Of a stretch of DNA of 64,000 nt, positions 1 through 64,000 are shown piece by piece. Each line of letters starts with the position of its first letter. Positions within the stretch are counted from its first letter, which is position 1. The notes below the pieces were generated by a model, which saw only the letters and a list, made by a program, of their open reading frames with translations, made no database searches and was not told where the DNA came from. The translations under genes and the position numbers were made by a program. This DNA is from an uncultured Planctomycetota bacterium (GTDB lineage: Bacteria; Planctomycetota; Planctomycetia; Gemmatales; Gemmataceae), in NCBI GenBank assembly GCA_963849325.1, contig CAWKHF010000006.1:288001-352000 (forward strand), in the 5' to 3' direction.

Positions 1-399
1 CGGCAGATGGATCAGACGCGCGTAGGTGTCGCGGCGCAGGTCGGCCAGGCTGCGCTCCGATACCTCGACGAACCACAGCGATTGCACGAATGAAAGGGCC
101 GATTGCACACCCAGCAAAGCGACCAGGGCCAGGGCGATGCCGTTGACGTTGTGAGGCCACGGCTGCGGGGTGTCCGCACCCGCGATGGCACGGTTGACCA
201 GCAGGCCGACGAGGTACGGGAAAGCCAGGCCGCACAGGCTGGACAGCAGCAGGGCGATGAGGGCGCCGGCGAACTTGAGGGCGTAGGGTCGCAGATAGTA
301 CACGAGCTGCCCCGCTTCGCGGAGAGTCGTGCCACTGAAGGGCACGGCAGGCAGGTCCTCGTTCGCCTCGATACCGGCGCGGTGCTTGTGTCGGGCCAT
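1..399 (-). CDS. ABC transporter permease/ATP-binding protein (MsbA/MdlB-like), N-terminal part; runs off the window
   Basis: Manual translation from ATG at 399 (not in ORF track): MARHKHRAG...YLRPYALKFAGALIALLLSSLCGLAFPYLVGLLVNRAI...VSERSLADLRRDTYARLIHLP, typical ABC transmembrane domain start. Confidence 0.8.
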   Translation of the reverse strand, partial: MARHKHRAGIEANEDLPAVPFSGTTLREAGQLVYYLRPYALKFAGALIALLLSSLCGLAFPYLVGLLVNRAIAGADTPQPWPHNVNGIALALVALLGVQSALSFVQSLWFVEVSERSLADLRRDTYARLIHLP

Positions 400-554
400 G
401 ACGATCCGTCTCGGACGGAGAGGGCGAGCGTGGGTCCGTGTCATTTTAGGCGCGGCGGACAAGCCCGCCTCGGCCCTTGGGCTTGCCCCCCGCGTCGGCC
501 CTTCTCTACAAAAAGAGAAGGAAAGAACACGGACAGAGGAGAAAGTCTGCGAAC

Positions 555-1460
555 GTGAGCATATCATCACAGGACACACGCGGCGGACTGCTGTACGGCC
601 TGGCGGCCTACGGTTTCTGGGGTCTGATGCCGCTGTATTTCTGGCTCGTCGGCACGGTCTCACCGCTGGAGATTTTGGCCCATCGCGTCGTCTGGTCCGT
701 CGTCCTCGTCGCCGGCATCTTGACCGTGTGGCGGCGCTGGCCGGACTTGCAGCACAGCTTCCGCTCCGGCCGCATCGTCCGCCTGCTGCTCGCCAGCGCC
801 GTGCTGGTGGCCGTCAACTGGCTGGTCTACATCTACGGCGTCTGGACGCAGCGCGTCCTGCAAACCAGCCTCGGCTATTTCATCAATCCACTGTTCAGTG
901 TCGTTCTCGGCCTGGTGTTCTTCCGCGAACGGTTGCGGCTGGGACAGTGGTTCGCCCTCGGCCTGGCGACCGCCGGACTCGCATACCTGGTCTTCACCGT
1001 GGGCGAGTTGCCGTGGATCGCCCTGGCCGTGGCCGGCAGTTTCGGACTGTACGGCCTGGTTCGCAAGACGGCGCCGGTGGATGGCCTGATCGGTCTGGCC
1101 ATCGAGACGATGCTGCTGGCGCCGGCGGCGCTGGCCGGCCTGGCGGTCGGCGTCACGACCGGCACGGCGACTTTCGGGAACAACGAGGGGATGACGGATG
1201 GGTTGCTGCTGCTCAGCGGCGTGGTGACGACGATCCCGTTGTTGTGCTTCGGCCAGGCGGCGCGACGGCTGCCGCTCTCGACGCTCGGCTTCTTGCAGTA
1301 CGTCGCGCCCAGCATGCAATTTCTGTTGGCCGTGTGGGTGTTCCGCGAGCCGTTCCTGCCGGCGCAGCAGATCAGCTTCGCCTTCATCTGGGCGGCGCTG
1401 GCGATCTTCACCGGCGACGCCCTGCTGGCGCGGCGGGTGCTCAAGCCGCTTGCGGCTTAG
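555..1460 (+). CDS. rarD: EamA/RarD family DMT transporter
   Basis: GLLYGLAAYGFWGLMPLYF, EILAHRVVWS, SLGYFINPL, LGFLQYVAPSMQF motifs; GTG start at 555 within ORF 477..1460. Confidence 0.9.
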   Translation: MSISSQDTRGGLLYGLAAYGFWGLMPLYFWLVGTVSPLEILAHRVVWSVVLVAGILTVWRRWPDLQHSFRSGRIVRLLLASAVLVAVNWLVYIYGVWTQRVLQTSLGYFINPLFSVVLGLVFFRERLRLGQWFALGLATAGLAYLVFTVGELPWIALAVAGSFGLYGLVRKTAPVDGLIGLAIETMLLAPAALAGLAVGVTTGTATFGNNEGMTDGLLLLSGVVTTIPLLCFGQAARRLPLSTLGFLQYVAPSMQFLLAVWVFREPFLPAQQISFAFIWAALAIFTGDALLARRVLKPLAA

Positions 1461-1471
1461 CTTCGTAATTA

Positions 1472-1543
1472 TTTCTCGACTAGCCCGGAGCGCCAGCGAC
1501 GGGTCGAAGACCCGTCGCTGTGCGCTCCGGGCTAGTCGAGAAA
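1472..1543. repeat. REP-like palindrome between convergent genes, possibly a bidirectional terminator
   Basis: tttctcgactagcccggagcgc-cagcgacgggtc-gaa-gacccgtcgctg-t-gcgctccgggctagtcgagaaa, near-perfect inverted repeat. Confidence 0.8.
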
Positions 1544-1554
1544 GAGTTTCTTCC

Positions 1555-2139
1555 TTACTTCTTCCGCAATTCCGTCTCGACCGCCTTGACTACCTCTTCC
1601 GATTCCGGCTTGACCTTCGGCTTGAAGCGGTTGACGATCTCGCCGTCGCGGCCGATGAGGAACTTCTCGAAGTTCCAGGTGATGGGACCGCCGAACTTCG
1701 GGTCCGTCTCCTTATCGGTCAGGTACTTGTACAGCGGACAAATGCCCTCGCCCTTGACGACGACCTTCGACAGCATGGGGAAGGTGACGTGGTACTTCGA
1801 GGTGCAGAACTTGGCGATGTCCTCGTTGCTGCCGGGTTCCTGCTTGCCGAACTCGTTGGCCGGCACGCCGAGGACAACCAGGCCGTCCTTGGCGTATTTC
1901 TCGTGAAGCTGCTGCAAGCCCTTGTATTGCGGCGTGTTGCCGCAGAAGCTGGCCACGTTGACCAGCAGCACAACCTTGCCCTGGTACTGCGACAGGTCCA
2001 CGTCCTTGCCATCCAGGCTTTTCATTTTGAAATTCAGCGCGGGAGCCACCTTCTTGTCTCCTTTGTCCTTGCCTTCCGCGGAAACCAACGCGGGCGCCAG
2101 AAGCAGCAAGCCCGCCGTCAAGCCGATGAGTGTGCGCAC
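1555..2139 (-). CDS. Glutathione peroxidase family protein (Cys type) with signal peptide
   Basis: VNVASFCGNTPQY, GVPANEFGKQEPG, WNFEKFLI motifs; GTG at 2139 preceded by GAGGAG. Confidence 0.92.
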   Translation of the reverse strand: MRTLIGLTAGLLLLAPALVSAEGKDKGDKKVAPALNFKMKSLDGKDVDLSQYQGKVVLLVNVASFCGNTPQYKGLQQLHEKYAKDGLVVLGVPANEFGKQEPGSNEDIAKFCTSKYHVTFPMLSKVVVKGEGICPLYKYLTDKETDPKFGGPITWNFEKFLIGRDGEIVNRFKPKVKPESEEVVKAVETELRKK

Positions 2140-2241
2140 GAATGTCTCTCCTCGGGGTGAAAACTCTCGGACCAGCCTCTCGGGGGTGATCCGCTCGTTG
2201 CTAATGTAGACGGTTGCGGCGAAAACGGCATTCAAAATGCC

Positions 2242-2298
2242 TCCGAGCCTGAAGCGTAAGCGAAGAGTCTCCCTCTTCGCTTACGCTTCAGGCTCGGA
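2242..2298. repeat. REP-like palindrome
   Basis: tccgagcctgaagcgtaagcgaagag-tctcc-ctcttcgcttacgcttcaggctcgga. Confidence 0.8.
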
Positions 2299-2387
2299 CT
2301 ATCCGGTTCGCGCGGCAGCTGCTATGCTGTCCCCAAAGCACGGCGGAGAGGCACGGGACCGCTGACGAGGAGAGTACAAGGCCCCTT

Positions 2388-4194
2388 ATGACCGAAACGA
2401 AGCTGATCCGCAACTTCTCCATCATCGCCCACATCGACCACGGCAAGAGCACGCTGGCCGACCAGTTCCTCCTCAAGACCGGCGCCATCACCGCCCGCGA
2501 CTTCCGCAACCAGGTCCTCGACGACATGGACCTCGAACGCGAGCGCGGCATCACCATCCAGATGCACCCCGTCACCGTCTACTACGACTACAACGGCCAG
2601 ACACTACGAGCTGAACCTCATCGACACGCCCGGCCACGTCGATTTCAGCTACGAGGTGTCGCGCAGCCTGGCCGCCTGCGAGGGCGTCATCCTGCTGGTC
2701 GATGCCTTCCAGGGCGTGCAGGCCCAGACCGTCGCCAACGCCTACCTGGCGATGGAGCACGACCTGACCATCGTGCCGGTGCTCAACAAGATCGACCTGC
2801 CCATCGCCCGGCCCGACGACGTCATCGCCGAGATGGAGTCAGGCCCTGGGCATCGACCCGGCCGACGTGCTGCGCGCCAGCGGCAAGACCGGCCTGGGCG
2901 TCGACGACGTGCTGCGCGGCCATCATCGAGCGCATCCCGCCGCCGCCCGGCGAGCCCGACGACGCCGCTGCAGGCGCTCGTCTACAACAGCCATTTCGAC
3001 ACCTACAAGGGCGTCGTCGTCTACGTCCGCGTCAAGGAAGGCGTGCTGCAGAAGGGCCAGCGCATCCGCCTGATGCGCGGCGGCACCGAGCACGACGTCA
3101 TCGAGATGGGCCAGTTCCGCCCGGCCATGACGCCGTGCGACGAGCTGGCCGCCGGGCAGGTCGGCTACTTCATGGCCCAGATCAAGACCCTGTCCGACGT
3201 CCACATCGGCGACACCGTGACCGACGCCGCTGCGACCCGGCCGCCGAGGCCGCTGCCCGGCTACAAGGAGCCGAAGCCGATGGTCTTCAGCGGGCTGTAC
3301 CCGGTCAACAACAACGACTTCGAGGCGCTGCGCGAGGCGCTGGCCAAGCTGCAGCTCAACGACTCCAGCTTCACCTATCAGCCGGAGGTCAGCGAGGGCC
3401 TCGGCTTCGGCTTCCGCTGCGGCTTTCTGGGCATGCTCCACCGCGAGATCATCCAGCAGCGCCTGGAACGCGACAGCGACCTCGACCTGGTGCAGACGGC
3501 CCCCAACGTCACCTACGAAATCCTCACGCGCAAGGGCGAGACGCTCGTCATCGACAACCCGCAGAAGGTGCCCGACGCCGGCCAGATCGAGGAGTTCCGC
3601 GAGCCGTTCGTGCGCATCAGCTTCCTGCTGCCGGCCGAGAACATCGGCGACCTGATGCAGCTGTGCTCCGAGCGGCGCGGCGTCTACGTCCGCACCGAGT
3701 ACCTCAGCCCGACGCGGGCCATCCTCGTCTACGAGATGCCGCTGGCGGAGATCATCTACGACCTGTACGACAAGCTCAAGTCGGTGACGCACGGCTACGG
3801 CACGATGGACTACGACTTCCTCGGCTACCGCCCCGCCGACCTGGTGCGCCTCGACGTGCTGGTGCATCACAAGCGCGTCGATGCCCTGTCGACCATCGTG
3901 CATCGCGTCACGGCCGACCGGCGCGGCCGCAAGCTGCTCAAGAAGCTGCGCGAGGAGATCGACCGGCACCTGTTCGAGGTGGTCTTGCAGGCGGCCATCG
4001 GCAGCCGGATCATCGCCCGCGAGAACATCGCGCCGATGAAGAAGAACGTGACGGCCAAGTGCTACGGCGGCGACATCACGCGCAAGCGCAAGCTGTGGGC
4101 CAAGCAGGCGGCCGGCAAGAAGCGCATGAAGCAGGTCGGCCAGGTCGAGATCCCGCAGGAGGCGTTCCTGGCGGTGCTGGAATCGGATCAGTAG
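2388..4194 (+). CDS. lepA: Translation elongation factor 4 (LepA); frameshifted near 2600 and 2840-2960, likely sequencing errors
   Basis: [61 protein letters not shown] spread over ORFs 2388 and 2656. Confidence 0.97.
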
Positions 4195-4200
4195 CGTCCA

Positions 4201-4260
4201 TCCGAGCCGCGACCGTGAGGGAGCGGAGTTTCGCCCGCTCCCTCACGGTCGCGGCTCGGA
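4201..4260. repeat. REP-like palindrome downstream of lepA
   Basis: tccgagccgcgaccgtgagggagcgg-agtttcgc-ccgctccctcacggtcgcggctcgga. Confidence 0.8.
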
Positions 4261-4414
4261 CGAACCCTCGACTGCCCCTTGTTGGCGACGGCCCTCTTTG
4301 TGTACTATCCCTGAAGAGGGCCGGTCTGCCCACGAGCGGGTTCCGGCGCAAAATGCGGGCCGGGCGATTCCGAAGTATCCTCGGAGGCGTCTTCTCGCTC
4401 TTTCAGGGTGTCCC

Positions 4415-6602
4415 ATGCCAGACGAACACGTTCCCGGCCCGCCGTCCTCCTCGACCGGCTTTCACGCTCCTTCCGCCGTGACTCCGCCGTCCGAGTTCCC
4501 CAACGGCACACCGCCGAGGAACGGCGAAGCTCCCGCCGGTGCGGCGCCGCGGTCCCTGGCGACGCCGGAATGGCTCCTCCTGCTGCGCTGGGTGCTGGGC
4601 TTTCTGATCGTCCTCGTTTGCGGCTGGGGCTTGCTGGGCCTGGCCTTCTACCTGACCCGTTCGCACGTGAAAAGTCCCGAATTGGCCTCCGCCCTGTTCG
4701 CCGTGCTGAACCTGGGGCTGTTCCTCTATCTGGAAAAAGGTTTCTGGCTCAGCCGCTTCATGGGCCTGCGCATCGAACCGAACACGCACGCCTGGCAGTC
4801 CGCCATCATGCTCTGGCTTCTGGGCGTGCCGGGCCTGCTCTTCCGCTCGACCGACTTCCATCCCCAGTCGGCGACCGCAACGCAGCCGGTTGCCCGGACG
4901 CGCCCGGATCGCAACCGTCGCAGCGCAGCGACAGCGTCCGCGAGGTCGTCGAAACCATCGTCTTCGTCGTCGTGCTCGTCCTGCTGCTTGAAGTCGTTCG
5001 CCGCCGAGGCGTTCGTCATCCCCACCGGCTCGATGGCGGAGACGCTCCTGGGCTATCAGAAAGAGGTCGTCTGCCCCGACTGCGGCATCAAGTTCCCGAT
5101 CAACTGCTCGCGCGAGGTCGATCCCACCGAAGGCCGGCCGATGAAGACCTTCGCCTGCGTCTGTCCCAATTGCCGCCAGCACATCCATTTTCGCGGCGTG
5201 CTACCGCTGGACCGGCTCGACGCCTATGTCCGCGACAACCCCGATTCGATGGAGATCGACGATCCCGGCTGGAACAGCGGCGACCGCGTGCTGGTCGCCA
5301 AGTTCGTCTACGACCTGCTCGGCAAATGGCCGGATCGCCTCGACGTGGTCGTCTTCAAGTATCCGGGCGATTCCAGTTTCCCCCTGTCCGGCCCGCACAA
5401 GAACCACGTGCCGATGAACTACATCAAGCGCCTCATCGGCCTGCCGGGCGAGACCATCGCCATCTGCGGCGGCAAGCTCTACGTCCTCGCCTCCGACAAG
5501 GGGCCGCGCTACGACGATTACAAGAAGGCCAAGAGCGATCCGGAGATGATGGCCACGCTCTGGCAGAAGAAATACATGCACCAGGACGAGGCGCGCGAGT
5601 CGTTCCATCGGGGCCAGTTCCAGATCATCCGCAAGAGTCCCGAAAACATCCTGTCGATGATGCGCCTCGTCTACGACAACGACCACCCCAGCAAGAACCG
5701 AACCTGCCGAAGCGCTGGCTCAGCGCCGACCGCGCCTGGAACGCGGACCAGGCACACGGTTTCCGTCACAACGGCGGCGATGCCAGTACCGAGCACTGGC
5801 TGCGCTACCAGCACCTGCTGCGCGACACCTCGACGACAACCGTCCCAACGGCCAGCTGTCGCTCATCACCGACTGCATGGGTTACAACACCTACCAGGAC
5901 GGCATGCATCCGCCGCTGTTGGGCAACAACTGGGTCGGCGACCTCATCCTCGAATGCGAGGCGACCGTTGACAATCCGCAGGGCGAGCTGACGCTGGAGC
6001 TGTCCAAGGGCGTCGATCGCTTCCGCGCTCGCTGGGATCTGGCCACCGGCGTCTGCACCCTGCTGCGCGTGACGAGCACCGGCGAGCAAAAGCTGGACAG
6101 CAAGCCGACGGCGCTGAGCAAGAAGGGCGATTATCGTCTGCGCTTCGCCAACGTCGATGAGCGCCTGATGGTATGGGTCAATGGCGAGCTACCCTTCGAC
6201 AATGGCGTTCCGTATCCGCCTCCGTCGCCCGACCTGGTCGGCCCGGAGAAGGACAACGACCTGGACCGGCCGGTGAGCATCGGGGCCAAGGGAGCGGCGG
6301 TGGCCGTCCACAAGCTGCGGCTGTTCCGCGACACCTATTACACGGTCGGCGGCCACGATCACGAACGGCCCAACGACGCCGACGTCCCCGGCGTCAGCTT
6401 CACCGACCCGTCCACCTGGCGCGGCCTGAACAATCCGCCGGTGCTGACTCTGTACGTCCAGCCGGACCACTTCCTCTGCCTGGGCGACAATAGCCCCGAG
6501 AGTTCGGACGGCCGTTCGTGGGGCGCCGTGCCGCAGCGCTTGCTGCTGGGCCGGGCGCTGCTGGTCTACTATCCGTTCGGACGGGCCGGACGCATTCGCT
6601 GA
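4415..6602 (+). CDS. lepB: Signal peptidase I (S26), long planctomycete type with CxxC..CxxC insertion; frameshifted
   Basis: [15 protein letters not shown] (catalytic Ser), [14 protein letters not shown] (catalytic Lys), [14 protein letters not shown]; follows lepA. Confidence 0.9.
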
Positions 6603-6619
6603 TCCAAGGCAGGGCCGCC

Positions 6620-7002
6620 ATGACGAGCGGAGAAATCACCATCCGCGTGCGCTACGCGGAGACCGACCGCATGGGTCTGCTGCACCACGCGAACTACCTG
6701 GTCTATTTCGAGCAGGGCCGCACCGAGCTGCTGCGGGCGAACGGTCTGTCGTACAAGGACCTGGAGGACCAGGGCTATTTGCTGGTGCTGACGAAGATCG
6801 AGGTGCGTTACCGCTGGCCGGCGCGCTACGACGACGTGTTGACGCTGAAGACGACCGCGGTGCGGACGACGACGGTGCGTATCGATCATCGTTACGAGGT
6901 TTCCTGCGAGGGCCGGCTCTGGCGGAGGGCACGTCCACGCTGGCCTGTGTTGACCGGGATGGCCGGCCGCAAGCCCTGCCGGAGTTCCTGCGCGATAACT
7001 GA
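6620..7002 (+). CDS. YbgC/FadM-like acyl-CoA thioesterase; 3' frameshift
   Basis: IRVRYAETDRMGLLHHANYLVYFEQGR; C-terminus TLACVDRDGRPQALPEFLRDN in the adjacent frame. Confidence 0.9.
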
Positions 7003-7014
7003 GGAGCGAGCACG

Positions 7015-7191
7015 ATGAAGGGCACGAGTGGACACTGGGTCCTCACGATCGGACTGGCGGCGGTGCTGATCGGCAGCGGGATCGGCTGTCAACCCGCCGC
7101 GACGACGGGACCATCGCCGTCCACGGGGACGACGAACCAGCAACCCGACAAGGACAAAAAGGTGAAGCCGCCCCAGTCCGATCCGGGCTGA
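7015..7191 (+). CDS. Small putative lipoprotein (58 aa)
   Basis: Manual translation MKGTSGHWVLTIGLAAVLIGSGIGCQPAATTGP...SDPG; GAGGAG upstream; hydrophobic stretch ending in GIGC. Confidence 0.6.
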   Translation: MKGTSGHWVLTIGLAAVLIGSGIGCQPAATTGPSPSTGTTNQQPDKDKKVKPPQSDPG

Positions 7192-7216
7192 GCGGGCCAG
7201 CCAGGGAGGACCGATC

Positions 7217-7763
7217 GTGCGCCGTCGCCTGATCCAGACCGTGCTGCCTCTGGTCTTCTGCGCGGTGCCGGCGCTGGCGGCGGTGCTGATCGCCGCCTCC
7301 TTGCCGGCGCAAGCGCGCAACTTCTATCTCGACCGGCTGACCCCTCTCGACGGCCTGATCCTCGGACTCGGTGGCTCGATCTTCGTGGTGCAGATGTTGC
7401 TCGCCTGGACCGCCCTGCAGCTGGCGCGGCGGCAACTTCGACGAACGACCCGACCGCTGGCTGTCGAACCTGGCGCAGGCCGCCGAGTGGTTTCCCTTGC
7501 TGGGTCTGATCGGCACGGTGGCCGGCATCCTGCAAACATTCAGCTCCATCAAGGGTCCGACGCCGCCAGCACAGATCATCCAGCTGTACGCTCCGGCCAT
7601 CACGGCCACCGGCAGCGGCCTGTTCATGGCCCTCATCAATATCCTGCCGAGCTGGGTCGTGCTGCTGGGCCGCGACATCATCCGCTCGCTCGGCGGCGAC
7701 GCGCCGCCGCCGGACCCGCTGGCCGCCAACTCCTATCGACCGGCCGACGCCGCTCGGAGGTGA
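7217..7763 (+). CDS. MotA/TolQ/ExbB proton channel family protein; frameshifted
   Basis: EWFPLLGLIGTVAGILQTF...AITATGSGLFMAL plus N-terminal TM helices. Confidence 0.75.
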
Positions 7764-7790
7764 GCCGCCTGTTTCGGAAGGGACCGGCCG

Positions 7791-8340
7791 ATGATCCAGC
7801 TGCCCCAGCGGAGCGTGACGCGCTTCTTCATCCCGCTCATCGACGTGCTCACGTTGCTTTTCTGCATCTTTCTCGTGCTGCCTTTGGCGAAAGAATCCGA
7901 GCGACACGTCGGCGGACGTGGCGGCACTGGAGCAGCGCCTGCGCGAGAAGGAAGAAGAAGTCGAACGGCTGCGCCAGTCCGGCCGCGACATGCCGCAAGA
8001 GCTGCGCGACGAGATCGAAAAACTGCGTCAGGAGAAGGGCAAAGCGCTGCAAAAGCGCCTGTCGGTGCGCGTCCTGGAAATCGATTCCGACAACGGCAAA
8101 CTGTATTATCGCGATCCCGAACGTATCCCAATTCCGGACGAAGCGGCGGCGCACGCGCTCATCGACAGCGATCGCCGCAAGCTCGGCCAGCGCGAACTGT
8201 ATTACCTGATCCTGTATCCGCGCAGCCCGGCCAGCACTTATCCGACGCGCGGCCAGCGCGAGCGCTACGATCGCTGGTTCGAGGGCGTGGCGCTGGGTTA
8301 TGACATTCCAGGAGTTTCGGAGGGAGGGCCGCGGCCATGA
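7791..8340 (+). CDS. ExbD/TolR-like membrane protein with coiled coil; frameshifted
   Basis: FFIPLIDVLTLLFCIFLV matches the ExbD PLIDV TM motif; directly after the ExbB-like gene. Confidence 0.6.
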
Positions 8341-8983
8341 CGACGGATGGAGTGGTGAAGATCCTCGCCGTCGTGGGTGGCGGCGTGCTGGGCGGCGTGA
8401 GTCTGGGTCTGCTGGCGCAACTGCTGGCGAAGGCGTTCACCGCGCGACGGCTGCCGCGCTGGCCCGCCCTTGTGGTCCGACTGCTGGGCGGAATTATCTG
8501 CGGCTGGCTCATCGCTTTGTGGTTGTTCGGCGGCGGTGGTCCGGGTATCGGTGGCACGGGCGGCTGGGGCTTTGGTTCCGGGTCGGGCAAGGGCGAAGGC
8601 GAGAAGACAATCCAGATCGCCAGGATAGACGCCGACGGCGAGAAGGTCCGCGGGATCGCCAAAGCGCCGCCGCCGAGACGCTGCGCATCGAGGTACTGGG
8701 CAAAGACACGCTAAACGAAGCGGACTTCGCGGCCTCCCGCTGCTATCGCCTCGACACGGACGATGGCCCGCGCTTGCGGACGTTCGCGGAGGTCAAGGAG
8801 ACAGTCAAGAATCGGCAACGGGAGCAACCGCCGCTGCGCCGCATCGAGATCGTGCTGTATAAAGACAGTCCGGATCAGCGCGTGCCGCTCGTCGCCCAGC
8901 TGAAGGCGTGGGCCGCCGACCTGGACGATGGCAAAATGAAGGTGGACGTCTCGCAACCGGACGCCGATGCGCCTATGAAATAA
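8337..8983 (+). CDS. Hypothetical membrane protein; frameshifted
   Basis: Two TM helices and a Gly-rich linker (ORF 8337) continuing as ETLRIEVLG... (ORF 8300..8983); ATGA overlap with upstream gene. Confidence 0.6.
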
Positions 8984-9086
8984 CGACGGTTGATCCGTAC
9001 CGTCCTCGCCGCACTACTATTCCCATTCAATATCCGTAGCATAAGTAGAGGGCTTCGCCGCGAGAATCGGCAAGAGAGAACGACCT

Positions 9087-9443
9087 ATGAGCCTGAGAGA
9101 AAAGCCACATTACACTCTACCAGCCGCAACATTGGCTCAGTGGATCGAGGGCCAGCCTGACAAGTGGTGGTCGGTCGATGGCGACCCGCTGCTTACTTCG
9201 GTTTTGGACTTTCCGTGTCCGAGCGACGAACTTGCCCCCATGATTCGGAAGGTGGGAAAGGATCTATTGGTACAAGACAAGAACGTGACTTCTCAAGCTC
9301 ATGGCGAAGTGGTTGGAGGAGATAGGCTGGATGAATTAGCCGACATAAGCAAGAGACGGCATCAAAGAATCTTTCTCTTGTCATGGGCGAATTCGGATGT
9401 GGAGTGGCTGTTGCTCGAAGATGAGCCAATTCTTGCAACATAA
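9087..9443 (+). CDS. Hypothetical protein (low GC), partner of downstream HEPN protein
   Basis: 118-aa intact ORF with globular composition; visibly AT-richer than flanks. Confidence 0.7.
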   Translation: MSLREKPHYTLPAATLAQWIEGQPDKWWSVDGDPLLTSVLDFPCPSDELAPMIRKVGKDLLVQDKNVTSQAHGEVVGGDRLDELADISKRRHQRIFLLSWANSDVEWLLLEDEPILAT

Positions 9444-9476
9444 GTCTGACATGCTTCTCCACCGCGGCAAAAGGGG

Positions 9477-10343
9477 TTGGCCTTGCCACGTCCGCCGGTA
9501 AATTTGCACCAGAAAGTTCGGGGAGTCCTTCAGCATACTTCCCCACTGATACCACAAGCTGATCGTCCCATTCAACATTTCGAGCGCTCAGTTAATACGG
9601 GATTATTGCTCCTCAAGTACATTGACGATCATATTGATCCCAATGACGTTTATGGAAGAGTGTACGAGCGCCACCTCGGTCATCTCCGGCGCATGGTGCT
9701 TGCTGAACTAATCGAGTCATTCGAGAGATACTTGAAAGAGCTGGCGTCCGTATGCGTGGACTACCTTGCTCCCTATACGACGGACGACCGTTTTGAGGAG
9801 TTCGTTCCCAAGCGTAGCGATAAGATTGCAGCGTTCCTAAATGCCCCCACAGTCGGCAAGGCGCTCTGCGAGTCGGACACTTGGATCAACAACCCGACTA
9901 TCAACACTCGGTTTGCATCCCTCCTGAAAGACCCAGCGGGTGCCGGTTGGGAATTCCTGTTTCCTCAATCCCATCAGCAGCCCGCTATGGAACGAGATCG
10001 TGCTGCCACTTTGGCGATTCTTTGGCAAATTCGACACAATTTAGCCCATAATGTCGGTGTAATCACTCATTCGGACTCGATGAAGTTTCGTGTACTTATC
10101 GGTGGGCCTGTTGAGCCCGACCGTTGCCTTTTCCCAGCGACAAACGATCTTCGTTATGTGAAGCGGTTCTTGAGCGAATCCGCGACTCGAACCAATCAGC
10201 GTGTCGGCACACGCCTCGCTCAGCTATTGGAGGGTTTTCACTTGGTCGACCCCAATCTGTTCGATGCCCAAGCCAAAGCGGACTCGATCTCCCAGCGCTT
10301 CGATTTTTCTCTAACGATTAACGGACACGTTGGGGTGCCATAA
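9477..10343 (+). CDS. HEPN-domain protein (putative RNase)
   Basis: LIESFERYLKEL helix and LWQIRHNLAHNVG containing the R-x4-H HEPN motif. Confidence 0.65.
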   Translation: MALPRPPVNLHQKVRGVLQHTSPLIPQADRPIQHFERSVNTGLLLLKYIDDHIDPNDVYGRVYERHLGHLRRMVLAELIESFERYLKELASVCVDYLAPYTTDDRFEEFVPKRSDKIAAFLNAPTVGKALCESDTWINNPTINTRFASLLKDPAGAGWEFLFPQSHQQPAMERDRAATLAILWQIRHNLAHNVGVITHSDSMKFRVLIGGPVEPDRCLFPATNDLRYVKRFLSESATRTNQRVGTRLAQLLEGFHLVDPNLFDAQAKADSISQRFDFSLTINGHVGVP

Positions 10344-10394
10344 GGAAAACACGAAAGCAACCGCTATCGCTCGGCTGTCCGCCAATTAATGTCT

Positions 10395-10649
10395 CTAACG
10401 GTTGATAATGTAATGAACTATGCCTATTATGGCGGCGCCTATCCAGGCAGCGACAAAACCTGCAATTGCACCTACAAGGACACTCCCAAATATCGTTTCA
10501 GCAAAATGATGGGAAGGAGCTAGCAGGTAACCGCAACAGCAACCTACCACCGCACCACCCACGGAACCAGAAGTAAGGCTCGGAAAGAGGATAGCGCTAA
10601 CCCAATCCCTGCGGTCTGCCAAGCCTGCGCTGATTTGGTTTTTTCCCAT
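10395..10649 (-). CDS. Small hypothetical membrane protein (low GC)
   Basis: 84 aa with two Gly-rich hydrophobic segments. Confidence 0.4.
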   Translation of the reverse strand: MGKNQISAGLADRRDWVSAILFPSLTSGSVGGAVVGCCCGYLLAPSHHFAETIFGSVLVGAIAGFVAAWIGAAIIGIVHYIINR

Positions 10650-10910
10650 TCTTTCGCTCGTTCAACCAGAGGATAGCATTTAATTCCGTAGGCCGATATA
10701 CCTTGCCCACACGAAAGACGCAAGGACTAGTGTCCAGGCTTTGCCACTCTTTTTTTCGCAGCAACTCCTCGCGTGGCCTACACGCCTTTCCGAACGGCCG
10801 TCTGTAAGATGCGGCGATCCTTCCCTGATGGGAAGCATCCGATACACTGTTTCAACCGCTCAATTTGCTACACTGAGCAGGGGGATAGGTTCCTCTCAGC
10901 GGATCGTCTT

Positions 10911-13396
10911 ATGGGACCATCGAACCTTAGCATCGTCCTGTTCGGCATGCCGGCGGCCGGCAAGTCGTCTTTACTCGGCGCGTTGGCCCAGGCGGCGCAG
11001 GCGCAGGAGCACTTGCTCAACGGCCGCCTCACCGACGTCTCGCACGGCCTGGACGAATTGCGGCGCCGCGTCTACGAGGAAAGCGCCCGCCGCACTGCCG
11101 AGGAAGTCGTACCGTATCCCATCGATTTCGAGCCGTTCAATGACGACGGCCGCAAGGCGGAAGCGGCCCGCCACGTCGGCGCCGTGGTCATCGACTGCGA
11201 TGGCCGAGTCGCCAACGACTTGCTGGTGCGCCGGCAAGCGTTGCCCGAGGATAGCCCCGAAGGCACGCTGGCCCACGAAGTCGTCCAGGCCGATACGCTC
11301 GTCCTCGTCGTCGATGCCTCGGCGCCGCCGGCGCAGGTCGAGGCGGATTTCGTCGAGTTCGACCGCTTCCTGCGTCAGCTGGAAACGAGCCGCGGTTCGC
11401 GCCGAAGTGGGTGGGCTGCCGGTGTTTCTGGTGCTGACCAAGTGTGACCTGCTGGCCCAGGTCGGCGACCGCGTTTCCGACTGGATGGAGCGCATCGAGC
11501 AGCACAAGCGCGACGTGGACGCGCGTTTTCGCCGCTTCCTGGCCCGCCGCGAGCAGGAGTCCGGCCCGCTGCCGTTCGGCCGCATCGACCTGCACTTGTG
11601 GGCAACGGCGGTCAAGCGGCCGGAGTTGGCCGGTTCGCCGGCCAAGGCCCGCGAGCCGTATGGCGTGGCCGAGCTGTTCCGCCAATGTCTGGAACAGGCC
11701 GCCGCCTTCCGCGGCCGTCGCCGGCAATCGGGCCGTCGCCTGCTGTGGACGGCCTCGACCGCCGGCGGCATCGTCGCCGTCATGGCCTCGCTGGCCGCCG
11801 TCTTCGTCGTTCAGAACCTCGATACGCAGACCAACGCGCTGCGGAGCCGGGTGGACGCAGTTCGCTTCGCCGACCTGCCGTCGGCTGCTGAACGGCTGCG
11901 CGCCCCGATCCGCGAACTGCGCGCTCGCGCGGAGGAACTGGCCGCGATCCGGAAAGATCCGCAGTTCGGCTCTCTTCCCGCCGAGCAACAGCAGTTGGTG
12001 CGCGATCGTCTCGAGGAGCTGAATGCGTACCTGGCCTACTTCGACCGCCTACGCCAATCGCCGCGCCCGCAGGACGTGCATACGGAGAGGGCGCTGCGCG
12101 AGATCAAGGAGAGTTTGCGTACGGAGTTGGCCTTGCCCCGCGCCGATTGGGCCGCGACGGACGCCGGCCGGCTCCACGCCGATCGCGTCCAGGACGCCGA
12201 CGCGCTGGGCACCGCCGTCAAGCGGGCGCGGAACTGGTATCTCGACAGCGTCGAGAAGGCCGACAGCCTGTGGACGTTCCAGGGACAGCAGACCAGATCG
12301 GAAGCGGCCGGCGTCAACTGGGATTCGTGGGCGCGCGAGGTCGAAACGCTGCTCAGCCCGGAGCGCCGGCCGCCCTTCACGGGTTCAAGCCCCGTGCCCG
12401 GCGCCGCTACCACGCTGACTTACGATGCGACCGTGCTGCGCTTCGATGAGGTACTCAAGGCCCGCACCGACTGGGAGACGGACCAGCGCCGCTTGCAGCG
12501 CCTGCTCGATCTCAGTGCGGCGCTCGGCCTGGCGCCCGCCGTGGAAAAACGGCCTGCCGTGCTGGTCATCCCCCATCCCTTCACGCTGGCGCAGGCTGGC
12601 CAGCGACGCAAGACACTGACGCAATATTATCCGAATTATCAGAGTGGTTTTATCCTCGACAATGTGCCCGAAGCGATCCGGCCGCAGGTGCGCCAGGCGC
12701 GCGCGCACCTTTTACGAGCGCCTGCTGGAACCTGCCCGAGCCGCGGTATTGAGTCAACTTCAGCAGGCGGGCGGCGGCGCCGAAGAAACCCGAGCGCGCT
12801 GGGACGGCGTGCGCGACTGGCTGCGCGACCCAAAGGAACTACAAGACTGGCGCGTGCTGGCAATGGTGCTCGTCCGTCTTCACGATGCCGAGGCGGGCGA
12901 TCCCGTCGATGCCCTCCGCGAGTTCCTGAGCAAGACGAGCTTCGCGCTGGACGTGCGGCGTGTGACGCTGGAGGTGCCCGAGGGGCTGGGCGTGAAGCCG
13001 GCCGCGGATGCACGCTTCTCTGTCTATCACCCGGCGTCGGCGGGCGACAAACCCGCGCGGGTGTTCGAGTCGTCCGGCGAGGGCGAGCGCGACGCGCGGC
13101 GGCGCGTCGTGACCTATTCCTTCCGCTCCGTCGAAGGGCAGCGGCTGACGTATCAGCCCGGCGACGCTCTGTGGGCGACGCTGCCCCTGCGCGACGACTT
13201 GGCGTTCACCTGGGTGCGCGGCCGCAGCTTGATGTATCAGTTCGAGCGCCTGCTGCGGCCGCCGCGACTGCACAAGACGAGCGAAGCGACCACCGCCGGC
13301 ACACTGGAGGAGAAGGTCCAGCTGACGATCAGCCCATCCGACGGTGTGCCGCGTCTGCCCGACCTGATGCCGGTGGTGCGGCTTGTCCAAAACTGA
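10911..13396 (+). CDS. TRAFAC-class GTPase domain protein with TM helix and long C-terminal domain; frameshifted near 11400 and 12700
   Basis: G1 GMPAAGKSS, G3 DCDG, LVLVVDAS, G4 TKCD; TM GGIVAVMASLAAVFVV. Confidence 0.75.
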
Positions 13397-13469
13397 CATT
13401 GTTTAGCCGCGACGCGCAGCGGAGCGCAGGACAGACTCGCGCTCCGCTGCGCGTCGCGGCTAAACAATG
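13397..13469. repeat. REP-like palindrome between convergent genes
   Basis: cattgtttagccgcgacgcgcagcggagcgc...gcgctccgctgcgcgtcgcggctaaacaatg. Confidence 0.8.
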
Positions 13470-13474
13470 GGGAC

Positions 13475-15421
13475 TTACTTGCTCTGGAAGCTGCCGATGG
13501 TCATTTGCTTGTCCAGTTCGAGCTTGAACTCGTACTGAATCGTCTGCGCCTTCTCGCCGTTCATGGCCGGTTCGACGTCCAGGTCCCAGCGCAGCAGGTT
13601 GTGCGGCCGGTCCTCGCGCACGTACAGCGAATCCTTGCTGACCTCCGGCTTGGCCTTGACCAGGCTGACGCCCATCGTCTCGTTCTCGGCCAGCGGCAGG
13701 CGGTCCCATACTTGCAGCTTAACGCGCTCCGTCTTGTAGCTATTGACGAGGATGCGGTACTCGTACTTGAGCACCTGATTGCCGCCCTGCATGGTGCGGG
13801 CCTTGTCGATCATCTGGCGATGGACCTGCAACTGCGGCTCGGCGCCGAAGCCGGCGGTGAACTGCTCGCCGATGGCCACCAGCGGCAGATTCATGCGGCC
13901 GACGAAATCGGTGCCGTTGTACATGGTCGCCTCGCCGGGCAGCAGGACGTATTTGCTCTTGTTGGTCAGGTTGGCCTGGCGATAGACGTGCGGCGTCAGC
14001 ACCGGCACCGCCTTGTAGAAGTACTCCGGCGCCATGTCGAGCTTGGCCACTTCGAGGACTTGCTCGTCGTTGCGCGACGGCACGGTCAGGCGGGCGTTGA
14101 GGTGATAGGTCACGCTCGGCCCCTCGTTGGGAATGGATGGCTTGCCCTTGCCGCTGAGCCGGCCGTCGGGGTTGAGGACCAGGTCGCAGGCTTGATCGAG
14201 TGCGCCGGCGTAGTTCCAGATCGTGTTTCCCGCGTACGCATTCTTTTGATTGAGTTCCTGCTGGGCCTGCTTGCGTAGATCCTTGGCGGTGTTCTCCAGG
14301 TCGGCGGCCGTCGACCAATCCCTGCGGGTTCGGGATGGCCCCGAAATTCGAGTCCAGGTTGTTATTCATCGTCAGGGCCTCGAAGTGAACGGATTGCCGG
14401 CCAGTCTGCGCGGCCGGTTGGCCCGGCTGCGAGCCGCGCGCGACGGCGCCGCCCTTCGACGTGCCGCGCGGCACGACGGCGACGGCCAGGCATCTGCAAG
14501 TCCGGCGGCGCCGCGTTGAGCATCGGCTGGGCCGTGGACAGGACGAGGTTGACTCTCGACCAATCCTCGCCGGTCTGCTGCATGATGGCGGCCAGGTACT
14601 CGACCTGCACCTTGTCCTGGATTTCCTTGCCGGCGCGGAACTTGTACTGCGGCCGCCACGAGGCCGCGTCCACCAGGTAATTCAGACGAACCTTGCCGGG
14701 AGCGGCGTTGGCCTTGTCCACGACGATGACGGCGTCGCGCTCCGTCTTGCTGGTGCCGGCCGACAGCTCGCGCAGCTTCCGCTGCGCGAATTCGAGCTGC
14801 TCGGCGTTGGTCTCCATCTGCTGCTGCAACGACACCATCTCCTTGGTCTTCTCGCCGCGGCCATCCATCAGGTACTTGGCCAGGGCGATGGTGGCTTCGC
14901 TGTCGAGCTTGCCCTTCTCGGTGGCGTGCTGGGTGCTGACGGTGGTGAAGTTTTCGAGCTTGCCCAGCAGGCCCATGTTCTGCTTGCACGCCTCCATGTC
15001 GGCCTGGAGTTTTCGCGCGTTGGCTTGCAGCTTCTTGACCTCGTCTTCGAGCTTGCGCACTTCCTCGCGGCGTGTTCTCCTTGACGGGCCGAGTACGGAA
15101 GCGCGTGGTCAGGACGCGGATGCCGTCGGCGCTCTCGGAGTAGAGCGAGCTGTTGACCGTGCGCTCGGGCAGGGGCGTGACGACCAGTTCGACGGTTCCG
15201 GCGCCGGCGGGCACCTCGACCTCGCGCGTGACGAGGGCGCTGTCGGGGTAGACGGTGACGTGGGTGATGCGGCTGGCGGCGGTTCGGGGCGGCGCCTCCG
15301 CCTTGGCCGGCGCCGCCTCGGCGTCCCGGCCCGCCTTGGCGGCCTGACCATACCACATCACGGACACAGCGGCCAGACACAACGTAAGTCCGCTCAACAT
15401 CAGAAATAGACGTTTCCTCAT
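13475..15421 (-). CDS. DUF4140/DUF4139 (MuiA-like) secreted protein; frameshifted
   Basis: SRITHVTVYPDSALVTR, LNYLVDAASWRPQY, QQTGEDWSRVNLVLSTAQP, YVLLPGEATMY across three ORFs; signal peptide. Confidence 0.85.
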
Positions 15422-15458
15422 CGGGAAACTCCTTTATTAGCGAACAGGGTTACGCGAT

Positions 15459-18008
15459 TCAACGTGCCAGCGGCCACAGACGCAGCTCACCGGCGGAAAG
15501 ACTGAGAAGGACGTGCCGGCCATCGGCGGAGAAGGCGAGGCACTCCACGCGCTCCAGGGCCGCGCCGTCGAGATGGGCGACCTCGCGGCCCGTGGCCGTG
15601 TCCCACACGCGGACGACCGCATCCGGCGTTCGATACTGACTGCTTCCGGTCAACACCTGCCGGCCGTCCGGCGTGAAGGCGACGCGGACGATGGGATTGG
15701 CGTGTCCCGCGCCCTGCCGCAGCTCCTTGCCGCCGACCACGTCCCACAGGCGCAGGACGCGATCGCCGCCTCCGGAGGCGGCCATTCGGCCATCCGGGGC
15801 GAAGACCACACTGTAAACGGCGGCCGTGTGGCCGAGCCAGCGGCCGCGTTCCTCCCCGCTCGCCACGTCCCACAAGCGCACGCTGCGGTCGGCGCTACCG
15901 GAAAGCACGCGCCGTCCATCGGAAGAGAAGGTCACGCACGTGACCGCGTCCGTGTGTCCCGTCAAGCAGCGCAATTCCTTGCCGCCGGCGAGATCCCACA
16001 GACGAAGCGTGCGGTCGTCTCCGCCGGAGACGGCAAGCCGGCCATCGGCCGAGATCGCCACCGCGCGCACCGCGTCGGTGTGGCCGGTGAAACGCCGCAC
16101 TTCCTGGCCCGTGTCCACGTTCCACAGACGCAAGCTGCGATCGCGCCCACCGGATAGCACGCTGCGCCCGTCGGAGCCGAACGCCACGCTTAACACCTCC
16201 TCCGTGTGCCCCTCGAAGCGCCGCCGCTCCTCTCCGCCCGCGAGACCCCAGAGGCGAACGGTTCGGTCCTCACCCGCCGAGGCGGCCAGGCCGCCACCGG
16301 GTGCGAAGGCCATGTCCCGTACCGCATCGCGGTGGCCGCGAAACGAGTTCGCCGGCCTCCGCACGACCTCAACCGCGCCGGCGTCCGCGCCGACAGAGAA
16401 GAGGCGGGCGAGTTCCGAGTATGTCTCCTCGAAGACTTGCCGCTGCACCGTGCCGCCCTTGGCCAAAAGCGTTCCCAGCGAACGCATCAACTCGGGCGAG
16501 CGCCGCAGGCGCACCGCGAACTCCTCGGGCATAAGTCCGGTCTCGGCAGCGGCGCTGCGCAAGTCCAAAACGTCCTCGTAACGCCGCACCGCTGTCATGA
16601 TCGGTTCCGGTCCTCCCGCGGGTACGCCCGCCTGCTCCAGCGCCCGCGCGAATCGCTCCATGTCTTCCTTCATGAGCCGGCGCATCCGGGCCGACTGCGG
16701 ATAAAGGGCGAGGATGGCGGCGCGCTCGTCCGCCGTGAAGACGGCGGGATTTTTGAGGACGTGAGCGCGGACCTGGTCGTCCTTGGGCAGCAAGCCGCGG
16801 ACGTGACAGGACAGGCACGACAGGCCATTCTCGACGAGCCGATCCGGCCGCCGGGGATCGCTGACGATGTCGCCGGGCGCCTTGTCCACGCGCCGGCCCG
16901 CGGCATCGACGAGCAAGTAGCCCTGCAAGCCGTTGGGCAGGTGAAAAAGGATTTCGCCGCCGGCCGCGACGAAGCCGCCCGATCCGGGCATGGGGCCGAG
17001 CGGGCGCTCGAAGATATTTTGCCTACCCGTATTCTCGCTGAAGTCGTAGCTGCGCCAGTAGGCGCCGTGGGCGGCATCGTGACGTTCGAGGATGCGATTG
17101 TTGCGGGCGACGCCGGAGCCGTTGAAGCCGGCACGGACGGCGTTGTCGTCTTGCAGGTCGGCCCGGACATCGACTTGCAGCCGACGTTCGAGGGCGCGGT
17201 CGGTGCTGGGCAGTTGCAGGAAATCGTGATAGAACGGCGGCCGCGATGCCGTGGCGAGGAACCAGTCGCCGCGCAGGTACGGCTGAGCGCTGCCGGTCAG
17301 CGCGGCGCACTCCTTCGCCGCGGCGCTCGTCTCGCCCGGGCGGTACGGATACACCACGGCCAGGCGCTCCCACATCCGGGCCGTCCATTGGTAATCGCGC
17401 AGATCGAGGCGATAGATCGTTCGCGCCGCACCCACGGGGCGCGGCGGCGAGATGCGGGGATGCCACGACAGGCTGTTGACCAGCTTGGCCAGGGCGTGCC
17501 GATGCCTGGACACGCTCTCTTCCGACAGCCCCGCGTTGGCCAGGTGGGAAAGCGTCAAGTAGCGCGTGAAGCGGCGCTGTCGCGGTGGGAGATCCTGCAA
17601 ATCGGCGAGGACCGTCCGCACTAGCAGCGCCTCGCGGAGGAGGGACGGCGGCGGCGTGGGATGGAAAGGCGGAGCGCCGGCGTCGATCCAACGGCGCAGG
17701 ACGGCGAGGTCGCCGGCTTGGAGGCGCGGCCGTTTGCCGGGCGGCATCTCGCCCTGCTCGATGCGTTGAAACAGCGGCGATTCGTCGGCCTTGCCGGGCA
17801 CCACCTGCGTGCGGCTGGCCAGTCGGTCGGGATCAAGGACATAATCGAAGCCGCCCTTGCCGGTCCCATCGGGTCCATGACAGGCGGCGCAATGCGTGCG
17901 CAGCACGGCTTCTGCTCGGGCCGGCAAGTCCTCCACCCCGTGCGCCGGGCTGAGGACCAGAAGGAACGACAGGAGCCAACCGACGGAATAAGTCGTCGCG
18001 CGTCGCAT
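15459..18008 (-). CDS. Planctomycete cytochrome c domain plus WD40 repeat protein
   Basis: Signal peptide, CAACH and CLSCH heme motifs, GEMPP, about 7 GH...WD repeats at the C-terminus. Confidence 0.88.
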   Translation of the reverse strand: MRRATTYSVGWLLSFLLVLSPAHGVEDLPARAEAVLRTHCAACHGPDGTGKGGFDYVLDPDRLASRTQVVPGKADESPLFQRIEQGEMPPGKRPRLQAGDLAVLRRWIDAGAPPFHPTPPPSLLREALLVRTVLADLQDLPPRQRRFTRYLTLSHLANAGLSEESVSRHRHALAKLVNSLSWHPRISPPRPVGAARTIYRLDLRDYQWTARMWERLAVVYPYRPGETSAAAKECAALTGSAQPYLRGDWFLATASRPPFYHDFLQLPSTDRALERRLQVDVRADLQDDNAVRAGFNGSGVARNNRILERHDAAHGAYWRSYDFSENTGRQNIFERPLGPMPGSGGFVAAGGEILFHLPNGLQGYLLVDAAGRRVDKAPGDIVSDPRRPDRLVENGLSCLSCHVRGLLPKDDQVRAHVLKNPAVFTADERAAILALYPQSARMRRLMKEDMERFARALEQAGVPAGGPEPIMTAVRRYEDVLDLRSAAAETGLMPEEFAVRLRRSPELMRSLGTLLAKGGTVQRQVFEETYSELARLFSVGADAGAVEVVRRPANSFRGHRDAVRDMAFAPGGGLAASAGEDRTVRLWGLAGGEERRRFEGHTEEVLSVAFGSDGRSVLSGGRDRSLRLWNVDTGQEVRRFTGHTDAVRAVAISADGRLAVSGGDDRTLRLWDLAGGKELRCLTGHTDAVTCVTFSSDGRRVLSGSADRSVRLWDVASGEERGRWLGHTAAVYSVVFAPDGRMAASGGGDRVLRLWDVVGGKELRQGAGHANPIVRVAFTPDGRQVLTGSSQYRTPDAVVRVWDTATGREVAHLDGAALERVECLAFSADGRHVLLSLSAGELRLWPLAR

Positions 18009-18539
18009 GGGACCTCCACAAGCGAGATGCCGCGGCATCTCCGGAAGTCCTTATCATCTCCGGGGCAGCCAGGAAGGCAAGTAACAAGCCTGTAACAAGC
18101 GTCGGCGACAGCGGGAGCGCGAACCGTCCAGATTGTCGGGTCCAAGGTGAGGAAGGGGAAGAGGATTGGCTCCGTTGCGACACCGCCGAGTGAGCCAATC
18201 CAAAGACCGATCGCCAGCGTCCAATCCATCGTCGTTGCGAAGAGTTGTCGCCATCGAGCGGAGGCGACAGAACGGCAATTGAACTTTTTATCGCCGGCAT
18301 CCAGGGCTGGGAAGCCGGATTGCGGCAGATTATCTCGGAGAAATTGAGCAACGACACGAAATCGTAAATCATTGTGTGGTCTTTATTTCCGAACAGACTC
18401 TCGGCATGGAGGGCCGACCGCGCGGCAGTCTACCCAGAAATCGACTCGGAAGAACCTCATCTCCCGCGCCGGTTCCTCCAATCCGTTCATCCCCCTCGGA
18501 TCGGCGTATTCGGCAGGACCATACCGCTCCTTTCCCCTT

Positions 18540-18629
18540 GCCGCTACCGCTGGCGGTGAGCACGTCCTGGAGGGTGACGGACAACACGCCGGTGAAGACG
18601 TTCTGGCTCCAACTGGTCGTGCTCGTGCC
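18540..18629 (-). pseudogene. Short relic of toxin carrier 46-aa repeat
   Basis: Translates GTSTTSWSQNVFTGVLSVTLQDVLTASGSG, matching stalk repeats at 25-26 kb. Confidence 0.7.
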
Positions 18630-18646
18630 GAAGTTTCCGATGCGGT

Positions 18647-18710
18647 GATCCCTGAATCGCGCTCCTCCATCCGCCCCATGACTGCCCGGATGGCATTTTC
18701 GGGAAGGACA
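18647..18710 (+). mobile_element. IS right-end remnant (copy 1)
   Basis: gatccctgaatcgcgctcctccatccgccccatgactgcccggatggcattttcgggaaggaca, nearly identical to 30968-31031. Confidence 0.7.
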
Positions 18711-18774
18711 ACGGTAGACGGCGACCGACCTATCTTACGAAGGAAGCGATTTGCCAGACAGAGCCTAGACTCCT

Positions 18775-19134
18775 CTATTTCCGAGGATGTCGCTCTGCGT
18801 CTATTTCCGACAAGTGACACCCACGTATGAGCCAATCATGTCCGAATGTTAGACCCGACGTTATGCTGGGAAAGACGCCAACCTCGATTCCTGTTTCCGC
18901 GTCGTAAGGGTCTGACGGTCCCGCATAGTACCGTATCTCGCCTGCAATCCGCTGGAGAACAAATCGTCTCGATCCCTTGTCAATTTCAATCCCAGGATCG
19001 TTTGTAATAGTCGTGAAATCAAGACCCTTGCCCCAACACAAATCCACAAAAATCGGGGTTTCGGTCATCTTACACTGAGACGCAAGGAGATCATAGCTAT
19101 GGCCTTGCGCTCGTAGACTTTCAAGGAATGTCAT
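18775..19134 (-). CDS. Candidate immunity protein for toxin tip 5
   Basis: 119-aa low-GC ORF starting 9 bp after the toxin stop. Confidence 0.65.
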   Translation of the reverse strand: MTFLESLRAQGHSYDLLASQCKMTETPIFVDLCWGKGLDFTTITNDPGIEIDKGSRRFVLQRIAGEIRYYAGPSDPYDAETGIEVGVFPSITSGLTFGHDWLIRGCHLSEIDAERHPRK

Positions 19135-19143
19135 GCCCGCACC

Positions 19144-21030
19144 TTAGTGAATCCGCTCACCCGTCGAGAGATTGTAAATCGCTCGGGGACCTCCAGGATA
19201 TTCCTCTATGACGATACAGGCGCCTGGAGTAAGAAAGCCTTGTTGCTGTAACGCCTGGCGAATCGCTGGAATATCGCTTACCCTGGGCACAAACCCGGTT
19301 GAGGATGGACCAACGACTACATCCTTTCCTATCATCATGAACCCAAACCTTTGTTGGCCCGTTTGGAGCGGCCCAAGATTGGTCCCTGACAGCGTGAGAT
19401 GGTTTGTAGAACTGCCATAAGTGCCCGCCGTAACTCTACCACCTTCAGGAGTCACTTCCACGACACCGATGAGCTGGCCTTGGCCGAATTGAGCCCGAGC
19501 CTGCGCAAGAGTATGCTGCGTTCCGCCAGGGAGTGTCCTCGTTTGTGAAGCAGGAATTTCAGTGGGAGCTGGACCTTTGACTCTGCCAGCGTTAATCTCA
19601 TTGGGAGCCGGGCCTTTGACTCTGCCAGCGTTAATCTCATTCGGAACTTGTTTTGGAGCAGTTCCCTTTGGAGAAGGACTCGCTGCCTTGGCCACTGCTA
19701 CGCTCGCCGCAAAGGCACCGGCATTCTGGCAGTACTGGGTACTGTCCCCCGTCTTCACCGCATCGATTGCCGAATCGGCCAGCCCGTAGATACCGAGCGT
19801 GCCCGCATCCGTCATCTGCTTGGCGATATATTTGCCACCCTCCGCGGGGCCACGCTTTGAGGCCTCATCCATCCCTTTGAACAACCCGGAACTGGGCTCA
19901 TACTGGTACACACTCGTACCGAACATGGCATTGCTGGCAAGCGATCCTGCCTGCAAGGTTGCACGCGATACGTCGTTGCTGGCCAGCGCCAACTCCAAGG
20001 GAAGCTTGGCGGCCCCGATGGCCATATTCTTCGCTCCCTCGGCCGCGCCCGAACAAGCAGCACAGGGAGCGTCCCACAAATAAAACTTCCAACCCATTCC
20101 TTCAGGGGCTGCATCGGTGAAGGGTTGACCAAACGGTGAGTAATCGAGGTTGCCCGGTCCCGCTCCCGGCGTCGCATTGGAGACGTTGGCGAAGCCTTGC
20201 AGCAGGGAGTAACGGTCCTGTCCGGTCTCGCTCTGACTGAGACTGCCGCTCTTCCAATCGCCACTCTCCTGCAAGCTGTAGCTGTTGCTGCCGACACCAC
20301 TGGGCATGGTAGCGCCGGGACCACTGTCGGTCAAGTTGTAGCTGCCGTTGCCCGACTCCGTGCGCTGGAAGGTCTGGTCCGGCGTGTTGCCCGTCTCGCT
20401 CACCGAGGTCGTCTCACTGCCCTGCAACGTCGCGCTGTAACTGCCGCCCAACGACTGACCCGACTCCGCCATTGCATAACTGTCATCGCCACTCAGGCCA
20501 CGGCTGTAAGCGCCGGTGACGCTGTTGCCGCTCTCCTGACCGCTGCTCGTCGCACTGCCCGACTCCGTCAGACTGAAACTGTCGCTGCCGCCGGCCGTCT
20601 GCGTCATCCCGTAGTTGTCGCTGCTCGTCAACTGCGCCGTGTAACTGCCGGTGAAATTATCCCCCGACTCCTGCCGCGTACTCGTCTGACTGTCGCTCTC
20701 ATTGGTGCCCACGCCGCCAGCACTGTCCTGCAGCGTCGTCGTGCCGCTACTGCTGGTGTTGCGCGTGTAGGCACCCGTGAAGTCGTCGCCCGACTCGGCA
20801 AGCGTGCTGTTCGACTGGCTCGTCTCCGTGTACGACGCTTGCCCCGCCAACGTCGTCGTCGTGTCCTGAATGGTCGTGCTCACATTGTCCGTACCCGAAC
20901 CGCTGTAGCTGCCGGTGTCGTCGTCGCCCGTTTGCTGCCACGACTGCTGCTCACTGCTGGACTTGCTCAGGCTCGACGTGCCCACGCTGTTGGTCGCCGT
21001 CTGGCCCAGGTTGTCCGTGCCGCTCCCCTC
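19144..21030 (-). CDS. Orphan toxin cassette 5: truncated stalk, GNLDYSPFG junction, unknown toxin domain
   Basis: 20110-21020 nearly identical to the C-terminal stalk of carrier B (23360-24260); GNLDYSPFGQPFTD at 20113-20154; unique lower-GC tail; no clear start. Confidence 0.8.
   Translation of the reverse strand, partial: EGSGTDNLGQTATNSVGTSSLSKSSSEQQSWQQTGDDDTGSYSGSGTDNVSTTIQDTTTTLAGQASYTETSQSNSTLAESGDDFTGAYTRNTSSSGTTTLQDSAGGVGTNESDSQTSTRQESGDNFTGSYTAQLTSSDNYGMTQTAGGSDSFSLTESGSATSSGQESGNSVTGAYSRGLSGDDSYAMAESGQSLGGSYSATLQGSETTSVSETGNTPDQTFQRTESGNGSYNLTDSGPGATMPSGVGSNSYSLQESGDWKSGSLSQSETGQDRYSLLQGFANVSNATPGAGPGNLDYSPFGQPFTDAAPEGMGWKFYLWDAPCAACSGAAEGAKNMAIGAAKLPLELALASNDVSRATLQAGSLASNAMFGTSVYQYEPSSGLFKGMDEASKRGPAEGGKYIAKQMTDAGTLGIYGLADSAIDAVKTGDSTQYCQNAGAFAASVAVAKAASPSPKGTAPKQVPNEINAGRVKGPAPNEINAGRVKGPAPTEIPASQTRTLPGGTQHTLAQARAQFGQGQLIGVVEVTPEGGRVTAGTYGSSTNHLTLSGTNLGPLQTGQQRFGFMMIGKDVVVGPSSTGFVPRVSDIPAIRQALQQQGFLTPGACIVIEEYPGGPRAIYNLSTGERIH
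19563..19640. repeat. 39-bp tandem duplication (NEINAGRVKGPAP x2) in the pre-toxin linker
   Basis: Direct tandem repeat visible in DNA and protein. Confidence 0.9.
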
Positions 21031-21060
21031 ACTCCTGCCGCACGAAGAATCCGGTGCTGG

Positions 21061-21125
21061 GTTCCTTGAGCCACACTCCGCCATCGACTGCGTGACTGCC
21101 AGGATGGCATTTTCGGGAGGGGACA
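21061..21125 (+). mobile_element. IS right-end remnant (copy 2, diverged)
   Basis: tgactgccaggatggcattttcgggaggggaca core shared with copies ending at 18710 and 31031. Confidence 0.65.
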
Positions 21126-21148
21126 GCGTCAACGAAGGCGGCAGTTTC

Positions 21149-21610
21149 TCATTTGGCGAGTTTTAGGGTCATGGCTTGGTCGTTCACTTCCAATGACGCT
21201 ATCTGAACTTCTATCTCAGAACCTTCGGGCAAGTGCCTGGTTTGGTCGTTGAGTGGAAGCTCACCAACACAGTCGTTTCCAACATCGACGGTAACACCGT
21301 TTTGGTGAACCATCTTGACTTTGCCACGCAGTACCGTGCCTGGTGGATTTCGAGACAATGCTCGATAAGGGTTTCCTTCCGGGTCAAGATGCTTCAATGA
21401 GCCGGTGTAAGTGTTCTTCTCGTAGTTCAACCGTTCAATCATAACCCTGAGCGTTTGACCAACAGAGAGGTTGGCAAGCATGGTCGGAGTAGGAATCCAT
21501 GCGACATTGTTCAATGGAACGAAAATACTATCATTACCGTAGGCGAGAAAAATGCCGAACGGTTCGACCCGCATGATCATCGCTTCAACAATTGCACCGA
21601 TTTCGAGCAT
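21149..21610 (-). CDS. Tandem S1 RNA-binding domain protein; candidate immunity for ART-like tip
   Basis: IGAIVEAMIMRVEPFGIFL...VGQTLRVMI...SLKHL and PGTVLRGKVKMVHQNGVTVDV...GSEIEVQI resemble two S1 OB folds. Confidence 0.75.
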   Translation of the reverse strand: MLEIGAIVEAMIMRVEPFGIFLAYGNDSIFVPLNNVAWIPTPTMLANLSVGQTLRVMIERLNYEKNTYTGSLKHLDPEGNPYRALSRNPPGTVLRGKVKMVHQNGVTVDVGNDCVGELPLNDQTRHLPEGSEIEVQIASLEVNDQAMTLKLAK

Positions 21611-21639
21611 GTCACAACCTCACAGTGTAGAGTGGCCTA

Positions 21640-22035
21640 TTACGGATGGTATCGGTTTCCGGTAGCCCCAGCTTCGATGGCCTTATTGAACTCATCAAGA
21701 CGGCCAGGGCTGACTTTCCAGGATCGACCAGCTTCATAGTATCCATCGACTTCGATAACCCCTCTATGGACCAACTCATCGAACGTACTTCGAGGGATGT
21801 TGATCTCTTGAAGGCCATTCTTGTAGGATGCCTGGAATCCTTCGGCGATTGATTTGTCAGTTGACAGAAACACCCCATCTCCTGAGTATTGCTTCGGATC
21901 GAACCCGCTTTTGACTTCATTAGCAACCCCCGCTCTTCCTTGCTGGGGAGCTTTCCAAAGGGTGACTGTTTCGCTCGACTCGGGAACGCCAACAACCTTG
22001 GCTCGTGGGATACCGGCTTGTGGAGCAACCCACAC
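21640..22035 (-). CDS. Orphan toxin tip 4, ADP-ribosyltransferase-like
   Basis: TLWKA...GF...GVFLSTDKSIA...Y..G..EINIP pattern like polymorphic ART domains; lies between immunity genes. Confidence 0.5.
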   Translation of the reverse strand: MWVAPQAGIPRAKVVGVPESSETVTLWKAPQQGRAGVANEVKSGFDPKQYSGDGVFLSTDKSIAEGFQASYKNGLQEINIPRSTFDELVHRGVIEVDGYYEAGRSWKVSPGRLDEFNKAIEAGATGNRYHP

Positions 22036-22047
22036 TGCTCACGAAAA

Positions 22048-22431
22048 TCATGCCATGATACCAGCTTCATGCCACTCGATCATATCATTCACGGCATACC
22101 TGAACCATTCCCAAAAAGTGTGCATCCGGGTAACGACCTCGTAGCCGGGCGATGCGAAGTCGTGAACAACAATAACTTGGCCCGCCCCCTGTTCGGGATC
22201 ACGCATGACGAAGCAAGCAACGTCGTCGTTGTCGGCCCTCCGTGCGAACGGGATGATGCTCCGCTCCGGGTAGCGTTTGTTGACCCCGACGAACAGATAG
22301 TCGAACTCCTCGTCGGACACCAAATGCCAGGGATGTAGGTTGACCAAGTTTAGCCCTTTGGCCTCCTCGTAGCCATTGGGCAAATTGACCCCGTTCTCCA
22401 CGGCGATCATTGCTGGCTTTGTAGAAACCAT
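22048..22431 (-). CDS. SUKH/SMI1-KNR4-like immunity protein
   Basis: LPNGY...IIPFARRADNDDVACF...VIVVHDFASPGYE...TFWEWF; directly after the ParB-like toxin. Confidence 0.75.
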   Translation of the reverse strand: MVSTKPAMIAVENGVNLPNGYEEAKGLNLVNLHPWHLVSDEEFDYLFVGVNKRYPERSIIPFARRADNDDVACFVMRDPEQGAGQVIVVHDFASPGYEVVTRMHTFWEWFRYAVNDMIEWHEAGIMA

Positions 22432-22444
22432 CTTGTCCTCCTAT

Positions 22445-25400
22445 TCACTCCGGGGGCTTCGGCATCCGTGGCGGATTGGGCGTGCCGGTCGGCGGAAGTG
22501 GTGGCCTTTGGTTCCCTGTTCGCTGGGCGAGAGCTTCGCCCCAGGTTTTAGCATCACCGAACCGACCAATCATGTCAGGAGGCAGTAGTTCATCCGGCGC
22601 ATGGACTCTCACGGGTATCTCTTTGATCCCAAGTTCTCTGGCGACAGCAACACGAGTGTTGTCAATCGTGGTAACGCCATCTGCTGTTCGGACAGCATCC
22701 ACAGGATCACCGGCCCATCCCTTCTCCTTCATGCTCTGCCGGAGAACATCTGCTCGCCCCCTCCCTCCCGCCGTATTCTGGCTAAACCGGACTTTCGCTG
22801 GGTCAAGGTTTTCAACGGCTCCCTTTGGAGCAAGCGTCTTCGCCTCTGCTTGAGCAAGTGTCTTCGCCTCTGCTTGAGTGAGCGTCTTCGCCTCTGCTTG
22901 AGCAAGCGTCTTCGCCTCTGTCCTGGCCAATGTTTTTTGGGCCTCAATCTCTGACTTAATCGCCTTTTTCGTTGCCGAAAACGCGCCAGCTGTTCCTTCG
23001 CCTTCAACTGTGCCTATCCCTCCTATCTCAAATAACGCATACCATCCGATAGCCTCCATCATATCGTCATAGAATGCCGACGAGATTTTTAGGGAGATTT
23101 GAAAACTTTGCTTGAACGCTTCCCCTATGGGCATCCCTTTTCCGGTTGTCGACGGAGCCTGAGGGGAATTAATGCCTCCAGGGTGAGACATTGCCAAATA
23201 CGCATAAACCAGGCCCTCCACATCTTCATCTTCAATATCTTCACCCTCGTCACGCAATATGCTCGCAATGGTACTAATGTCGGACGGACCCAGCTGATCG
23301 GGATCATGATTACTGAAATACCAATCCAATACATCCAATTGCGTATCTGTCGGCGGATCATCACGGAAGGGCATCCCGAACGGCGAATAGTCGAGGTTGC
23401 CCGGTCCTGCTCCCGCCGCCGCATTAGAGACGTTGGCGAAGCCTTGCATCAGTGAGTAGCGGTCCTGGCCGGTCTCGCTCTGGCTGAGGCTGCCGCTCTT
23501 CCAATCGCCACTCTCCTGCAAGCTGTAGCTGTTGCTGCCGACACCACTGGGCATGGTTGCGCCGGGACCGCTGTCGGTCAAGCTGTAGCTGCCACTACCC
23601 GATTCCGTGCGCTGGAAGGTCTGATCCGGCGTACTGCCCGTCTCGCTCACCGTGTTCGACTCGCTGCCCTGCAACGTCGCGCTGTAACTGCCGCCCGACG
23701 ACTGCCCCGACTCCGAGAGATTATAGCTGTCACCGCCCGTCAGGCCACGGCTGTAGACGCCGGTGACGTTGTTGCCGTTCTCCTGACCGCTGCTCGTCGC
23801 ACTGCCCAACTCCGTCAGGCTATAACTGTCGCTGCCCGTCGCCGTCTGCGTCATCCCGTAGTTGTCGCTGCTGCTCAACTGCGCCGTGTAACTGCCGGTG
23901 AAATTATCCCCCGACTCCTGCCGCGTACTCGTCTGACTGTCGCTCTCGCTGGTGTCCACGCCACCAGCACTGTCCTGCAGTGTCGTCGTGCCGCTACTGC
24001 TGGTGTTGCGCGTGTAGGCACCCGTGAAGTCGTCGCCCGACTCGGCAAGCGTGCTGTTCGACTGGCTCGTCTCCGTGTACGACGCTTGCCCCGCCAACGT
24101 CGTCGTCGTGTCCTGAATGGTCGTGCTCACATTGTCCGTACCCGAGCCGCTGTAGCTGCCGGTCTCATCGTCGCCCGTCTGCTGCCACGACTGCTGCTCG
24201 CTGCTGGACTTCGACAAGCTCGACGTGCCCACGCTGTTGGTGGCCGTCTGCCCCACATTGTCCGTGCTGCTGCTGCTGCTACCGAAGCTGTCCTCGCCCG
24301 TGTACAAGTCGTCGCTGTCCTGGACGGTGCTCGTCGTGGACTGCACGTCCTGCAACGAGTAGCTGGTGCTCGTCGCCAGATACGTGCCGCTCTCCGTCGT
24401 CGTCGTCAGGTCGCTGCTCGTGGTCGTCGCCGCGTCGCTGCCGCTGAACTCGTCGGCGCTGTCCTGCGTCGTGGTCGTGTTGGAATCGCTCACCGTCTGG
24501 TTGTAACTGTCGTTACCGTCGCCGCCCTGCTTGGTCGTACTCGTCACCGTCGTCACCGTCTGACCGTCGCTGTCGCTGCCGGTGTAATCGTCGCCCGAGT
24601 CGCTGTCGCTGCTGCTGACCGTGGTCGTCGTCGTCGCCGTGAACGAACCACGTGAGTCCGTGCCGCTGTCGGTCGTGGTGGACGTGCCCGAACCGCTGCC
24701 GCTGACGGTCTGGACGCCGCTGAACAGGTTGCCGCTGAGCGTCAACGTGCTACTGTCGCTGGACTGCGTCACGCCGCTGTCGTCCAGACCATCGTCGCTG
24801 ACATCGTCGTTGTCGGTGTCGCTGTCGCTGCTGCTGACGGTCTCGGCCAGGCTGCCGGTATAGGTGTTCTCGCTCAGCGTGGTCGTGCTGCTGTCGGAGG
24901 CTTGGTCGGTGCTGCTGTCCGTGGCACCCTGGTCCGACTGGTGTCCCCGCCGCTGACGCTGAGCAAGTCCTGGATGGTCGCCGACAGGCTGCCGCTGAAC
25001 AGGTTCTGGCTCCAGACCGTGCTGCACGTGTCGCTGCCCTGCGACGTGCTTGTGTCCGTCAGTCCCTGATCGGTCGCGTCGTCCGTGCCCGTGTCCGTCA
25101 CGCTGTCCGTACTCGTACCCGACACGCTGCCCGTGTACACATTCTCGCTCAACGTCGTCGTCGTGCTGTCGCTGCTTTGGTCCGTGCTGTTGTCGTCGGC
25201 GCCCTGGTCGCTGCTGTCGTCGCTGCCGGCGTCGCTGCGGTTGTCCGTGATCGTCTCGGACAGGATGCCCGTGAAGGTGTTCTCGCTCAGCGTGGTCGTG
25301 CTGCTGTCGGTGCTGCTGTCCCTGCTGTTGTCGTGTCACCCTGGTCCGAACGGTTGTCCTGGCGGGAAGCACACACGTCCTGAATGGTCGCGGACAGGCT

Positions 25401-28400
25401 GCCGGTGAAGACGTTCTGGCTCCAGACGGTGGTGCTGGTGTCGCTGCCCTGCGTCGTGCTCGTGTCCGTCAGCGCTTGGTCCGTGGTGTTGTCGCTGCCG
25501 TTGTCGGTAATCGTGTCACTGCCGCTGCCGGAGAGGTCGCCCGTGTACAAGTTCTCGCTCAGCGTCGTGGTCGAGCTGTCCGTGCTGTTATCGGTGCTGC
25601 TGTCCTGGTCGCCCTGGTCGGAGACATCCTCCGTACCGGCGTCGCTGTCGGTGTCCGTGAGGGTCTCCGACAGGCTGCCGGTGTAGGTATTCTCGTTCAG
25701 AAGGGTCGTGCTGCTGTCGCTGCTCTGGTCGGTGCTGGTGTCGTCCTCGCCCTGGTCGGAGGTGTCGTCGCGGCCGCTGGTGTTAGCAAGTCCTGGATGG
25801 TGGCCGTCAGGCTGCCCGTGAACACGTTCTGCGTCCACAGCGTACTGCTGGTGTCGCTGCTCTGCGTCGTGCTCGTGTCGGTCATCTCCTGGTCCGTCGT
25901 GTCGTCCGTGCCGCTGTCCGTGGCCGTATCGTTGCTGCCGCCGGAGAGACTGCCCGTGTACAGGTCTTCGTTCAGTGTCGTGGTCGAACTGTCGCTGCTG
26001 CTGTCGGTGCTGCTGTCGTTCTCGCCCTGGTCCGAACTGTCATCCGTGCTGGTGTCCGTGCTGTTGTCCAGGATCGTCGTCGTCAGATTGCCCAGGATGG
26101 TATTGCCCATCACCGTCGCCGTGCTGCTGTCCGTGCTCGTGTCGGTGCTACTGTCGCTCAACGACTGGTCCGCCGTCGTGTCCTGGAGCACGGCACGCAG
26201 TTGATCCTGCACCGTCGCCGTCAGCGTGCCGGTAAAGAGGTTCTCCACCCAAGTCGTCGTCGTCGTGTCGCTGCCCTGCGACGTGCGGTCATCGCTCACC
26301 GTCTGCACCGTCTCGTCGTCCGTGCCGCTGTCCGTCACGGTGTCCGTGGTCGTGCCCGAGACGCTGCCCGTGTACAGGTTCAGCCCCTCCACCGTCGTCG
26401 CACTGTCCGTGCTCTGATCGGTGCTGGTGTCCGTGGGAGCATTGGGCAGCTCTACCACCTCGTCATCCGTACTGCTGTCGCTGCCGAGGTCGCTGATCGT
26501 CGCCGTTAGGTAGCCGCTGAACAGGTTGCCGCTGACCGTCGTGATCGCGTTGTCGGTGCCCGTGTCCGTGCCGCTGTCCTCTAGCGACTGGTCCGTCGTC
26601 GTGCCACCGCCCGAGGACGACGACTGGTCCGTCGTACTCTCCGACAGCGCACCCCCCACCAAATCCAAGGTCCAACTGGCGGAGTTGCTGTCCGTGCCCT
26701 GCGACGTACACGACGACTGCAAGCCCTGGTCCGTCGCGTCGTCGTCCTCCGTGTCCGTCTCACCGCCGCTGTCCGAACCCGACACCGTACCGCCCGCCCA
26801 GTCCTCCGTCAGCGTCACCGTCGCGCTGGCGTTACCCACGTCCGTGCCGCTGTCCGCTTCGCTCTGATCGCTGTCGCTGCCCTGCTCCGAGAAGGAATGG
26901 GTGTCCGTCGTCGTCACCGTCTGCGTGCCGGCCAGCACGTTGGCCACGAATTGCGCCGTCAGGTTGCCACTGGACCAACTCGTGGCACTGTCGCTGGCCG
27001 TCTGATTGCTCACGCTCTCCAACAGCGACGTGCCACCGCTGCCCGACGACGACGACGACATGCTCCCCGTCAACACGTTGCCGCTGATCGTCGTCGTCAT
27101 GTCCTCGCTGTCGGAGACCGAGCTGCTGTCCTGCTCGGTCTGATCGCTGCCGGTGTCCGTCTCGCTGCTGCCGTCACTGCTGCTCTGCGTGCTCGCGTAC
27201 GCCCCACTCAGACGATCCAGCGTCGTGGCACTGGTCAACACCGACGTAACGCTGCCCGTGCCGCTGTCATCCTCGGTCTCCTCGTCGTCGCCCGACTGCA
27301 CCGTGGTGCTGCTGGACAACGTCACACTGTCGCTGTAGTCGCCGTCCGACTCCTGCAACGAACCCGACCAGGTGCCGCTGCCGTTGGTCGTCGTCGTCGA
27401 ACTGCCGCCCGCGTTGGTCGCCGTCCGCGTCACCTGGTCGGTATTGTTGCCGCTGATGCCGCCCAGAAACTCGGCACCGATGCCGCCGCCGCCGTCCACT
27501 ATCGTGAGCGTGTTCAGCGTCTCCGTCTCGGTATAACTGTCGCCGCCTTCCTGGCCCGTCGTCGTCGTCACCGTCTCCACGCCGGTGGTCACGCTGCCGC
27601 CATAGGTGCCGTCAAGAAAGTTGCCGTCCAGCTGGATCTCTTGGCCGCCGGTCTGTGTCTGCGTGTCGGTGAAATTGCCATTCGCATCGCGGCCGATGCT
27701 GTCCTGTACCGTCTGGTTGATGCCGTCGTCGATGGTCGAGGAGAAGTCGCCCGTGTCGCCGTCGCCGCTGCCCGTTACCTGGACGTTGCCGCCGCCGCTG
27801 ACCGTGCCGCTACGGTAGCGGGACAGGTCGTCGCTGACGATGGAGCCGACGACGCCATCGCCGCCGCTGGCACTGCTGGCGAAGCTGCCCTCGGTGAAGA
27901 TGCTGGGCGTGTCGCTGCCCTGGGCCGAGACGGCGAAGGTCAAGGACACGATGTCCAGCGTGGCCAAGGTGCCGCTCGGCGTGTACAGCGTCTTTTGCAG
28001 TCGGTAGTCCAGCTCGCCGTTGGTGCCGGCGGCGTAGGTGCCGGTGCTGGCGTCCTGTCCGCCGGTTTCGCTGTCGCCGGAGGAGAGCTTGCTGGCCTGG
28101 TAGGACAGGTAGAGGGATTTGCCCGGGCTGGAGCTGGCGACTTGCACTTGGGTGTCGTCGGTCAGGTCCAGGACGTCGGCGAAGCTGACGCCGGCGCCGA
28201 CGGCCTGGAAGGTGTTGTCGGTGACCTGGACGGCGACGACATACGGTCCTTGCAGCCGGTAGGTGTGGCTGCCGATAATGTCGAGTCCGCCGTTGGCATT
28301 GGCTTGGACTTGTCCGCCGGAGGTGGTGCCGTCGCCCCAGAGGATGACGGCGGAGTAGTCGCCGGCGCCGTGGAAGGGGTTGGTGATGGTGGCGACGGTG

Positions 28401-30387
28401 CCGGAGAATTGTTGGCCTTCGATGGCGGCGAAGGCGGTGCCGCCGACATCGGGTTCTTCGTCGATGGTCGTGGTGGCGACGGAGGGAGAACCGAGGGTGG
28501 CGTTGCTGGCGCCACTGAGGACCACGGCGAAGGCGTCGCTGGGTTCGTCCTCGTCGCTGCCGCTGCCGTCGTCGAGGATGGGCACGGTGAAGCCTTCGCT
28601 GGTCTGGCCGGGAGCGAAGGTCAAGGTGCCGTTGGTGGGGGTATAGTCTTCGCCGCCGACGGCCGTGATGTCGCTGGTGGCATAGTCCACGGTCACGGTT
28701 TGGCTGGCGGAGCCGCTCAAGGTGACGGTGACACTGGCCGGCCCCTCGGTCTCGGACACGGTGTAGGTGGGCGAACCGAACTGCACCGTCGGCGTGGGTG
28801 TAGGCGTGGGCGTGGGCGTGCTATCTTGCGGGAGGGCCACGGGGGCCAGCGCGGTCGTGCCCGTGCGGGTGCCCGTGGGGTGGCTCACGACCGGGTGGAA
28901 CGACGCGCTGCCAGCATCCTCGTCGCCGTCGCTCTCGTCCAGAAGGGTGACGGTCTGGCCGTGGCGGGTCTGGTCCTGCGTCAAGGTCGGACGGCTGTTG
29001 GCGCCGATCGAGTCGGTGCCCGCCGTGGCCGTCGGCGTGGGCGTTGGCGTCGGTGTGGGCGTGAGTATCGAAGGAGCTGTGTTGCTGGAGAGAACCGTGC
29101 TCGTACGGGTGTTCGTCGCTGTCGGCGTGGCCATCGGCGTCGCCGTAGACGTGGGGGTCGGCGTCGGCGTGATCGTTGAAGGAGTTGTGTTGTTGGGGAG
29201 GGTCGTGCTCGTACGGGCGTTCGTCGCCGTCAGCGTGGCCGGGGGCGTGGACGCGATCCCCGCCGTCAGGCGGGTGGGCGCGGACAGGCTGCTCCGACTT
29301 GGCACCGACAGGGTGTTGGACGACGGCAGTGTCGGCACATCCGCGGAGAACGGGCTGCCGGGCAGCGTGCTGCCCGTCCCCAGCGATCCGCTCAGGCCCG
29401 GCAGCGTGGGTGTACCGGGAAGGCCGCCAGAGAGGTTCGGCAGGCTCGGCCTACTCAGGCCGCTGTGAGGCGGCGTCGCCGGAGTCGTGCTGCCCGGCGG
29501 CGGGGCGGATGGCGTCGCCGAGGTGGCACCAGGCGTGGTCCCGACGTTGGCGTCGCTGCCCGAGGGCGGAACGCCCGAAGCCGCGGACGCCCCGGACCCG
29601 CTGCCACTGCCGCCGGCCGGCGCCGAACATGGTCGCGGTGTTGCCCACGGTCGCGTTGCTGGGAATGCCTGGCCGCAGACGGCGTCGCTCCCGCCGAAGT
29701 CGAGGCCAGTTGCGGCAGCGACGGCAGATTGCTGTGGCCACCACCGCCGCCGCCGTTGCCGTTGCCCCCGCCAATGCCCGCTGTGCTGCTGCCGCCGGGA
29801 GCACCGCCGCCCCCGCCGCCCCCGTTGTTCTTGTTGTCCACCGGCGGCGGCGGAGAAGTCGGTCGCCGCGTCGGCGGCGGCGACAGGTCGAGATCGTCCG
29901 ACGATGCCGACGGCTGCGAGGGAGGCGTGTCGTCGCGGACGCTGGCCGCGGACGTGATCGGCAGGGGCATCCCTTGCCCCGGATGTCCAGACGACGAGGC
30001 GTGTTCGCCCAACAGCCAGCTCCAGTCCGCCGACGAACCCGTCGCCAGCACCACTTCCTGCTGCGCGCCATCTGGCGGCGTGGCGGCGGCCACGGTGGTC
30101 TGCGGTTGGGGTTGGGTCGGCGCGGCGAGGGCGTCGGCCGGGGCAGAGTCGGCGGCCGCGTGCCAGGCGGGCACGAGCAAGGCCGTCAGGGTCTCGCCGG
30201 GCAGAGCACGCTCCTCCAGGGCCAGCAATTCCAGCCGCACCGGCGGACGAGGGATGCGGACGAGCGGGCCCCGCCAGCGGCCATACAGGCGACGAGGCCA
30301 GCGCAAGGCCCGGAGCAAACCGACCGTGGTCCGACGCACGTGCCAGCGAGCCCACCGCGTCCACCCGTAGCGCAGCCAGCGTCTCAT
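22445..30387 (-). CDS. Giant polymorphic toxin carrier B (~2600 aa, several frameshifts) with ParB-like toxin tip 3
   Basis: RLELLALEERALP leader, Calx-beta (~28460-28790), WGDG Ig-like domain, S/T/D stalk, GNLDYSPFGMPFRD (23360-23401), tip LDPAKVRFSQ...GWAGDPVDAV...DNTRVAVA. Confidence 0.85.
22828..22920. repeat. 24-bp tandem repeat x4 (EAKTLAQA) in the pre-toxin linker
   Basis: gagcaagcgtcttcgcctctgctt units. Confidence 0.9.
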
Positions 30388-30521
30388 GGGGCGTCCTCCC
30401 CGTGCGGTCGTCGCCGCGGAGTGGAGTCGATACCTTCCAGCAATGGATGCGAAGGACTATCATCCGGGCCTGGAGACCGGCGTGTCAAGGGGTAGCTGGG
30501 GGGTAGCTTGCTTTGGACTCA

Positions 30522-30605
30522 TCAGCTTCTCGTCATAGTCCCAGATGACTCCCTGTCCGGTGCCGTCGCCCCGGAAGCGGAGGGTGCCGACGGGCAGGCT
30601 GCGAT
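30522..30605 (-). pseudogene. 3' remnant of duplicated HTH-like gene
   Basis: NRSLPVGTLRFRGDGTGQGVIWDYDE matches the C-terminus of 42530..43069; cut by the IS remnant. Confidence 0.8.
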
Positions 30606-31031
30606 TTGCTGGATCGCGTGATTGTTTGGAAGAAAGGACACTTGCGCCGGCTTCTCGACGCCTCCCTGGAGTCTTATCATCAAGCGCGTCCCCACATGGG
30701 ATTGGGCCACAATGCTCCGCAGCCGCGTGCGGTAGAGCCACCGGAGCATGGCCGAGTCGTGGCGGAACCGATGGTAGGTGGTCTGCATCACCGTTACCGC
30801 CGCTGCGGCTGAGTACCCGCATTGAGAGACACCTCACGTTCTTTCGCCGGAACAGCGTTCCCGCTCCGTCTGAAGAGCAAAAACAGACCTTGAATGTACC
30901 TGCTCCCTGCTCGGAAGGCGACGAAGCCGCGTCGATCATCACTCCACCTCGAAGGTGCCAGTGCGATGATCCCTGAATCGCGCTCCTCCATCCGCCACAT
31001 GACTGCCCGGATGGCATTTTCGGGAAGGACA
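30606..31031 (+). mobile_element. Truncated IS: C-terminus of integrase-core (rve/IS481-like) transposase plus right end
   Basis: LDRVIVWKKGHLRRLL...YHQARPHMGLG...GGLHHRYRR (30606-30812), then terminal ...ttttcgggaaggaca. Confidence 0.8.
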
Positions 31032-31429
31032 GGTCACCACGGACGAATCGCTGCCGGTCGCGCTCTCCTCGTCGTCGCTCTCCTCGTCGTCGCCCGACTG
31101 CACCGTGGAGCTGCTCAACAGCGTCACGCTGTCGCTGTAGTCCTGGTCCGACACCTGCAACAGCCCGTCCAATTGTCGCTGCCGACGGTCGTCGCGCTCG
31201 AACTGCCGCCAGGGTTGGTCCCCGTCTGGACCACCAAGTCGGTGTTGCTGCCGCTGACGCTGCCGACAAACTCGCCGCTGATGCCGCCGCCGCCGCCCGC
31301 CAACGTGTGGACCGCCAACGTCTCCGTCTGCGTGTACTGGTCGCCGCCCTCCTGACCCGTCGTCGTCACCGTCGTCACGCCCCTGGCCACGCTGCCGCCA
31401 TAGGTGGCGTCGAGGAAGTTGCCGTCCAT
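31032..31429 (-). pseudogene. Internal fragment of a further toxin carrier stalk allele
   Basis: MDGNFLDATYGGSVARGVTTVTTTGQEGGDQYTQTE... homologous to 27240-27630 and 39200-39600. Confidence 0.8.
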
Positions 31430-31481
31430 TTGATAGGGACAGGCTCATTTTCCTGCGCAATAATATTCGCACAAAACGCAT

Positions 31482-32216
31482 TTAGCGTGTTGGCGGTCTT
31501 AATGCCAATGCCCGAAGATATTGATTCTCTCGTTCTATGCGAAGTATGTTGACGGGAATCGAGAGAGAAAGAAAGGTAAGACCAACGCCACACAATCCGA
31601 TAAGCCGTCGCCAATAATTAGAACGATAGCCTAAAACCGACTGCACAGTGAGGCTAATAATCTCAACGAGCGAAGCCGAAATGGCACCCATAACGATAGA
31701 GCTGATAACCACCATCAAGACATCTTTCTCTCGGGGAACGGTTGCAACTGATAATAGTATAACACAGAAGGCGATGGAGACGCCGAGCCATGCCAATAAC
31801 CATCCCGTCAAGACCGACAATCTTTCCTCGCGCATAGTCTGAACCGTCCATCTCAGTAGCAGTCCTGCAATTACGCCGGGCAGTAGGGCAAAAAGTGCAA
31901 GATTAATTATATTGTCAACGATTTTATCTAACGTAAGCGGCCCTTCCTTATAAGCAACTACGACACCATCCGGCGATACATATATTTCTCGTATTCGACC
32001 AGCTTGCGCAACCATGATGGAATAACACTCCTTGCCGTCTTCTGTCTCCTTTCGCACATACAGTATTTTGGCATCCGCTTTGCCGATAAATTCATCTTTA
32101 ATACGGCCCTCCACAACTGGGGGTAGATCGTTGATGGCGATCTCCTCGCTACTACCCTGCGTCTGCAACGTAATACGCAAGCACCCAATCGCAACCAGCA
32201 GGCATTTGTATTTCAT
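31482..32216 (-). CDS. Membrane protein with PepSY-like N-terminal domain; candidate immunity for tip 2
   Basis: LPPVV...KETEDGKECYSI...EIYVSPDG followed by about 4 TM helices; low GC; follows tip 2. Confidence 0.6.
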   Translation of the reverse strand: MKYKCLLVAIGCLRITLQTQGSSEEIAINDLPPVVEGRIKDEFIGKADAKILYVRKETEDGKECYSIMVAQAGRIREIYVSPDGVVVAYKEGPLTLDKIVDNIINLALFALLPGVIAGLLLRWTVQTMREERLSVLTGWLLAWLGVSIAFCVILLSVATVPREKDVLMVVISSIVMGAISASLVEIISLTVQSVLGYRSNYWRRLIGLCGVGLTFLSLSIPVNILRIERENQYLRALALRPPTR

Positions 32217-32366
32217 ATGGGAGTGATCCTCGCCGACATTCACGCCGGACTTTGCATCTATGACACAGAGGTTTCAATGAACTGCACGGTAAAGTTTGCT
32301 ATCATAGGTCATCCCGTGAGGGCCGAGCTGGTCCCCGAGAGGGGAGCCAGACGCGCTCAGTCAACC

Positions 32367-43631: not shown

Positions 43632-44579
43632 ATGCGACGCATCATCTACTTATCCTGGCCGGCCCGCGAGATCACCGGCGGCATCAAGATGGCTTTCCGT
43701 CACGTCGAGACCCTGCGCCAGGCCGGCTTCGACGCGCACGTCGCCACGCCCGACGCCCAACCTCCCGGCTGGTTCCAGACCACCGCCTCCCCGCTGCCGC
43801 TAGAGGCGCTGGCCCCCGCCACCGATGTCCTGGTCTTCCCCGAGAACCATGCCGGCTTCTTCCGCCACTTCGCCCCCTGGAGCAACCGCAAGGTCGTCTT
43901 CTGCCAGAACCAGTTCATGATCTACCGCGGCCTGGACGGACAGTCCGACTACGCCGACTTCGGCGTGACCGATGTGCTCTGCCCCGGCCAGCAAGTGGCC
44001 GCCTTCTGCCGCCGCCGCTGCCCCAAGCAAACCATCCACCTCGTCCCCTATCCGCTGGACGAACGCCTGTTCGTCCCGCGTCCTCCCAAGCGTTTGCAGA
44101 TCGCCTACGCTCCCCGCAAGCGGCCGCTGGAGGCGGCTTTTGTCCGCGATCTGTTCCGGGCTGATAATCCGGCGTGGGCCGCCATCCCGTGGGTGCCGTT
44201 GGCCAAGATGTCCGAAGCGGAGGTGGCGCGGGTCTTGGGCGAGTCGGCGTTGTACCTGTCGTTGTGCCGTTTCGAGGCGTTGCCGTTATCGCTGCTGGAG
44301 GCGTTGGCCAGCGGCTGCGTGGTGGCCGGCTTCACCGGCTGGGGCGGCCGCGACTTTGCCACGTCGGCCAACGGCTGGTGGGCGGCCGAGGATGACTGCC
44401 TGGACGCTGCCGCGCAACTGACGCAGGCGGCGCGGCTGGTCATCGAGGGCGGCGATCGTTTGCGGCAGATGGTGGACGCGGCCGTGTCCACGGCCGCCGT
44501 CTACAGCCGCGAGCGCTTCGTGCGTCAGCTCACCGCTTGTTGGCGCCAGCTCCTCCAAGAGAAGCCGACGGTCTCTTGA
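43632..44579 (+). CDS. GT-B (GT4-like) glycosyltransferase
   Basis: ITGGIKMAFRHVETLRQAG, VLVFPE, FCQN, EALPLSLLEALASGCVVAG (EX7E). Confidence 0.85.
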   Translation: MRRIIYLSWPAREITGGIKMAFRHVETLRQAGFDAHVATPDAQPPGWFQTTASPLPLEALAPATDVLVFPENHAGFFRHFAPWSNRKVVFCQNQFMIYRGLDGQSDYADFGVTDVLCPGQQVAAFCRRRCPKQTIHLVPYPLDERLFVPRPPKRLQIAYAPRKRPLEAAFVRDLFRADNPAWAAIPWVPLAKMSEAEVARVLGESALYLSLCRFEALPLSLLEALASGCVVAGFTGWGGRDFATSANGWWAAEDDCLDAAAQLTQAARLVIEGGDRLRQMVDAAVSTAAVYSRERFVRQLTACWRQLLQEKPTVS

Positions 44580-44592
44580 CGGCCCGCGGAGT

Positions 44593-47500
44593 TCACGGAG
44601 CGGGCGGATCGGCGCCGGCATAGGACTTTTCCTCGATCAGGTCGGAGCCGCACAGGGCGTTCAGGCGGCGTTTGAGTCCGGCCCGCCGGTCGTTGAGACG
44701 GTAGACGGAACGAGCCAGCTCGACAAAATCCGAGCCGAAGTCCTGCCGCTCTTCGCAGCGACGCAACTTGTCTTCCACCTGCCACAGTTGTTCGTTGACT
44801 TCCTTGAGTTGGCAAAGCAGCGGGTTCAGTTCGGTCGGTTCGCGCAAGGACCGCGCCCGCGCCGCCTGCAACGCACCCAACTCGACGCAGACGTGCTCGC
44901 GCTTGATAGCATCGGTGAGGCGTACCCGCTTGATCTCCAAGATGGTGATCTTGTCCAACAGCTCGCCGGGGGCGATCTCCACTACCAGCGGCTGACGCAG
45001 GGCCGCATGGGCCTGGCGGACGCGAACCGCTGCGGCGACGCGAACGAAGACCTCGTCCCAGTCGCCCCAGCGTCTTTGGCGGAACAGACGCAGGGTCGGA
45101 TACCAGGGACTGTCCTCGCGGTCCAGCAGCCAACGCCAGTCCCGCGCAACGGGCAAGACGAGCCAGACCGGCACGCCGAGGCGCCGGCCAGGTGAGCGAT
45201 GGCGGTGTCGGAGGTGACCACCAAGTCGAGGTGCTGCATCAGGGCGGCAGTGTCCATGAAAGCGCCGCCGGACTCGTCCAGCCGCTCCGTCCAGTCCAGC
45301 ACGTTCCATTCGGCCGCCACCGCCGCCAACTGCTCACGGCCTGGACCCTTCTGCAAGCTCAAAAGGCGCACGCCGGGGAGGCGGGCCAGCGGCTCGAAAT
45401 GCTTCAGCGGCAGGGAGCGGTGCTTGTCGCCAGCGTATTTGCTGCTGCCCTGCCAGGCGATGCCGACCTTGAAGCCGGAGACGGCGGCCAGTTCCGCACC
45501 CCAGCGCTCGATCCGCTGCGGGTCGGCGGACAGATAAGGTACGTCGGCGGGCACCGTCTCCAGCGTGGTATGAAAGAGGCCGGGCAGACTCAACAGCGGC
45601 GCCTGTACGTCGAACTCCGGCAGCGGCGCGCCGCCGGGCAGCAACTGGTCAATGCCCGGACAACGCCGCAGTAAGGGCACCAGCGCCGGCTGCACCTCGG
45701 CCAGCACCACGCCGCCGCGGGCCTGGACAAGGGCCGCATAGCGGATGAACTGCAAGGTGTCGCCCAGACCCTGCTCCGCATACAACAAGATCCTCTTCCC
45801 CTCCAGCGGGCCGCCGTCCCAACGCGGCTTTGCCAACGAACGCCGTGCCGCTCGGGCGCAACTGCCAACGCCACTCGTACTCCGGCCAGCCACGCGGAAA
45901 GTCGCCGCACAACAGCCACGCCAAGGCCAGGTTCTTGTGCGTGTCGGCCTGGTGCGGGTCCAGCCGGATCGACTCCTGGTAGCACGGCAGCGCCTCCTTC
46001 AGGCGGCCTTGCTGCTCCAGCGATACGCCCAGGTTGTTGTGGGCGGGAGCGTGATTGGCCTGGCAGCGGATGCTGGCGCGGAAGCACACCTCGGCCTCGG
46101 CCGGCCGGCCCTGCTCGATGAGGGTAATGCCCAAATGATTGTGCAGTGGACCCGAATCGGGCTGCCGCGCCAGGGCGAGGCGATAGCAGTCCTCCGCCGC
46201 TGTCAGCCGTCCCAGCCGGCGCAGCGCATCGCCCCGGCCATAAAGGGCTTCCGTCGCGTTGGGCCGTTGTCGCAAGGCTTCCTCGAAGCAGGCGTCGGCT
46301 TCTTCCAGCTCTCCCTGCTGCAAGAGCGCGCGTCCCAGTTGCAACCGCGTCTCCGTCTGCTCCGGCCGCAGCCGCAACGCCAGGCGATAACTGGCCACCG
46401 CCTCGGCCCACTTGCCTTGCCGGCCTCGTTCCGCCCCCAGAGTGACATAACCCGACGGCGTATCGCGCTGGCCGCGCAGGGCCTGCTCGTAGTGCGGGGC
46501 CGCTCCGCGGCGGTCGCCGAGCTTGTCCAGGGCGACGGCCAGGTTGTAGTGGGCTAGGCGAAAATCGGGTTGCCGCGCCAACGCCTGCCGGTAGTGGTCG
46601 CAGGCCGCCCGCGTTTCTCCCAGGGCAGCCAGCACCACGCCGAGGTTGTTGTGCGTCGCGGCCAGGCCCGGCTTGAGCGTCAAGGCTTGCTCGTAGCAGG
46701 CGCGGGCCTCGGTCAACTCGCCCTGCCGCTGCAGCGCCTCGCCCAGATTGTTCAGCGCCTCGGCGTAACGGGGCCGCAGACGCAACGCCTGGCGGTAGAC
46801 GCGGACGGCCTCGGCCAGTTGGCCCTGATGGGCCAGGGCCACGCCCAGATTGTTGCATGTCGGCGCCGAGTCCGGCTGATGCTGCAAGGATAGCCGCAGG
46901 TAGCCGATGGCCTCGGTCCAGCGGCCCTGGCGGCACAACTGCCGGCCCTGGCGAGCCAAGGTGCTGGCGTCCGCAGTTGGAGGGGCCGCCGCCTGACCAT
47001 TGCCGCCGGGACGCTGCCGCCGCAACTCGTCGGCCAGGCGAGCAAAGACCTCGTCCCAGTCCCCCCAGCGTCTTTGGCGGAACAACCGCAGGGTCGGATA
47101 CCACGGACTGTCCTCGCGGTGCAGCAGCCAACGCCAGTCCGGCGCAAACGGTAGGGCGAGCCAAACCGGCACGCCGAGAGCTCCGGCCAGATGGGCGACA
47201 GCGCGTATCGCAGCTGACCACCAGGTCCAGGTGCTTCATCAGGGCGGCGGTGTCCAAGAAGCGCCGCCCGACTCGTCCAGCCGCTCCGCCCAATCCACGA
47301 CGCCCCAGTCTTGCGCCACCATTGCCAACTGCTCGCGGCCATGCCCCTTCTGCAAGCTGACCAGCCGCACCCCCGGCACAGCCGCCAAGGCCGCGAAGTG
47401 CGCCAAGAGGATGGAGCGATGACGGTCGTCGGGGTAGTGGGGATCGCCCTGCCAGGCGATGCCTACCTTGAAACCGGGCACGCCCCGCAACTCCGCGCCC

Positions 47501-49985
47501 AGCGCTCGATCCGTTGCGGATCGGCGGCCAGGTAGGGCACGTCGGCGGGCACCGTCTCCAGCGTGGTATGAAAAAGACCGGGTAAGCTCAGCAAGGATGC
47601 CTGCACATCAAAGTCGGGCAAGGCGGCACCGGCGGGCAGCACGTGGTCGATGCTTGGACAGGAACGTAACAGCGGCGCCAGCGCTGGCTGGACCTCGGTC
47701 AGGACCACGCCGCCGTGCTGCCGCACCAGGGAGACGTAACGGACCAGGTGCAAGGTATCGCCCAGCCCATGCTCGGCGTACAGCAGAATGGTCCGGCCGT
47801 CCAGCGGCTCACCCTGCCAACGCGGCTGCGACCAGGCACGTGGCCCAGCCTCTTGGTTCCGGCCGTGTCGTTCATACTCCGGCCAGCCACGCACGAAATC
47901 ACCGCGTAACAGCCAGGCCCAGGCCCGGTTGGCCCGCGCCGCGGCGAAATCGGGCCGCAGGCGTAAGGCTTCGTCGTAGGCGGCCAGCGCCGCCTCCAGG
48001 TTCCCTTGCTTGAGCCGGACGATGCCCAGGTTGTTGTACCCTTCGGCGGAGCGGGGATGGCGACGGAGCGTCTGCTGATAGAGGGCCGCCGCCTCGTCCA
48101 GCTGCCCCTGCTGGATCAAGGCCTCCCCATCGTTGTTGCTGGCTGGGGGCGGTTGCGGCGCGGATGGCACCGCTTCCGCCGGCCGCTGTCGTCGCAACTC
48201 ACCGGCCAGCCGGGCGAAGACCTCATCCCAGTCGCCCCAGCGTTGCTGGCGGAACAGGCGCAGGGTCGGATACCACGGGCTGTCCCCCCGCTCCCGCAGC
48301 CAACGCCAGTCGCAGGCCGCCGGCAGTACGAGCCAAACCGGCACGCCGAGAGCGCCGGCCAGGTGAGCGATGGCGGTGTCGGAGGTGACCATCAGGTCGA
48401 GGTGCTGCATCAGGGCGGCAGTGTCCATGAAAGCGCCGCCGGACTCGTCCAGCCGCTCCGTCCAGTCCAGCACGTTCCATTCGGCCGCCACCGCCGCCAA
48501 CTGCTCACGGCCTGGACCCTTCTGCAAGCTCAAAAGGCGCACGCCGGGGAGGCGGGCCAGCGGCTCGAAATGCTTCAGGGGGATGGAGCGGTGGCGGTCA
48601 TCGCGGTAGGTGGGACTACCCTGCCAGGCGATGCCGATCTTGAAGCCGGAGACGGTGGCCAACTCCGCGCCCCAGCGCTCCATCCGTTGCGGATCGGCGG
48701 ACAAATAAGGTACGTCGGCGGGCACCGTCTCCAGCGTGGTATGAAAGAGGCCGGGCAGACTCAACAGCGGCGCCTGTACGTCGAACTCCGGCAGCGGCGC
48801 GCCGCCGGGCAGCAACTGGTCGATGCCTCGGCAGGACCGCAACAGCGGCACCAGCGCCGGCTGCACCTCGGCCAGCACCACGCCGCCGCGGGCCTGGACC
48901 AGCCGCGCATAGCGGATGAACTGCAGGGTGTCGCCCAAGCCCTGCTCCGCGTACAACAGGATCGTCCGACCCTCCAGCTCGCTCCCATCCCAACGCGGCT
49001 GTGCCCCCGAACGCCGCGTGAAGTCCTTGGTCCGCCAACGCCATTCATATTCCGGCCAACCCTGCTCGAAGTCGCCACGCAACAGCCAGGCCAGGGCACG
49101 ATTGCAATGGGCGTCGGCGTAGTCCGGCTTGAGCCGCAACGCCTCCTCGTAAGCCGACAAGGCCGCGGCCACGTCGCCCTGGCGAACGCGGACGATGGCC
49201 AAGTTGTTGTACGCCTCCGCGTAAGACGAGTTGAGCCGCAACGCCTGCTGCAAGGACTCGGCCGCCTCGCCCAGCTTTCCTTGCTGCCGCAGGGCGTTGC
49301 CCAGGTTATTGTGGGCCTCGGGGTAGTCCGGCTTCCGACGCAGAGCGCGGCGATAGCAGGCGACGGCCTCGTCCAGCCGCCGCTGCCCGGCCAGGGCCAC
49401 GCCCAAGTTATTGTGCGCCTCGGCCGAATGCGGCTGGCGTCGCAACGCCTGCTGATAGACGGCGGCTGCCTCGGCCAGGTGGCCCTGCTCGGCCAAGGCC
49501 ACACCCAGGTTGCCCTGCGCCTCGACGTGCTCCGGGCAAGCACGCAGGGCTTGGCGGAACGCCTCGGCGGCCTGCGCCGGCCGGCCTAGCGACAGCAGGG
49601 TGACGCCCAGGTTGTTGCACGTATCGGCCGTTTGCGGCTGGAGTTGCAAGGCCTGCTCGTAGCTGGTCACCGCTTCTTCCAGGCGTCCCAGGCGGCGCAG
49701 GGCGTTGCCGCGGTTGTGGTAGGCGTGGGCGTAATCGGGTTGTCGCTTCAGGGCGCGCTCGTAGCAGTCGAGGGCCTCGGCGTGGCAGCCTTGCTCGGCG
49801 AGGATGACGCCCAGGTTGTTGCACAGTTCAGCCTGTTCGGGCTGTGCCGCCAGCGCTTGCTCCAGGCAGCCACGCGCTTCGTCGAGACGGCCCTGGCGGA
49901 ACAAGGTCAGGGCGCGTTGGCGCGGCCCTGCGGTGGTTGACTCCGCTGCCGGCGCTGGGGTGGGTTTGGACACGCGAGGTTGCAT
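44593..49985 (-). CDS. Triple (TPR-GT9) module protein with C-terminal DUF6165-like domain (~1800 aa); frameshifted
   Basis: AEAHNNLG TPRs; three copies of GWPEYE..EQGLGDTLQF..PLLSLP..GIAWQG..LSLQKG..DTAALM..LDLVV..DWRW..SPWYPTLRLFRQ; tail PGELLDKITILEIK...EEKSY. Confidence 0.88.
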
Positions 49986-50055
49986 GACGGACTCCTGCGC
50001 TATCGAGACAGCGGATAGCGATGAATGAGGAGAGCCGAGCCTCCTCGATGCCGCC

Positions 50056-50842
50056 TCAATCCGGTGCCTCCGTTGGAGGCTTCGTTGCGGACAGAGGGCG
50101 GTCGCTGGTTTGGGCGTCGGGGCGAAGGGATGCAGGCCGGTCGGGCGCTGCTTGCCGCCAGCCGAGTTGATGGGCCATCTCTCCCAGCCCCACGAACACA
50201 CGCCGCCCCTGCTCCCCAGCGCCGGCGTGCCGGAACCAGTTGTCAAACAGCCCCGCCTGCCGTAGGGCCGCGACGCGAAAGGCTGCCCAGTGACCCGCCG
50301 GTGTCCAGCCGCCCGGACGCCCGTCGCGGACGAGAAACGGCACACCTCGATACCACGTCTGTGCGCAAGAATTCGACCTCGCCGGGCGGGTAATCGTTCC
50401 ACAGCACGGGGCCGACGACATCCACGCCTGGCTGCAGCCTGGACGACAACTCCGACCACCAGCCGTCCTCCGGAGGCGTATCCTCATCAATGCAGACCAC
50501 GTATTCGCTTCGGAAGGGCAGGTCGCACCACAGCCAACGCAGTATCACCGCCAGAGGAAATCGGCGTGGGAAGCACCAGCAAGCGAACGGCAGGCCGGAG
50601 GAGGTGCTGCCGCGGAAGCGTTCGACGCCTTCGGGCAGGCGGGCATACTCCAGGACGCGGCCTTCAGAACTGAGCCGGCCCAGGGCATAGTGTCCCTCCG
50701 GAGAGGATGCGGCCAGCCCCAAGCGTAATTCCAGGTCGTTGGGCGGCATGGCCTCCAGGACGCGATCCAGCCAACATCGCCAGGCGGCGGAGTGTCCCTG
50801 GACAGGGCACAGGCAAAGAGTGGCGCGAGGTCCGTCGGGCAT
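50056..50842 (-). CDS. GT-A (GT2-like) glycosyltransferase-like protein; frameshifted
   Basis: EYVVCIDEDT (DxD-like), W..L..R..PGVDVVG, GHWAAFRVAALRQ across two frames; co-oriented with TPR-GT9. Confidence 0.45.
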
Positions 50843-51385
50843 GGCGAGCTGGAGGCGAGGGTCTGCTTAGGGACTCATCCCGCTGCCGCTCCGGCCTTGG
50901 CCTGGTGGAAAGCGGGGTGGGAAAGTACAGGGCGTCGTGCGTGCTGGCCTTTACTCTACCAGCCCCGGCCGACACCGGCAACATTTCCGTGCGGGGAGTT
51001 CCCTGTGTGGGGATTGGCCAGCTCCGGCACAGGGGAAACTCTCCCAATAGTCGTCATCGACAGGAGTTTCCGCCCGTACCCGAACGGGGACAGTGGCGCC
51101 CGTGCCGGTGGTGCGATAATCAACTTGCCTTGCAGGGAAGTCGAGAGTGATGAACACCTGTCGTTGCCCCGAATCGTGTGCAGCCACGAACGATCGGAGA
51201 TCCTCATCAGGGAACTTATCAGCGGGGACGTTGGATGGGGACATGGTTGTTGCTCCGAGCTTTGGTGGAAAAGAGTTAGTCAACCTTTACCAGGACGCGA
51301 GGCGTGGGCGCAAGGGCCGAAATCTGACAAATCGGTGATGGGACGCGGGAAGGGAATTCTCAGGTGAGGATCGGCTGGCTCGAAA

Positions 51386-54300
51386 TCACGGCAGGTCTGG
51401 CCCCTGGTCCTGGCGTTGTCGCTCCAGGGCAATGCGTTCGCGGAAAGACATTGGCGGCTTGCCGGTTGAATCCTCCGGCGCTGCCCCCGGCAACACCTCC
51501 CCAGCCCCCCATTCGCCATCCGTCTCAACCGCTTGATCCGATACGGGATGTGCCTCTTGCCGGCGTCGGATGCGGGCGGTGACAGGTTCCTCGGCGGATG
51601 AATGCTTCTGTCGGGCGCGCTGCGGCGTCGCCTCGATGGTGTTGGCGGCTTTGAGCGCCTTGATCCTGTCTGCCAGCGCGGAGGTAGTCGGCCCGCGTTC
51701 TTCGCCAGACTCGTGCCCCGTCGCCGACAGTTTGACCTTGAGCCGGTCACGCAGCTCCGTCAGTTCATTGAGATACTGGTCGTGCGGGAAGGGCTTGCCC
51801 AGGCGGGCCTGGTAGTCGCGGAGCTGCGACTCGGCGATGGAAAGGTCTTGGCGGACGCGGACGCATTCGGAGCCATAGCCGCCAGCCAGTCGTTCCAGGG
51901 CGTTGAGGACGGCACGCGGCCCCTGGTGCTCCCGCGACAGCGTGGCTTGGCGGGTGATCGCGCCTTCGAGGTACACGTCGGGCGGGAATTGCGGATGCAG
52001 GACGAGGCCAAAGCGCAAGCCCCGATAGGTGCCGAGTGGCACGCGGGTCGTATCGCGGACGTTGCGTGGCAGGTGGTCGAGTTGATCGGCCAGGACACTC
52101 GGCGCGTCCTCGCGTGACCAGGGGCGCTTACCGAGTGTGATCGGGTCGCTGGCGTGGGCCGTGGCGGTCGCCTCGTCGGCGGTGAGCTTCGACAGCCGTT
52201 CATGGAGGCTGTCGATGGTGCTGGGCAAATCGCGCACGCTGCGGCGGGCGACGTATTGCTCGTCCAGGTGGTTCTTGTTCAGGAGGTTGAGGCGTTGCAG
52301 CTCGGCATCGGCCTCGGCCAGCGTCAGCACGGCCGGGTTGCCCGAGGCAATCGCCTTGACCTCGGCGTAGGAAAGTTCCTGGCCGCCAATGTCCTCGGCC
52401 CGGCGAGCGGCGTTGTCGCCGGTGATGACCTGCGCGATGAACCGGGCCTTGGTTTCCAGGGCTTGCCACATATAGGCGTCGAAGGAACCTTCCGTGACGT
52501 AGCGGTAGATCGCCACTTCCTCGTTTTCGTTTCCTTGCCGCAGGATGCGGCCTTCGCGTTGTTCCACCTCGGCCGGCTTCCACGGGGCGTCAAGATGGTG
52601 TAGCGCCACCAGCCGTTTCTGAACATTCGTGCCGGTGCCCATTTTCTGGGTGCTGCCGATCAGGACACGCACCGAGCCTTGCCGTACCTTCTCGAAGAGC
52701 GCCTGTTTCTTGGCGTCGGATTCGGCCTCGCCGATGGCGGCGATCTGCTCGCGGGGAATGCCGTGGGCGATGAGTTTTTTGATAATGTCCTGGTAGGGCG
52801 AGTACCCCCAGGGAGTAGGATTGACGCCCATGTCGGCGAAGATCATTTGCGTGCCGCGCGTCGCGGCGGTCTTCTTCCAGATGGAGGCGACATTCTCAAC
52901 GAGGCGGTTGACCTTCGATTCCGGAAAATCGGGGGCCGTGGGCGACAACATCCTGGCGTCGGTGGCGAGCTTGCGGCCGTCGGTGGTGATGTTGAGGGCA
53001 TTGTCAACCCGGGGATCGACTTTCTGCGAACGTAACTGCTCGTAGCGTTCCACCAGTTCCTGTTGAAGCGCGTGCTGCTCCTCGGACATCGGACAGGCAA
53101 CGACGATCGGCTTGCCGCCTTCCAGGCTGGGCCGGGGCAGGTCCAGCATTTCCGCCGTCTGCACGTCGGCGAAGGCCCGGAACATCTGTTGGAGTTCCGG
53201 CAGGTTGGTGAAGCGGGCGAACCGGCTGCGCGGCCGGAGCGAGGCGCCGTCGGGGGAAATCTCCATCGTGTCGATCACCTCGCCGAAGGTGGCCGCCCAG
53301 GCGTCGAAATGCTCCAGGCCGCGTGCCTGGAGTCCTTCGGGGTCGAGGAAACGCTGCATGGTGTACATCTCGACCATCGTGTTGGAGATCGGCGTGCCGG
53401 TGGCGAACGTCACTCCGTGGCCGGGGTGCTGCTCATCAAGGTATCGCGCCTTCATGTACACGTCGAAGGCCCGCTCCGAGCCGCCGGTCTGGATGCCGGC
53501 GACGCGCTCCATCTTGGTCGGCGTCTCCAGGTTCTTGAAGTAGTGGGCCTCGTCGATGAAGATGTGATCGACGCCGAGTTCATCAAAGACCAGCCCGTCA
53601 TCCTTCTTGTCCTCGGCCAGCAAGTCCTTCAGCCGTTCGGCCCTCGCGGCCTTCTGCTTCTCAATGGTCTTGATGAGGTTGCGGTTGGCGCCCCGGTCGG
53701 CCGCATGTTCCCGCAGCAACTCGTCATATTCGGCGATCTGCTCGGTCAGGAACTTTTCCTGGTAATCCCGCGACATGCCGATGCGCTCGAAGCTGCTGTG
53801 GGTGACGATGATGCCGTCCCATTCGCCGCTGGCGATCTTGGCGGTGAGCATCTTGCGCCGCTCCCTGGTCAGGTCTTCCTTGGCGGCCACCAGCAGCCGG
53901 GCATTGGGATAGAGTTGCATGAATTCGCGGGCAAATTGCTCCAGCAGGTGATTGGGGACCACGTACATCGGCTTCTTGATGAGGCCGGCCTGCTTCATCT
54001 TCATGCCGGTGGCGGTCATCGTAAAGGTCTTGCCAGCCCCGACGGCGTGGGCCAGCAGCGTGTTGCCCGAACTCATGCCGCGCCAGACGGCATCGTCCTG
54101 GTGGGGCCGCAGCCGGATGGTCTGGTTCATGCCGGGGAAGTCGAGGTGCGAGCCGTCGAACAGGCGCGGACGCAAATTGTTGTAGATGTCGTTGTACGTT
54201 CGCACGAGCCGCTCGGTGCGTCCGGGATCGGAGAAGACCCAGGAGCGGAATCGTTCCTTGATAAGCTTTTGCTTCTCGCGGGCGGCCATCGTGGCTTCCT

Positions 54301-57010
54301 GGTTGACGACGCGCTCCTCGCGGTCGCCGGCCTGGATCGTGTCGTAGATGGTCGGCGATTTCATGTTCAGGGCCAACTCCAGCAGCCAGGTGCCGTTGGC
54401 GCGGGCGGTGCCGTATTCGGAGGTCGCGCCGACCGATTGCTTGGCGGCGTAGTCGGCCTCCAGGCTCCAGACGGCATCTTTTTTCAGGTGGGCGACCGGG
54501 ACGGATGACGGCTCGACATGGAACAGTTCGGCCGCGAAGGCCTGGATGTCGCTCTCCGGTATCCAGGGAGCGCCGAGATTGGCGTCGATGTCGCCGGGCA
54601 GCACGTCCTCGGGCTGCACTTCCCGCAAGGCACGGACATTGCGGGCGTATGGCGGGCCGGCAACCTGGGCGGCGGCGAGCTTGGCCCGCACGTTGCCGGA
54701 CAGGTAGGCATCGGCGGTCTGCCAGGTTTTGCTTTCCGGGTCATGGTAGATCAAGTCGCCAAGCTCGGCGATCACCTGCTCCTCGGGCTTCCCATAGAGG
54801 GTGGCGATGAACGGCAGGTCCACCGCGCCTCGTTGGTTGAGGGAAACGAGCAAACCGTCCTCGGCGGTGCGGACATGGGTTATGGGCGGCTTCTTGCCCA
54901 CCACGTCCCGCACCATAATGGCGGCTTTGCTGGCCTTGCCCGTAACCTCGTCGTAATCCTCCAGCGACATGACCAGCATGGCATCGGGGTCTTCCTTGAA
55001 TTTCACGAGGTTGGGCATGCGGCGGATGAGGGTGCCGTCGGCGGTCTGGCCGAAGGTGGTCTTGTTGATCGGCCCGTAGTGGACGGCGAAGCGGTCATAG
55101 GCCCAATTGAGTTCGCGGCGTGCTTCCTCGCGGTTGGACTCGGGCCAGCCTTCGTTCTGCGATTGCAGGACGCGGCGGGCGCGGTCGCGCAGCTCCACGA
55201 GTGCCGCCAGGCGCTTGCCGGTCAGCGTGCCATTGGCTCGGAGCGTCGTGCCGCCATAGACGACGGAAACCCCCTGGCCGCCCTGGGACTGGTAAATGAC
55301 GCGGTCGTCGCCGACGAAGAAGCTGCCCTCACCGATATGCCGCTCCGGCGGCGGCGGGGTGAAGGAAGGGGCAGGTTTGTCCTCGATCCCCGATGGCTGG
55401 ATCGGGTCGAATTTCGGAAGGCGATCAATGGCTTGCCTGAGCTGACTGGCCAGTTCGCCATTACGAAGGACGCTGAACCCCTCGCCATAAAGGGTGTCTT
55501 TGCGGCTCCAGCTGCCAAGGACCATCTCGGGATGGTTCAGGAAGTAGCGGTTGACGGGAACCTCTGCGCCATCGATCTCCAGCGGGGCGATCCCCAGCCA
55601 ATCGGAATCAACATGATTGGCTGGCTCCCCAGGAGCCCGTTTGCGAAGAAACACGATGTCGGTCACCACGGCGGTTCCTTCCCGCTTGAACGCATCCGAT
55701 GGCAACCGGATCGCCCCCACGAAATCGGCCTTGGAGGCGAGATACTCGCGGATAGCGGCGTTCTGCTTATCCAGCGTGAAATGCGACGTGACCAGGGCCA
55801 GGACGCCGCCGGACTTCAAGGCGTCGATGGACTTGGCGAAGAAAAAGTCGTGCAGGGACAGCTTCTGACCGTGATAATCGAGCTTCAAGTCGGCAAAGGG
55901 CACGTTGCCGATCACCGCGTCGATGCGGTCCTCGGGCAGCTTGGTGTCGCGGAAATTCTCGATGCGGATGTCGTGTTCGGGGTGTAAGGCTCTGGCGATG
56001 CGCCCGGAAATCGAGTCCAGTTCGACCCCGATGAAGCGCATTCCTTCCTGGCCACGACTCATGAAATTGCCGATGCCGCAGCCGGGTTCCAGGATCGTGG
56101 CATTGGCCGTTACGCCTAATCGGCCGATAGCGTCAAAGATGCCGGCGATGACGGTGGGCGAGGTGTAAAAAGCGTTGAAAGTCGTGCGCTTGGCGCTGTC
56201 GTACTCGTCCGGCGTGAGCAGCGTCTTCAACTCTTCGCCGAGGGTCTGCCAGCCGGCATCCTTGGTGTGGCCGCTGACAGGATCGGGAAAGATCGACAGG
56301 GCCACCGGCCCGAAGCCGGCAAACCGGGCCAGCGTTTGTTTTTCCTCCGCTGTTGCAGATCGCTGTTGCTGCTCGATGGCCTTGAGGGTACGGATAGCAG
56401 CCAGGATGTCGCGGGCTTTGGCTTTTTCGCCGCTGGCGACAGGTGTGAGGGGAGAGGGATGTTGCGAATGGGAGGTGGTCGTGACCGGAGGGGATGCCTC
56501 CTGTGGTGCCCGTGGTTCCGGCTCAGTGGTGGCCGTGCTGGAAGGAAGGGAGTCAAACAGCGTCGGCTGGCGCCGTGACGCCCTTACCCGCGCGGCGTGC
56601 GACGGCGGAGAAACAGCATGGCCGCGTCGAGGAACAGCGCCTCGCTCTCGTTCGGCAAAGACGCGGAGGGCAAACGATCCTCCATTTCCTTGAGGGCCAA
56701 CTCCAGGGCTTCCGAAGAGACCTGGCTCGGGTCGCTGCCCGGCCTCAGCTGGGACAGCAGTTCCTTCCAGCCTTCGTGGCTGGTCTTCAGCTCCTTGGCG
56801 TAAAACTCCAGCGTCGTCAGGAGCTTGCGGTCCTTCCGCAGCTGCTCGTGCATCCGCGGCCGCTGTTGCAGGAGTTCGTGAATGATCGTCTTGTACTGCA
56901 TGGGAGTCTCCTTCGGTTTCTTGGGTTGCGTTGTCTTCGGACCCAGGGACATTGCCTGGGTCGGCGGGGAATAAGGAGCGTTGGCGCCAGTCCGGCGGTT
57001 TGCGTGCCAT
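51386..57010 (-). CDS. DarB-like N6-adenine methylase/SNF2-type helicase fusion
   Basis: ILEPGCGIG, GNVPF, AHAVGAGKT, IFIDEAH, ATGTPISN, EQREGRILRQGN. Confidence 0.92.
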   Translation of the reverse strand: MARKPPDWRQRSLFPADPGNVPGSEDNATQETEGDSHAVQDDHSRTPATAAADARAAAEGPQAPDDAGVLRQGAEDQPRRLEGTAVPAEAGQRPEPGLFGSPGVGPQGNGGSFALRVFAERERGAVPRRGHAVSPPSHAARVRASRRQPTLFDSLPSSTATTEPEPRAPQEASPPVTTTSHSQHPSPLTPVASGEKAKARDILAAIRTLKAIEQQQRSATAEEKQTLARFAGFGPVALSIFPDPVSGHTKDAGWQTLGEELKTLLTPDEYDSAKRTTFNAFYTSPTVIAGIFDAIGRLGVTANATILEPGCGIGNFMSRGQEGMRFIGVELDSISGRIARALHPEHDIRIENFRDTKLPEDRIDAVIGNVPFADLKLDYHGQKLSLHDFFFAKSIDALKSGGVLALVTSHFTLDKQNAAIREYLASKADFVGAIRLPSDAFKREGTAVVTDIVFLRKRAPGEPANHVDSDWLGIAPLEIDGAEVPVNRYFLNHPEMVLGSWSRKDTLYGEGFSVLRNGELASQLRQAIDRLPKFDPIQPSGIEDKPAPSFTPPPPERHIGEGSFFVGDDRVIYQSQGGQGVSVVYGGTTLRANGTLTGKRLAALVELRDRARRVLQSQNEGWPESNREEARRELNWAYDRFAVHYGPINKTTFGQTADGTLIRRMPNLVKFKEDPDAMLVMSLEDYDEVTGKASKAAIMVRDVVGKKPPITHVRTAEDGLLVSLNQRGAVDLPFIATLYGKPEEQVIAELGDLIYHDPESKTWQTADAYLSGNVRAKLAAAQVAGPPYARNVRALREVQPEDVLPGDIDANLGAPWIPESDIQAFAAELFHVEPSSVPVAHLKKDAVWSLEADYAAKQSVGATSEYGTARANGTWLLELALNMKSPTIYDTIQAGDREERVVNQEATMAAREKQKLIKERFRSWVFSDPGRTERLVRTYNDIYNNLRPRLFDGSHLDFPGMNQTIRLRPHQDDAVWRGMSSGNTLLAHAVGAGKTFTMTATGMKMKQAGLIKKPMYVVPNHLLEQFAREFMQLYPNARLLVAAKEDLTRERRKMLTAKIASGEWDGIIVTHSSFERIGMSRDYQEKFLTEQIAEYDELLREHAADRGANRNLIKTIEKQKAARAERLKDLLAEDKKDDGLVFDELGVDHIFIDEAHYFKNLETPTKMERVAGIQTGGSERAFDVYMKARYLDEQHPGHGVTFATGTPISNTMVEMYTMQRFLDPEGLQARGLEHFDAWAATFGEVIDTMEISPDGASLRPRSRFARFTNLPELQQMFRAFADVQTAEMLDLPRPSLEGGKPIVVACPMSEEQHALQQELVERYEQLRSQKVDPRVDNALNITTDGRKLATDARMLSPTAPDFPESKVNRLVENVASIWKKTAATRGTQMIFADMGVNPTPWGYSPYQDIIKKLIAHGIPREQIAAIGEAESDAKKQALFEKVRQGSVRVLIGSTQKMGTGTNVQKRLVALHHLDAPWKPAEVEQREGRILRQGNENEEVAIYRYVTEGSFDAYMWQALETKARFIAQVITGDNAARRAEDIGGQELSYAEVKAIASGNPAVLTLAEADAELQRLNLLNKNHLDEQYVARRSVRDLPSTIDSLHERLSKLTADEATATAHASDPITLGKRPWSREDAPSVLADQLDHLPRNVRDTTRVPLGTYRGLRFGLVLHPQFPPDVYLEGAITRQATLSREHQGPRAVLNALERLAGGYGSECVRVRQDLSIAESQLRDYQARLGKPFPHDQYLNELTELRDRLKVKLSATGHESGEERGPTTSALADRIKALKAANTIEATPQRARQKHSSAEEPVTARIRRRQEAHPVSDQAVETDGEWGAGEVLPGAAPEDSTGKPPMSFRERIALERQRQDQGPDLP
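56584..56901 (-). CDS. Small helical protein (TnpV-like) nested out of frame in the helicase 5' region
   Basis: AAGGAG RBS, MQYKTIIHELLQQRPRMHEQLRKDRKLL...SEALELAL. Confidence 0.6.
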   Translation of the reverse strand: MQYKTIIHELLQQRPRMHEQLRKDRKLLTTLEFYAKELKTSHEGWKELLSQLRPGSDPSQVSSEALELALKEMEDRLPSASLPNESEALFLDAAMLFLRRRTPRG

Positions 57011-57089
57011 CGTCAGGAGCCGCCAGCAAAACCCGGCTCCCGGCCCCTGGCCCGGCCAGCTGGTGGCGGCCCTGCCTCTGCCGGTGTCG

Positions 57090-57299
57090 TCATCGTGATC
57101 TGCCCAGGCCGGGATCGTGGCCGCGTGAACCGAAGGCGTCTTTACAGACCTGGCTCACCGCCACCCCGGCCATGACAATCATGGAACCGATGGCAACGTA
57201 CTGAAGAATCATGGCCATGCGGTCGTTGCCGCAATTGCGGGACATGGCCTGGGCTTGCGGGCTAAGCTCGTGCAGGGAATAGGTCGGCGGCACGGTCAT
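57090..57299 (-). CDS. Small hypothetical membrane protein
   Basis: 69 aa, one TM segment, operonic position. Confidence 0.55.
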   Translation of the reverse strand: MTVPPTYSLHELSPQAQAMSRNCGNDRMAMILQYVAIGSMIVMAGVAVSQVCKDAFGSRGHDPGLGRSR

Positions 57300-57314
57300 G
57301 GAGCAGCGGCCACC

Positions 57315-57758
57315 TTAGAAGGGCACTTCCTGGCTGGTATCGATGCCCTTCTGCTGGCGGACCATCTGACGGACCTCTTGATAGAGTCGTTCCGCCTCAA
57401 TGCGCGTGGTCATGGCCGAATCCGGTCGGAGGGGATGTACCCAGATTTTGTCCAGCGGGTTCCAGCGGTAGCCGGCCTCTTTGAGCGTGTCGATGACCTC
57501 CTGATTCGGCTTGTCCTGCAGGCGACCTTCGCCAAACTTGAGGGCCATCTGGCGGTCCTGCTTGCTCTCGAAGAGGCGGACGCCCGCCAGCGTATCGATG
57601 GCGATGAGGTAGGGATCGGGAGCGGAAAAACGTTGGCGTTGACCGACCCGTTCCGCGAAGCTCGGTTTGTCTGCACCGGCCTCGGCTGCCGGCGGCTCGG
57701 CGACGCCTGTAGCTGTTTCTGCTGGCAGTTCCTCATCGGGTGTGCGTTTACGTGACAT
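57315..57758 (-). CDS. Hypothetical mobile-element protein
   Basis: AAGGAGG RBS; KPNQEVIDTLKEAGYRWNPLDKIW; ends in EVPF. Confidence 0.7.
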   Translation of the reverse strand: MSRKRTPDEELPAETATGVAEPPAAEAGADKPSFAERVGQRQRFSAPDPYLIAIDTLAGVRLFESKQDRQMALKFGEGRLQDKPNQEVIDTLKEAGYRWNPLDKIWVHPLRPDSAMTTRIEAERLYQEVRQMVRQQKGIDTSQEVPF

Positions 57759-58296
57759 GATGATCCTCCTTGTTGATGTGCGGGGCAATCCTTAAGCCCC
57801 ATTAACGATTTTAGCACAGTTGCAAACGCTCGCGCAAGAGGCTGGCTGCGGGTTTGCGCGTCTTGCCATGCACAAAATTGAGGGTTTCTGCTGCTGGCGA
57901 GGGGGTAGTACCTCTGCAATCGGCAGGAATGGGGGCTGCTGATGGCTTGTTTGTGGCGTCCTTGTGCGCCCGGAGCAGCCGCCGCCGCCCATCGCCCAAA
58001 CTTTTCCGTCCAGGGCCCCAGGACGGGGTCAGGGATGCCACGCCCTGGGGGGACGGAAAAGTTTCCAGGCGGCCCTTCGTGGAAAGCCATGGGGTGCTGC
58101 GTTCGGGTCTTTGGGAAGGCGATCTTGCATCCGGAAGGGCATGGACGCTGAAAACGCCCTGTCTGCTGGTTGGGGTTGCCTGAAGGATGTTTCACGCTTC
58201 CCGCCCCTGTTTGCGGCCGATTTAGGGCTATGCCGGCGTGAGGGGGCACCATTCTTATTCCTGAATGCCCCTGAACGCTCCACCATGCCTTCTGAC

Positions 58297-58635
58297 TTAT
58301 CCACAAGTCCGCAGCCAAAAGCTACAGGTAAGTAAGATATAGGTAACTATAATATAGGTTTGTGCGACCAACTTACCGTGGCGGAACCCGCAGTTTTCCG
58401 TCGGGGCCGCGACCAAGTTACCGTGGACCCCGCGACCAAGTTACCGTGGATAACTTTCCTTCCGCGCTACTTATCCACAGGAATAGTCACACAGGAGGAG
58501 CGCGACCAAGTTACCGTGGCTACGGCACGGGCGTTCAAGCGGTTACGGGGTTCTGCTGGATCGCCTTCTCCACCCCCATTCCTTGAGAAGCTGCGGCCTT
58601 TCGCCATGATTGCGAGCGCGACCAACTTACCGTGG
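58297..58635. promoter_or_regulatory. Plasmid-type replication origin: five iterons, DnaA boxes, AT-rich tract
   Basis: (c)gcgaccaa[g/c]ttaccgtgg at 58364, 58408, 58431, 58501, 58617; TTATCCACA at 58297 and 58471; AT-rich 58328-58360. Confidence 0.85.
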
Positions 58636-58687
58636 TTCATTTGCTGTAATTCAAGGCGTTGGTGTTCCGGCCGCACGTAGGGCTTGG

Positions 58688-59603
58688 TCACAGCAACTTT
58701 GGAGCGGTGGGCTGGCGTGCGACAGGAGGCGGACTGTGCGATAAGGTCAGGCCGCCATCGTCGGCTGAGATACGGGCGGCTGGATAGGCCGAGGCGACAT
58801 GATGGAGGGTTTGCAGGAACCTGCGACGGAAGTCGCGGACGCGGGCGAATCCTTGCCCGAATTGTTCGTGAAGGGAACTCCACGCGACAAATTGCGGCTT
58901 TGTGGCGGGCACACGGTGAAGCCTTTGGGCAAGCCAAACGTAGATGTCGAGGGCCATGGACGACGAGGACAAAGCGGCCACCGCCCGGTGGTCCAGAGGG
59001 ACGGCGTGCTGGCCTAAGCTCTGGAAATACTCTTCGCTCAGGCGGACGGTGGACGGCCAAAGGACGCGCTGGTCGGCCTGCTTGGGGAACCACAGGTCGA
59101 AGGCGCTGACGAACTGGGTGTTGACCTGGACGGCCCTTCCCTCTTCCACCACGCCCATGCGGCACGGTCGCGGCGGCAAGGCGGGCGAGTTGGTCTTTGA
59201 GCGAGCGGAGTTGCTGCCCGTTGGTTTCGAGGCCAAGCGAGCGGGCGAATGCGGTCATGGATTCCTCGACATCGACGACCGGCGATCCGGTGCGGACGGC
59301 TTCGGTCGCCAGGTGGATGAGTACAAGTCTGGGCTTTTCGCCATAAGGCAACCCCAGCCTCTTGAAGTCGCCGGTGCTGGGGTCAATGGCGGAACCCGCC
59401 TCGATGCGGAGCGACGCCTTGCCCTGCCGGCGATCCCATTCGAGAACGCCCTCGCCGGGGTTTTTGTAAGGGATGCCACACTGACACTGGACCGCGTGGA
59501 GGAAATTGATCCTGTCTGGCGGCGCATTGCGGATCGCGGTTGACGTGTCGAGAAGCCGTTGCTGGTGTTTGGTGAGAGTCAGCCTCGCATAGTCCTTGGT
59601 CAT
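58688..59603 (-). CDS. repA: Plasmid replication initiator, RepA_C family; frameshift near 59160
   Basis: GLPYGEKPRLVLIHL, LWPSTVRLSEEYFQSL..HAVPLD, SSMALDIYVWLAQRL. Confidence 0.88.
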
Positions 59604-59617
59604 GCCCGTCTGCCCCG

Positions 59618-59974
59618 TCAGCTCAGATAGCCGTTTGCGCGGAGCCAGGGTTCCAGGGCTTCTTCGAGTATGTCCTGAAGCGTGTTGGGGGTCGTGCCGC
59701 TGAGTTGCCGTTCCAGTGACGCTCGTTTGAGGGCGGTTGCGTAGTCGGTGCGGATTCTCGTGGTCAGCGGCTGACGGCCGACGGCGTTGACCGCCTGCGC
59801 CTTCCCTTCCCGCGTCTCCGTTACCCGTGCTTGCGGCGGGTTAGAGTCGGGAGCTTTCGGCTTGCGGGCAAACACGAAATCGTCTTCGACGGCGGGATCG
59901 ACGTTGCTGGCCGCGTTGATGCCCGCCACGAGCGGCCTGCGTTCCTTCACAGTCTTTACACCCTTGGCTGTCAT
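59618..59974 (-). CDS. Putative ParG/RHH-like centromere-binding protein
   Basis: Overlaps the parA stop; C-terminal RQPLTTRIRTDYATALKRASLER...LQDILEEALEPWL. Confidence 0.6.
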   Translation of the reverse strand: MTAKGVKTVKERRPLVAGINAASNVDPAVEDDFVFARKPKAPDSNPPQARVTETREGKAQAVNAVGRQPLTTRIRTDYATALKRASLERQLSGTTPNTLQDILEEALEPWLRANGYLS

Positions 59975-60657
59975 CCGGCGGCCTTCCTGCGGAAGCGAGA
60001 CGACGACTTGATCTTTGCGGCACTTGGCAGCACCTCGCGGAATAGTGTATCGACTTCCTCGGCGGCCTCTTTGCCCCGAGAGCCAAGTTGCCAAACGACA
60101 GCCCCCTGGCCGGGGGCATCGGCATAAATCTGTTTCAAGGTCAGCGCCGTTTCGGCAAGCGGTAACTCCAGCGCAGTGGCTGCGTCTTTCATATCCTGGG
60201 TAAGCCGGTACGTTTTGCCGACCATGCTCAGCACGATCACGGCCTGCGGCTGGCCTCCCCGGATGTCCTGGGCTTGTCGCAGAACACTGGTGGCCTGGGC
60301 CAGTGCCCGGACTTCCAACATGCTCGCCTTGCAGGGCACGATGGCAAGGTCCGCGCGCAAGAGCAACGCCCGGCTCGTCTCGGTGTTGCTCCCCGGACCG
60401 TCGGCGACAACGAACTCGGTCTGCTGGGCCAGGATCGGCAGGCGGTCGAGGATTTCATCGGGGTCGGCGAGTCGCACGGCCCTCACCTCGGGAGCTGCTT
60501 CTTTAGCCCACTCGGATGAGGATTGCTGCGTGTCGCAGTCGGCGAGCGTGACGCTGTGCCCCTGCTGCTGTAGCCAGGCGGCGAGATGGACGGCGATGGT
60601 CGATTTTCCGACTCCGCCTTTGGAATTGGCAATGACGATAATCATGGGCCGGACCAT
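59971..60657 (-). CDS. parA: Short type Ib ParA partition ATPase
   Basis: NSKGGVGKST, LADCDTQQS, VVADGPG, ADLAIVPC. Confidence 0.93.
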   Translation of the reverse strand: MVRPMIIVIANSKGGVGKSTIAVHLAAWLQQQGHSVTLADCDTQQSSSEWAKEAAPEVRAVRLADPDEILDRLPILAQQTEFVVADGPGSNTETSRALLLRADLAIVPCKASMLEVRALAQATSVLRQAQDIRGGQPQAVIVLSMVGKTYRLTQDMKDAATALELPLAETALTLKQIYADAPGQGAVVWQLGSRGKEAAEEVDTLFREVLPSAAKIKSSSRFRRKAAG

Positions 60658-60659
60658 AC

Positions 60660-60870
60660 AACGTTGCTTTCATGCTGGCAAGCAATATGTGCGTCAGGCT
60701 GGCGAGATGGCGTGAAAGCAAGATGGGTGGACGGCCAGCTTGCAAGCCTACCGTCATGATCGCAAGCCATACAGCTTTCATGCTGGCAGGACGGCCAGCC
60801 GGAAAGAAAGCGGGCTGTCACGACACACGGCCAGCAAGCAAGCATGACAGCAAGCTGGCTAGTCAGGCGG
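60660..60870. repeat. Degenerate GCNN-periodic repeats upstream of parA; candidate parS/operator
   Basis: gctttcatgctggca twice; gccagcaagcaagcatgacagcaagctggctag. Confidence 0.5.
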
Positions 60871-61359
60871 CTGACCGCTGGAACGGTTCCATTCTGCCTA
60901 TGCCGTGCATAGGGAAGACGCCTGTCAACCTGGATTGCATTGTGAGGACGGCAAAAGTGCCCGGTTGCCACGTCCGGGAAACGTGGGTTTCTGCTGGTTC
61001 GTGGGAGGCCGGGGCGTGCCGGTGGCGGCATGGGGTGGCGGGGTGCGCCGATCCCGGCAGCTTGCTCGCGGAGCTGTCGGGAAAGCCCCCGCCCGCCAAG
61101 GGCGGTGGTCGCGTTTGTCAGGGGGGGACGATGCAGCCGAACGCCGGCGACCGCCGGCGTTCGGAACCTTGATGCTCAGCGAACTCGCGGTAGGCGACAT
61201 TCGTGGGGGCGGCTGGGGCCGGTTGGAGCCAGAGGAGGCTCATGGGGAGGCCGCGGAGGAGAGGTAGCCAATGGAGCCGGGACGGGCTGTCCCGGTCGGT
61301 TTCGGGGTGATGATCCGGAGCGGGTAGGAGGCCGGGCGGTCAAGCCCGGCCTGCTTTGG

Positions 61360-61860
61360 TTAGAACCGGATTTCGTCCGGCGTTGGTGGCTCGCAAGGCT
61401 TCTTGGTCCGACGCCGTTTCGGCTTCTGCTGGCCCGACGCCGGGAACAGCTCCTCAGCGGTACGCAGGATGGTGTTTCGGGTGATGCCGTGGTCTGCGTC
61501 ATGGTGATGATCGACCCGTTGCAGGACCTCCCATGCCTGATCGGCGGTCAGGTCGGGGCGTAGTTCCTGCACGTCCTCGATGCCCCAGATGGCCGCGATC
61601 TGCTTGTCGTGATGAAGGGTCCAGTGCGGGTAAGGGGGCAGCACCCAGCCGCCGCCCTGCAGGTTGAGGGCGGCAACCAGCATCCGGGCCTTGGCCTCGG
61701 CTATGGCCGCTTCGTCGGTGTCCGGCTCATCCCAGAAGTGGAGCTGAAGGATGCACTGGCCGTCCGCATCCTCGATGAGGAAGGTGTTGTCGCAGCCGTC
61801 GCTACTGCGGTGGTAGCTGTAGCGGTCTGTCGTCGGGTTGGTGTCCTGGTTATTCGGCAT
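61360..61860 (-). CDS. Hypothetical mobile-element protein
   Basis: GGAGG RBS; IAAIWGIEDVQELRPDLTADQAWEVLQRV..HHDADHGIT. Confidence 0.7.
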   Translation of the reverse strand: MPNNQDTNPTTDRYSYHRSSDGCDNTFLIEDADGQCILQLHFWDEPDTDEAAIAEAKARMLVAALNLQGGGWVLPPYPHWTLHHDKQIAAIWGIEDVQELRPDLTADQAWEVLQRVDHHHDADHGITRNTILRTAEELFPASGQQKPKRRRTKKPCEPPTPDEIRF

Positions 61861-62023
61861 AGGCTGCCTCCAGGCCGAAGAGCTGTTCTGCTTCGTAGCC
61901 GACCGGCAGGCCGTCTTCATCGAAGCGGAGCGGTGTGGTCTGAATCAGGTCGCGGATTTCGTTGGGGTCCCAGGCATAGGGGTCCAGGTCTTCGTAGAGC
62001 GGGATGTCGAGGGGATGGGTCAT
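61850..62023 (-). CDS. Small acidic hypothetical protein (57 aa)
   Basis: Manual translation MTHPLDIPLYEDLDPYAWDPNEIRDLI...AAYAE; AAGGAG RBS; overlaps next start. Confidence 0.55.
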   Translation of the reverse strand: MTHPLDIPLYEDLDPYAWDPNEIRDLIQTTPLRFDEDGLPVGYEAEQLFGLEAAYAE

Positions 62024-62062
62024 GTGCGGTCTCCTTCCTAAAGTTGCAGGCCGCCCCGTGCG

Positions 62063-62207
62063 GCCTTTCCGGGGTCGGTCCCAAGCCGCCCCAGGGCGGA
62101 GGCGCAGCGCACGTGCAAGCGAAAGGCCGAAGGCTTCCGCGCAGCGGAAAGCGGCCTTGGCAGCTTGCAGGCTCCGGCGGGCGGCTTACGACCCTGGAGG
62201 GAAAGGC
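62063..62207. promoter_or_regulatory. Long nested imperfect hairpin, candidate ssDNA promoter/ssi (Frpo-like)
   Basis: Nested pairs gcctttcc/ggaaaggc, gggtcg/cgaccc, aagccgccc/gggcggctt, tgcaagc/gcttgca, aaggccg/cggcctt, ttccgc/gcggaa. Confidence 0.55.
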
Positions 62208-62386
62208 GGCGGGCGGTGTGTGACGAGACGGGCAAGGGATCGCGGGTGAGTCGGACCTGGCAGCCGGATCAGCGAGAAACCGTGCCAAGCCGAGGGGCGA
62301 GAAGGAGGGCGCCCGTGGTCCGGCCATGAGAGCGAAGGCGACGGGGGCGTCCGGGACGATAGGCGGGCTTCGTCAGCGGGTGGAGA

Positions 62387-63244
62387 TCAGACGCCGCACA
62401 TGCCGTCGCACTCCCCGGCGGTCATCGGGTCCACGGCTTCGGGAGCCAGAGTGTCGAAGTCGATGGCGAGCAACGGGAGACAGGAGCGGTGCAGATAGAG
62501 CTTCTGGTCCATGCCGCGATTGACTACGTTGCCCTCTTGCCGGAGGGCCTCGTCGATGGCGACGGCCCGTGCCCAGCCGGTCGGGTCGGATCGCCGCAGC
62601 TCCGCCCACTCCCGATTGGTATGGAAGGGACAGAACACGCAGGCGGAACGCGGGACGGGATGAGGCACGCGCTCGTGCAGCCAAGCCAAGCAATCCTGCC
62701 GCGTCCAGCCCATGTCCAGGAACGGGTAGACCGGCTTGGCCCAGGTCATCCCCTCGAAACGCCGCTTGGCACGGGCGGCTCTCCCGGCTTCATCTAGCGT
62801 GATGCCGAAATACTGGTGGACGAGGACGCCGCGCGGGATACGTTGCCGCGGTCGCAGGCCCAGCAAGTCCCGGCGGATGGCCCGCTCGATTACTTCCACT
62901 TTGTACTCCGCGGTGCATTGCCGGCGGACTCGTCCAGCCCGGAGTTCGCCGGGCGGTCGGGTGCGATGGTCGGGGGCGGTGAAGGCGGGGATGGAGGCGA
63001 AGCGGTGGCCCGTCGAGTTGCGGCCTTGCTGGAGATCGTCGCCCAGCCGCCCGGCGGTGCGGACCCAGATCGGCGGCTTGCCCAGGGAGAAGAGCCAAGC
63101 CAGGTGGCGGTAAACGGCGGCCGGTTCCTCCCCGGTATCGGCGAAGATGGCCACGTCGCAGGGGATGCGACCTTCGCGGGCCAAGAGGTAGAGGGCCGTG
63201 GATTGGACGCCGGCGCCGAGGTTGAGGACATGATATTCCGCCAT
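62387..63244 (-). CDS. PAPS reductase-like PP-loop protein with Cys clusters
   Basis: LNLGAGVQST, IFADTGEE, RQCTAEYK, RSACVFCPF, ECDGMCGV. Confidence 0.75.
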   Translation of the reverse strand: MAEYHVLNLGAGVQSTALYLLAREGRIPCDVAIFADTGEEPAAVYRHLAWLFSLGKPPIWVRTAGRLGDDLQQGRNSTGHRFASIPAFTAPDHRTRPPGELRAGRVRRQCTAEYKVEVIERAIRRDLLGLRPRQRIPRGVLVHQYFGITLDEAGRAARAKRRFEGMTWAKPVYPFLDMGWTRQDCLAWLHERVPHPVPRSACVFCPFHTNREWAELRRSDPTGWARAVAIDEALRQEGNVVNRGMDQKLYLHRSCLPLLAIDFDTLAPEAVDPMTAGECDGMCGV

Positions 63245-63366
63245 GTAGGTCCGTAGCTGTTGCGATATGACCCGACAGGAATAGCATGCCGGTGCTGGCG
63301 TGGCAACCGGGTTGATGCGGGCGGCAGGATCAGTTTCCGGCTCCATTGCGGAGTAGTCCCGCCCGA

Positions 63367-64000: not shown

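Follow-up and report, generated by a model that had tools for sequence, protein, structure and literature searches.

A 46-residue repeat, encoded in 138-nt units, forms the array in the middle of two large proteins, carriers A and B, whose genes lie on the minus strand of the window, a 64,000-nucleotide stretch of DNA from an uncultured planctomycete. The repeat is real and is an undescribed two-strand β unit, with no family match in Pfam or NCBIfam. The explanation favored here, to which we assign a probability of about 0.7, is that this unit builds the length-variable middle of secreted polymorphic toxins that are specific to Planctomycetota, and that the frame breaks in the carrier genes are most likely errors. 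The scaffold repeat is new; the polymorphic toxin system to which it belongs is of an already known kind.

The repeat unit and the architecture of the carriers

Carrier B (22445..30387, delimited by its ORFs, N-terminal frames, and a Calx-beta match) is composed of, in order, a leader, a Ser/Thr/Pro-rich linker, a Calx-beta domain (28457-28792; PF03160, E 1.5e-22), a WGDG β domain, the repeat array, a pre-toxin boundary, and a C-terminal domain. Carrier A (35532..42372, delimited in the same way by ORFs, frames, and a Calx-beta match) has its Calx-beta domain at 40401-40739 (PF03160, E 1.9e-22, aa 440-552); in both carriers it is one N-terminal domain that lies outside the 46-residue repeat. 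The N terminus of the carriers is presumably a planctomycete leader of the LExLExR type. All features given here are on the minus strand. The array of B, located by autocorrelation, turn spacing, and a unit HMM, extends over 23635..27450 in four frame pieces, with unit-HMM matches at aa 1084-1544 of the first piece, at aa 1-433 of the fourth, and in two pieces in shifted frames. The array of A extends over 36957..39440, the unit-HMM span of aa 873-1700 in ORF 36861..42056.

The 46-residue periodicity of the original prediction is borne out by autocorrelation, with significant lag-46 identity in A and B (0.29-0.39, z 9-12 versus shuffles) and turns spaced 138 nt apart. In carrier A, the 544 aa from aa 900 to the GTDSRGSF block have an identity of 0.293 at lag 46 (z 12.1), 0.270 at lag 92 (z 9.4), and 0.212 at lag 138 (z 6.0), compared with a 99th percentile of 4.1 for the best z among 200 shuffles. 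The 225 aa of carrier B between the VVELP landmark and the first frame break have a lag-46 identity of 0.358 (z 9.4), and five homologous ORFs have the same periodicity with z 14-39. The final 287 aa of the A ORF, taken alone, stay below significance (lag 92 z 3.4, lag 46 z 2.9, threshold 4.0). A period of 46 dominates, its harmonics at 92 and 138 are also seen, and the signal at 23 is weak.

The turn motif N-x-[FYWVILM]-[TSLM]-G recurs in 138-nt steps across 27079..24034, including the NLYTG, NLFTG, NTILG, and DLYTG turns at positions 26380, 26242, 26104, and 25966. Spacings between turn motifs that fall in the range 40-52 are exactly 46 in 88 of 110 cases, and 106 of all 150 spacings equal 46, 92, 138, or 184. 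The expected DQ/DD turn midway through the unit was found as a second turn, T-[ND]-[QG]-G, at unit positions 24-27, and the conserved unit motif is G-N-x-hydrophobic-[TS]-G. The 46-residue spacing and the G, N, hydrophobic, T, and G positions are retained between proteins that are only 16-32% identical. In 73 exact units, the residue frequencies (S 20.9%, T 20.8%, D 8.8%, G 9.9%, K 0.2%, R 1.8%, P 0.3%) agree with the expected Ser/Thr/Asp-rich strands nearly free of Lys, Arg, and Pro; Ser and Thr together make up 42%, with Asp, Gly, and Asn as the bulk of the remainder. Along the strand in both half-units, Ser and Thr alternate with other residues. The units are acidic in carriers A and B specifically, and this property is not shared by the family as a whole.

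Carrier B had been credited with about eight more units than carrier A between VVELP and GTDSRGSF, and the count agrees: 13 turn motifs are found in B (26380..24730) and 5 in A (aa 1239-1423). The eight extra units of B are present because a block of ~410 nt has been triplicated. TRF places this tandem triplication, three blocks of three 46-residue units each, at 24814..26032 (period 410, 3.0 copies, 76% matches, score 1332). Where the blocks join, the units measure 137, 134, and 137 nt in place of the usual 138.

Frame breaks in the carrier genes

Within 24700-27100, the array of B is not one ORF but contains three frame changes, near 25787, 25335, and 24937, such that each copy of the triplicated block is in a different reading frame. 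At the first change (25784..25800, from three-frame translation), the upstream frame runs on to a stop at 25697-25699, and the shifted piece, 25784..25335, contains unit-HMM matches with i-E values of 1.8e-10 and 7.3e-13. The second change (25332..25338, from three-frame translation and the unit HMM) leads to a further shifted piece, 25332..24937, with i-E values of 6.7e-11 and 3.9e-13. The third (24934..24940, from three-frame translation) returns to the frame of the upstream ORF; ORFs 25697..30463 and 22445..25372 are one frame. The gene of carrier A is interrupted by an in-frame TGA (36861-36863) and by several frame changes from ~36800 to 35800.

The most likely source of the three frame changes in B and of the breaks in A is error in the assembly consensus and not biology, because the same assembly also breaks the frames of rpoB and rpoC: rpoB is matched in four pieces in three frames and rpoC in three frames. 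In addition, the second copies of a secA-like and a gyrA-like gene are fragmented, into 5 and 10 pieces, respectively. It is unlikely that B and A are genuine decaying pseudogenes, with B inactivated by the amplification of a block whose length is not a multiple of three. Such decay would fit with the upstream frame of B having stops, with its three frame changes sharing a sign and lying at differing positions within equivalent units, with the in-frame TGA and at least four indels of A relative to B, and with the frame change in the orphan cassette that lies between the two carriers. Real breaks are also favored by the three frame changes of B adding up to a whole number of codons, by the TGA of A differing from B at four adjacent bases, and by a 5.6-kb ORF elsewhere in the window that is unbroken. 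However, the essential rpoB and rpoC genes are equally damaged, and the breaks are therefore no evidence of decay here. The shifted blocks still encode clean units, with i-E values down to 4e-13, and homologs in other assemblies are unbroken over 2500-4300 aa. Because even rpoB and rpoC carry frame breaks, the broken genes of this assembly should not be taken as pseudogenes or as recoding.

Predicted fold of the array

Two AF2 models of parts of carrier A were compared. A stretch of 325 aa (pLDDT 87.7, pTM 0.73) is modeled as 14 strands of ~20 residues each that form a barrel-wall-like antiparallel meander, and a stretch of 848 aa (pLDDT 69, pTM 0.69), also all β, is modeled as a curli-like two-sheet solenoid. 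The pLDDT values over the five models per run span 87.7-59.6 and 69.0-54.1, respectively. The two models conflict in the topology of their shared residues, both cover only part of the array, and both alignments were built in part by shifting windows along the same repeat proteins, a possible source of bias in the contacts. Within-unit covariation, calculated from 131 units, is concentrated on the anti-diagonals i+j = 53 and 51, which score 0.071 and 0.061 versus nulls of 0.034 and 0.026 (sd 0.009, z ~4, within-protein permutations). The highest null score on any diagonal in 200 such permutations is 0.061, a value exceeded only by 53 and equaled by 51. This covariation supports an antiparallel register of the two half-units, and the unit is predicted to consist of two strands of ~20 residues with turns at both motifs. 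Of the ~23-residue strands originally proposed, two per unit are retained by AF2 and covariation, at a length of ~20 residues. The proposed modeling of fragments yielded β structure in both cases, with disagreeing topologies; the proposed antiparallel meander is supported by the 325-aa model but not by the 848-aa solenoid. The "giant barrel wall" and the "amyloid-like filament" are both retained because one model is a meander and the other is curli-like.

The best 50 matches listed for the 325-aa model are all outer-membrane barrels, including CymA (Z 17.4, rmsd 15.0, 268 aligned) and TonB-dependent transporters (Z 13-15, rmsd 8-10). For the 848-aa model, the best match among those listed is Pontibacter korlensis CsgA (8c50_A; Z 16.3, rmsd 8.1, 322 aligned), and the solenoids EtpA and HMW1 (Z 9.6-9.7) and MpAFP (3p4g; Z 9.8) are matched as well. 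Foldseek returned nothing at E <= 0.001 for the 848-aa model, and a profile search of PDB sequences gave four chance-level matches only (E 0.4-2).

In the favored explanation, two ~20-residue strands would be joined by the tight T-[ND]-[QG]-G turn, and successive strand pairs would be linked through the G-N-x-hydrophobic-[TS]-G turn, such that ~18 to ~60 head-to-tail units would form a long, regular, and very polar cross-β rod or ribbon. On the models, the strands may either pair up in an antiparallel meander of hairpins, at ~0.96 nm per unit, or stack into a curli-like solenoid of two sheets, at ~0.48 nm per unit. By analogy and from its position, the array may be a stalk or scaffold that holds the C-terminal toxin at a distance from the cell that produces it. 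The near-identical DNA units could allow unequal recombination to gain or lose blocks of three units, as in B. More tentatively, the array might represent a new class of cross-β scaffold, a Ser/Thr-zippered two-sheet solenoid with a coil about twice that of curli, which would act as a length-tunable toxin-presenting rod (~9 to ~30 nm) with a putative Asp-based Ca2+ dependence of folding or stiffness in the acidic A/B lineage; in this same reading, the i+j = 51 register would bring together the Asp residues of unit positions 13/17/21 with those of 30/34/38.

The RHS-like cocoon of the original prediction, in which a strip of hairpins would wind up into a closed shell and enclose the C-terminal toxin, as Rhs and Tc BC proteins do, is very improbable. 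Similar to RHS/YD toxins (Rhs, Tc TcB-TcC, teneurin), a large region of β-hairpin-type repeats precedes a sharply bounded, swappable toxin, which is followed by immunity candidates and orphan cassettes. A ~23-residue Y-[ST]-L-x-E-[ST]-G rhythm, reminiscent of YD motifs, is also visible in the last part of the array (alignment A1). On the other hand, scans of A, B, six homologs, and, at E <= 10, the B stalk yielded no RHS_repeat or YD match in either Pfam or NCBIfam, and the unit is the 46-residue G-N-x-hydrophobic-[TS]-G repeat and not the ~21-residue YD repeat. Rhs and Tc shells are of fixed size, with which an about three-fold variation from ~18 to ~60 units is hard to square. The lack of a family match, the period of 46, and the variation in unit number leave the cocoon unsupported; none of the 50 matches listed for either AF2 model, partial and conflicting as these models are, is an Rhs, Tc, or teneurin chain.

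A Ser/Thr-rich, low-complexity spacer with no fixed fold, possibly glycosylated and mucin-like, whose periodicity would reflect recent DNA duplication, is likewise very improbable. The Ser/Thr content, a remainder made up mostly of Asp, Gly, and Asn, the lack of a known family, and the evident tandem duplication in B would all suit such a spacer, but the retention of spacing and motif positions at 16-32% identity, the Ser/Thr alternation along both half-units, the anti-diagonal covariation within proteins, and pLDDT values of up to 88 argue for a fold. A closed giant β-barrel or pore, such as a channel for toxin translocation, is very improbable: the 325-aa model shares an up-and-down antiparallel meander of long strands with CymA and TonB-dependent transporters (Z 12-17), but these matches have a large rmsd (8-16 Å), and the units, which are strongly polar and, in A and B, acidic, have no lipid-facing hydrophobic face. 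The 848-aa model is unclosed and matches solenoids, no closure is predicted, the context is that of a secreted toxin, and the variable unit number speaks against a defined closure.

Among fibrous β proteins, curli CsgA and other two-sheet solenoids share with the array a strand-turn-strand unit, Gly/Asn turns, and a strict unit length. The curli repeat is ~22 residues long, and the unit here is twice that length. None of the Pfam scans, even at E <= 10, gave a Curlin_rpt match, the 325-aa model is not a solenoid, and the repeat lies within a multidomain toxin, whereas curli is a secreted fiber subunit. The FHA/CdiA/TpsA stalks plausibly have the same role, that of a long, variable β rod carrying a polymorphic toxin, and include the EtpA and HMW1 matches of the 848-aa model. 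They differ in repeat length and motif, and the carriers have an LExLExR-type leader and a Calx-beta domain at the N terminus in place of a TPS domain; neither Fil_haemagg nor the TPS domain had a Pfam match in A, B, or the homologs. Ser/Thr-ladder solenoids, such as ice-nucleation and antifreeze proteins, presumably resemble the unit in their alternating Thr/Ser, strict period, and very low Lys/Pro content, but differ in repeat length and motif, with no family match.

A family of polymorphic toxins

The repeat is conserved in a Planctomycetota/Gemmataceae family with ~18 to ~60 units per protein. The family is rare: it accounts for 10 cluster representatives among 1.84 billion proteins and occurs in 5 of the GTDB species genomes that were scanned and on 22 metagenome contigs. 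Unit-HMM counts, given as matches with i-E <= 0.01 and as all reported matches, are 14/21 for A, 16/23 and 16/25 for homologs at L012, 39/45 for L010, and 53/62 for L013. On metagenome contigs there are unbroken frames of 2553 and 3564 aa, each of which holds an array of ~1860 aa. The counting of repeats across homologs, suggested as a check on tunable length, thus revealed a highly variable, about three-fold range of array length. Known toxin stalks described by Zhang et al. (2012, PMC3482391) include FilH, RHS, ALF, and tail-fiber repeats; to the RHS, FHA, ALF, and tail-fiber types covered there, the family adds a toxin scaffold whose unit is distinct from these and highly regular. Some of the giant planctomycete genes that have lacked an explanation, as presented in PMC5177795, are also provided with a function in this way. 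The extreme composition, strict 46-residue length, and three-fold copy range make the array a test case for the stabilization of long polar β-strands, and such arrays are attractive for designable rods of set length.

The members of the family are polymorphic toxins with swappable C termini, including RNase, HNH-type nuclease, and PT-HINT domains. As visualized in alignments A1 and A2, a conserved boundary is followed by unrelated C termini, with homologs wholly unlike one another past this point. The C-terminal domains identified in homologs by Pfam/NCBIfam are Tox-GHH, GH-E, and PT-HINT; among further C-terminal stretches scanned, PT-HINT is found in 5 of 22, along with WHH, Endonuclea_NS_2, and PT-TG. 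In B, the boundary motif, RYSL..F.NVSNA..PG.LD.SP.G.PF.DP, lies at 23351..23461. The variable part that follows (22445..23350) is the presumed toxin from its position after the boundary; it matches no Pfam family, LytR_C alone appearing at E 0.05, under its cut-off. The small ORF directly 3′ of B (22048..22431) is an immunity candidate by position alone and matches no Pfam family.

The C terminus of A is a ribonuclease domain of the barnase/N1/T1 type (35532..35783; PF00545, E 7e-06, 26.9 bits, cut-off 24). Directly 3′ of it is a candidate immunity gene (35011..35502), proposed from its position and a weak Barstar match (PF01337, E 0.027, 14.9 bits, below the cut-off of 23.4). Orphan cassettes, a feature of polymorphic toxin systems, are also present: P0001-P0010 are mostly short forms of this kind, and the window contains a cassette in two ORFs that are separated by a frame change (32770..34807, from the own-genome search and translations). 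This cassette comprises a partial array with A-like unit numbers, the pre-toxin boundary, and a different C terminus, and the own-genome search match inside it, at 34190-34795 of the window, has 67% identity.

Periodicity and copy number of the repeat

Carriers A and B are giant paralogs encoded on the minus strand of the window, which has a GC content of about 65% (genome G000, contig C6, 288001-352000). Carrier A contains an ORF of 1731 aa (36861..42056), and carrier B comprises ORFs of 1588 aa (25697..30463) and 975 aa (22445..25372); the interval 24700-27100, to which the original prediction referred, is the middle of B. A Calx-beta domain at aa 440-552 of A (E 1.9e-22) is the sole domain match in Pfam and NCBIfam, and the repeat region matches no family of either database, even at E ≤ 10. 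Between A and B sits an orphan toxin cassette (32770-34807, minus strand) in which an incomplete array precedes the boundary and a short, different C terminus; it is split into two ORFs with a frame change between them. More stalk-like fragments are observed directly upstream of B (30940-31300, minus strand).

The 46-residue periodicity that had been predicted is borne out in both carriers. Between aa 900 and the GTDSRGSF landmark of A, residue identity reaches 0.293 at lag 46 (z 12.1), with harmonics at lag 92 (z 9.4) and lag 138 (z 6.0), relative to a 99th percentile of 4.1 for the best z over 200 shuffles; between the VVELP landmark and the first frame break of B, it reaches 0.358 at lag 46 (z 9.4). 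The final 287 aa of the A ORF, taken alone, fall below significance (z 2.9-3.4). The anticipated N-x-[FY]-T-G-type turns are found as N-x-hydrophobic-[TS]-G codons, which recur every 138 nt from 26380 to 24454 except at the shortened units of a triplication.

The consensus of 73 exactly spaced units consists of a G-N-x-[VFL]-[TS]-G turn, an S/T-alternating stretch, a T-[ND]-[QG]-G turn at unit positions 24-27, and a second S/T-alternating stretch. These units are rich in S (20.9%), T (20.8%), G (9.9%), D (8.8%), and N (6.3%) and contain little K (0.2%), R (1.8%), or P (0.3%). Hydrophobic residues concentrate at positions 3, 7, and 9, with a weaker cluster (20-30% of units) at positions 40-45, adjoining the G-N turn, and S/T on the alternate face. 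Asp occupies positions 13/17/21 and 30/34/38 in A and B but is absent there in the homologous locus L013, so the acidity is lineage-specific, as would be any putative Ca2+ role.

The stretch from VVELP to GTDSRGSF contains 5 units in A and 13 in B, such that the proposed excess of about eight units in B is correct; the orphan copy is A-like in unit number. The eight extra units constitute a tandem triplication (24814-26032; 3.0 copies with a period of 410 nt and 76% matches), laid out as three blocks of three units.

Across homologs, the repeat counts for which the original prediction had called range from about 18 to about 59 units by span: about 18 in A, 19 in L012, 43 in L010, and 59 in L013. 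At i-E ≤ 0.01, the unit HMM retains 14 of 21 reported matches in A, 16 of 23 and 16 of 25 in the two L012 proteins, 39 of 45 in L010, and 53 of 62 in L013. The 46-residue period is common to all long members, with lag-46 z values of 39 in L010 (2888 aa), 35 in L013 (at least 4323 aa), and 14-15 in the two L012 ORFs (about 1400 aa), and of 110 distances between turns that fall at 40-52 residues, 88 are exactly 46. A strictly periodic two-strand unit is kept in distant homologs at 18-60 copies. The two 1.4-kaa carrier paralogs of L012 lie side by side (1917-6182 and 7460-11647), and L010 (14035-17253) has a 1073-aa partial copy downstream of its 2888-aa full gene.

Variable C termini and distribution of the carriers

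Alignments show the last part of the array and a boundary (RYSLL..F.NVSNA..PG.LD.SP.G.PF.DP) to be common to all members, with unrelated sequences beyond it. In A, the C terminus is a barnase-type ribonuclease (PF00545, E 7e-06; 35532-35783), and homologs carry Tox-GHH (L013), GH-E (cluster representative P0010), or PT-HINT (P0002) in its place. Of 22 further C-terminal stretches, five contain PT-HINT, 16 have no family, and the families WHH, Endonuclea_NS_2, and PT-TG also occur; the C terminus of B has no family match in Pfam. This shared boundary, followed by unrelated C termini with toxin or pre-toxin domains, identifies the repeat carriers, as judged from sequence, as a polymorphic toxin family. 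The ORF that follows the ribonuclease of A (35011-35502) is weakly Barstar-like, at an E of 0.027 that is below the cut-off, and the two together (35011-35783, minus strand) are likely a toxin-immunity pair. The minimal architecture, visualized in a short L012 protein, comprises a leader, which we take to be of the LExLExR type, a WGDG beta domain, the array, the boundary, and the C terminus. Tandem paralogy looks typical of the carrier family.

The family is sparsely distributed. Within G000, the repeat is confined to the A/B locus, plus one weak match on contig C4. A 452-aa repeat query matched none of 40 relatives, from genus to class, and a word-indexed search with aa 1000-1731 of A against proteins of 952-3030 aa returned none of 8000 scored candidates at E ≤ 0.001. 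Among 1.84 billion representatives searched exhaustively with HMMER, 10 proteins reached E ≤ 0.001 and none E ≤ 1e-30; short forms starting within the array make up most of the 10. In DNA collections, a scan with a six-sequence alignment yielded five loci in Planctomycetota/Gemmataceae genome records, and 22 metagenome contigs were also found. In the ESM Atlas, the two nearest clusters score 0.85 and 0.81, short of the 0.9 level, and are Planctomycetota hypotheticals, and a C-terminal stalk profile gave four matches to PDB sequences, all at chance level.

Frame breaks in carriers A and B

Each block of the triplication in B has one shortened unit (137, 134, and 137 nt rather than 138), which places each block in its own frame. 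Reading in the upstream frame ends at a stop (25697). Each of the segments 25784..25335 and 25332..24937, translated in its own frame, still gives clean repeat units (i-E 1.8e-10 to 3.9e-13 with the unit HMM), and the third frame change restores the frame of the upstream ORF. All three changes fall in the same kind of unit at different positions in it. In A, an in-frame TGA (36861-36863) replaces a Thr codon of B, with four adjacent bases differing, and four or more indels separate A from B over the next 600 nt; gaps of 1, 4, 1, and 1 nt relative to B lie within about 35800-36800 (minus strand), and a 270-nt tandem duplication (1.9 copies, 81% matches) spans 36246-36750. A one-base frame change on the minus strand is common to A (about 41640-41660) and B (about 29640-29660) in the Gly/Ser-rich N-terminal part, between the FG.G and GGSGSGSG stretches, and B additionally has a gap of 2 nt, relative to A, some 50 nt further upstream. 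The break common to A and B might be explained by a context-specific consensus error, by copying through gene conversion, or by the presence of two separate genes.

Breaks of this type are also found in essential genes of the same assembly. On contig C1 of G000 (334967-343005), rpoB matches fall in four pieces and three frames and rpoC matches in three frames. Five pieces make up a second secA-like gene (C1:105958-107696) and 10 pieces a second gyrA-like gene (C14:48379-50982), the other secA-like and gyrA-like copies being whole. Essential genes cannot be pseudogenes, so the assembly has clustered indel errors. Because frames are also unbroken over 1396 to more than 4323 aa in homologs from other assemblies, we interpret the breaks of both carriers as consensus errors, with a probability of about 0.75. 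Broken genes in the G000 assembly are thus no evidence for pseudogenes or recoding.

Genuine decay of both carriers is unlikely, although several features count against consensus error: the three B breaks have one sign, lie in equivalent units, and total whole codons; at the stop of A, four adjacent bases differ from those of B; and another ORF of the window, 5.6 kb long, is unbroken. The breaks in rpoB and rpoC weigh on the other side. As an account of the extra units of B alone, genuine pseudogenisation is likewise unlikely. An exact 38-base search adjacent to the first B break found no match among the metagenome contigs. We set aside programmed frameshifting as an account of the three B breaks, as no slippery heptamer is seen by eye, the sites differ among themselves, and essential genes are similarly broken; an alternative genetic code for the TGA of A was also set aside, since this is a lone stop among indels.

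Predicted fold and possible role of the array

AlphaFold models of fragments, as had been proposed, agree on two-strand beta units and on strand and turn positions but differ in pairing topology, with a meander predicted for 325 aa and a solenoid for 848 aa. The shorter model (A aa 1124-1448; AF2 with a 77-row alignment of family windows) has a pLDDT of 87.7 and a pTM of 0.73, the five models spanning 87.7 to 59.6, and contains 14 strands of about 20 residues separated by gaps of alternately 2 and 4-6 residues, giving two strands per unit. The matches listed for it are all outer-membrane barrels, including CymA (Z 17.4, rmsd 15.0, 268 aligned) and TonB-dependent transporters (Z 13-15, rmsd 8-10). 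Read from these structural neighbours alone, the fragment is predicted to be an up-and-down antiparallel meander with barrel-wall curvature.

The longer model (A aa 884-1731; 55 rows) is all beta (pLDDT 69, pTM 0.69), and its mid-unit turn forms a continuous strand across six units. The best among its listed matches is curli CsgA (8c50_A; Z 16.3, rmsd 8.1, 322 aligned), followed at Z 9-11 by SufD-type proteins, an antifreeze beta-helix, EtpA, and HMW1; a Foldseek search with this model gave no hit at E ≤ 0.001. Rhs, Tc, and teneurin chains are absent from the matches listed for either model. As a rival reading, an RHS-like cocoon is improbable.

In 131 ungapped units (effective number 103), covariation peaks on anti-diagonals i+j = 53 and 51, at 0.071 and 0.061 versus nulls of 0.034 and 0.026 (sd 0.009) and a null maximum over all diagonals of 0.061 (200 within-protein permutations). 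This signal indicates that the half-units are adjacent and antiparallel, as in a hairpin or beta-arch, a register expected under both meander and solenoid and thus not discriminating between them; coupling of the same position in neighbouring units is confounded by duplication. A non-folded spacer, for which the Ser/Thr-rich composition might speak, is no more probable than the cocoon, and a closed barrel or pore, despite the barrel neighbours of the shorter model, is the least probable arrangement.

The array is located between the N-terminal surface domains and the swappable toxin, where it may act as a rigid cross-beta rod or ribbon and so determine how far the toxin reaches; its length would shift via unequal recombination of near-identical units, such as the three-unit blocks of B. 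By role, RHS and FHA/CdiA carriers are nearest to the repeat family, and by predicted shape, curli-type solenoids or barrel-wall meanders. In sequence-membership tests, the family belongs to none of RHS, curlin, or FHA. Literature searches on planctomycete polymorphic toxins, Gemmataceae giant repeat toxins, Planctomycetes giant genes, and 46-residue repeats yielded no account of the repeat, and passages of PMC3482391 and PMC5177795 make no mention of it. We rate it as a new scaffold repeat, polymorphic toxins being already known as a kind.

Three other minus-strand genes of the window were observed. A WD40 beta-propeller protein of 859 aa is encoded at 15459-18038 (PF00400, E 3.9e-69). An intact 1874-aa ORF (51386-57010) resembles, in translation and by eye, a fused DNA methyltransferase and SNF2-type helicase, an arrangement known from mobile elements. 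A 998-aa ORF (47463-50459) appears by eye to contain two near-identical TPR-plus-glycosyltransferase-like halves in tandem, with its terminal part apparently out of frame.
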